Source: Candidatus Aenigmarchaeota archaeon LH_S4 (lineage in GTDB: Archaea > Aenigmatarchaeota > Aenigmatarchaeia > QMZS01). From it: a DNA stretch of 32,000 nucleotides. Positions 1 through 32,000 of the stretch are shown piece after piece. Made by a program: the position numbers and the translations under genes. The stretch is taken from the NCBI GenBank assembly GCA_023659975.1, contig JAGXOI010000003.1, positions 7,633 to 39,632 on the forward strand, read 5' to 3'. The notes under the pieces were generated by a model. That model had not been told where the DNA came from and searched no databases. It was given only the letters and a program-made list of their open reading frames with translations. Every line of letters starts with the position of its first letter. The stretch's first letter is position 1.

Positions 1-99
1 TAATCTGCGCACTTCCATAAGCATTAATAATATCTCCAGCTCCTACATCTTCGTATAATTCTTCAACCCTCCTCTTTTTGATTTATTATAATCCACACT

Positions 100-549
100 T
101 CACAACTTCTCCAATTCTAATTTCCTTAAAACCTCAAAATTTGGGTCTTCTATCTTGACAATGGTCTCAGGCTGAATATATCTTTCTTCGTTATATTCTT
201 TCACTTTTCCGATTATATCAACCAAACCTCCTTTTTCAATATTTTCTACTGTTTCTAAATCAACCTGTTTCTGTTTAGAGCTACTATCCTCAAACTTGCT
301 ATTCATAAATATTTTGCACCTGATTGTGTCTGTTGTATCATCCAGAGTCAGAGTTGCATAATTTCCATCCTCAGAAACAAATTTATCCAGAACAGTTGCC
401 AGAACTCTCACTCTTGAAATTTTCATTCCCCCAGATTCAACATAGTTAGGGATGTACCTGTTTTCTTCTGATGTTCTGTCAATCCGAACAAATTTTCCAC
501 TATTTACTATCTTTATATCTATCTTCTTCGCAACCCGTCTTTCTTGCAT
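100..549 (-). CDS. OB-fold ssDNA-binding protein, RPA2/Stn1-like
   Basis: 149-aa ORF with the single OB-fold pattern of RPA32/Stn1-type proteins (RVRVLATVLDKF, LTLDDTTDTIRCKIF, GGLVDIIGKVKEYNEERYIQPETIVKIEDPNFEVLRKLE). Confidence 0.55.
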   Translation of the reverse strand: MQERRVAKKIDIKIVNSGKFVRIDRTSEENRYIPNYVESGGMKISRVRVLATVLDKFVSEDGNYATLTLDDTTDTIRCKIFMNSKFEDSSSKQKQVDLETVENIEKGGLVDIIGKVKEYNEERYIQPETIVKIEDPNFEVLRKLELEKL

Positions 550-1128
550 AATTATATATACTTAATTTTTATGTTAGATAAGATAGATAAAAAACTTAGG
601 TTTAAGGAAAAAATTACAAAACCCTTTCTAAAAAAAATTAATCCAAATCATGTTTCTATTCTTGGACTTTTCCTATCAATCCCAGTAGCTTATTTTATTT
701 TTGAGGAATTTTATCTTTTTGCAGTATTTTTTTTAATTCTTCATAGTTATTGTGATATTTTAGATGGGGCAATTGCAGAAAAATATAAAAAAACAAAAAA
801 GGGGGATTTTCTCGACCACTCTTTTGATAGATTTTCAGATGTAATTATTTTTTTGGGCGTTACCCTAAATCCAAATATTAATATTATAATTGGGTTTTTA
901 ACTATAATCACCATCCTACTGGTTTCTTACCTGGGAACCCAGGCACAGGCATTAACAAAAAAAAGACTTTATTCAGGTTTTGGAAGAGCAGACAGATTCC
1001 TTTTTCTATTTATTTTTCTAATTATATCTGAATTTTGGTTTATTCTAAATTATGGGGTTTTGTTGATTTTAATTCTTTCTTTGATTTCTTTTGTTTATAG
1101 GTTTTTTGTTATTTTGGAGTCTCTCTAA
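544..1128 (+). CDS. CDP-alcohol phosphatidyltransferase family protein (archaetidylserine / archaetidylinositol-phosphate synthase-like)
   Basis: Near-consensus CDP-OH-P motif DGAIAEKYKKTKKGDFLDHSFDRFSD (D-G-x2-A-x-x7-G-x3-D-x3-D). Multiple hydrophobic helices. The in-frame ATG at 571 is a more plausible start, because 544 overlaps the divergent gene. Confidence 0.75.
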   Translation: MHNYIYLIFMLDKIDKKLRFKEKITKPFLKKINPNHVSILGLFLSIPVAYFIFEEFYLFAVFFLILHSYCDILDGAIAEKYKKTKKGDFLDHSFDRFSDVIIFLGVTLNPNINIIIGFLTIITILLVSYLGTQAQALTKKRLYSGFGRADRFLFLFIFLIISEFWFILNYGVLLILILSLISFVYRFFVILESL

Positions 1129-1174
1129 TTTTAATTCCTTTATAATTGGAATCTTAACTGATTTTATATTTCAA

Positions 1175-1200
1175 TTACAGATAAAGTCCCAAGAAAGCTA
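1175..1200. repeat. 26-nt perfect inverted repeat, copy A (partner 18196-18221)
   Basis: ttacagataaagtcccaagaaagcta is the exact reverse complement of 18196-18221. The match stops abruptly at both ends. Confidence 0.95.
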
Positions 1201-1215
1201 CCGACTTTAGTCGTG
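1201..1215. repeat. 15-nt direct repeat ccgactttagtcgtg, copy 1
   Basis: Identical 15-mer at 1501-1515, exactly 300 nt downstream. It contains the quasi-palindrome CGACU-UU-AGUCG. Confidence 0.95.
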
Positions 1216-1500
1216 TATGGATTGGGCTGGAAAGAAGGGTATTTAAAGTTTTCTGTATATATTTATGGAGTTCTTTCTCTATAGCTGTGCTGGAGAAAGG
1301 TTAAAACTTCAGAACACTACACCTGTTAAAACCGTTGGCAACAACCAAATAAGAGGTAAGGTGCTTATACAATGAAAAGACCAACGAGGTTTAGGCTATA
1401 TGTCTAAACTAGGGTTTTGTTTTGGCACGCCCTATAACTGAGGCAGAGGACATAAAGAAGTCAGCAGGCTTTGTGGTTCAGAGTGCGATCTCAGAATCTC

Positions 1501-1515
1501 CCGACTTTAGTCGTG
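1501..1515. repeat. 15-nt direct repeat ccgactttagtcgtg, copy 2
   Basis: Identical to 1201-1215. It overlaps the CR-V-like motif and the stop codon of the minus-strand MBL gene fragment. Confidence 0.95.
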
Positions 1516-1665
1516 GAGAGTGTCAATGAGAAGTATTTTTCCATTTGTTCCAGTATCAAAAAGAATCTTTGAAGTATTTTCTACTTCCAACAAACAAGAG
1601 AAACCCCAATCAGCCTCTAAATTAGGTTTGTATATAGTGTTATCATAGATTAGGGTTACTCTCAT
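1507..1665 (-). pseudogene. N-terminal fragment (52 codons) of an MBL-fold metallo-hydrolase
   Basis: Hand translation gives MRVTLIYDNTIYKPNLEADWGFSCLLEVENTSKILFDTGTNGKILLIDTLHD*. This resembles the N-terminus of MBL-fold hydrolases (..AEHGFS.LIE....ILFDTG..) but stops before the HxHxDH motif. The stop TAA lies inside the 15-nt repeat. Confidence 0.5.
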
Positions 1666-1886
1666 AATTATATGTTTTTGTTATTTTAACTTAATAGCCA
1701 AGAAGTCTACTTCTAAAATCTAATTAAAATACAGGATTTTGATGGTAGATGAATTGGCATACTAAAGATTTTTTGTTATATTCTGTGGATTTGGTGGAGA
1801 AATTCAGCAAAAACTTATATTTAAGACCAATCCCAGGAGATAGAACCGCTTGATGGACTTATTAAAGATTTTCTAATAATAAAATA

Positions 1887-2126
1887 ATGGGTACGAAAAT
1901 GAAAGGAAAAGTAAAATTTTTTAATGAAATGAAGAGATTCGGCTTTATAGCTGGTGAGGATGGAAAAGAGTATTTCGTGCATCAAACAGGATTAAAGGAA
2001 GGTGTTGATATAAATGAAAATGATTCTGTTATCTTTGATGTAGAACAAGGAGATAGAGGTCCGAAAGCCGCAAATGTCGCATTAGATGAGTCTGAACCAA
2101 CTAAATCAAAAGAGGATTCTGAATAG
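1887..2126 (+). CDS. Cold-shock domain protein (CspA family)
   Basis: KGKVKFFNEMKRFGFIAGEDGKEYFVHQTGL matches the CSD RNP1/RNP2-type motifs (KGxVKWFN..KGFGFI, VFVH). The likely true start is the ATG at 1899. The tail is acidic. Confidence 0.85.
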   Translation: MGTKMKGKVKFFNEMKRFGFIAGEDGKEYFVHQTGLKEGVDINENDSVIFDVEQGDRGPKAANVALDESEPTKSKEDSE

Positions 2127-2540
2127 TTGTAAGCTTTTACTAATTAAAAAATTTTTTCTGAATTGAGTTTAACATATATAAACTTTTGTGAGGTTAGACT
2201 AAGCTATCAAAGAAGGAATAAATATTAAAGAAGAGGGTATATACTCCGAATCTCAAAGAATTTAAAAATCCAACGCCTTCATATCTTATTTTGCCTTCTG
2301 TTAATGCTTCTTCAGCACTTGTTTATCCTTTGAGAATTTCATTCATTATTGTTGGTAATTAGCTACAGGTCACATTTTAGAAACCTTTTTATTAATAAAT
2401 TTTAATATATATTCATAGGAAATACAAAATAGGACTTAATGAAGTTTTCTACCAAATGGAAAAAATTTGGGTGCGGCATTAGAGCTATTTATACACCTAC
2501 TTTTTGGGTTATATTTTATAGATGATAATTATTTTAAGGA

Positions 2541-3647
2541 TTAACTCAAACTCTCTAAAATATCCTCAAGATTCTTCTTTGTTTTTATCCCGGTCTCGGA
2601 AAAATGTGTTCTCTTTCCTTCCAACTTTTCCAGTAGAATTACCATTTTCTTCGGCTGTTTTTTGTTTAATTTGCAAAGTTTGTGAATATCGAAATAGAGG
2701 GGAAAATTTTGCTCATCTCTAACTCTTCTTATTAAACTACTTATATGAGTACCTGTTTCTTTGACTTTTGGAGGCAAAATTTTATCTATCTCTGTCGAAC
2801 CTCCTATTTCTTTTAAAATTTGATTACAAAATTCTTTAGAAGCAAAATTTCCAAGATAAATTTCCTGGATTAAATTTGTTTTTCTTCCACAAAACTCACA
2901 TTTCTCAGAAATTCCCTCTTTTCTCCAACCACATTTTTGGCAGTAAGAGAAATAACTAAATTGTTTTAATAATTTATCTGCCCTGCCAGCACCCCTCTCA
3001 ATTTTTCCAAAGATTCTGAAATAGTGCCTTTGATAATAAGAGAAAATTGGTTTAAATGCTAAATCATATTTTGCAAAGTTTCTAATTGCTGCAGAAATCA
3101 AGATTCTTAATCCAATTTCCTTTGAAAAATCTGTTCTCAAACTCTTGATTCCATATCTTCTTAGAGAAGTTAAGGGGGAAGTTCCACAGAGGGGTGCTGT
3201 GTCTGTTGCTGTAATTGCAACTGTCCCTCCTATTCTTATTGATTTTGCTGCAGAGTCAAGAAAATAAATTGGGGAACCAAAAGGGTCAATATCAATAAAA
3301 TCAAACCTCTCTTCAAGTACCAATTTATTTGCATCTTTGTTTTCTATTCTGACTTTTAATTTATTTAATTCTGCATTTTTTCTTGCAAATTCAACAACTC
3401 TTGGATTTTTATCATTTAAAACAACTTCTGAATCTTCCAATATAGAAGCATATCTCAAACCTCTAACTCCAGAAGCGCAAAACAAATCACAAATTTTCTT
3501 TGGTTTCAAAATTTTTACAATAACCTCAGACAAATCCCTGTCAAATTTCATCTCAGGATTATAAAAAACATCCATCCTCTTTGTTAATTTCTCTTCAACA
3601 GGAATTGATAATTTGATTTCCCTCTCCTTTATTGTTTGGAGTTTCAT
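2541..3647 (-). CDS. trm1: tRNA (guanine26-N2)-dimethyltransferase Trm1
   Basis: 368 aa. N-terminus VFYNPEMKFDRDLS and SAM-binding DLFCASGVRGLRYA. C-terminal Cys cluster (CQKCGW...CEFCG). Typical archaeal Trm1 layout. Confidence 0.85.
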   Translation of the reverse strand: MKLQTIKEREIKLSIPVEEKLTKRMDVFYNPEMKFDRDLSEVIVKILKPKKICDLFCASGVRGLRYASILEDSEVVLNDKNPRVVEFARKNAELNKLKVRIENKDANKLVLEERFDFIDIDPFGSPIYFLDSAAKSIRIGGTVAITATDTAPLCGTSPLTSLRRYGIKSLRTDFSKEIGLRILISAAIRNFAKYDLAFKPIFSYYQRHYFRIFGKIERGAGRADKLLKQFSYFSYCQKCGWRKEGISEKCEFCGRKTNLIQEIYLGNFASKEFCNQILKEIGGSTEIDKILPPKVKETGTHISSLIRRVRDEQNFPLYFDIHKLCKLNKKQPKKMVILLEKLEGKRTHFSETGIKTKKNLEDILESLS

Positions 3648-3708
3648 AAAATTATCACTAGATAAGTTCTTTATCGCTGAATTTTGATATTATTTTTTCT
3701 TTATGCTA

Positions 3709-4851
3709 TTAATTACTATATCCAACAAATTCTAGTTTTTCACCCTTATAATCTAAAATTGTTTTCAAGTATTCTTCATAACTTTTTTCTACTTTCCCTA
3801 CAATTTTTGCTTTATGTTCTCCTCTTCTACTGATTAAATCAACAACCTCCTCCGCAGTTTCTATATCAGGAACAATATAAGCAAAACCCATACCCATATT
3901 TTGTTTAGTATATGCTTGTTTTGGATTCCATTTAGATTCTTGGGATAACAATTTATGGATTGGCAGTTCTTCCATCGGGTCGGTGATTTCAAATGAAACA
4001 TCTTGCCCAACCCTATTAAAATTATGCAATCCGTTTCCAGTAATATTTACTCCGTAAATATCTCTATTATCAAACTCTTTTCCAACCATAGCAGCTTCTA
4101 CCAAATAAAGTGCTGTTGGTGTTTGTAAGGCTTCTAAAACGGTTTTCCCCTCTAAAATTTCTGGTTTACTACCTAAACTAAACCTTCCTCTATATTGACT
4201 TTTCCATTCTTCCCTTGGTTCAACATCAGGAGTTAAAAGAGCATGTCTTGCTTCAGTATATTCATTGCTATGCAGGCCTGTTGAAGAAACACCAACTATT
4301 ATATTACCTGGCTTAGGATTTAAGTTTGGAATTTTATCTTTATCCACATATCCAGTCATAACTATTCCAAAATCTACACCTTTACCTTCTATACCTAATG
4401 AAATCATTTCGTCAAGAGAAGCCGTCTCTATTTTCCCCATATTTATATCCCAAGGGGCATTAGGAATTCTAATTCTTTCTAAAGCATAAACAAAACCATT
4501 CATAATTTCTCCCATTTTTTCTTCTTCAATTTGAGTTTGGCAAGCCATATAAATATCCACTTCGCTTGGGAAAGCATAAAGAATAGTTGCCATATCATTA
4601 GCGTTCATTGCAATACCATCTATTGGTGCTAATTTATAATTATCACTCCAAGCACTCAAATAAAGTTTTGTTCCATTTCCATCAACACAGTGTACGGAAC
4701 AGTAACCAGGATGAACCCTTTCATTATCTCTTAATTCAACAAAAAATCCTTTTGCTTTATCATTTCTCCTATTATATAACCAGGGAGCCTTACTAAGTGC
4801 TTTTTTTCCACTTTCAATTGCAATTTTTTCACTTATTTCATACTCACACAT
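3709..4851 (-). CDS. AIR synthase (PurM)-like ATP-binding protein
   Basis: PurM-superfamily motifs VDGNGTK (cf. DGVGTK), IAMNANDM (cf. AMCVND) and VGVSSTGLHSNEYTEAR (cf. G..SSG.HSNGYSL.R). 380 aa. Confidence 0.55.
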   Translation of the reverse strand: MCEYEISEKIAIESGKKALSKAPWLYNRRNDKAKGFFVELRDNERVHPGYCSVHCVDGNGTKLYLSAWSDNYKLAPIDGIAMNANDMATILYAFPSEVDIYMACQTQIEEEKMGEIMNGFVYALERIRIPNAPWDINMGKIETASLDEMISLGIEGKGVDFGIVMTGYVDKDKIPNLNPKPGNIIVGVSSTGLHSNEYTEARHALLTPDVEPREEWKSQYRGRFSLGSKPEILEGKTVLEALQTPTALYLVEAAMVGKEFDNRDIYGVNITGNGLHNFNRVGQDVSFEITDPMEELPIHKLLSQESKWNPKQAYTKQNMGMGFAYIVPDIETAEEVVDLISRRGEHKAKIVGKVEKSYEEYLKTILDYKGEKLEFVGYSN

Positions 4852-4897
4852 ACTTAAATTATATTCAAAATTTAATTAACCCAATAAATTGAAGACG

Positions 4898-5122
4898 CTA
4901 AGGAACAACATAAAGAATAGTATCCCCTCTGATAAGCATGTCTTTGTATTTTGTTATTTCTTCACTCCTTTTTAACTCAACATCTGCAAGCCACATATTT
5001 AGATGTAAATCCTGTGCTTTTAATGTACCTGAGATTTCTGTTCCATTTTTTAATTTCAATAGAATTCTTTTTCCTTTAGAGTTATTCAACGCGTCTATTG
5101 GTCTATTTTCTTCCATAAACAT
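4898..5122 (-). CDS. Archaeal Sm-like (LSm/SmAP) protein
   Basis: 74 aa. Sm1/Sm2 pattern: RILLKLKNGTEISGTLKAQDLHLNMWLADVE ... MLIRGDTILYV. Confidence 0.85.
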   Translation of the reverse strand: MFMEENRPIDALNNSKGKRILLKLKNGTEISGTLKAQDLHLNMWLADVELKRSEEITKYKDMLIRGDTILYVVP

Positions 5123-5226
5123 AAATAAAACTTTAAATAGATAACCTTTTTAATATAATCAAAGATTGGGTAGAAAAAAGTTGGTTAGCAAAAATTCTAA
5201 AATAATTAATTTTATCTTTGTAATTT

Positions 5227-7593
5227 ATGGAAAATTTGCCGAAGAGACCTAATTTCAAGGAAATTGAGAATAGATGGAGAGATTTTTGGAAAAAAGAAAA
5301 AATATATAAATTTAATATAAATTCTAAAAAGAAAATATTTTCTATAGATGTTCCACCAATAACTCCTTCAGGAAAAATGCACATTGGACATGTAATGAGT
5401 TATACACATTTTGAATATATTGCAAGGTACAAAAGAATGCAAGGTTTTGAAGTATTTTTTCCAGCCTGCTTTGATGATAATGGTTTGCCAACTGAAAAAT
5501 ATGTTGAGGAGACCAAAAAAGTGTCCAAAGCCACGGTTGAAAGAAACAAATTCAGGGAGCTATGTTTCAACTCTGCAACAGAACTTGAAAAAGAATATAG
5601 CAAAATTTTTGAGGTTTTGGGATTTTCCTGGAATAATGATTTGTTGTATAGAACAATTAATTCTTTTTGTCAGAAGCAGGCTCAAAGATCTTTTATTGAT
5701 TTGTATAAAAAAGGTGAAATTTATAGAGAGGAAGAGCCGACAATATGGTGCCCTTTTCATCAGACAGCTTTAGCACAGGCAGAAGTGGATGATTTGGAGA
5801 GAAGAACTACTCTTAATTATTTGACTTTTGAAGTAGAGGATGGAGATAAAATAGAGATAGCAACAACAAGACCAGAATTTCTACCAGCTTGTGTTGGGAT
5901 AGCAGTTCATCCAGAAAAATATAAAGTGGGTAGGGAAGCGACAGTTCCTATTTTTGGCCAAAAGGTTAAAATTTTCAGGGATGAAAGAGTTGACCCTGAA
6001 TTCGGCACAGGAGCGGTGATGATTTGTACATTTGGTGATAAGACAGATATTGAGTGGTGGAAAGCATATAATCTTCCGCTTAAAATCTGCATTACGAAGG
6101 AGGGGAAAATGAATGAATTGGCAAAAGAGTATGGGGGGATGACAATAGAAGAAGCAAGAAAAAAGATAATTGATGATTTGAAAGAAAAAAACATTTTATA
6201 TAAACAAGAAGACTTAAAACAAAGGGTTGGAGTTTGCTGGAGATGCAAAACGCCAATTGAGTTTATAGTTACAAAACAATGGTTTGTTAAAGTTTTGAAA
6301 CACAAAGAGAAACTTATAGAACTGGGCAGAAAATTAAACTGGTATCCAGCATTTTACAGAAAGAGGTATGAGGATTGGGTAAATAATCTAAAGTGGGATT
6401 GGGCTATCTCAAGGCAGAGATATTATGGGATTCCTTTTCCTGTTTGGTATTGCAAAAACTGTGGAGAAGTTGTTTTAGCAGATGATAAAGAGTTACCAGT
6501 AGACCCAACCAAAAACAAACCAAAAAAATGTCCGCTATGTAACTCAAAAGAATTTATTCCTGAATTAGATGTTTTTGATACTTGGTTTACTTCTTCTATT
6601 ACACCCCTAATTAATTCAAAATGGAAAGAAGACGAAGCTTTTTTCAAGGAATTGTTTCCAATGAGTTTAAGACCAAATGGCCATGACATAATTAGAAGTT
6701 GGACTTTTTACACAATTTTAAAATCTTATTTACATTTAGGTAAACTTCCGTGGAAGGATGTAATGATTTCAGGTCATGGTCTGGACCCAAAAGGAAAGAA
6801 AATGAGTAAATCACTTGGAAATATTGTTGAACCTTTTGATATCATTAACAAGTATGGTGCAGATGCCATAAGGTTATGGGCAACAACAGCTAAAGTTGGT
6901 GAAGACTTACCTTTTAGGGAAGAAGATTTGAAACATAATAAGGATATTTTAATTAAGTTGTGGAATGCTTCAAGATTTATCCATCCAAACACTGAAAAAT
7001 TAGAGAAACCAGAATTAACTTTAATTGATAAATGGATTCTAACAAGATTTTCTCAGGTTGTTGAAAATTATCACAAATCTTTTGATAAATATGAACTTAG
7101 TGAAGCAAGAAGAATTACAGAAATGTTTTTTAAACATGAGTTCTGCGATTTTTATCTTGAGATGGTCAAGTACAGGATTTATAGGGATAATGATAAATTA
7201 AGTGCCAAATGGACTTTATATGAATTGTTCCTTGGAATTATTAAGTTATTCGCCCCATTTATTCCTTATATTACAGAAGAGATTTATCAAAAATTATTTA
7301 AAAAAACAGAGAAAAATTTAAGTATTCATCTATCTTCTCTTCCAGAAAAAATAATTGAAGATGAAGAGAGTCTAAAAATTGGAGAGTTGCTGAAAGATGT
7401 AACTTCAGAAGTCCGCAAATGGAAAATCTCAAATAAGTTATCTCTTGGAAAACAAATTACCAAAATAGAGATAACAGCAAAAAAGGAAGAAATTGAGAAA
7501 TTAAAACTGGTTCTGGATGACATAAAAGGAACAAACAGAGTTAAGGAAGTCGTGTTCAAAGAGGGAGAATTTGGAGTTAATTGTGGGATTTGA
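5227..7593 (+). CDS. valS: Valine--tRNA ligase (class Ia)
   Basis: HIGH-type motif PSGKMHIGH and KMSKS motif KMSKSLGN. CP1/editing signatures IATTRPEFLPACVGIAVHPE and GTGAVMICTFGD. FDDNGLPTE follows the catalytic-core start. 788 aa. Confidence 0.8.
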   Translation: MENLPKRPNFKEIENRWRDFWKKEKIYKFNINSKKKIFSIDVPPITPSGKMHIGHVMSYTHFEYIARYKRMQGFEVFFPACFDDNGLPTEKYVEETKKVSKATVERNKFRELCFNSATELEKEYSKIFEVLGFSWNNDLLYRTINSFCQKQAQRSFIDLYKKGEIYREEEPTIWCPFHQTALAQAEVDDLERRTTLNYLTFEVEDGDKIEIATTRPEFLPACVGIAVHPEKYKVGREATVPIFGQKVKIFRDERVDPEFGTGAVMICTFGDKTDIEWWKAYNLPLKICITKEGKMNELAKEYGGMTIEEARKKIIDDLKEKNILYKQEDLKQRVGVCWRCKTPIEFIVTKQWFVKVLKHKEKLIELGRKLNWYPAFYRKRYEDWVNNLKWDWAISRQRYYGIPFPVWYCKNCGEVVLADDKELPVDPTKNKPKKCPLCNSKEFIPELDVFDTWFTSSITPLINSKWKEDEAFFKELFPMSLRPNGHDIIRSWTFYTILKSYLHLGKLPWKDVMISGHGLDPKGKKMSKSLGNIVEPFDIINKYGADAIRLWATTAKVGEDLPFREEDLKHNKDILIKLWNASRFIHPNTEKLEKPELTLIDKWILTRFSQVVENYHKSFDKYELSEARRITEMFFKHEFCDFYLEMVKYRIYRDNDKLSAKWTLYELFLGIIKLFAPFIPYITEEIYQKLFKKTEKNLSIHLSSLPEKIIEDEESLKIGELLKDVTSEVRKWKISNKLSLGKQITKIEITAKKEEIEKLKLVLDDIKGTNRVKEVVFKEGEFGVNCGI

Positions 7594-7631
7594 TAAATTC
7601 CTGCTAAAACTTAAATTTTTTAACTAATTTT

Positions 7632-10607
7632 ATGCTTTACAATCCAAAGGAAGTAGAGGAAAAAATCCTGAAAAAATGGGAAGAAGAGGAAACTTATAAA
7701 AAAGTTAGAGAGAGAGGAAAAGAAAAGTTCTATTTTTGTGATGGCCCTCCCTATGCTTCAGGATTTCTGCACTTGGGACAAACTCTGAATTATAGTTTAA
7801 AAGATTCTTGGATAAGGGTACTTAGATTAAAAGGATACAAAGTCTTTGACAGGCAGGGCTATGATACTCATGGAACTCCAATAGAAGTAAAAGTAGAAAA
7901 AGCTCTAGGATTTACTTCAAAAAAAGATATTGAAAGAGGGGGATTAAAAAACTTTATTTCGAAGTGCAAAGAATTTGCAACAAAAAACATTTCAAAGCAG
8001 AAAGAGCAGTTAAAAGATATAGGAGTATGGATGGATTTGGAAAATCCCTATCTTACTTTTTCAGATGATTTCATCTTAGCAATTTGGCGGACATTTAAAA
8101 AAGCAGAGGAAAAAGGTTTGCTATATAAGGGTGTTTATCCAGTATACTCTTGCCCAAGATGTGAGACAGTTGTTGCATATAATGAGATTGAATATAAAAA
8201 TATTGAGGATATTGCTATTTATGTATTAATAAAACTAAGGGGGAAAGATGAATATTTAGTTATATGGACAACAACCCCCTGGACTTTACCAGCAAATGTT
8301 GCGGTGGTAGTTAACCCAAATTTTCGGTATGTTGAGCTAGATTATAATAACAAAAAAATTATTGTTGCAAAAGAACTTTCTAAAAAATTTGAAAACTCAC
8401 AGATTATTAAGGAATTTTCAGGTAGAGAATTGGTTGGTTTGGAATATGAACCTATTTTGGAAGATAATAAGATTACTCCAATTATTGTTCCTTCAGAAAA
8501 ATTTGTAACTTTGGAAGAAGGAACAGGTCTTGTACACTGTGCTCCAGGACATGGAAAAGAGGATTTTGAGATTGGAAAAGAAAACAATTTAAAAGTAGTT
8601 TGTCCAGTTGGTCTTGATGGAAGATTCAAAGAAACAAAATATAAGGATAAACTCGTTTTTGATGCGAATAAAGAAATAGTTGATGAATTAAGGGAAAAAG
8701 GCGTACTTCTTAAAGAAGAAAAAATAAAACATGATTATCCAACCTGCTGGAGATGCCATACAAAATTAATAACTCTAACAATACCAGAATATTTTTTTGG
8801 TGCAACAAAGATTAGGGACAAATTACTTGAGGAAAATGAAAAAATTTACTGGAAACCTAATTGGGCAAAGGAAAGATTTAAGGACTGGCTTAAATCGATT
8901 GGAGATTGGCCTGTTTCAAGGCAGAGATATTGGGGCACTCCAGTTCCAATCTGGGAGTGTAATAAATGTGGGAAAATTGAGGTAATTGGCTCAAGAGAAG
9001 AACTTGAACAAAAATCAAAAAGAAAAGTTACAGAACTGCACAGACCAGAGATTGATGAAATAGAAATTCCGTGTGACTGTGGTGGAAGAAAGAAAAGAAT
9101 TCCAGATGTTTTTGATGTTTGGTTGGATTCTGGGGTGGCATCCTGGGCAAATTTTGATAACTCAAAGGAACTATTTGAAAAATTCTGGCCTGCTGATTTG
9201 GAAATTGAAGGAAGTGACCAGATAAGAGGGTGGTGGAATTCTCAATTAATTTTGTCAGTAATTGCCTTTGATAGAAGACCTTTTGAGACAATAATTTACC
9301 ATGGAATGATTCTTGACAATGTTGGAAAAAAAATGTCAAAGAGTATTGGAAATGTTGTGATGCCAGGGGATATTATTTCAAAATATGGAAGGGATGTTTT
9401 AAGATTGACCCTCTTATCTGAGGTTCCTTGGAAAGATATATTTTTTAGTTTTGATTTGGCAAAAACTGCTTTTAACAAACTGAACATTATATATAACTGT
9501 TTTCAATACTTCAAAAATTACAAAAAATCTGAAAATTACCCAATTAAATTACAAACCGAAGATAAGTGGATTATATCCAGACTAAATTCTGTAATTGAAA
9601 AATCTGATGAATATTTATCAAAAAAAGAATTGCATAATTATATAAGAGAAGTTGTGGATTTTTTGGTGGAGGATGTCAGCAGGGTTTATATTAAACTTGT
9701 GAGAGACAAGATTCTTGTAAGTTCTTCTGTATCCAAAGTTCTGGATGAAGTTCTCCAAAAAGTAAATATTCTTATTTCTCCATTTGCCCCATTTTTATCA
9801 GAAAGTCTTTATTTTGGAAATAAGAACAGCGTGTTTCTGGAAAATTGGCCCAAGGTTGAAAAAGAAAAAATAAATTCAGAATTAGAGGAAAAATTTGAAA
9901 TTGCTAAGGAAATATCAAAAGCAATGAATAGCGAGAGGCAAAAACATTCTGTTAGGTTAAGATTACCAATAAAAAAGGCAACTGTATTTGGCTCTACCAA
10001 AATAAAAGAAGTTATTGATGAGACCAAAGAGATTATAAAATCTCTTTCAAATTTAAAAGAAATTGAGTTTAAGGAAAGCGAAAAAGTTGAGATAAAACCT
10101 AATTTTGCAAAAATTGGAAAAAAATTCGGAGCAAGAACAAGTGAAGTGGCCAAGTTGATTTCAAAAATGAAACCAGAGGATTTAAAAGATGAAATTGAAC
10201 TTGGAGAATTTAAAATAAAAAGAGATGATTTGGTTGTAAGACAGAGGGGTGTTGAAGGAACTATTTTCTCCAAAGGTTATGTAACTTTGGATTTAACTGA
10301 GGATAAAGAATTGAAAGAAGAAAGATTTTTAAGAGAATTAATCAGAGAAATCCAGAAGGCGAGACAGGAAGAAAAATTAAATGTCCTTGATAGAATAACT
10401 TTGTTCCTTGAGGATAAAGAATTTATAAAAAAATTTGAAGACGAGTTAAAAAAAGAAGTAAGAGCAGAGAAAATTGTTTATGGGTTAGGAGAGAAAACAA
10501 TCATTCGCGAAGCGAATGGTGCACCATTTGCAAAGCAAATGCGTGAATTGGAAGCAAGTTATAAAGATTTGAATTTGGCGTTTGGGTTTGAGAGATATGT
10601 TTTGTAA
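7632..10607 (+). CDS. ileS: Isoleucine--tRNA ligase
   Basis: GPPYASGFLHLGQ, GYDTHGTPIEVKVEK, editing-domain WTTTPWTLPANVAVVV, and KMSKSIGN. 991 aa. The last ~47 codons belong to a duplicated segment (see repeat features). Confidence 0.9.
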   Translation: MLYNPKEVEEKILKKWEEEETYKKVRERGKEKFYFCDGPPYASGFLHLGQTLNYSLKDSWIRVLRLKGYKVFDRQGYDTHGTPIEVKVEKALGFTSKKDIERGGLKNFISKCKEFATKNISKQKEQLKDIGVWMDLENPYLTFSDDFILAIWRTFKKAEEKGLLYKGVYPVYSCPRCETVVAYNEIEYKNIEDIAIYVLIKLRGKDEYLVIWTTTPWTLPANVAVVVNPNFRYVELDYNNKKIIVAKELSKKFENSQIIKEFSGRELVGLEYEPILEDNKITPIIVPSEKFVTLEEGTGLVHCAPGHGKEDFEIGKENNLKVVCPVGLDGRFKETKYKDKLVFDANKEIVDELREKGVLLKEEKIKHDYPTCWRCHTKLITLTIPEYFFGATKIRDKLLEENEKIYWKPNWAKERFKDWLKSIGDWPVSRQRYWGTPVPIWECNKCGKIEVIGSREELEQKSKRKVTELHRPEIDEIEIPCDCGGRKKRIPDVFDVWLDSGVASWANFDNSKELFEKFWPADLEIEGSDQIRGWWNSQLILSVIAFDRRPFETIIYHGMILDNVGKKMSKSIGNVVMPGDIISKYGRDVLRLTLLSEVPWKDIFFSFDLAKTAFNKLNIIYNCFQYFKNYKKSENYPIKLQTEDKWIISRLNSVIEKSDEYLSKKELHNYIREVVDFLVEDVSRVYIKLVRDKILVSSSVSKVLDEVLQKVNILISPFAPFLSESLYFGNKNSVFLENWPKVEKEKINSELEEKFEIAKEISKAMNSERQKHSVRLRLPIKKATVFGSTKIKEVIDETKEIIKSLSNLKEIEFKESEKVEIKPNFAKIGKKFGARTSEVAKLISKMKPEDLKDEIELGEFKIKRDDLVVRQRGVEGTIFSKGYVTLDLTEDKELKEERFLRELIREIQKARQEEKLNVLDRITLFLEDKEFIKKFEDELKKEVRAEKIVYGLGEKTIIREANGAPFAKQMRELEASYKDLNLAFGFERYVL
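10461..10600. repeat. Direct repeat copy 1 = in-frame 3' end of ileS
   Basis: ~140 bp aligns with 11473-11612 (offset 1012 bp). It includes perfect runs of 52 nt (10497-10548) and 27 nt (10550-10576). The flanks are more diverged. Confidence 0.9.
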
Positions 10608-10628
10608 ATAATACTTATTGTAAATATT

Positions 10629-11186
10629 ATGTTATATATGGAACAAAAAAATTACAGTTTTGAAATTGTGCTTGGATTGTTGAGAAATGAAAATCACATT
10701 AGAGGTTTAGCTAAAATATTAGGTATAAATCATATGAGTGTAAGGAGGAAATTGAGCGATCTCTTTAATGAGAATGTTGTTGATTATAAAAAGGAAGGGA
10801 AAAATAAAAATTATTTTTTGAAAAAAACAATCGAGGCAAAGACCTACATTTTTATGAGTGAAGAATACAAATTGCTGAAGACTTTGAAAAGATATCCGGG
10901 TTTAAGAAGAATAATTGAAAATATTCAGAAGAATAATAAAATAAAACTTGCAATTTTATTTGGTTCTTATGCAAAGGGGAATGCAAAAAAAGAGAGCGAT
11001 GTAGATATTTTTGTAGATTCTGTAAGTAGAGATTTAAAAAAAGAACTGGAATTATTTGATCGCAGAATTAGTATCAAAATTGGAAGATATGAAAAACAAA
11101 ATATTCTTATAAAGGAAATCAAAAAAAATCATGTTATAATCAAAGGGGTTCAGAAATATTATGAGCAAAATAAATTTTTTGATTAA
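10629..11186 (+). CDS. wHTH + minimal nucleotidyltransferase (MNT-type) protein
   Basis: N-terminal wHTH-like segment (IRGLAKILGINHMSVRRKLSDL). Pol-beta-type NTase motif LFGSYAKGNAKKESDVDIFV (GS-x9-11-D-x-D). Confidence 0.75.
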   Translation: MLYMEQKNYSFEIVLGLLRNENHIRGLAKILGINHMSVRRKLSDLFNENVVDYKKEGKNKNYFLKKTIEAKTYIFMSEEYKLLKTLKRYPGLRRIIENIQKNNKIKLAILFGSYAKGNAKKESDVDIFVDSVSRDLKKELELFDRRISIKIGRYEKQNILIKEIKKNHVIIKGVQKYYEQNKFFD

Positions 11187-11438
11187 ACTGAAAAATCAGG
11201 GGAAACTTGAGTTGGTAGAGCCAAGCGAGGAACTAAAAGAAGCTTATCTAAGAAAGTCAGAAAGTTATCTGAATTCTGCAAAAATTTTATAGATTTTCAT
11301 ATAACTCGGGAAGATACCAACAGACTTATAAAAATCGCTGAAGAATTTAATGCAAAAATAATTGATTACATACAAAAACTGAATAATGAAGATATTCTTA
11401 GATACAGAGAAAAAATAAAAAAAGAAATAAGGAGTTGA
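11161..11438 (+). pseudogene. HEPN-domain gene remnant (frameshifted, internally deleted)
   Basis: ATG at 11161 overlaps the MNT gene end. The first piece, MSKINFLIKLKNQGKLELVEPSEELKEAYLRKSESYLNSAKIL*, stops at 11290-11292. The second piece is in another frame: DFHITREDTNRLIKIAEEFNAKIIDYIQKL...RS* (11292-11438). The central part of a normal ~125-aa HEPN domain is missing. Confidence 0.6.
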
Positions 11439-11472
11439 AAAAAGATATTGAAAAAAATGGGAAAAGGGATTA

Positions 11473-11612
11473 AGAGCTGAGAAAGTTGTTTATGGGTTGA
11501 AAGAGAAGACAATCATTCGCGAAGCGAATGGTGCACCATTTGCAAAGCAAATGCGTGAATGGGAAGCAAGTTATAAAGATTTGAATTTAGGGTTTAGGAT
11601 TGAGAAGGATTA
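11473..11612 (+). pseudogene. Displaced duplicate of the ileS 3' end (direct repeat copy 2)
   Basis: Reads LRAEKVVYGLKEKTIIREANGAPFAKQMREWEASYKDLNLGFRIEKD*, parallel to the ileS C-terminus VRAEKIVYGLGEKTIIREANGAPFAKQMRELEASYKDLNLAFGFERYVL*. It is preceded by an in-frame TGA (11449-11451). Confidence 0.8.
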
Positions 11613-11674
11613 AATTCCTTTATCTATTGAAAGTATAGTATAAGACTTATATATCTTCATTCCAATTGGAATGT

Positions 11675-11758
11675 ATGCAACAAGATGAAATTGATCTTAT
11701 TGATACCAAGCTAAAGAAAGAGCGAGATCTAAAGGTGCGGGATAGGCTAAGAATGTAG
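11675..11758 (+). pseudogene. Short N-terminal fragment of a transposase-like HTH protein
   Basis: 27-codon ORF MQQDEIDLIDTKLKKERDLKVRDRLRM*. The K-x-R-V-R-D-R-L segment resembles the N-terminal HTH region common in IS630/Tc1-type transposases. The rest of the gene is absent. Confidence 0.3.
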
Positions 11759-11821
11759 CAATCATTATAGCCAGTGCCAAACAAACAATTTATAATATTT
11801 CATCAAATATTCCCCCTCCCC

Positions 11822-12721
11822 CTATTTTTTATGATTTTTATTATAATTTAACTCCACTTTCTTGTCCGGTGATATAAAATAAAGAGAATCACCCAAGTAA
11901 TCGGCAAATTCTGGAATTTTGCTTAAAGATAAGCTCCCAGCAAACCCATAGAATGCTGCATCGTAGACATATTCAATCTCACCGCCCATTTTTTTGAACA
12001 GGTTTAACTGAGTTTTGTTACAAGGCTGCCTAAGCATTACAATTATTGGAGCTATTTGATCTGTTCCTGTTTTTTTCTCATCTATAATCTGTTTATCAAG
12101 AGAATCATCTATCCTATTAGTATTCTTATCAAACGCTTCTGGTACTGGAGGAAGTTCTGGAACAAATTCCGTCTGCTGAATGAAGCCAGAACGATACATT
12201 GCCTTTTCAATTGTCTTGTTTAATTCGCGCCTCTGATTTAACTTTGCAACACCAGCCTTCACCCCCCACTCATCGCTTCCCTCAACTAACAACATCGCTT
12301 TCTCCTCATTCCAGGGATTCCTCAAAATCTCTAAAATTCCTTTGTTTTGTCCAGGATATTCCTCAGTTACCCTTGTCGCATTTGTTATATTATATACTTC
12401 CTCTAAGACTTTATTTGAATTTGGCGTGCCAACTACAATTAAATTATAAGAGTGTTTAAAACTTTCAATTTCTTTGGAGGAGATAATGTCTGGCTTATTG
12501 CCTGTTAGATTTTTCAAATTCGCTGCTATCGCTTCTGCACTTTCTTTCTCTATTTGAGTTGCGTTTTCACCAATCACGATTACCGTATTTTCCTTAAACA
12601 CCTCTGGAAAATCACTCAGCTCTAATTCCTTTGGTAGTGGTGTAGATATCTGCCAGAGAAAATATCCAGTAATAAGAGAAACCACAATTACTATTCCTAG
12701 TATTAAGATTTTCTTCTTCAT
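11822..12721 (-). CDS. Signal-anchored secreted protein with a C-terminal subtilase-propeptide (inhibitor I9)-like domain
   Basis: N-terminal hydrophobic anchor KKKILILGIVIVVSLITGYFLW. Central LIVVGTPNSNKVLEE / NPWNEEKAMLLVEGSDEWGVKAG module. The C-terminus IIVMLRQP...KKMGGEIEYVYDAAFYGFAGSLSLSKIPEFA fits the I9 propeptide pattern. No protease domain is attached. Confidence 0.5.
   Translation of the reverse strand: MKKKILILGIVIVVSLITGYFLWQISTPLPKELELSDFPEVFKENTVIVIGENATQIEKESAEAIAANLKNLTGNKPDIISSKEIESFKHSYNLIVVGTPNSNKVLEEVYNITNATRVTEEYPGQNKGILEILRNPWNEEKAMLLVEGSDEWGVKAGVAKLNQRRELNKTIEKAMYRSGFIQQTEFVPELPPVPEAFDKNTNRIDDSLDKQIIDEKKTGTDQIAPIIVMLRQPCNKTQLNLFKKMGGEIEYVYDAAFYGFAGSLSLSKIPEFADYLGDSLYFISPDKKVELNYNKNHKK
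12250..12475. repeat. ~225-bp dispersed repeat copy 1 (inside CDS 11822-12721)
   Basis: Aligns by eye at roughly 90% identity with 13260-13485. It includes the identical run ccccactcatcgcttccctcaactaacaacatcgctttctcctcattccagggatt. Confidence 0.85.
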
Positions 12722-12805
12722 AATTTATTACTTTTATCTTATATATTAATTTAGAAAAATCAAATAATATAACAGTGTAAATTTTAATCACTCCCTCTTT
12801 AAATT

Positions 12806-12826
12806 GACAGAGGACGAGCCTCTGTC
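12806..12826. other. GC-rich hairpin between the two paralogous secreted-protein genes
   Basis: gacagagg-acgag-cctctgtc: an 8-bp perfect stem with a 5-nt loop in otherwise AT-rich spacer. It is downstream of CDS 12943-13398 and upstream of CDS 11822-12721 (both minus strand). A terminator or regulatory role is a guess. Confidence 0.3.
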
Positions 12827-12942
12827 GCCTCATTAGGATCTCAATTCATCCTTAAGCCAATAAATAATGTTAATAAGGAGTATTGGCCTTATTAATATCA
12901 AACAAAGTATCTGTCGATATCAAAGAACCAATACATCATATT

Positions 12943-13398
12943 TCATTCCCCCTTCTTCTCGTAGCTTATTATATTAATTGCTTTTTGGGTATATGTATTG
13001 GATTCTCCAGCTTCTGGGATAATAATTTCAGTTCTTGTTATATAACCCTTGACTTTTACTTTTGTCCCTTCGCCTAATTTAATTAAATCTTGGGATTTAT
13101 TTCCTATTGGCATATACATATCTCCATCACTTGCTTGAATAACCCACATCTTCGCAGACACAAATGATACTTGTTTTATTTCTCCTTGAATTAGTTCCAT
13201 ATTTGAGGAGATAAGCATGCTTGCACCTTTTACCTTCTTAAAATCAATTAATTTCACACCTCCTGCCTTCACTCCCCACTCATCGCTTCCCTCAACTAAC
13301 AACATCGCTTTCTCCTCATTCCAGGGATTGTTCAATATCTCCAAAACCCCTTTATTCTCTCCTGGATATTCCTCTGTTACCCTTGTCACATCTGTCAT
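12943..13398 (-). CDS. 5'-truncated paralog of 11822-12721 fused to a different C-terminal beta-rich domain
   Basis: TRVTEEYPGENKGVLEILNNPWNEEKAMLLVEGSDEWGVKAG is nearly identical to the neighbouring protein. Homology continues upstream of the ATG without a start (KKIESFKYSYNLIVVGTPESNKVLEEVYN, open to ~13500). There is no signal anchor, so it may be a pseudogene. Confidence 0.45.
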   Translation of the reverse strand: MTDVTRVTEEYPGENKGVLEILNNPWNEEKAMLLVEGSDEWGVKAGGVKLIDFKKVKGASMLISSNMELIQGEIKQVSFVSAKMWVIQASDGDMYMPIGNKSQDLIKLGEGTKVKVKGYITRTEIIIPEAGESNTYTQKAINIISYEKKGE

Positions 13399-13485
13399 AT
13401 TATATACTTCCTCTAAGACTTTATTTGATTCTGGCGTGCCAACTACAATTAAATTATAAGAGTATTTAAAACTTTCGATTTTTTT
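13260..13485. repeat. ~225-bp dispersed repeat copy 2
   Basis: Partner of 12250-12475, in the same orientation. Confidence 0.85.
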
Positions 13486-13568
13486 ATAGGTAGAATTTTA
13501 TAACACAAAAAACTTATTTCTTATAATCACTTACAGTTGAGTAGTGAAAAAGAAGATGTGCTAAATTT

Positions 13569-14078
13569 TCATTTAGATGCTTTTCGTTCCATCCTGTTTA
13601 TGAAATAGTTAATTAAAAATCCAAAAGATGCGCCGATTATGAACAGAAACGCAAAAATTGAGGCCATCCCGAATAAACCACCCCCAAATGAATAACCAAC
13701 AAACATCCATATTGACACGTAAACCTCGGCTATAAAAGTGAAAGGTATCAAAAGAAATTCTTTTTGCCAAGAAACCCAATAAAAAAGAGAAAGGAAAGCC
13801 ATTAAAACCACAATCACTATTGATACTATCAAACATTTATGCAATCTTTCCTTTATGGGTGACCGATACATAAAAGATAAAATTATTCCTATTATTACAC
13901 CGAGAAAAATATTACTTAAAAAAGATTTACCCAAAAAAGGATATATGTCCTTAAGAAGAGGTATATGGGTATATATAAAGAGGGATAGGAAGAGAAGTAG
14001 GAAGGGAAGTAAAATTCCAATCACAACCCCCGAAAGAGCTCCCGCAACAATCCAGTGTTTGAATGAAACATTTTCCAT
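13569..14078 (-). CDS. Hypothetical multi-pass membrane protein
   Basis: 169-aa ORF with about five hydrophobic helices. No recognisable motif. Confidence 0.5.
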   Translation of the reverse strand: MENVSFKHWIVAGALSGVVIGILLPFLLLFLSLFIYTHIPLLKDIYPFLGKSFLSNIFLGVIIGIILSFMYRSPIKERLHKCLIVSIVIVVLMAFLSLFYWVSWQKEFLLIPFTFIAEVYVSIWMFVGYSFGGGLFGMASIFAFLFIIGASFGFLINYFINRMERKASK

Positions 14079-14284
14079 AATTATGATATCCGATTATATA
14101 TAGTTTTTATTAGACTTGTTGCCAATTAACTTTTTTAAAATCCTCTTAATTTACGATAAATATCAACATAGCTTTTAGGAATAGTAGTTAATGAAGTCAG
14201 TAACTGGTATATCTACGGCAGAATTCTAGAAAGAGGAGCAGGCTATCCGGGGCATCAAGAGACTCAGAATAACAACCGTATAAG

Positions 14285-14982
14285 GTGATTCCAAAAACTG
14301 TTTTGCATGGCGGAACAGCAATATTGAAATGTTATTCAGGAAACTGGTTCTCAGGAGATATAGATGTTTATTTAGAGAAAGATATAGAAAAAATAGAAGA
14401 GTTTTTTGGGAAATTAAAAAAATTAGGTTTTGAAATTGTTAAAAAGAACCTCAAAGAAAACTCTCTTTTTTCTGTATTAATGTTTAATAACACCGAAATC
14501 AGATTTGAGGCTGTGTTCAAAAAAGTAAAAGGAATAATTAAAGAATACGAGACTTGTGAAGAATCCCTGATAACTGTTTATACTTTACTGATTTAATAAA
14601 GGAAAAGGTGGATACTTATCTTGGTTTACATAATGCAATGAGTTTCCATAATTTGTGGGAGCAGGAAACATGCCCGGTAATAATAACAACAAGAGAAGTA
14701 AGAACAGGAATAAGAAAAGTTTTCAGTTCTAATGTCCTTCTTAGAAGAATTTCCAAAAAATATCTCTTTAATTATGATTACTATAAATATGGAGATTTTG
14801 TCTTGCCTGTAAGTGATATAGAAAAAATATTTATAGACTAAATATATTTCAAAGAAATCAGAAGTGAAATAACAAAAAAATTCAAAAAGAAAATTAACCA
14901 CAAAAAATTGGACCAATACCTAAAAAAATATCCTAAGAAATTCAGAAATTATGTATTAGAGTGGTTAACCTCTGAAGATTAA
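14285..14982 (+). pseudogene. AbiEii-like nucleotidyltransferase (type IV TA toxin family) remnant, broken into three pieces
   Basis: VLHGGTAILKCYSGNWFSGDIDVYL fits the AbiEii motif (GGTAL..Y...R.S.DID). The frame is lost near 14580 and resumes as FTDLIKEKVDTYLG in another frame. An in-frame TAA at 14839-14841 is followed by 47 more open codons ending at 14982. The N-terminus is also missing (stop at 14270-14272). Confidence 0.45.
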
Positions 14983-15002
14983 ATCAAATTTCAAATTAAA
15001 TA

Positions 15003-15491
15003 ATGAACTTAATCCTAAAAAAGGGGTGCAGAGAAAAACTGAGAAAACCTTTGGGAAAATTGGTTAAAGATAGGCAGGAATTGCTAAAAGAACTAAAAAA
15101 CAAGGAAATAATAGTTGTTGGGGATAAAGTAACTCAAACCCTTCTTAAACTTGGTTTAAAACCAAAATTAGCAGTAGTTGATTATAAAATTAAAAGAAAA
15201 GAGATAAAATATGATTATAAACAAAAATTTAAAAAAGTTCTGTTTGCAGAAAATAAAGTTGGGACAATTTCAGCTCAAGCAATGGAAAAAATAAAAGAAT
15301 CCCTGAAATATAAGAATTGCCTTCTGGAAATTGGTGGAGAGGAAGACTTGCTTGTTTTGCCTGTCATATTGGAATTAGAAAATGGGATTATCTGTTATGG
15401 ACAGCCGGATAGAGGAATTATTGTTGTTGAAATAGATAAAGAAAAAAAGGAAGGAATTAAAGAATTATTAAATGAGTGCTTTATTTATTGA
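15003..15491 (+). CDS. DUF359 family protein = archaeal GTP-dependent dephospho-CoA kinase
   Basis: 162 aa. IIVVGDKVTQTL, LAVVDYKIKR and GGEEDLLVLPVILELENGIICYGQPDRGIIVV match DUF359 hallmarks. Confidence 0.7.
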   Translation: MNLILKKGCREKLRKPLGKLVKDRQELLKELKNKEIIVVGDKVTQTLLKLGLKPKLAVVDYKIKRKEIKYDYKQKFKKVLFAENKVGTISAQAMEKIKESLKYKNCLLEIGGEEDLLVLPVILELENGIICYGQPDRGIIVVEIDKEKKEGIKELLNECFIY

Positions 15492-15515
15492 AACTTATAT
15501 TTTAAAATTATCATT

Positions 15516-17303
15516 ATGTTTATGAAACCAAGATTTTTGTTGATTTTATCGGTGGTTATTATCCTATTTAGTTTAACCCCTACCTTAGCGCTAAAAGATA
15601 TAACAACTTATCTTCCTGCCGTCCAGGAGACAGATTATGGTTATGAAGGATCTCTTGCTACAATGACTATAAATATAAAGGAAGGAGGGGGCCATGTTTA
15701 CGTTGATACTTGGCCTTTAACTAAAATTGATACTCAGGCTTCAGCAAGGATTGCAAAACAGGTTGCCTGTGACACTTTGTATTTGGATTGCTCAAACTAT
15801 GACTTTTTTTATACAATCAGGTCAGAGGCACAGATTGTTGGGGGTCCAAGTGGGGGTGCAGCGATGACTGTTGCAACCTTGGCTTCCCTTCTTGACGTAG
15901 AAATTAACAATGATATTCTCTTAACAGGAACAATAAATTTAGATGGCTCAATAGGTCAAGTCTCTAAAGTTATTGAAAAAGCAGAAGCTGTCGCAGAGAA
16001 TGGAGACACATTTTTAGTTCCCTATGGACAGAGTGTTATTGAAATAGAGGAAACAACAAAAGAGAAGTCAGGACCTCTTGTTATTGAAGAAAAAACCCCA
16101 AAAAAAATAAACTTAAAAGAATATTCAAAAGAACACTGGAATTTAACGGTTAAAGAAATTAAAACTGTCCAGGAAGCATTCAAATACTTCACAGACTATG
16201 AAATTAAAACAGAAGATATAGAATTTAAAAAAACAGAAGAATACCAGAGGGTTATGAAAAAATTGGCAGATAATTTGCTCAACTATTCCGCTAAGTTAAA
16301 AAGAGAATGTGAAGAAAAACTCAGTGATTCAAAAATAGGTTACAACTATGAAAAACAAGTTTCTGCCCTCTGCGATTTATCTTTAGACAAAGCAAGAGAA
16401 AATTATGACAAAGAGAATTACTACTCTGGTGCATCATTAGCCTTCTCAAAATCAATTTCTTATAAATATGGGATTAATTTAATCTCTTTACTGGAGATAG
16501 AAGACAAAAAAACTTTTTTAAGGGAATACTTAAGAAGAGTAGAAGAAAAAATTTTTGAAGTTAACTCTTCAAACATAGAATTGTATGCAATTACAGAAGA
16601 AAGAATTTCTGAGACTCAGAAAAACATTGAAATTGCCTGGAAACATTATTATAATGGGGATTATATACAGGGAATTTATTACGCTTCTTTGGCAGACACG
16701 AGATTATATACTGCAAGTTTATGGAGGAATTATTCAAATCAGTTCCCGGATTATATAGAAACAACACAAGATTTAAAGGAGGTTTCTAATAATATACTCT
16801 CAGAGGTTTCTTCAATTTTAACTTACATTTCACTCACAACTACAAATAATTTTTTAGAGAAGGCAAATAATTTTTTGGATAAAGCAAGAGACAATTACAA
16901 TTCTGAGAATTATTATGCTGCGATTATAATTGGATTAAAGGCCAGGGCAAATGCAGAATTGGCTTCAGAGACTTTGCAAAGCAATATAGACTATTTAATA
17001 GAACTGCATAGAAAGAGGGCTTTGGTTTCAATAAATAAAACAAATTCCATAATTGGACAGAGTTATTTTGAATATGCGGAAATTTTGGAGGAAGATAATA
17101 AAGGTAGTTCTCTAATCTATTACACCTATTCGGAAAAACTTTCAAAACTAAATCAGTTGTTGAATAAAAAAATTGTGTCTGAAGAAATAGAACCAGAAAA
17201 ATATTTATCTCCGGTTTCATGCAATTATGAGAAAGCAATTCCTTTCTTTTTAATTTCTCTTGTCCTCTGTTCTTTTGCTGGTTTTATTGTTGGTAAATTA
17301 TGA
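15516..17303 (+). CDS. Secreted, C-terminally anchored S16 (Lon proteolytic domain)-like serine protease
   Basis: N-terminal signal/anchor FLLILSVVIILFSL. Lon-type catalytic region VGGPSGGAAMTVATLASLL...LLTGTINLDGSIGQVSKVIEKAEAVAENG (Ser...Lys dyad context). C-terminal TM FFLISLVLCSFAGFIVGKL. Three internal helical repeats (ARENYDKENYYSGASLAF / AWKHYYNGDYIQGIYYASLA / ARDNYNSENYYAAIIIGLKA). Confidence 0.65.
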   Translation: MFMKPRFLLILSVVIILFSLTPTLALKDITTYLPAVQETDYGYEGSLATMTINIKEGGGHVYVDTWPLTKIDTQASARIAKQVACDTLYLDCSNYDFFYTIRSEAQIVGGPSGGAAMTVATLASLLDVEINNDILLTGTINLDGSIGQVSKVIEKAEAVAENGDTFLVPYGQSVIEIEETTKEKSGPLVIEEKTPKKINLKEYSKEHWNLTVKEIKTVQEAFKYFTDYEIKTEDIEFKKTEEYQRVMKKLADNLLNYSAKLKRECEEKLSDSKIGYNYEKQVSALCDLSLDKARENYDKENYYSGASLAFSKSISYKYGINLISLLEIEDKKTFLREYLRRVEEKIFEVNSSNIELYAITEERISETQKNIEIAWKHYYNGDYIQGIYYASLADTRLYTASLWRNYSNQFPDYIETTQDLKEVSNNILSEVSSILTYISLTTTNNFLEKANNFLDKARDNYNSENYYAAIIIGLKARANAELASETLQSNIDYLIELHRKRALVSINKTNSIIGQSYFEYAEILEEDNKGSSLIYYTYSEKLSKLNQLLNKKIVSEEIEPEKYLSPVSCNYEKAIPFFLISLVLCSFAGFIVGKL

Positions 17304-18019
17304 TTCTTCCGAATATAATAATTTCAATTCCTCTTTTTAATTTAATTTTAATCTTTTTTTGTATTTTTATTGCTATTATAGGCTACTTTAAAAAAATCCT
17401 TGACTTTAAGTCCATGCTCTTTACCAGTTTTTTTGCTGTTTTTTTCCTTTATTTTTTCCCTTTATACTGGTTTGCTTCCCTATTGATTCTATATATAACT
17501 ACCTCTTTTGCAACTCAATACAAAAGAGAATACAAGATGGTTGCTCACAGGAAAGGAAGAGAACTAAAAAACCTGATTAGCAACCTTCTCCCTTCTCTAT
17601 TATTTTCTTTTGTTTATTTATTCTTTCCAAAACCAATAATTTATTTTGCTTTTCTCTGCGGGATTTCCTGTGCCTGCGCTGACACTCTCTCATCAGAGAT
17701 AGGACAATTAAGTAGGAAAAATCCTAAGTTGATTACAACTTTTGAAGAAGTTAAAACAGGAACTGAAGGGGCAGTTTCTCATTTGGGGTGGGGAGTTGGC
17801 TTTATCGGTGCTTTAATAGTTTCTCTTCCTTCTCTTTACCTCAGTACCAGTTTCTTTGTTTTGGCAATAATAATTGGTTTCCTTGGATGTAATCTAGATT
17901 CTTTTATTGGAGCAAGATTTGAATTAAAAGGAAAATGTTCTAATAAAACAACAAATCTGATTGCAACAACTTCTTCAAGTATTCTTGGCTTGATTATCTT
18001 TATTCTTCTTTTAAGTTAA
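17300..18019 (+). CDS. DUF92/TMEM19-family integral membrane protein
   Basis: CACADTLSSEIGQLS, GTEGAVSHLG and NLDSFIGA match DUF92 signatures. Its ATGA overlap with the upstream gene suggests translational coupling. Confidence 0.65.
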   Translation: MILPNIIISIPLFNLILIFFCIFIAIIGYFKKILDFKSMLFTSFFAVFFLYFFPLYWFASLLILYITTSFATQYKREYKMVAHRKGRELKNLISNLLPSLLFSFVYLFFPKPIIYFAFLCGISCACADTLSSEIGQLSRKNPKLITTFEEVKTGTEGAVSHLGWGVGFIGALIVSLPSLYLSTSFFVLAIIIGFLGCNLDSFIGARFELKGKCSNKTTNLIATTSSSILGLIIFILLLS

Positions 18020-18152
18020 CCATCTGGTTAACTTTGAATTTGTTTTATAAATGCTTTTTCTTCAACCATATTATCCTCAAATATCTTCTTTTCAACTTAA
18101 TTTTCTTTGCCAACTCTTCAGCCTTCAAAGGAATTGGTTTTATATTTAATTT

Positions 18153-18221
18153 CTAGGCAAGCCGGGAAATCTTTGGTGGATAAATATATTTGAACTAGCT
18201 TTCTTGGGACTTTATCTGTAA
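18153..18221 (-). other. Mini-locus carrying the 26-nt RNase P-like 5' segment plus a CR-V-like motif (function and strand unknown)
   Basis: The minus strand reads UUACAGAUAAAGUCCCAAGAAAGCUA-(29 nt)-CCCGGCUUGCCUAG. The first 26 nt are identical to 1175-1200. AAAGAUUUCCCGGCUUG resembles CR-V (ACAGAAnnnGGCUUA). Confidence 0.3.
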
Positions 18222-18390
18222 AGTAAAAATCAAGGTTGCTGTTATAATGTATGGATTTGATGTTAGAAACACCAAACAGGAAAAACAAATTAACCAGATT
18301 AATTTTGCTCTGGGTCTAATTTATGAACAAATGAATCTCTGTGAACATATTCGTAGAATCTCATACTCTTATCTAAAGTCTAATAAAACT

Positions 18391-19332
18391 TTACTCAAAT
18401 TTATTAACAACCTTTGAATCCTTATTCTTTAGCAAAACAATTCTTGAATTCTCTGACCTATCTTCAAATTTGTAATTACTTTTTTTTGAAATTTCCAAAG
18501 CAAACTTTTTTATCTCTTCAAAATCAGGCATTTTTTCATCTCCCAATCTCTTTTTTGAGTAACCCAAACTCATAAACGCTTTTACTTCAACAAAATCAGG
18601 GTTCCCCTTTTCTATTAATTTTAGATATCCTTTTATATCTTCAGAGGAATTGTTAAGACCTTTAATTAAAGTTAATCTTAAAATTCTTCTACCTTTAAAA
18701 CTGTGCATTATTTCCAAACTTTCGTTGAATTTATTCCAAGCATTTTCTCCTATGGGTCTACATATTTCTAAAAATTTTTCTTCATTTGGGGCATTTAGAG
18801 AAATATACAACTGAAAATTTTTCTTTGGTTTTAACAAAGACAAAACATCTGGCCTTGTTCCATTAGTTACTAAAAAAACTGTTCTACCTTTATTTGTTAG
18901 ATAGTCGATCAATTCTATAAGTTTTGGATAAAGAGTTGGCTCCCCTGATAATGAAATTGCAAAATGGTTTGGCTCAAGAGCTTCTTTTAACTTTTTTTTG
19001 TCAGAGATACTCCCTCCAAACCCAGAAAGTAATTTTTTCCTCTGTTCAATTAGTTTTTCTACAATTTCCCCTGGTTTGTCAATTTCTTCTGGAATTTTGT
19101 TCCTAAAAAGTTCATTTGGAGACCAGCAAAATAAACATCTCAGGTTGCAGAAAACAACACTTGGTGAAAACTGCATACATCTGTGGCAGTCAATCCCATA
19201 AAATTTTTCTTTGTAGCAGAAACCCTCCCCTCTTAAACTTCTTTTTGTCCACTCACAAATCTGTACTCCTGAATGGTTAAATATTTTATAGTGTTTTTTT
19301 TCTAATTCTTTTCTCAATTTTTCATTTAACAT
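18391..19332 (-). CDS. taw1: tRNA 4-demethylwyosine synthase (radical SAM, Taw1/TYW1)
   Basis: Radical-SAM cluster CNLRCLFCW. An upstream Cys cluster (CYKEKFYGIDCHRC) for the second Fe-S site. Length and layout fit Taw1. Confidence 0.8.
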   Translation of the reverse strand: MLNEKLRKELEKKHYKIFNHSGVQICEWTKRSLRGEGFCYKEKFYGIDCHRCMQFSPSVVFCNLRCLFCWSPNELFRNKIPEEIDKPGEIVEKLIEQRKKLLSGFGGSISDKKKLKEALEPNHFAISLSGEPTLYPKLIELIDYLTNKGRTVFLVTNGTRPDVLSLLKPKKNFQLYISLNAPNEEKFLEICRPIGENAWNKFNESLEIMHSFKGRRILRLTLIKGLNNSSEDIKGYLKLIEKGNPDFVEVKAFMSLGYSKKRLGDEKMPDFEEIKKFALEISKKSNYKFEDRSENSRIVLLKNKDSKVVNKFE

Positions 19333-19372
19333 AATCTAATAATTCATTAATCAACACAGAAATAAAATTAAA

Positions 19373-19981
19373 CTATTTCAATTTTTCTTCTTCTAATTTA
19401 AAACCTTTTTCTGTAATCTCAACAATCCAGAGTTTTTCTCCTCCAGAAGCCATATCTCTCTGCGTAGCACTTTTTATAGCCTCTCTTATCAGCTTTTTTC
19501 CCTGCTCAATTGTCATTCCTTCCCTAAAATCTTTTTCCAGGACTCCATAAACAAAGGGAGAACCTGAACCTGTAGAAACATAATTCTCTTTCATACAGGA
19601 ACCTGTTGGATCAAACGAGAATATATAAGATCCGGTTGAGTCTATTCCACCAATAATAATTTGTGTATAATAAGGGAACATTCTTCTTGAGTACATAATC
19701 TGGGATAACAAATGTGCTACAGCACTAATCTTCATTTCTTCATTCGTCTCCAGTTTGTGAAGTGAAATTTCGGCTTTCAAAATATTTATTAATTGCTGTG
19801 CATCACTTACCATTCCTGCAATTGTTATCCCAATTTTATCATCTATCTTAAAAACTTTCTGAACATCCTTGTTTACTATCATATTACCCATAGAAGCTTT
19901 GGATTCAGAGGCAAGTAAAATACCTTCTTTACAAACCATTCCTACTGTCGTTGTCCCTGTGTTTAGTAATTTACCTTCCAT
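19373..19981 (-). CDS. psmB: Proteasome subunit beta
   Basis: A short propeptide is followed by the active-site TTTVGMVCKEGILLASE. 202 aa. Confidence 0.9.
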   Translation of the reverse strand: MEGKLLNTGTTTVGMVCKEGILLASESKASMGNMIVNKDVQKVFKIDDKIGITIAGMVSDAQQLINILKAEISLHKLETNEEMKISAVAHLLSQIMYSRRMFPYYTQIIIGGIDSTGSYIFSFDPTGSCMKENYVSTGSGSPFVYGVLEKDFREGMTIEQGKKLIREAIKSATQRDMASGGEKLWIVEITEKGFKLEEEKLK

Positions 19982-20152
19982 AATATTTACTAAACTTTTA
20001 AATAGTTAAGGCTTTTATTGAACAGATAAAAAGGCTTAAAAAATGGTATGCACCTTTATAACTCTTTTATTTAATGCAAAAATCAAACTAACATATTTTT
20101 CCAAAGCATAGCAGTTAAATTAAATGGTTAATAAATTGCGGAAACTAATTAT

Positions 20153-20372
20153 GGGCTCGTGGTCCAGTGGCTAAGATTTCAATAGCAAACGTCGCGTTCA
20201 CAGGAGCTTTTCTTTCTTTAAGAAAAATAATTAAATAGTGGTGGTAATCTAAACTCTGAAATTCGCGAAGATCGAGAGTTCAATGCAACTTTTCTCAGGA
20301 AAAGTTTTTTCTCTGAAAAAACAAGAACTGCACTGAAATTGGTGCAGAAGAGGGGGAATCTCTCCGAGCCCA
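20153..20372 (+). tRNA. tRNA-Val: tRNA-Val(CAC) with three putative introns
   Basis: Exons 20153-20176, 20190-20202, 20263-20281 and 20356-20372 assemble into a 73-nt cloverleaf. Acceptor GGGCUCG/CGAGCCC, A73, D-stem GUCC/AGAC, anticodon stem UCGCG/CGCGA, loop UUCACAU, T-arm GAGAG-UUCGAAU-CUCUC. Introns: 13 nt (D-arm), 60 nt (canonical 37/38) and 74 nt (T-loop). Confidence 0.7.
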
Positions 20373-20469
20373 TCATTCAATATACAATCTAAAGGTTTTC
20401 CACAACAACTCTATTATTCTCCTACAGTATTCACATTTAACTCTAATTTTATTTTTAGTTTTTATTATT

Positions 20470-20991
20470 ATGTTAGATATTATAATTAATAGTTTTTGGT
20501 TGATTATTCCTGCTTATTGTGCTAACCTCTCCCCAGTTTTATTAAAAGGAAAATATCCAATAGATTTCAGAAAGAATTTTGTTGATGGATTTAGATTGTT
20601 TGGGGATGGAAAAACAATAGAGGGTCTCTTTGGGGGTGTTTTTTTCGGAATTTTTATAGGATTATTACTTATTTATCTACAGCCTTTTATAACTCAATTC
20701 TACGCTTTACATTTTCAGCACAATTTTTTGACAATCTTCTTATTAACCACCGGAGCAATTTTAGGAGATATAGTTGGTTCCTTTATTAAGAGGAGGTTTA
20801 GAATTAAGAGAGGAGATCCAACACCTATTTTGGATCAACTAGATTTTCTAATTTTGGCTTTAGTTATTGTTTCTATTATAATAGATTTAAAGTTGTCTTG
20901 GGTAATTTTCCTTGTAATAGTTACCCCTCTACTCCATTATTCTGCAAATATATGCGCTTTTCTACTGAAATTAAAGAGCAAACCTTGGTAA
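20470..20991 (+). CDS. carS: CDP-archaeol synthase (CarS, DUF46)
   Basis: IPAYCANLSPVLLKG..PIDF...DGFRLFGDGKTIEG matches the CarS N-terminal signature. 173 aa with several TM helices. Confidence 0.75.
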   Translation: MLDIIINSFWLIIPAYCANLSPVLLKGKYPIDFRKNFVDGFRLFGDGKTIEGLFGGVFFGIFIGLLLIYLQPFITQFYALHFQHNFLTIFLLTTGAILGDIVGSFIKRRFRIKRGDPTPILDQLDFLILALVIVSIIIDLKLSWVIFLVIVTPLLHYSANICAFLLKLKSKPW

Positions 20992-20994
20992 TTA

Positions 20995-23028
20995 TTATTT
21001 CTCTTTTTTAGATTTTTTCTCCCTCCAGTTTTCTTTACTCTTACACTTTGGGTCCAAGCACATATTAAAAGGTCTTCTGCCTTTCCTGATTATTTTTAAA
21101 ATTGGTGTGCTACAATCCTTGCAGATTTTTCCTGTTTTTTCTATTCCGCAATTTCTTGGTAGAGGGAAGGAATTTTTACATTTAGGGTAGTTAGAACATC
21201 CGATAAATCTTGAGCCATTATACATCTTTATAAATTTCAGTTGTCCACCACATTTACATTCTCCTACTACGTTTTGTTTTTCTTTTGTTTCTTCAACAGA
21301 ACTTAAGAGGGATTTACCAATCTCTTTTTCCTTAAACTTTCCAAAAGTTTTTTCAAGTATTTCCTTTGCTTCATCCAAAACCTTTTCTCTCTTTTTTTTG
21401 TCTTGCTCAACCGCTTCCATCTCTTTCTCAAATTTTGCTGTGAGGTCTTCAGACAAGAATTCTGGAGCATATTTATCTAAAGTTTTTACAACACTTCTAC
21501 CCAAATTTGTAACTTTTATTTTTTGTCCTTCACAATAATTCCTATCGTACAACGTTTTAATAATCATAGCTCTTGTACTTTTTGTACCAAGATTTCTTTT
21601 CTCTAATTCTCTTACAAGACTTGCCTGAGTATATCTATTTGGTGGCTTGGTTTCTTTTTCCAACAAATTTAATTTATCAACAATCAAGACTTCCTCCTCT
21701 TTTAAATCTGGGAGTTCAATTTCCTCTATTTTTGCAAAAGGATAAAATTCAAGCCAATTCTTTTTTATTGTTTTTGAACCAGAACAATAAAATTTATATT
21801 TTTCTATATTTGCAAAAATTTTTACAGATAACCTTTCTGCAGGCTCTCCGAAAACAGAAAAGAATCTGTGAACGATTAGAGAATAAATTTTTTCTTCTTC
21901 ACCTTTGAGTTTTTTTGGAAGTTCTCCTGTTGGATGTATTGAAGGGTGTGCGGGATCACTCTTTTTTCCTTCCATTGGTTTTAATTCTTTTTTTAACAAT
22001 TTTTTTCCAACCTCAAAAATTTTACTTAATTTTTCAATAATTTTTTTATAGTCTATTGAGGAGGGTATTTTTTGGGAACTTGTTCTTGGATAAGAAATCA
22101 AACCTTGTAGGTATAATCTCTGTGCTATTGCCTGTGTTCTTGATGGACTAAAACCAAAAACTTTATAGGCTTCTAATTGTAGGTTGGTTAAGTTGAAAGG
22201 TACAGGAGGATTAAGGCGCATTTTTTTTGTTTTTATTTCAGAAACAACAGCATTTTTGTCTTTACACTTTCTAAATATTTTTTCAGCATTTTCTTTCTCC
22301 CAAATTTTACTTATGCTGTAATTAAAAGTTAGAGGTTCTGGAAATTCTTTTTCTTCTGATTTTGAAGTTAGAAAATTTAATTGCCAAAAGGGAATAGGAA
22401 CAAATTCTTCTATCTCTTTTTCTCTATTTGCAAGAATTGCCAAGGTTGGCCCCTGGACTCTGCCAGAAGAGAGCAAGTAATATCTATTTGAAGCAGTTTT
22501 TATGGAAGCTGTTAATGCTTTGGTAATATTAACTCCGTAGAAATAATCTAGATAATGTCTGGTTAAACCAGATTCAGCAAGCCCACGATTATAACCTTTT
22601 TTTCTCTTCAGAAATGCTTTTTGAAGTTCATCTTTTGTTAAGGTGGAAAATTCCATTCTCGAGACTTTTGCTTTTTTGCAGAGGAAACGGTAGATATTGT
22701 ATCCAATAACTTCTCCTTCAATATCTAAATCTGTAGCAATTGTTACTTCCTTAGAAAACTTTCCTAAATAAGATAGGAGTTGATAGAAATTTTTTGTGAA
22801 TTTATTTTTCTTGAAACTTGGTTGCCACTCCAAATCAAAATTTGGGTACTTTTTTCTTATTTTATCTTTTAAAGTGAAAAGGTGACCTGCCGCTGATGCA
22901 ACAATAATTCCAGAGGGGGATTCATAGTAATTAGTAGAATATTTTTTCTTTGTAGTATATTTTTCTAAAATAGACTCAGCAATTTTTTTCGCTGCTGTAG
23001 GTTTCTCTGCAAGGATTAACTGAACCAT
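20995..23028 (-). CDS. topA: DNA topoisomerase, type IA
   Basis: Toprim start LILAEKPTAAKKIA and DLDIEGEVIG. Catalytic-Tyr region ISYPRTSSQ. C-terminal Zn ribbons (CKCGG...GCSNYPKC, CKDCS...CLDPKC). Confidence 0.9.
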   Translation of the reverse strand: MVQLILAEKPTAAKKIAESILEKYTTKKKYSTNYYESPSGIIVASAAGHLFTLKDKIRKKYPNFDLEWQPSFKKNKFTKNFYQLLSYLGKFSKEVTIATDLDIEGEVIGYNIYRFLCKKAKVSRMEFSTLTKDELQKAFLKRKKGYNRGLAESGLTRHYLDYFYGVNITKALTASIKTASNRYYLLSSGRVQGPTLAILANREKEIEEFVPIPFWQLNFLTSKSEEKEFPEPLTFNYSISKIWEKENAEKIFRKCKDKNAVVSEIKTKKMRLNPPVPFNLTNLQLEAYKVFGFSPSRTQAIAQRLYLQGLISYPRTSSQKIPSSIDYKKIIEKLSKIFEVGKKLLKKELKPMEGKKSDPAHPSIHPTGELPKKLKGEEEKIYSLIVHRFFSVFGEPAERLSVKIFANIEKYKFYCSGSKTIKKNWLEFYPFAKIEEIELPDLKEEEVLIVDKLNLLEKETKPPNRYTQASLVRELEKRNLGTKSTRAMIIKTLYDRNYCEGQKIKVTNLGRSVVKTLDKYAPEFLSEDLTAKFEKEMEAVEQDKKKREKVLDEAKEILEKTFGKFKEKEIGKSLLSSVEETKEKQNVVGECKCGGQLKFIKMYNGSRFIGCSNYPKCKNSFPLPRNCGIEKTGKICKDCSTPILKIIRKGRRPFNMCLDPKCKSKENWREKKSKKEK

Positions 23029-23040
23029 ACAATTTTTATT

Positions 23041-23853
23041 TTAAAAAAACAAAGAAGTTAAAAAAGAAAAAATAACTAGGAACATAACAACTTTAATTAA
23101 TTTTTGGGCAACTTTTACATCCCTAACAGTTAATATACTTAGACAAATAAAAAAACACAAAATAGCAAGAACCAAATAAATTAATCCAAACCCTTTAAAA
23201 AAGAAAGGGAGAAACAAAAAAACCGAGCCAACAAATATCAAAATTTTCCCCAAGATTGTTGCTTTAAATTCACCAAAAACAATTGGCAAAGTTCTTGCTC
23301 CAATGATTTTATCTCCTTTTATATCTTCAACATCCTTGAGAACTTCTCTCCCATAATTTCCAAAAAAAGCGATTATTGCAAGAATTGTTGTAGTTGATGT
23401 TAGAAGCTCGGTAAAACCACCAGAAATCAAAACTGGTGCCAAAAAAACAGAGCAGGCGAGCCAGCTATCTATAGGATTTCCAAGTAAGGTTTTTTTGAAT
23501 TTTCTCGAATACATAAAAATCAAAATTGAATTAAGCAGAGCAAGAAAAAAGAAATTTAAAGAAACAAAACCTGAAATTATTAATCCAATTAAACCCAAAA
23601 CAAGGTAAAAAATAATTGCTTCCTTTTTAGATATTTTCCCTGATGGAAGAGGTCTTTCAGGTTTGTTTATTTTATCTATCTCAAAATCAAAGAAGTCATT
23701 TATTGTATTACCAGAAGCAGAAAACAAAAAAACCACCAAAATCGGCAAAATCCATAACTCAAAAGGAATACCTACCAAAAGTAAACCAACAATTAATCCA
23801 AAAATAGATAATAAACAAACGCTTGGCCTAATTAACTTTAGATAAGGGTTCAT
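23041..23853 (-). CDS. UbiA-family prenyltransferase, digeranylgeranylglyceryl phosphate synthase-like
   Basis: NTINDFFDFEIDKINKPERPLPSG (NxxxDxxxD motif). Second Asp-rich region KDVEDIKGDK. About eight TM helices. 270 aa. Confidence 0.75.
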   Translation of the reverse strand: MNPYLKLIRPSVCLLSIFGLIVGLLLVGIPFELWILPILVVFLFSASGNTINDFFDFEIDKINKPERPLPSGKISKKEAIIFYLVLGLIGLIISGFVSLNFFFLALLNSILIFMYSRKFKKTLLGNPIDSWLACSVFLAPVLISGGFTELLTSTTTILAIIAFFGNYGREVLKDVEDIKGDKIIGARTLPIVFGEFKATILGKILIFVGSVFLFLPFFFKGFGLIYLVLAILCFFICLSILTVRDVKVAQKLIKVVMFLVIFSFLTSLFF

Positions 23854-23951
23854 AAGTTAGATAGAAACTTGTTATATTTAAATTGCTTGTGGTACTTAAA
23901 AGATTCCAAAACAGGCTTTAGGTAGAATAATTTCATAAATATAAACAACTA

Positions 23952-24287
23952 TTATTTTTCTTTTATTAGTTTTGTAGTTATCTGCTCACCTTCTTTATCC
24001 AAACCTCCAAAATCAGTAATTGCAAGACTAGAACAACTAACAGATAATTTTGCTGACTTTCCAAGTTCTGATTTTGAAGGAACTTCTAATAATTTAACCC
24101 CTTTTTCTTTGCACAAAATTGGAATATGCATCAATATTTCTTTTGGGTCAACATCCTGAGCATTTACCACAAGTTTGGCATCTCCCTTTTCAACCTGTTT
24201 TGTAACCTCATTTACACCTTTAGCTATCTTACCTTTCTCTGCAACTTTCTCTATAAGTCCATATAAAGACTTAACATCTTCTGTCAT
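23952..24287 (-). CDS. rpl7ae: Ribosomal protein L7Ae (eL8 family, K-turn binder)
   Basis: KGVNEVTKQVEKGDAKLVVNAQDVDPKEILMHIPILCKEKGV matches the L7Ae core. Confidence 0.85.
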   Translation of the reverse strand: MTEDVKSLYGLIEKVAEKGKIAKGVNEVTKQVEKGDAKLVVNAQDVDPKEILMHIPILCKEKGVKLLEVPSKSELGKSAKLSVSCSSLAITDFGGLDKEGEQITTKLIKEK

Positions 24288-24326
24288 AATTTAAGATTAA
24301 AAATATTTAAGCATCAACTATTAGAA

Positions 24327-24899
24327 TTATCTTGCCCCTTCAGCCTCTTTTTCATTTCTCTGTCTTTCTGCTACAGCATAACTTTCTGTGCTGTTTTTAC
24401 TTGCATTTATAAATTCTTCTGCCAGAACTTCATACATTTTTTTCTTTTTATTAAAAGTTTTTGCATAACTTCCCTGAACAAGTCTTCTCAAGGCAAGGTC
24501 TAATCTCTTTTTTGGAGAGCAAATTGAAGGTTTTCTTGCAACAATCCCCCCAACCTGTTGGGAAACCGTTAATTCATAGGGTGCAGAATTTTCTATTGCC
24601 CTGATAAAAATTTCTATTGGATTTTTCTTTGTTTTTTCAGATATAATATCAAAGGATTTTTCAACTATATTATAAATTGTCTGGTATTTTCCAGTACACC
24701 TTCCAGAAGTGAGTTTATGTTTTTTTCCTCTGTGTCCAGGTATCATCAGATGGGTTATAAGTTTTTCAATAATATGCTTATTTTTTGTTCTTCCATCTGT
24801 TTTTGGTAGAATTCTCTGTTCCAGATTAATATAACTCTTCAGACCCAAGTCATTTACTTCTACATTAAATACCCACTTTCCAAACAGTTTAAATTCCAT
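24327..24899 (-). CDS. rps7: Ribosomal protein uS7
   Basis: KLFGKW...VNDLGLKSYINL start, NPIEIFIRAIENSAP, QQVGGIVARKP, and ALRRLVQG. 190 aa. Confidence 0.9.
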   Translation of the reverse strand: MEFKLFGKWVFNVEVNDLGLKSYINLEQRILPKTDGRTKNKHIIEKLITHLMIPGHRGKKHKLTSGRCTGKYQTIYNIVEKSFDIISEKTKKNPIEIFIRAIENSAPYELTVSQQVGGIVARKPSICSPKKRLDLALRRLVQGSYAKTFNKKKKMYEVLAEEFINASKNSTESYAVAERQRNEKEAEGAR

Positions 24900-24944
24900 A
24901 ATTTAATAAAAATTTAATACCTAAGCCTTTTATTGGTTAAGTCA

Positions 24945-25094
24945 ATAAAAAAGGCTCAGTTAAGCGAAGATTATGAAGCTGGTTTTGGCTTGAGCCTTTT
25001 GTCAATTACTTCATAAAAAAGGCTCAGTTAAGCGAAGATTATGAAGCTGGTTTTGGCTTGAGCCTTTTGTCAATTACTTCATAAAAAAGGCTCA
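24945..25094. repeat. 68-bp tandem repeat, 2 identical full copies plus a 14-nt partial third
   Basis: The unit ataaaaaaggctcagttaagcgaagattatgaagctggttttggcttgagccttttgtcaattacttc occurs at 24945-25012 and 25013-25080, with a restart at 25081-25094. Each unit contains a 10-bp inverted repeat aaaaggctca/tgagcctttt around a 32-nt loop. Confidence 0.95.
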
Positions 25095-25118
25095 TATATA
25101 CTTTTTAGATATTATATT

Positions 25119-25988
25119 ATGTTAAAAATTTTAAATCATTTTAAAAAGGCCTGGGAGGCTTACAAGAGAAATTTTCCCCCTATTATTATTTCTATAGCTT
25201 TAATAATAATAATTTTTTCCTTGCTTGTAGGAGTAGGTTTTTTTGCTATTTTAGGAACAGAAGGTGCAACAGAAGTAGTGAATCATTACATAATAAGTGA
25301 AGGAACCACAGATTTTGAATCTCCAGAATTTTTAAACTCTATAAATATGGAAAATATTGGTTTCTTCTTTTTATTTTTAATTTTAGGAGTGATTATAACG
25401 ATATTCCTTGAGGCTGGATTTTGGGGGATTTGTTTAAAGGGGATTAAAAAGAAAGTTTCTACAGGTCTCTTTTTTACTACAATTAGAGAGAGGGGTATTT
25501 CTTATTTTTTAGCAAATATCTTAGTACTCTTAATAATAGTTGCAATTTCACTTCCTCTGATATTGATTTTTTATGGTTTGTTTTATCTATTACAAGCTAA
25601 TTTATTTCTTTCTGTAGTCTATCCAATGATCTTTTTATTAATAGCACCTTTTTTTATTTTTATTTTTCCAGCGGTTATAGAGGGAAAACCTATTTTTAAT
25701 TCGGTATCACAAAGTTTTATTTTTGGAAAAAAATATTATTTGGATTTAATCTTATTACCAATTTTGTTCTATGTTTCATCTTTGTTGAGTTTTATTCCGA
25801 TAGTGGGAGTTATTCTAAATTATTTTTTGATTGTACCTCTACTTGTTCTTTTGATTTGCTCTTTTTATCTAGAAGTCTCCAAGTCAGGCAGAGAAAAGAA
25901 ATCTAGAAAAACAAAGAAAACAGGAAAATCTGTGAGGGGGAGGGGCAAATCAAAAACTAGAAAGAGAGTTGTTAAGGGAGAAAAGTGA
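25119..25988 (+). CDS. Hypothetical multi-pass membrane protein with a polybasic C-terminal tail
   Basis: About 6-7 hydrophobic helices. Tail SGREKKSRKTKKTGKSVRGRGKSKTRKRVVKGEK. Confidence 0.55.
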   Translation: MLKILNHFKKAWEAYKRNFPPIIISIALIIIIFSLLVGVGFFAILGTEGATEVVNHYIISEGTTDFESPEFLNSINMENIGFFFLFLILGVIITIFLEAGFWGICLKGIKKKVSTGLFFTTIRERGISYFLANILVLLIIVAISLPLILIFYGLFYLLQANLFLSVVYPMIFLLIAPFFIFIFPAVIEGKPIFNSVSQSFIFGKKYYLDLILLPILFYVSSLLSFIPIVGVILNYFLIVPLLVLLICSFYLEVSKSGREKKSRKTKKTGKSVRGRGKSKTRKRVVKGEK

Positions 25989-27229
25989 TTATAGATTTTT
26001 TAGGAGGATGCAGAGAAATTGGAAGAGAAGCTTTTTTAATAAAGGATAAAAATACAAATATTGTTCTGGACTATGGAGTAGAGTTGCAGCCAAGAATACG
26101 GATTCCATCACTTCCAACAGTAAAATTAGATGGAATTTTTGTTACTCATGCACATCTTGACCATTCTGGGATGGTTCCTTTAATTTATAAAATGCAGAAC
26201 CCGAATTTGTATGCTACACCTGCGATCTTGGATTTGATGAATTTATTATTAGAGGATTATATAAAAGTTGCTGGGCTTAACAGGGGTTTTTCAGAATACC
26301 AAAAATATGATATCACTAAAATGAATAAGAGTTTTGTACCTTGTGTCTACAACCAACTCTTTAGAGTTGGTAATTTAGAGGCTAAACTTTTTGATGCAAG
26401 TCATATTCCAGGTTCTGCTTCTGTTTATCTTTCTGGCTCAAAGAGAATTTTATATACAGGGGATATTAATACAATACCAACCTATCTGTTAGGTTATAAG
26501 GAAATAAAATATCCTAAAATAGATTGTTTGATTACAGAGTCAACTTACTCTGAGAGGGAGCATCTAGATAGAAAAATAGAAGAAAATAGATTTATAGAGA
26601 AAATTAAAGAATATGAAAATGGACTCATTTTACTTCCAACTTTTGCAGTTGGTAGGGCTCAGGAGTTGTTACTAATGCTTTATTCACATGGAATTAAAAA
26701 AGAAATTTATTTGGATGGAATGGGTCAGAAAGCAGCGGATATAATTTTGTACCATAAAAATTACATAAGAGACTCAGATGGTTTAAAAAAAGTTTTAAAG
26801 AGGGTAAATTTTGTAAGAACAAGGAGGCAGAGAGATAAAATTATTAGAGAGGGAGGAATTGTTATTACAACAGCTGGAATGCTTAGCGGAGGTCCAATAG
26901 TATATTATTTAAAAAATAGTAGGAATAGGAAAAATACTTGTTTATTGATGACAGGTTATCAGGCTCAGGGAACTCCTGGAGAAAAATTACTTAAAACAAG
27001 ATACTTTGAAAATGAAGAAACTAAATTCAAGGTTAACTTAGAAATTCAGAAATTTGATTTTAGCGCTCACGCTGGTAGAAGTGAATTATTCAACTTAATA
27101 AAAAGACTTTCACCAAAAAAAGTTATTTGTGTTCATGGAGATAACACAATCAAGTTCGCCGAGGAAATTAAAGAAAAATTAAATATTGAAACTTTGGCTC
27201 CAAAAATAGGAGATAGAGTTGAAGTATAA
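25985..27229 (+). CDS. Beta-CASP family metallo-beta-lactamase RNase (aCPSF2-like)
   Basis: HAHLDHSG, motif A in ITESTY, motif B FSAHAG, motif C VHGD. 414 aa with no KH domains. The GTG start overlaps the upstream stop (GTGA). Confidence 0.8.
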   Translation: MIIDFLGGCREIGREAFLIKDKNTNIVLDYGVELQPRIRIPSLPTVKLDGIFVTHAHLDHSGMVPLIYKMQNPNLYATPAILDLMNLLLEDYIKVAGLNRGFSEYQKYDITKMNKSFVPCVYNQLFRVGNLEAKLFDASHIPGSASVYLSGSKRILYTGDINTIPTYLLGYKEIKYPKIDCLITESTYSEREHLDRKIEENRFIEKIKEYENGLILLPTFAVGRAQELLLMLYSHGIKKEIYLDGMGQKAADIILYHKNYIRDSDGLKKVLKRVNFVRTRRQRDKIIREGGIVITTAGMLSGGPIVYYLKNSRNRKNTCLLMTGYQAQGTPGEKLLKTRYFENEETKFKVNLEIQKFDFSAHAGRSELFNLIKRLSPKKVICVHGDNTIKFAEEIKEKLNIETLAPKIGDRVEV

Positions 27230-27246
27230 TAGACTCTTCCTTTATT

Positions 27247-27489
27247 CTACTCCTGATAATTCTTAAATTCTCTAGAATCTTTTCCATCAATTGTAATTTT
27301 ATATGAGATACAGGAGCCTATTATTTGCCTGATTTTTGCATTAGCAGAATTCCCTGGAATTTCACTGTTTTTGGCAATTTCCTTTATTTTTTCTAGGGAT
27401 ATGTCTCCGACAATTTCTTCTTGTTTTTCTTTTTTTGCGAGTTTTTCCAGATTTGCTGCTTTTTTTACAAGAGCTGCAATTGTTCCCAT
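27247..27489 (-). CDS. Ribosomal protein L11 C-terminal-domain-like protein (no N-terminal domain)
   Basis: ALVKKAANLEKLAKKEKQEEIVGDISLEKIKEIAKNSEIPGNSANAKIRQIIGSCISYKITIDG parallels the L11 linker plus C-domain (LLKKAAGIEKGS..VGKITLEQV.EIAK.K..DL.A....A.K.I.GTA.SMGI.V.G). The ~65-aa NTD is absent. Confidence 0.4.
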   Translation of the reverse strand: MGTIAALVKKAANLEKLAKKEKQEEIVGDISLEKIKEIAKNSEIPGNSANAKIRQIIGSCISYKITIDGKDSREFKNYQE

Positions 27490-27515
27490 TTTATTATTTA
27501 ATTTTAAATTATTAT

Positions 27516-27761
27516 ATGAAAATTGTTGAGAGTAAAAACGATAAAATAGTTATGGAAACAGAGGAGACCCCAACTTTACTAAATTTGTTGGTTGATAGAC
27601 TCTGGAATGAGAAAGGAATAGAAAAGACTGCTTATGGGAGCAAACACCCTTTTTTGGAAAAAATGCAACTGCTTGTTGAAGGAAAAAACTTGAAAAAAGC
27701 AATAGAAAACGCTTGTGATTCAATAGTTAAAGATTGTGATAAATTAGTAAAGAAACTTTAG
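27516..27761 (+). CDS. rpoL: DNA-directed RNA polymerase subunit Rpo11 (RpoL)
   Basis: Starting from the internal ATG at 27516: MKIVESKNDKIVMETEETPTLLNLLVDRLWNEKGIEKTAYGSKHPFLEKMQLLVEG. This fits the Rpo11 pattern (EDHTLGNLL...V..A.Y...HP). The longer ORF from 27435 overlaps the divergent gene. Confidence 0.7.
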   Translation: MKIVESKNDKIVMETEETPTLLNLLVDRLWNEKGIEKTAYGSKHPFLEKMQLLVEGKNLKKAIENACDSIVKDCDKLVKKL

Positions 27762-27819
27762 TTTTTTATTTTTTATTGAAATTGTCTATTTATTTGTCTT
27801 TGTAGACATACTGAAAAAA

Positions 27820-28089
27820 TTAGTCTTTTTCCTTGAAATATTCAAGTAACTCTTCACCTCTCTTTGTTAGGGTATAAAGTCTACCGACTTTCTGGTTAGG
27901 GTTTACACATTTAACTAGTTTTCTAGCGTCTAATTCTCTCAGCGCTCTTGAGCTCATATTTAAACCTATTCCACTTATTCTTCCTATTGATGAAGGATTT
28001 TGTGGTTTAAATAATACCTTCAATACTTTTTCTCTATTTTTTGCTCTCTTTACAAAACCCAAATCTTCTAAAATTTCAGTCCTATTCAT
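27820..28089 (-). CDS. Small winged-HTH transcriptional regulator
   Basis: 89 aa. PSSIGRISGIGLNMSSRALRELDARKLVKCVNPNQKVGRLYTLTKRGEELL gives an HTH plus wing (ArsR/MarR-like). Confidence 0.65.
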   Translation of the reverse strand: MNRTEILEDLGFVKRAKNREKVLKVLFKPQNPSSIGRISGIGLNMSSRALRELDARKLVKCVNPNQKVGRLYTLTKRGEELLEYFKEKD

Positions 28090-28153
28090 TAATTGACAAC
28101 TAAACAGAGTATAGAGAATTTACCAACTAAATATAAACAAAGTATAAACAATT

Positions 28154-28306
28154 ATGATAAGAGACAAACAAATTTTGTATATGCTTATAATTCTCCTTGT
28201 ATTATTCCTTATATTTCAAATAATTTTTACTTATTATTTCTTTAAGCCGGATGGTGTCTGGGAAATTCTGCAATCTATTTATTTTGCTTCTAATATATTT
28301 GGTTGA
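28154..28306 (+). CDS. Possible 50-aa small membrane protein
   Basis: Hand-translated MIRDKQILYMLIILLVLFLIFQIIFTYYFFKPDGVWEILQSIYFASNIFG*. One TM helix. It ends just before the downstream gene start. There is no other support. Confidence 0.25.
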   Translation: MIRDKQILYMLIILLVLFLIFQIIFTYYFFKPDGVWEILQSIYFASNIFG

Positions 28307-28314
28307 TTCTGAAG

Positions 28315-29277
28315 ATGATAGGAAAAATAATCATTCAGAGGACGAAACATATTTTAGTAATACTGCTGTTACTTTTTACCCTGAGTTTACCCATTATAGC
28401 ACAAACTCAATGTTCCTGCATAAAACTTATACGAGAAAATGCGGATTTTTGTGATGGTCAAAACGTTACTTTAGTTGGTAAAGTTACAAATCTTGATTTT
28501 TCAATCTCAGAAAATGGAAATAAATACACAACCTTCCTGTTAGATGATAATATAGATAAACCAATTAAAGTCTTTAGTTATTTGCATTTGAAAATTTCAG
28601 ACGGAGATAGAGTAAATGTAAAGGGGATATTTCACAAAACTATAAAAAAAGGAGAACATACTTTTTATTTTGAAATTACAACAGATATGGAAGGTATTTC
28701 CATAATTAAAAAACCTTCCTTTATCTCCAAAGAGTCTTATGTTATATTTTTATTTATTCTTGCTTTAGTTGGTGGATATGTTGTTTATAAAAAATACAAA
28801 CCAACTAGACACAAAATTGGAAGAACTTTTGAGTCTTATACTTTATCTCTCTTTGGTCCCAAAGACTGGATTATTGTAACAAAAACAGGAGACTTTGCAG
28901 AAAAACTTGGTAGAAAAGTTGAATCTGATTCCAATCCAGACCTTATAATGAAACACAGAACTACAAATAAAGTCATTGCTTTTGAATGTAAATATCGTTC
29001 AGCCTTTAAAAAGTTAAATAGAGGTGAAGGAGTAGTTTGGGCTCAAGAATACCAGATTAAAAATTACAAGGTATACCAAGAAAAAACCCATACTCCTGTA
29101 TTTGTAGTTATTGGTGTTGGTGGGAAACCAACAAACCCGCAACATTTATATCTTCCACCTTTATATGCTTTGAAGTATTCATTAGCATTTAAAGAATATC
29201 TGGAGGGATTTGAACGAGAAGCTAAAAGTAAATTTACACTTGAAGAGTTTAAGAAATTTTATGATAAATTAAAATAG
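28315..29277 (+). CDS. Membrane protein: signal anchor + OB-fold + TM + PD-(D/E)xK nuclease-like domain
   Basis: ATG at 28315 (the track ORF begins at 28303). HILVILLLLFTLSLPIIA anchor. OB-fold-like GQNVTLVGKVTNLDF...YTTFLLDD...IKVFSY...GDRVNVKGIFHK. Second TM YVIFLFILALVGGYVVY. C-terminal restriction-endonuclease-like core: FESYTLSLF, PDLIM...KVIAFECKYRS (D...E-x-K). Confidence 0.55.
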   Translation: MIGKIIIQRTKHILVILLLLFTLSLPIIAQTQCSCIKLIRENADFCDGQNVTLVGKVTNLDFSISENGNKYTTFLLDDNIDKPIKVFSYLHLKISDGDRVNVKGIFHKTIKKGEHTFYFEITTDMEGISIIKKPSFISKESYVIFLFILALVGGYVVYKKYKPTRHKIGRTFESYTLSLFGPKDWIIVTKTGDFAEKLGRKVESDSNPDLIMKHRTTNKVIAFECKYRSAFKKLNRGEGVVWAQEYQIKNYKVYQEKTHTPVFVVIGVGGKPTNPQHLYLPPLYALKYSLAFKEYLEGFEREAKSKFTLEEFKKFYDKLK

Positions 29278-29316
29278 TAACTACATTTTTAGCTTGTAAT
29301 TTTAATTATTTCAAAA

Positions 29317-29488
29317 TGGGCTCGAGGAGATTTCCAATTGGCAAATCGGAAAATTGCAAATCTTTGATTTGCCAGATTTGAATTCAGGAAAGTTTTTTAA
29401 AAACTTCACTCCTGATCTCCGCGATGTCAACGCGACGTCCTAACCAACTATCCCAAGATTATAAAAATCCTGTCTAGACCACGAGCCC
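29317..29488 (-). tRNA. tRNA-Val: tRNA-Val(GAC) with three putative non-canonical introns
   Basis: Exons 29488-29474, 29447-29409, 29382-29375 and 29328-29317 assemble into a 74-nt cloverleaf. Acceptor GGGCUCG/CGAGCCC, A73, D-arm GUCU-AGUUGGUUA-GGAC, anticodon arm UCGCG-UUGACAU-CGCGG, T-arm AGGAG-UUCAAAU-CUCCU. Introns of 26, 26 and 46 nt each contain a strong hairpin. Junctions can slide by 1-5 nt because of repeated bases. Confidence 0.8.
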
Positions 29489-29534
29489 ATAATTAATTAC
29501 TAAGTTTTTATCTCTTAATTTAAAAATAAACCGA

Positions 29535-32000
29535 TTATAATTTCACTTTTAAACTCACAATCTCAAAAGGATCAACATTTAACTTAATTTCGTTTTCCTT
29601 AATTTCAATTTTTTTATCAAATTCTTTATCTTTTTCTTCTATTAAGTTTACTACTTGCACTTCTTCTGGTTTTTTAAACAAAGTTAAAGTAGTTTCTGTT
29701 TTTTTGCCCTGTGCTTCATAAAACCTGATTATTATTCCTTTTTCATCTTCACTCTTTTTTAGCACAGTTACGATAACATTATCTGGAGAGACTTTCAAAA
29801 ATGAGTTTTCCCTCTTGTATTTCTTTTCTCTCTGTAACTGCAAGGCAATTAGGCTATAATTGAATTCATATCCCTGTTTGTAAGAGTTTGCCTTTTTCCA
29901 GTTTTTCTTATGAGGATATATAGAATATGTAAAATTATATTTCTTGATTTCCCTTGCATCAGAGACAGGGATTACTGGTCCAGATTCCCCATCAGAAGAA
30001 AGCATTTCAACTGACCGCATTAAAGTCAAATATATTGTTTTATCTCTTACTTCATTTTCAGGGTTCCCCTTATTTATAACTGTCAGTCCCTCTTCTTTAT
30101 CACTATAATCAATCCATCTTAGAGAAGGGAATACTCCAGAAGGTTCTTCTACCCATCCTTTTGGCTTTAGATAATAGAGATTAGTTTTTCTTTTTATTGC
30201 CCCAAATTGTGTTTCACAGGTATATTCTGTTTTTTTAATGTTTGTATCAAATTTTACCCTTAATCTTATCATTGGATGATTATTTTCAACATAGGTTATA
30301 AAGTCTATTCTTGGAATATCTTTGTAAATGATTATTTTCTTTTTAAATTTTATAAATTTTTGTCTCCAGATTTTTGTGTTTGTTTTGTCTGTTAATCTAT
30401 AAGGCCATCTTAAAGAATAGTAATCGCTTTCTATGTTTATAACTCTCCTTAATGGAGATTTATCAATCCAGAAGTTATTTACCTTAAAAGAACCATATTT
30501 GACTCCTTCTCCCCTCTCTGTCTTTAAAGGAATTCCAAGTCTTTCTCTATGATAATAGAGGTCTCCACTTTCTTCTTCAACTACTAACTCATTTCCTTTA
30601 CATATCCTCTTGTTATTTTTAAATACTTCTATAAGTCCTGTATCTGAAGAAAACCTAAGTTTAAAAAATTTGTTTTCAATCGTGTTTCCTATTATTTTTA
30701 TAAATGAATTTTTTTCAGTTTTTGTTATTGATTCTATAATTTTGTAAACTTTGTATCCTGTTGGAGGAACATTTGCGACAAAACCTATTTTTACTCTTTT
30801 TAAGGATTCATCCTCATACCTTGCAAATCTTATAACTTCAACTTCTCTTACTTCATCCCTATTCTTAACTCCTTCTATTTTAAATACCTGCCCTTTGTTA
30901 AATTTCAGGTTAACTTCCACCCAATTACTTACTTCCCAAGATAAAGGATTAAATACTGCAAGATCTCCAAAAGTTTCATTATTTGAATCATTTTCAACAA
31001 TAGATTTCAAAACAGATGGAATTAGATATTTAATTTTGGTATTTAGGAAACCTATATGTTGCTTTGCTTCTTCATATCCTTTATCCATGCCTGTACCAGG
31101 AACGACATCATGAAAACCTAAAAATAATACTTTTTTCCAGCATTCTCTTAATTCTTCTGGATAGTAGCTATCTATAAAAGAATTAATTGTACAAAACTTC
31201 TCAAGACCTACTAGTTTAGTTTCATATTTTCTTAAATTTTTTTTAAGCCATATCCTGCTTGATGCAACATCAGGAAATATTTCAGAATATTTTCCAGAAT
31301 ACATTTCACCTTTTCTGATTTTTAGTTTTTTTTCATATTTTTCCACCATCTTAAAAAATTCCGAGGGGATTGCAATTTTTATCTTGGTTTTATTCTTTTT
31401 GTTCCAGTTCTTAACCACTTCTACTGTTTCTTCCTGCGGCATTGTAACACCACTACCAGAAGGCATGAGTACTTTATCTGTTGCAGATACATTCTTCATT
31501 TTTATATAATTTTCTCCGAGTTTACTTAAATTTAGACCCGCTCTATAACCCAAGGGCATAAAATGAGATATAATCCTTGTTCCATCTAAACCCTCCCATA
31601 TAAATTCAGAAGGTTTTTTCTCTGGGCATCCCCGCCTGAATGCAAGATATTTATAACCACTCTTTCTATATATCTGCGGAAGTTGTGCATTCAAACCAAA
31701 ACTATCTGCCTGCCACATTACAGGAACATCAACACCAAACTTCTTTTTTACAAATTGCTTGCCAAACATTATTTCCCTGATCAATGTTTCTCCCTGTGGA
31801 AGCATTGTATCAGCCATTAAGTATTCCCCATCTGCAATTTCAATTCTTTTTTCTTTCACATATCTTGTAATTTTTTTGAAAAATTCAGGATATCTCTTTT
31901 CAAGTTCTTCCAGAAGATAAGTTTGTTCTATAAGAAATTTGTAGTCTATCTCTTTCTCAAGCAGGTCAACAACCTTTTTCAGAATCAAATCTATATTTAT
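29535..32000 (-). CDS. GH38 alpha-mannosidase (5' end beyond window)
   Basis: Hallmarks include WQADSFGLNAQLPQIYRKSGYKYLAFRRG and FLGFHDVVPGTGMD. The frame stays open to position 32000 (INID precedes the track start), so the N-terminus is missing. Confidence 0.8.
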   Translation of the reverse strand: MNIDLILKKVVDLLEKEIDYKFLIEQTYLLEELEKRYPEFFKKITRYVKEKRIEIADGEYLMADTMLPQGETLIREIMFGKQFVKKKFGVDVPVMWQADSFGLNAQLPQIYRKSGYKYLAFRRGCPEKKPSEFIWEGLDGTRIISHFMPLGYRAGLNLSKLGENYIKMKNVSATDKVLMPSGSGVTMPQEETVEVVKNWNKKNKTKIKIAIPSEFFKMVEKYEKKLKIRKGEMYSGKYSEIFPDVASSRIWLKKNLRKYETKLVGLEKFCTINSFIDSYYPEELRECWKKVLFLGFHDVVPGTGMDKGYEEAKQHIGFLNTKIKYLIPSVLKSIVENDSNNETFGDLAVFNPLSWEVSNWVEVNLKFNKGQVFKIEGVKNRDEVREVEVIRFARYEDESLKRVKIGFVANVPPTGYKVYKIIESITKTEKNSFIKIIGNTIENKFFKLRFSSDTGLIEVFKNNKRICKGNELVVEEESGDLYYHRERLGIPLKTERGEGVKYGSFKVNNFWIDKSPLRRVINIESDYYSLRWPYRLTDKTNTKIWRQKFIKFKKKIIIYKDIPRIDFITYVENNHPMIRLRVKFDTNIKKTEYTCETQFGAIKRKTNLYYLKPKGWVEEPSGVFPSLRWIDYSDKEEGLTVINKGNPENEVRDKTIYLTLMRSVEMLSSDGESGPVIPVSDAREIKKYNFTYSIYPHKKNWKKANSYKQGYEFNYSLIALQLQREKKYKRENSFLKVSPDNVIVTVLKKSEDEKGIIIRFYEAQGKKTETTLTLFKKPEEVQVVNLIEEKDKEFDKKIEIKENEIKLNVDPFEIVSLKVKL

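Follow-up and report, generated by a model that had tools for sequence, protein, structure and literature searches.

A 22-nt remnant of an IS608-like left end beside a 1.5-kb deletion in an Aenigmarchaeota genome, a probable scar of insertion and subsequent deletion

IS608 of Helicobacter pylori, which encodes a Y1 HUH transposase (TnpA) and TnpB, provides the closest described system for the locus analysed here. Its left cleavage site CL is the tetranucleotide TTAC, which lies outside the element, on the 5′ side of the left hairpin at a distance of 19 nt from the IPL foot, its right cleavage site CR is TCAA, 10 nt from the IPR foot, and the tetranucleotides GL (AAAG) and GR (GAAT) are located 5′ of the hairpin feet (PMC3201880, PMC5934647). 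TnpB elements encode an omega-RNA scaffold at the tnpB 3′ end and right end (PMC8612924, PMC10055086). Palindrome-associated transposable elements (PATEs) of Haloquadratum and Geobacillus occur in several copies that contain both hairpin ends and the omega-RNA-bearing 3′ region and have no intact ORF (PMC3119063, PMC10055086). We report here that an exact 26-nt inverted repeat in an archaeal genome very probably consists of a 4-nt host TTAC and the first 22 nt of an IS608-like left end, and that the shorter of its two loci is most plausibly the scar left by an insertion and a later deletion.

The window, a stretch of 32,000 nt of Candidatus Aenigmarchaeota archaeon LH_S4, has a G+C content of 31%, encodes archaeal proteins (CDP-archaeol synthase, proteasome subunit, Trm1 and TYW1/Taw1) and has Aenigmarchaeota MAGs as its nearest database relatives. 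Positions 1175-1200 of the plus strand and 18196-18221 of the minus strand both read TTACAGATAAAGTCCCAAGAAAGCTA, an inverted repeat that is exact over its 26 nt and ranks first among the inverted repeats of the window; at up to 3 mismatches the sequence has 2 matches in the window, with 0.00 expected from 100 dinucleotide-preserving shuffles. The repeat can be extended to 38 nt at 87%, the extra part being A/T-rich background only. The exact reverse complementarity reported in the preliminary description is therefore confirmed, far above chance, and comparison of the flanks likewise bears out the abrupt loss of identity at both edges. The first copy (long locus) is flanked by a CDP-alcohol phosphatidyltransferase gene and a cold-shock-domain gene, which are 758 nt apart, and the second (short locus) is situated in a 371-nt gap between the convergent genes for DUF92 (17300-18019, +) and TYW1 (18391-19332, -). 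The motifs AAAGATTTCCCGGCTTG, CCCGGCTT and CATTATAAC were all found at the short locus where they had been placed: on the minus strand, AAAGATTTCCCGGCTTG occupies 18174-18158 and begins 21 nt downstream of the 26-nt copy, the CCCGGCTT core begins 29 nt downstream of it, and CATTATAAC starts 28 nt upstream. An assembly artefact at the short locus, which had been raised as a concern, is not seen, as a separately built Logan contig of SRR14170905 (L002/L010) holds both junctions and is 100% identical to the window across the short locus over 6,895 nt. Because this contig has both junctions, and because both flanks of the short-locus copy are colinear with a single syntenic TYW1...DUF92 neighbourhood in the relative L027, a misjoin of the two loci does not account for the short locus.

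A search for the repeat in other genomes, made with its 20-nt core ATAAAGTCCCAAGAAAGCTA against a species-representative genome collection, identified 11 further loci and hence a multicopy sequence. All of them belong to two MAGs, Candidatus Aenigmarchaeota archaeon LH_S6 (8 loci) and LH_S7 (3 loci), and several sit at contig ends, as expected of repeats. With the two loci of the window they make up the 13 distinct loci of the left-end alignment, in which the upstream flanks are unrelated and homology begins right after TTAC (12/13) or TTAT (1/13). Downstream of TTAC the copies share AGATAAAGTCCCAAGAAAGCTA, followed by a CCGACTTTAGTCG-type hairpin and then by the interior of the long locus. 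Nine distinct right ends terminate at GGAGAGTGTCAA (...GTGTCAA; TCGA in L005) and continue into unrelated flanks, which show no target-site duplication.

One copy, L020, is full-length, with the left end followed by tnpA and then by tnpB. Its 129-aa ORF at 808-1197 (-) matches PF01797 (Y1_Tnp, E=3.6e-41) and starts 95 nt past the TTAC/left-end junction that bears the 26-mer, and the ORF adjoining it matches PF01385 (tnpB). The 399-aa TnpB of L023 (P0121), containing PF01385 and PF07282, is 92% identical to the TnpB fragment of L020, and its gene ends 16 nt before the TCAA terminus; a TnpA homologue (P0001) was found in L022, where the contig stops before tnpB. Short forms of about 50 nt at L012, L013 and L005:2734 are made up of the 22 nt of the left end, a single hairpin and AGTGTCAA. 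The copies thus display the characters of the IS200/IS605 family: a Y1 TnpA, a tnpB overlapping the right end, a fixed tetranucleotide target without duplication, no terminal inverted repeats, similar subterminal hairpins in direct orientation at both ends, and occurrence in multiple copies (13 loci) with unrelated flanks and presence/absence variation, the short-locus stub being missing at L027. Judged from its sequences, the family is a new, uncharacterised IS608-like member of IS200/IS605 in Aenigmarchaeota.

The likeness to IS608 extends from the insertion 3′ of TTAC, the lack of target duplication and the TCAA right terminus to the imperfect bulged-T hairpins in direct orientation near both ends, the distance of about 19 nt between TTAC and the left hairpin on its 3′ side, and the gene order tnpA, tnpB. 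In the window element, the 19 nt that come after TTAC have AAAG as their last four bases (16-19 nt after TTAC, just 5′ of the left hairpin), and the foot of the predicted bulged-T hairpin comes one base later. Since AAAG and GAAT occur at the positions of the IS608 guide tetranucleotides, they may by analogy serve as such here, so that the Aenigmarchaeota element appears to keep the TTAC/TCAA and AAAG/GAAT logic of the Helicobacter paradigm. Nevertheless, the two differ in that the host here is a DPANN archaeon, that the end sequences are unrelated beyond the short motifs, and that TCAA lies 7-8 nt from the predicted hairpin foot instead of 10 nt. Unlike IS608, some copies of the present family (L023-L026) carry a small zinc-ribbon-like or 45-aa ORF in place of tnpA, and for the present family TnpA activity is a prediction. 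In L023 (2960-3001), L015 and L019 (both at contig ends) the replacing ORF is short, zinc-ribbon-like and starts with MKIKCKRCGYEW right after the left end, and in L024-L026 (L024 2892-3029) it is a 45-aa DUF7557/VapB-like ORF that overlaps the start of tnpB.

A second, related IS605-type family, gene-less copies included, interrupts the AIRS_C-domain gene in L004 (strain GCA_023658875.1), where the copy at 12712-13236 is inserted at window position 4598/4599; other copies lie at L004 268-600 and L005 2200-2520. Its left end is AATTAACCAAAGGCAAGAAAACTCCCGATTTTAATCGTGGAG and its right end ...GGAGTAGATTACT or ...CTCCTGACTTTAGTCGTGGAGTAGATTACT, it sits after ...CAT or ...TAT and not after TTAC, and its right end resembles that of an element with a 407-aa TnpB at L004 19243 onward.

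The long locus (1175-1526) is a 348-nt gene-less, PATE/MITE-like derivative (1179-1526, +) of an IS200/IS605-family element, because its ends, its tnpB 3′ homology and the full-length tnpA/tnpB copies match. The boundary between the element and the target tetranucleotide TTAC at 1175-1178 (+) was placed by the 13-locus comparison. The left-end subterminal hairpin, TACCGAC-TTTA-GTCG-T-GTA with one bulged T, at 1199-1217 (+) was given by DNA folding and has homologues in other copies. The leftmost 95 nt of the element correspond to the L020 left end as far as the start codon of tnpA (window 1179-1269), a degenerate interior follows, and the segment at 1383-1526 (+), homologous to the tnpB 3′ end and right end, is 89% identical to L023 4073-4216, an interval made up of the final ~128 nt of the 399-aa TnpB gene and the 16 nt past its stop. 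By analogy with other TnpB elements, an omega-RNA scaffold would be expected in this segment. The right-end hairpin at 1497-1519 (+; DNA fold), CTCCCGAC-TTTA-GTCG-T-GGAG, is adjoined by GAAT, and the terminal TCAA (1523-1526, +) comes 7-8 nt past it. The sequence CCGACTTTAGTCGTG is present at 1201 and again at 1501 as a direct repeat, and both occurrences fold as bulged-T hairpins; BHB-type introns or insertions with a 15-bp target duplication had been considered for this repeat and were replaced by IS-end hairpins after the tnpA/tnpB copies had been found. Four more near-full-length copies of the 348-nt form, 87-97% identical, occur at the unrelated loci L011, L014, L016 and L021.

The long locus resembles PATEs in having both hairpin ends and the 3′ region predicted to bear the omega-RNA, in its lack of an intact ORF and in its several copies, and it would be mobilisable in trans. 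The short locus departs from this pattern: it has kept only 22 nt of the left end, lacks a hairpin as well as the right end, and presumably cannot be mobilised.

Directly beside the right end of the long element, the remnant of a metallo-beta-lactamase-fold gene occupies 1527-1690 (-), its intact counterpart being a 234-aa Lactamase_B ORF in L005; 523 bp of this gene are missing in the window, L004 and L006 and intact in L005. Window positions 1523-1530 join the terminal TCAA straight to TGAGAAG, which in L005 (9161-9705) follows ...catgTTAC, so that the deletion begins exactly at the right-end cleavage point (TCAA|) and finishes directly behind a TTAC of the gene. Such a pattern would be expected if TnpA had joined the right-end site to a nearby target in a one-ended reaction, which is possible, and the deletion fits a transposase-made event of the kind associated with IS elements.

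At the short locus, the decisive comparison is with L027 (GCA_023658975.1), a relative whose TYW1 is 98% identical to that of the window and which has the same neighbourhood (topoisomerase, CarS, proteasome, TYW1 ... DUF92). Synteny of the short-locus junctions, which had been proposed as a check, reveals in L027 an uninterrupted site, ...gatttttactTTAC|ttattggtg, in which the TTAC is already there and the 22 nt are missing. On the minus strand, the window matches L027 at 98.6% up to ...CTTGATTTTTACTTTAC (L027 5116, ...TTTAC), and the 98.6% match resumes at GTTCAAATATATTTATCCACC... (L027 6623). Between these flanks the window has only AGATAAAGTCCCAAGAAAGCTA, and L027 has 1,506 bp of host DNA comprising the remainder of a CbiQ-like ORF, an ORF of 121 aa and a gene pair for NTase and HEPN; no IS sequence was found in the 1,506 bp. 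It follows from this comparison that the TTAC at 18218-18221 (-), present at L027 5113-5116, is host target DNA and the left cleavage/insertion site of the IS, and that the IS contributes to the 26-mer only the 22 nt at 18196-18217 (-), with which the left end begins. The identity of this stub with window 1179-1200 and with the 11 LH_S6/LH_S7 loci, like the earlier existence of the TTAC and the loss of 1.5 kb, is a direct observation. The stub is truncated where the left-end hairpin would begin.

On one side of the stub, 18222-18364 (-) is the 5′ remnant of the CbiQ-like ORF, 98.6% identical to L027 4833-5116; the interrupted ORF corresponds to L027 4969-5259 (PF02361, CbiQ). On the other side, 18020-18195 (-) is host intergenic DNA, 98.6% identical to L027 6623-6917, that contains AAAGATTTCCCGGCTTG (18158-18174) and a start-less 35-codon frame, and its counterpart in L027 lies between the HEPN gene start and the DUF92 end. 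It is unlikely that the L027 arrangement is itself the derived one, given its coherent genes and the lack of IS sequence there. Two other origins of the DNA following the stub were considered and rejected. The GTTCAA after the stub could have been the last right-end bases left by an extreme internal deletion, but GTTCAAATAT is host DNA in L027; a relic of an AIRS_C paralogue (GGCTTGCC occurs in both) was likewise discarded, as tblastn gave nothing better than E=0.6.

According to the preferred reading, a copy of the element, either full-length or of the 348-nt gene-less form, would have inserted 3′ of TTAC in the CbiQ-like ORF between TYW1 and DUF92, pointing towards DUF92. A deletion would then have taken the element from nucleotide 23 onward together with the 1,506 bp of adjacent host DNA, that is, the rest of the CbiQ-like ORF, the 121-aa ORF and the NTase/HEPN pair, and would have joined the 22-nt stub to a sequence that by chance contains CCCGGCTTG. 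The copy at 1175-1200 would be the same junction on an intact 348-nt derivative element. We infer that insertion came before deletion, since none of the relatives compared has an intact element at this TTAC, the intermediate that such an order predicts. As the junction on the DUF92 side has neither microhomology nor a TnpA-type TTAC/TCAA motif, the deletion was probably produced by blunt illegitimate joining of the end-joining type. The earlier idea of a relic is thereby upheld in part: the short locus is a truncated remnant of a second copy of the long-locus entity, joined to its present neighbour by a rearrangement (the 1.5-kb deletion), and the RNase P identity given to that entity has to be abandoned. 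The stub should be inert, neither mobile nor a structured RNA and not recognised by TnpA, because the subterminal hairpin needed by TnpA is missing. A chance transcript may nevertheless run through it.

End joining is known to yield templated filler insertions, and the 1.5-kb TYW1/DUF92 deletion could in principle have been closed by a patch of 22 nt taken from an IS left end at another place in the genome, with no insertion at this site; the DUF92-side junction without microhomology is in line with such a repair. However, the patch would start exactly at nucleotide 1 of the element and abut a pre-existing TTAC, the specific target of the element, and random filler is unlikely to recreate a genuine insertion junction, so that we regard this explanation as highly improbable. 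Like other IS-associated adjacent deletions and solo-end remnants, the short locus has one IS-end fragment abutting a host deletion, but the endpoint lies inside the left end and not at its tip, where a transposase-made deletion would put it. It is conceivable, though on balance unlikely, that the element's own machinery, and not passive decay, produced both deletions beside element copies, the one of 523 bp at the long locus and the one at the short locus, which removed 1.5 kb along with most of the element. The 523-bp junction would then be an exact one-ended TnpA signature, with the right-end cleavage site joined to a same-strand target, and the stub would have arisen by that process too, with a less regular outcome. 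If this were true, IS608-like elements would actively remove host DNA from the already reduced genomes of DPANN archaea.

The TYW1-DUF92 intergenic region is a hotspot. L017, whose DUF92 is 95% identical, contains a same-family copy in opposite orientation ~390 nt downstream of DUF92, and the NTase (PF01909)/HEPN (PF05168) pair found at L027 5926-6759 is absent there and deleted in the window. In L027 this module is bracketed by the similar 30-nt sequences aaggcatttattaaacagatgcaaaactaa and aaagcatttataaaacaaattcaaagttaa.

Inverted IS copies can mediate inversions, and the two copies of the window are in inverted orientation. They had accordingly been considered as the scar of a 17-kb inversion, or as its substrate, between copies at 1200 and 18196 that might still be flipping. 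This is extremely improbable, as an inversion with breakpoints in both copies was not seen and the relatives are colinear with the window: L004 over 1-10593, L001 over 7378-18110, and L027 over 17300-23028 (DUF92 to topoisomerase). A homologous event would moreover leave two intact copies rather than a 22-nt stub replacing 1.5 kb, and 26 nt is very short for homologous recombination. The related strain L003 does have an inversion-type junction elsewhere, from 18116 (+) to 4532 (-), but this junction has other breakpoints and its own 8-9-nt microhomology. In this 98.8% identical strain (Logan SRR14170873; 3447-3471), ...GCCAACTC (18116, +) is joined to AAATTGAAGAAGAAAAAATGGGAGA (4532-4508, -), which belongs to the AIRS_C-domain gene; the two sides share GCCAA(A)CTC, a similarity of 8-9 nt, and 25 nt are available beyond the junction.

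The preliminary description had started from RNase P RNA, taking the 26-mer for CR-I and the downstream CCCGGCUUG for CR-V, with which it would form a P4, so that the short locus would be a relic or a paralogue; a mini catalytic core was weighed together with these. The resemblance of AUAAAGUCC to CR-I and of CCGGCUU to CR-V is visual only, short A/U-rich look-alikes being all that is shared with archaeal RNase P RNA (Rfam RNaseP_arch, RNaseP-T). With the gathering score, Rfam returned neither RNase P nor any other family in the whole window; at E<=10 there was no match in 1000-1800, and in 17950-18450 only chance-level SNORD14 (E=1.1) and mir-186 (E=5.9), no RNase P. In contrast to a single-copy housekeeping gene whose P4 pairing is conserved in relatives, the supposed gene lacks a covariance-model match at either locus, is multicopy and transposase-associated, carries tnpA/tnpB in its full-length form, and has a motif pair that is not kept in relatives: in L027 a distance of 1.5 kb separates the two look-alikes, which only the deletion has brought together. 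Compared with shuffled sequences, RNA folding was distinctive neither for the long locus (z=-1.77) nor for the short locus (z=-0.24), the latter folding no better than its shuffles. We therefore consider the chance of an RNase P origin to be practically nil.

Each of the motifs behind that reading has another identity. The long locus is one of many IS200/IS605-derived copies, and the CR-I-like AUAAAGUCC is the linker between the TTAC cleavage site and the left-end guide/hairpin. Unrelated host DNA upstream of the HEPN gene supplies the CR-V motif, which in L027 is separated from the TTAC by 1,506 bp and adjoins the stub only because 1.5 kb were lost; the P4 pairing thus came about by accident through the deletion. 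The TATA-like cattataac belongs to the CbiQ-like ORF remnant. Neither locus should carry an RNase P RNA annotation, and the 26-nt repeat needs no new biology.

Functions of the short locus as RNA or as a target are hardly more probable. A plus-strand transcript had been suggested as antisense to the left end; this finds no support, the stub being absent from L027. Another conceivable role is that of a TTAC-plus-target decoy or target for a TnpB-omega-RNA, given that TTAC would be the expected TAM of the associated TnpB (as extrapolated from PMC8612924 and PMC10055086) and that the stub provides TTAC and 22 nt. Nevertheless, none of the right-end flanks seen, which would correspond to the guides, matches AGATAAAGTCCC, and all intact left-end junctions of the genome would be targeted equally well. 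Furthermore, the 22 nt missing from L027 are not conserved, and no structured or promoter-like feature stands out by folding or by a sigma-70 promoter/terminator scan, the latter being uninformative for an archaeon. A functional element of either kind is thus exceedingly unlikely. The comparison with split tRNAs of Nanoarchaeum, in which trans-pairing handles are complementary leaders on two gene halves, also fails, as the copies are not arranged in this way; no tRNA or RNA half was found beside either copy, and the repeat is an IS terminus at 13 loci.

The element is therefore encountered in three states of decay, from ~1.9 kb with tnpA and tnpB through the 348-nt gene-less form to remnants of ~50 nt and 22 nt, and such elements remodel intergenic and accessory regions of these small genomes. 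The gene-less copy with its predicted omega-RNA region could be of interest for the mining of TnpB systems, the short-locus finding itself being ordinary.

Several other features of the window were recorded. Two tRNA genes missed by ARAGORN, at 20153-20373 (+) and 29318-29490 (-), each appear to be interrupted three times by introns, which lie in the regions of the D-loop, the anticodon loop and the T-loop. Once the three segments are removed, the gene at 29318-29490 is called tRNA-Val(GAC) and the one at 20153-20373 most often tRNA-Val(CAC); the two share a 25-nt 5′ region including an upstream AATTAT. Diverged direct-repeat pairs with a spacing of ~1,010 nt occur at 10417-10593/11429-11605 (84%) and 12238-12480/13248-13490 (88%). 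In the former pair it is the second class-I aminoacyl-tRNA synthetase gene whose 3′ end is duplicated, and exactly at that point L004 has a TnpB element, the strains varying in their arrangement there. Finally, a perfect tandem duplication at 24945-25080, with a 68-nt unit (ATAAAAAAGGCTCAGTTAAGCGAAG...), fills part of the gap between the ORFs at 24327-24899 (-) and 25119-25988 (+), and each unit holds the inverted repeat AAGGCTCA...TGAGCCTT.

Follow-up and report, generated by a model that had tools for sequence, protein, structure and literature searches.

A candidate tRNA-Val(CAC) gene with three introns of the bulge-helix-bulge type in an Aenigmarchaeote

Can 220 nt of intergenic DNA, in which standard tools find no tRNA, be a tRNA gene, and where would its introns lie? 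This question is raised by a locus in the 32,000-nt stretch of DNA analysed in the present study (the window), which comes from the genome of an Aenigmarchaeote (DPANN) with a GC content of about 31%. The locus lies between the gene for a proteasome beta subunit (19373-19981, minus strand), by which the window was assigned to Candidatus Aenigmarchaeota, and that for CDP-archaeol synthase (CarS; 20470-20991, plus strand). The unspliced window gave no tRNA call in ARAGORN, with the intron option on or off, or in Rfam at the gathering or permissive E-value thresholds; the weak Rfam matches (drum, sR17 and others, E at least 0.14) were dismissed as noise. Gaps in the tRNA sets of DPANN genomes have been taken as a sign that disrupted tRNA genes go undetected there (PMC5829648). 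A sequence-only reading had assigned positions 20153-20372 to a tRNA-Val(CAC) gene carrying three inserts, in the D-arm, at the canonical position 37/38 and in the T-loop.

The gene and its orthologs

The 73-nt product obtained by removing the three inserts was called tRNA-Val(CAC) by ARAGORN, under the boundaries first proposed as well as those adopted below. The assignment of the 220 nt stands, and the presence of three inserts in one gene is borne out by both ARAGORN and the orthologs. The gene (20153-20372, plus strand; GGGCTCG...CGAGCCCA) extends from G1 to the discriminator A73, with no encoded CCA. Exon 1 (20153-20175, nt 1-23) provides the 5' strand of the acceptor stem, U8, the 5' strand of the D-stem, the D-loop and A22-G23. 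Exon 2 (20189-20202, nt 24-37) provides the remaining D-stem, G26, the 5' strand of the anticodon stem and the loop up to A37, including the anticodon CAC at 20199-20201. Exon 3 (20263-20284, nt 38-59) continues from U38 through the 3' strand of the anticodon stem, the variable loop and the 5' strand of the T-stem to UUCAAU of the T-loop, and exon 4 (20359-20372, nt 60-73) supplies U60, the 3' strands of the T-stem and acceptor stem, and A73; all four exons are on the plus strand. The spliced product has the conserved tertiary positions U8, A14, G18-G19, U33, U54-U55-C56, A58 and A73. The claim that the cloverleaf arises only if exactly the originally named segments are removed was too strict, since the 13-nt insert can be placed in two ways and the 74-nt insert in four.

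The same gene was found in L001 (contig JAGXOK010000006.1), which is about 98% identical to the window, as well as in seven syntenic contigs that have diverged further (L072, L128, L129, L131, L132, L134 and L137); in these eight related Aenigmarchaeota contigs, the ortholog adjoins the genes for CarS and Topo I. L072 was found by scanning metagenomes with the 5' exon and shares the synteny of CarS, Topo I, UbiA and L7Ae with the window at 69-79% amino-acid identity, and the other six were reached through Topo I homologs at 65-79% identity. The synteny on the proteasome side was absent in L002, and in L130, L133, L135, L136, L138 and L139 the tRNA-Val gene was not at the expected place or there was too little flanking sequence. 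The spliced products of all nine loci were called tRNA-Val(CAC). Exon 1 of the window is identical to that of L001 and differs from those of L072, L128 and L129 by one change (C13U). Between the window and L072, the exons are identical at 72 of 73 positions, the sole difference being C13 in the window and U13 in L072, and the 13-nt insert is identical at 12 of 13 positions; the corresponding identities are 60% for intron 2, 49% for intron 3, 63% for the 5' flank and 48% for the 3' flank.

Moreover, when the five different mature sequences were aligned, the cloverleaf pairs were formed in 99% of the cells, and compensatory changes on both sides were observed at eight pairs. The covariation score was reached by none of 500 shuffles, and pairing was only 32-53% in a control in which the partners were slid by one to three columns. 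A chance origin is therefore ruled out, since the gene is shared by L001 and seven syntenic contigs, its exons are kept and its stems covary. It is very likely that the tRNA-Val gene at 20153-20372 is real, and only a little less so that it carries three introns. With similarly good confidence, we regard it as a functional tRNA-Val(CAC) gene with a precursor of about 220 nt and introns of the bulge-helix-bulge (BHB) type at 23/24, 37/38 and 59/60. A redundant tRNA-Val(CAC) gene lacking introns is possible elsewhere in the genome. In the window itself, a heuristic for acceptor and T-arms yielded no other credible hidden tRNA, and the introns contain no C box.

Two spurious minus-strand ORFs overlie the tRNA gene (20218-20376, 52 aa; 20249-20380, 43 aa). 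The protein-coding alternative was rejected because these ORFs are not conserved, the intron lengths of the orthologs differing by non-multiples of three. With the gene overlooked by tRNA finders, both ORFs could enter automated annotations as hypothetical proteins.

Several further features of the surroundings were observed. The tetranucleotide TTAT lies directly upstream of tRNA position 1 (window 20149-20152) in all nine loci, with the rest of the upstream sequence diverged, and may be a leader or initiation element; TATA-like AT-rich runs are found about 25-40 nt upstream of the gene. On the other side, a cysteine-rich (Zn-ribbon-like) ORF of 47-53 aa lies between CarS and the tRNA gene in most orthologous loci (L128:5559-5708, L130:5755-5898, L131:3935-4096 and L132:4984-5142); it appears to be missing from the window and L001, where the spacer (window 20373-20469) is only 97 nt long. 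Genes related to tRNA are abundant in the window (2541-3647, 5227-10607 and 18391-19332) and include those for Trm1 (m2,2G methyltransferase) and two tandem class-I aminoacyl-tRNA synthetases of the Ile/Leu/Val/Met group, and a gene for a TYW1-like wyosine radical-SAM enzyme lies near the tRNA-Val gene. Also, an 80-aa ORF at 27247-27489 (minus strand) matches only the C-terminal RNA-binding domain of L11 (PF00298, E = 1.2e-8). It has no upstream room for the N-terminal domain of L11, since an RpoL-like gene comes next on the opposite strand, and it could be either a stand-alone protein of this domain or a truncated gene.

Junction motifs and intron boundaries

The boundaries were set by a BHB rule that requires, per strand, an outer helix, a 4-bp helix H and a 3-nt bulge with the cut between its second and third nucleotides; the rule was calibrated on the canonical introns and reproduces 37/38 in every ortholog with that intron. 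Intron 2 (20203-20262, plus strand, 60 nt) lies at the canonical position 37/38, just where the sequence-only reading had placed it, and forms a strict hBHBh' motif. Its outer helix h is the 5-bp anticodon stem, H pairs UUCA (20197-20200) with UGAA (20257-20260), the bulges are CA/G and AU/U (the slash marks the cut), and the inner helix h' pairs GAG (20204-20206) with CUC (20254-20256). Intron 2 of L072 has another sequence and the same motif, with a compensatory change from G-C to A-U in h', and all orthologs with a canonical intron show a strict 3-4-3 BHB there. Introns 2 and 3 drift to the extent given above while H, the bulges and h' are kept. When relaxed forms are included, a motif is found at each of the three junctions, strict at 37/38, BHL-like at 23/24 and relaxed at 59/60. 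The expectation of such folds at three junctions was thus correct for these positions, but none is found in any ortholog at 56/57, where the third intron had originally been put.

Intron 1 (ATTTCAATAGCAA, plus strand, 13 nt) is best written at 20176-20188 (position 23/24) according to the BHB rule; the earlier placement at 20177-20189 gives an identical spliced product. The D-arm is uninterrupted at this site in L131, L132, L134 and L137, and therefore the 13 nt are an insertion, as had been proposed, and only the boundary is better drawn differently. Helix H pairs GCUA (20170-20173) with UAGC (20183-20186) perfectly, and the 3' bulge consists of A20187, A20188 and, after the cut, A20189. The 5' site, AG/A, lies within a hairpin loop, and the motif is a minimal BHB resembling a BHL; h' is essentially absent (1 bp), and the outer helix comprises one G-C and two G-U pairs. 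An alternative is that the insert is no intron and that the mature tRNA keeps it and has an abnormal or enlarged D-arm, in favour of which its very short length, the lack of h', the weak outer helix and its near invariance (12 of 13 nt fixed in five sequences) may be cited. However, a retained insert separates C25 from A22-A24, so that a normal D-stem cannot form, and its removal yields an exact alignment to the uninterrupted D-arms of the four orthologs named above. The invariance is itself patterned, since the fixed positions coincide exactly with the UAGC strand of H, the bulge AA and the flanks of the loop, and the sole variable one (20180; C, G or A) is the apex of the loop, which fits constraint from endonuclease recognition. 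Retention of the insert is most improbable, and the 13 nt are treated here as an intron at 23/24.

The position of the third insert requires a closer comparison. The existence of a 74-nt intron in the T-loop is upheld, but its original placement at 20282-20355 (56/57) is superseded by 20285-20358 (59/60, plus strand), 3 nt to the right. The insert can be placed at 56/57, 57/58, 58/59 or 59/60, and each placement leaves a valid 7-nt T-loop. Among these, 59/60 is the only register that combines the T-stem, an AA/U bulge and helix H in the window, L001 and L072, and the same register fits L134 and L137. The resulting motif is a relaxed hBH, in which the 5-bp T-stem serves as h and the 3' bulge is formed by A20357, A20358 and, after the cut, U20359; the 5' site AU/G lacks a clear h', and the body of the intron folds into three hairpins. 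A clean BHB at 57/58 or 58/59 was sought and fails, as it does at 56/57. In addition, introns at 59/60 that obey the same rule were found in unrelated metagenomic tRNA-Val genes (L012, L048 and L069).

The quality of helix H at 59/60 forms a graded series, with UUCA as the 5' strand. It is paired with UGAA in L134 (four Watson-Crick pairs), with UGGA in L072, L128, L129 and L137 (three Watson-Crick pairs and one G-U), with GGGA in L001 (two Watson-Crick pairs, one G-U and one mismatch) and with GGGG in the window (20279-20282 with 20353-20356; one G-C, two G-U and one A-G mismatch). Thus, three of the four pairs are present in the window and all four in L072, L134 and L137. The unconstrained minimum free energy (MFE) structure of L134 is exactly the BHB at 59/60, and the change G20356A from the window to L001 converts a G-U pair of H to A-U. 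The hexamer TTCAAT is kept in the window and L001 and in the genes of the L072 group, although the intron bodies are unrelated. Because only 59/60 gives a bulge-helix motif and TTCAAT is conserved, we set intron 3 at 20285-20358.

The alternative boundary at 56/57, with a mature T-loop of UUCGAAU, was weighed against this placement. Its product is likewise a valid tRNA-Val in ARAGORN, and the UUCGAAU T-loop is very common, being present in L131 and in many loci from the 5'-exon scan. In addition, the MFE structure of the window T-arm lengthens the T-stem across the insert (U54-A, U55-A and C56-G), and the fold constrained to the BHB is 3.9 kcal/mol worse than this alternative pairing of UUC with GAA. 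However, L001, L072 and L134 have AAA at this place and do not keep the UUC/GAA pairing, and 56/57 shows neither a BHB nor a relaxed BHB, with no more than one of the four H pairs in the window and L001 and no outer helix in any sequence. Moreover, the AAU with which such an intron would begin is conserved in the window and L001 and in the L072 group while the intron otherwise diverges, which fits AAU as exon. An intron at 56/57 is accordingly improbable, and it is likely that the T-loop intron lies at 59/60. The mature T-loop is predicted to be UUCAAUU, which also occurs in other archaeal tRNA-Val genes from the 5'-exon scan, e.g. L013 and L023. In spliced RNA, the junction expected for 59/60 is GUUCAAU/UCUCUC(C), and that for 56/57 is GUUC/GAAUCUCUC, also written GUUC/GAAUCUCUCC.

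The weak helix of the window also bears on the question of whether this copy is decaying or non-functional, with missplicing at a degenerate T-loop motif and with GUG read by another tRNA, e.g. Val-UAC. Consistent with decay, helix H of the window is poor (in order, G-U, G-U, G-C and a mismatch) and without h', and its fold lies above the alternative by the energy given in the previous paragraph. The C13-A22 mismatch, which had been correctly noted from the sequence, is limited to the lineage of the window and L001, the other orthologs having U13-A22 or U13-G22, and intron 3 is gaining inserts, as seen from a 27-nt difference between the window and L001. Against decay, C13 is the only exon position changed relative to L072, at a divergence of 40-50% in the introns and flanks; the 3' bulge AA/U beside the T-stem is intact in the window, and in ARMAN-2, hBH and BHL motifs in which one side is defective have been proven to serve as substrates (PMC3239211). 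A decaying copy is thus very improbable, and we retain the reading as a functional gene.

The difference between the window and L001 in intron 3 consists of an extra 27 nt (GGTTATTCTATCAAAGATAGAACATCT; L001:3652-3678, minus strand), which follow window position 20304 and form a hairpin of their own. L001 also carries T20334C and G20356A, and it otherwise matches the window fully in the exons and in about 100 nt of the flanks. From this comparison, intron 3 seems to grow by hairpin insertion. Nested or tandem introns within the 74 nt were considered, e.g. an AGUU/AACU motif removing 20283-20331; this candidate was discarded because T20334C in L001 breaks the outer pair and the leftover is not tRNA-like.

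Intron turnover and the predicted splicing pathway

The orthologs differ in their intron sets. The window, L001, L072, L128 and L129 carry introns at 23/24, 37/38 and 59/60; L134 carries those at 37/38 and 59/60, L131 those at 15/16 and 37/38, and L132 that at 37/38 only. In L137, introns are present at 15/16 and 59/60 and the canonical intron is lacking. These differing combinations of four sites show that intron turnover is fast. The gene of L137 (L137:3029-3133, minus strand) is just 105 nt long, with 16-nt introns at both positions and an uninterrupted anticodon loop, and so the supposedly ancestral canonical intron is absent from a gene that has two non-canonical ones. A gene for a DDE_Tnp_1 transposase (L137:3344-4744) lies between the tRNA-Val and proteasome genes of this contig, i.e. 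a mobile element has inserted beside the tRNA locus. The idea that the introns themselves are mobile was set aside, as neither the window nor any of the fetched loci contains a second copy of them.

T-loop inserts were also observed in tRNA genes of several unrelated low-GC metagenomic contigs matched by the 5'-exon pattern (L012, L048/L127, L069, L095 and L035, in the last of these in the third tRNA of the segment). The 59/60 register was checked for L012, L048 and L069, and some of these contigs also have a canonical intron. In L086/L122, a long insertion is present shortly after position 28. Among environmental archaea, disrupted tRNA-Val genes seem to be frequent.

Judging from the junction motifs and the literature, the introns of the precursor would be excised by EndA, most likely within the standard archaeal pathway. 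EndA would cut the 3-nt bulges flanking the 4-bp helix at each junction, whether BHB or relaxed BHB, and a ligase of the RtcB type would then join the four exons into the 73-nt tRNA with the T-loop UUCAAUU. The CCA would be added after splicing, as it is not encoded. The BHL-like D-arm intron and the degenerate helix at 59/60 suggest that the EndA of this lineage tolerates relaxed motifs, as the sequence-only reading had reasonably supposed. No EndA domain (PF01974/PF02778) was found among the 30 window ORFs scanned, and tblastn with the EndA of M. jannaschii (query sequence verified against PDB 1A79) gave no match in any of the fetched loci. In a database search with the same query, the best 120 matches listed comprised only methanogen relatives.

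Herein, we also raise a bolder proposal, which is doubtful at present, namely that this family of Aenigmarchaeota has an unusually permissive EndA that drives exceptionally fast intron turnover. If true, the enzyme accepts a BHL intron of 13 nt whose outer and inner helices are almost absent, as well as a 59/60 junction with a single Watson-Crick pair in its central helix. The turnover concerns four sites (15/16, 23/24, 37/38 and 59/60), at which introns are gained or lost among orthologs with Topo I identities of 67-79%.

Relation to known disrupted tRNA genes

The gene belongs to a known class, that of archaeal tRNA genes with several BHB-spliced introns, and involves no new mechanism. Genes of this kind with three introns were reportedly described in Thermoproteales by Sugahara et al. 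in 2008. The present gene resembles those of Thermoproteales and Crenarchaeota in its three BHB-type introns (canonical, D-arm and T-arm) and in the rapid gain and loss of introns among relatives. The hosts differ, however, in that the former are GC-richer hyperthermophiles of the TACK group with an (alpha-beta)2 EndA bearing a Crenarchaea-specific loop, whereas the present host is an AT-rich member of DPANN.

Archaeal tRNAs carry from one to a maximum of three introns (PMC3239211). The closest likeness for intron 3 is the pre-tRNA-Cys(GCA) of ARMAN-2 (Ca. Micrarchaeum), which also belongs to a DPANN host, and in which the intron also lies between T-loop nt 59 and 60, with a relaxed motif, the T-stem as outer helix, one good bulge and the other site in a loop. 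This hBH intron was cleaved in vitro by the EndA of ARMAN-2 (Fujishima et al. 2011, PMC3239211). The two cases differ in phylum, in the tRNA concerned and in the single intron of the ARMAN-2 gene; moreover, cleavage by an epsilon2 EndA has been demonstrated there, whereas the motifs are here read from sequence and the central helix is weaker in the window. For the combination of a strict canonical BHB with a relaxed intron in the D-region, the pre-tRNA-Glu(UUC) of Methanopyrus kandleri is comparable (Kaneta et al. 2018, PMC5829648), although it comes from a euryarchaeon and has two introns only (canonical and a D-loop HBh'), and its characterised EndA is inefficient on the relaxed intron (PMC5829648).

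The BHB, hBH, HBh' and BHL motifs have been defined previously, and disrupted tRNAs, including those of DPANN, have been connected with the specificity loops of EndA (PMC5829648). In the same work, many disrupted and multi-intron tRNAs were reported in DPANN lineages, and alpha4-type EndAs with an L3 loop were tied to increased tRNA gene disruption in DPANN, which is the enzymatic context predicted here (PMC5829648). The earlier view hence overstated how unusual such introns are for a reduced, AT-rich genome, since the host belongs to DPANN, in which lineages with such introns are already known (PMC5829648, PMC3239211). Aenigmarchaeota are not among the genomes analysed in that set (PMC5829648), and our literature search found no paper on tRNA introns in Aenigmarchaeota specifically.

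The present results have several consequences. First, three-intron tRNAs and relaxed introns at 59/60 are extended to another DPANN phylum. Second, ARAGORN was run on 12 Aenigmarchaeota loci and reported no tRNA in any of them, and since the gene is missed by routine tools, the tRNA complements and completeness estimates of metagenome-assembled genomes (MAGs) of Aenigmarchaeota are probably understated. Third, the five intron combinations found in one syntenic gene provide a natural series on the gain and loss of introns and on the substrate limits of EndA.

Follow-up and report, generated by a model that had tools for sequence, protein, structure and literature searches.

The window, by which we mean the whole 32 000-nt stretch of DNA analysed, carries on its minus strand (29488..29317) a genuine tRNA-Val(GAC) gene of 172 nt, in which four exons are interrupted by three introns. 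Read from 29488 to 29317 the gene runs GGGCTCGTGGTCTAG / 26 nt / TTGGTTAGGACGTCGCGTTGACATCGCGGAGATCAGGAG / 26 nt / TTCAAA / 46 nt / TCTCCTCGAGCCCA. Exon 1 (GGGCTCGTGGTCTAG; 29474..29488, minus) supplies tRNA positions 1–15, and exon 2 (TTGGTTAGGACGTCGCGTTGACATCGCGGAGATCAGGAG; 29409..29447, minus) supplies positions 16–53 with an intact anticodon arm (GAC). Exon 3 (29377..29382, minus) is a 6-nt micro-exon, UUCAAA, which lies between introns 2 and 3, is delimited by the bulge-helix-bulge (BHB) registers of both, and provides positions 54–59. Exon 4 (UCUCCUCGAGCCCA; 29317..29330, minus) completes positions 60–73 and ends with the discriminator A73; CCA is unencoded. A TTTT run (29313..29316, minus) abuts A73 and is likely an archaeal transcription stop. 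A similar T run is found 3′ of the Val(GAC) gene at three related loci (L059, L092 and L103; related loci are given L numbers throughout).

The spliced product of 74 nt is called tRNA-Val(gac) by ARAGORN and folds into a regular cloverleaf with all stems paired; the universal residues U8, A14, G18G19, U33, U54U55C56 and A58 can all be read in it. This agrees with the preliminary description of the locus, made from the letters alone, according to which three deletions leave a perfect 74-nt cloverleaf. Its further claim, that the three introns are non-canonical, with site 37/38 empty and the anticodon loop uninterrupted, is borne out by the spliced product together with the BHB registers given below. 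The four exons are collinear within the one 172-nt locus, and neither trans-splicing nor permutation is needed. Their G+C content is 57%, that of the window 31%. In the unspliced window ARAGORN reports no tRNA, and Rfam reports none at gathering scores or at E≤5, which only shows that these tools are blind to the gene.

Neighbouring proteins place the host among the DPANN archaea, in the Aenigmarchaeota. The alpha-mannosidase encoded beside the tRNA gene, truncated where the window stops, is 99% identical in GCA_023659955.1, GCA_023658875.1 and two Logan assemblies, and is 77–78% identical to proteins of Candidatus Aenigmarchaeota metagenome-assembled genomes (MAGs). Matches to the proteasome beta subunit give the same picture, and the window also encodes CDP-archaeol synthase, UbiA prenyltransferase, Trm1 and the wyosine-forming radical-SAM enzyme Taw1. 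The three-intron gene is present in four near-identical assemblies (two NCBI MAGs and two Logan assemblies) that differ in it by a single SNP, located in a loop of intron 3. Annotations of the window and the related loci include no gene for EndA or RtcB.

Beside the tRNA gene lies a 324-aa ORF (28303-29277, plus) that has no Pfam match. The 99%-identical strains L001–L004 keep only its 3′ end (L001:12798-13007), so that strains differ here by an indel of about 1 kb immediately downstream of tRNA-Val(GAC). Trm1, two large class I aminoacyl-tRNA synthetase genes and the wyosine radical-SAM enzyme (2541-3647, 5227-10607 and 18391-19332) share the 32 kb with both Val tRNA genes; such clustering of tRNA-related genes is probably coincidence.

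Bulge-helix-bulge motifs at the intron boundaries

In a BHB motif, whether strict (hBHBh′) or relaxed (HBh′, hBH or BHL), each strand is cleaved after the second base of a 3-nt bulge. It follows from the canonical 37/38 intron that the four exon bases before the last two pair with the four intron bases before the last two. We applied this rule to every junction register that the sequence repeats allow at each intron. A raw listing of BHB-like pairs and a scan of the whole window for acceptor-stem pairs were too noisy to use.

Intron 1 (26 nt; 29448..29473, minus) interrupts the D loop at 15/16, with the cut after G15. Its central helix joins G10UCU13 to intron bases GGAU, 4/4 in this register only and with two G-U pairs; a 7-bp inner hairpin lies within, and the outer helix consists of two G-U pairs. 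Intron 2 (26 nt; 29383..29408, minus) lies at 53/54, cut after G53, and has an all Watson-Crick 4/4 central helix of C48AGG51 with intron CCUG. The inner hairpin is 7–9 bp and the outer helix is absent, giving the relaxed HBh′ type. Intron 3 (46 nt; 29331..29376, minus) lies in the T loop at 59/60, cut after A59. There U54UCA57 pairs with intron UGGA, 4/4 in this register alone, and a 9-bp inner hairpin stands behind a relaxed 4x2 loop, an irregular 5′ bulge. The T stem (AGGAG/CUCCU) becomes the 5-bp outer helix of intron 3 only once intron 2 has been removed.

All three introns therefore have the 4-bp central helix, in strict or relaxed form, at their boundaries, and the other junction registers give 0–3 pairs. 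Shuffled introns reach 4/4 in the right register at frequencies of 0.030, 0.012 and 0.014 for introns 1, 2 and 3. The preliminary description had picked its deletions from the cloverleaf alone, so that the fit of the BHB register is an independent test of them. Its coordinates stand for introns 1 and 2; intron 3, which it had placed at 29374-29329, moves by 2 nt to 29376-29331 in the BHB register and leaves the same mature sequence. Its observation that each intron contains a 7–9-bp hairpin of its own holds (7, 7–9 and 9 bp). All three conform to the standard BHB motif of archaea, and their mechanism is accordingly the known one.

A different reading would have the segments removed or tolerated without a BHB-directed EndA, through self-splicing, another nuclease, or as small mobile DNA elements that merely resemble introns. 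The lack of an outer helix in intron 2 and the irregular 5′ bulge in intron 3 speak for it, and the short direct repeats that flank intron 1 (TAG) and intron 3 (AAATC) are readable as target-site duplications. However, a BHB motif gives rise to flanking repeats through its own two-fold symmetry, and EndA is known to accept the relaxed HBh′ and hBH forms as substrates (PMC5829648). With 26, 26 and 46 nt the segments are far below the size of group I or group II introns, and no Rfam family of catalytic introns was found in them at E≤5; reading them by eye, we saw no box C/D motifs in the three. The geometry of a 4-bp helix with 3-nt bulges also recurs in the exact register at 12 of the 13 introns of the seven orthologous genes described below, the remaining one having 3/4 pairs and no other register reaching 4/4. 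We regard removal or tolerance without BHB-directed cleavage as highly improbable, and retain BHB-directed splicing.

Orthologues, the second Val gene and intron turnover

Orthologues were collected by scanning genome contigs with a 20-nt anticodon-arm pattern, by a metagenome scan, and from the syntenic gene in L009. The anticodon-arm scan returned at least 119 matches, mostly bacterial Val(GAC) genes, with five usable archaeal loci among the matches listed. The six loci from the metagenome scan were duplicates of known types or a non-orthologous, probably bacterial Val(GAC) gene (L129).

With the window's gene included, seven distinct Val(GAC) orthologues are available, all of which splice to a 74-nt tRNA-Val(gac). 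Their exons are identical or near-identical (72–74 of 74 bases), and they carry five different intron complements. The window's gene has introns at 15/16, 53/54 and 59/60. The syntenic gene of L009 (GCA_030620695.1) has the 59/60 intron only, there 118 nt long, and L092, represented also by L134, likewise has 59/60 only. L059, with L130–133, has only 53/54. L100 and L103 both have 15/16 and 59/60, and L107 has 23/24 and 59/60.

These relatives confirm the exon joins, because they carry them uninterrupted in their DNA. Exon 1 is joined to exon 2 in L009, L059, L092 and L107, and relatives also have exon 3 directly abutting the exons on either side. In L009, which is without introns 1 and 2, exons 1 and 2 and exons 2 and 3 adjoin in the DNA, and L059 lacks introns 1 and 3; the joins predicted for the window occur in them as contiguous DNA. 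The exons of both are 72–73/74 identical to those of the window (exon 2 has one difference from each), and their introns are unalignable with the window's.

Joined exons and unalignable introns in relatives exclude chance and assembly artefact and, in practice, a pseudogene too. That the cloverleaf arose by chance from three free deletions, or that the locus is an assembly artefact, might be entertained given the many degrees of freedom in three such deletions and the origin of the window in a metagenome-assembled genome. But the same exons directly joined in relatives already refute it, four independent assemblies agree on the locus, its exons stand at 57% G+C in a window of 31%, and the BHB registers fit although they were not used in choosing the deletions. 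Its probability is negligible.

A decaying tRNA pseudogene that has retained its insertions, with a functional Val(GAC) copy elsewhere in the genome, is also very unlikely. Coverage of the genome amounts to 32 kb and a few strain contigs, which leaves room for another copy, and neither ARAGORN nor Rfam recognises the locus. Against decay, the exons are free of defects, with their stems paired and universal residues present. They are invariant across the four assemblies, where the lone SNP falls in an intron loop, and 72–73/74 identical to those of relatives whose proteins are just 77–78% identical. Each insertion retains its BHB central helix in exact register. Interruption is moreover normal in the group, since 13 of the 14 Aenigmarchaeota tRNA genes seen are interrupted. 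We therefore consider it very probable that the window holds a functional tRNA-Val(GAC) gene of the Aenigmarchaeota, interrupted at 15/16, 53/54 and 59/60 by archaeal introns of the protein-spliced type.

The window contains a second valine gene, tRNA-Val(CAC), of 220 nt (20153..20372, plus), whose spliced product is called tRNA-Val(cac) by ARAGORN. Its introns are 13 nt at 23/24 (20176-20188, plus; GCUA with UAGC, 4/4), 60 nt at the canonical 37/38 (20203-20262, plus; UUCA with UGAA, the outer helix being the anticodon stem) and 74 nt at 59/60 in the T loop (20285-20358, plus). Orthologues are found beside Val(GAC) in L131 and L133, and beside the proteasome gene in L136. That of L131 has the window's three sites; that of L136 has 37/38 and 59/60 without 23/24. 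Both L131 and L136 place the T-loop intron at 59/60, within a T loop of UUCAAUU. A T arm with two introns, nested or side by side, was also considered for the window's Val(CAC) and is ruled out by the single 59/60 intron with a 4/4 helix in L131 and L136. Scanning the window's intergenic regions for motifs turned up no other tRNA-like gene.

The acceptor stems of the two Val genes are identical (GGGCTCG/CGAGCCC), as is the 5′ anticodon-stem strand, UCGCG, and their D stems are GUCU and GUCC; these similarities had been described as identity of the first two and near-identity of the third, and the sequences agree. The two genes use five intron positions and share only 59/60, in keeping with the earlier statement that the sites differ and that a T-loop site is perhaps common to both. 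The 5′ flank is conserved, as had been noted: AATTAT precedes G1 in both (flanks 20143-20152 and 29489-29498). TTAT or TATAT stands immediately 5′ of G1 in every Val gene of the clade (L009, L059, L092, L100, L103, L107, L131 and L136). The conserved flank could reflect promoter spacing, the transcription start or RNase P context.

At 59/60 an intron is present in six of the seven Val(GAC) orthologues and in 3/3 Val(CAC) genes; among the former its intron strand is UGGA, UGAA or UGAG, always pairing with the invariant UUCA. This distribution indicates that the 59/60 intron is old in the Aenigmarchaeota clade examined. The introns of L100 and L103 at 15/16 occupy the same site as the window's intron 1 and are unrelated to it in sequence, and the 53/54 intron of L059 and L130–133, of 23 nt, ends in CCCTGAA as does the window's intron 2. 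On the sequence comparison, the introns at 15/16 and 53/54 have been gained and lost between close relatives.

Signs of intron mobility, other interrupted tRNA genes and repeats

Introns of different tRNA genes within one genome can be closely alike. In L103 the 53/54 intron of the neighbouring tRNA-Ser(GGA) matches the Val 59/60 intron over the first 40 nt of the latter at 97.5% identity, and in L009 the T-loop introns of Val and Thr(GGT) are 97.6% identical over 42 nt. Such near-identical cores in different tRNA genes are a mobility signature. The earlier suggestion of recent intron gain, loss or mobility is thus upheld by the five complements over near-invariant exons and by the shared cores in relatives. 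The route of turnover is probably DNA-level intron movement, by analogy with what has been inferred for Thermoproteales. A blastn-short search for second copies of the window's own three introns found none in the window or in 13 related loci, a small part of the genome. A 22-nt match to intron 3 in L130 was set aside as chance, lying in an apparently coding stretch without tRNA-like features.

Of the 14 tRNA genes in the Aenigmarchaeota DNA examined, which comes from scattered contigs, 13 carry at least one non-canonical intron, and the sole uninterrupted one is Ser(TGA) in L005. Three other genes were seen at these loci: Glu(CTC) at L131:8113-8325, with introns in the D loop (about 120 nt) and at 54/55 (19 nt; helix CUGG/CCAG); Ser(GGA) at L103:4112-4388, whose D arm has a long insertion and which has an intron at 53/54 (helix CGCG/CGCG); and Thr(GGT) at L009:~8455-8630, with a T-loop intron, in which the contig end cuts the gene. 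ARAGORN detected none of these three.

A broader proposal, which to us is evenly balanced, is that the Aenigmarchaeota are a further hot spot of tRNA intron proliferation, like Thermoproteales and some Asgard archaea, with one to three non-canonical BHB introns in most tRNA genes (recurring at 15/16, 23/24, 53/54, 54/55 and 59/60) that are mobile and turn over fast. Turnover would then be rapid enough to set apart even species whose proteins are about 78–90% identical; in L103 one core is indeed seen at 59/60 in Val and at 53/54 in Ser. The window's Val(GAC) would be the extreme case, in which T-arm introns 6 nt apart force ordered splicing.

Several repeats were also noted in the window. A 38-nt sequence, TTTATATTTCAATTACAGATAAAGTCCCAAGAAAGCTA, consisting of a TATA-like box and a common 5′ segment, occurs at 1163-1200 (plus) and 18196-18233 (minus) in copies 87% identical, each preceding a region free of ORFs. 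The region 1186-1535 (plus) is richer in G+C (0.38–0.41), has CCGACTTTAGTCGTG twice, and contains the RNase P-like strings AUAAAGUCCC and AAGAAGUCAGCAGGCUUUG; the locus behind the second 38-nt copy has CCCGGCUUG. Rfam finds nothing in 1186-1535 at E≤5, and its fold is marginal against shuffles (z = -1.5). A structured RNA, for example RNase P or SRP RNA, may lie here in divergent or interrupted form, its second copy being truncated.

Between the genes for ribosomal protein S7 and a membrane protein, at 24945-25080, two perfect copies of a 68-nt unit with a hairpin (AAAAGGCTCA...TGAGCCTTTT) stand in tandem. Strain L001 has three copies of the unit, and 17 nt of it (AAAAGGCTCAAGCCAAA) recur in the Val(GAC) intron of L009 at 59/60. 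Diverged direct repeats, in both cases about 1010 nt apart, link 10417-10593 with 11429-11605 (84%) and 12238-12480 with 13248-13490 (88%). In the same region a 299-aa and a 151-aa ORF have a domain in common, and the 11187-11821 gap contains a copy of the 3′ end of the large class I aminoacyl-tRNA synthetase gene. The pattern in 10417-13490 suggests a segmental duplication of some age, about 1 kb in size.

Proposed splicing order and relation to known systems

From the known archaeal pathway, a single precursor of about 172 nt would be transcribed, ending at the T run, and its exon-intron boundaries would fold into the BHB or its relaxed form. EndA would cut within both 3-nt bulges, and an RtcB-type ligase would then join the exons. 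For intron 1 the motif would borrow the 5′ strand of the D stem, paired with GGAU as a mimic of the D-stem 3′ strand. The central helix of intron 2 would occupy C48-G51, taking in the first three bases (49–51) on the 5′ side of the T stem, while intron 3 would use the T stem as its outer helix, and the motifs of introns 2 and 3 would overlap at U54. Because of this conflict over the T-stem strand, the overlap at U54 and the 6-nt spacing, we infer that excision and ligation at intron 2 come before those at intron 3. With that order the 6-nt micro-exon would not come loose on its own. To cut at intron 2, which lacks an outer helix, and at intron 3, whose 5′ bulge is imperfect, EndA would presumably need a broad substrate specificity.

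ARAGORN and the Rfam tRNA model miss both tRNA genes of the window and all the Val(GAC) orthologues of the relatives. Aenigmarchaeota MAGs annotated with such tools will seem to lack tRNAs, and the missed genes distort completeness and codon-usage inferences for DPANN, a gap already suspected (PMC5829648). The mechanism by which BHB introns are gained, lost and moved is still unknown (PMC4090602), and near-invariant exons with five intron complements and shared cores form a compact natural data set on all three processes. The pair of T-arm introns around a 6-nt exon is a convenient substrate for the study of ordered splicing and of the substrate range of DPANN EndA.

Three introns are the documented maximum for archaeal tRNA genes (PMC4033280, PMC8450103). 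As three-intron archaeal tRNAs and the BHB mechanism were already known, the gene is less unusual than its preliminary description implied. In the Thermoproteales (Pyrobaculum, Thermofilum, Caldivirga), non-canonical introns with BHB or relaxed motifs occur at up to three per gene, according to the work of Sugahara et al. (2007/2008) and Fujishima et al. (2010) as relayed in PMC4033280, PMC4090602 and PMC8450103. Similar introns in different tRNA genes are read there as intron transposition, in the accounts given by PMC4033280 and PMC4090602. Closely spaced introns need ordered removal, and tRNAscan-SE 2.0 explicitly allows such cases (PMC8450103). The window's gene has in common with the Thermoproteales its non-canonical BHB introns, their number of three per gene, and the ordered removal expected of close introns. 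It differs in that the host is a DPANN archaeon at 31% G+C, not a hyperthermophilic crenarchaeon, in the type of EndA to be expected, and in that its two T-arm introns are just 6 nt apart.

Within the DPANN, disrupted tRNA genes are known from ARMAN-1/2, which have the epsilon2 EndA (PMC3239211), and an alpha4 EndA with an L3 loop has been linked to tRNA gene disruption (PMC5829648). Kaneta et al. predict 'unidentified disrupted tRNA genes' in DPANN genomes, which need manual curation (PMC5829648). The window's gene belongs to the same superphylum and, like those genes, has non-canonical and multiple introns. In the literature searched we found no paper describing Aenigmarchaeota tRNA introns, and three-intron genes and shared intron families in this group appear undocumented there. 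Asgard archaea of the Atabeyarchaeia and Freyarchaeia have introns in 92–95% of their tRNA genes, often non-canonical and multiple in over half (PMC11291895). They belong to a different superphylum, but the 14 tRNA genes on scattered Aenigmarchaeota contigs hint at a comparable intron density.

Up to three non-canonical introns per tRNA gene are also found in Cyanidioschyzon merolae and algal nucleomorphs (PMC3728597, PMC4090602); these are eukaryotic and use the Sen complex, whereas the host of the window's gene is archaeal. The split and permuted tRNA genes of Nanoarchaeum equitans, Caldivirga and Thermofilum (PMC3218864) share the logic of BHB-based processing with the gene described here, whose exons instead lie collinear at a single locus.
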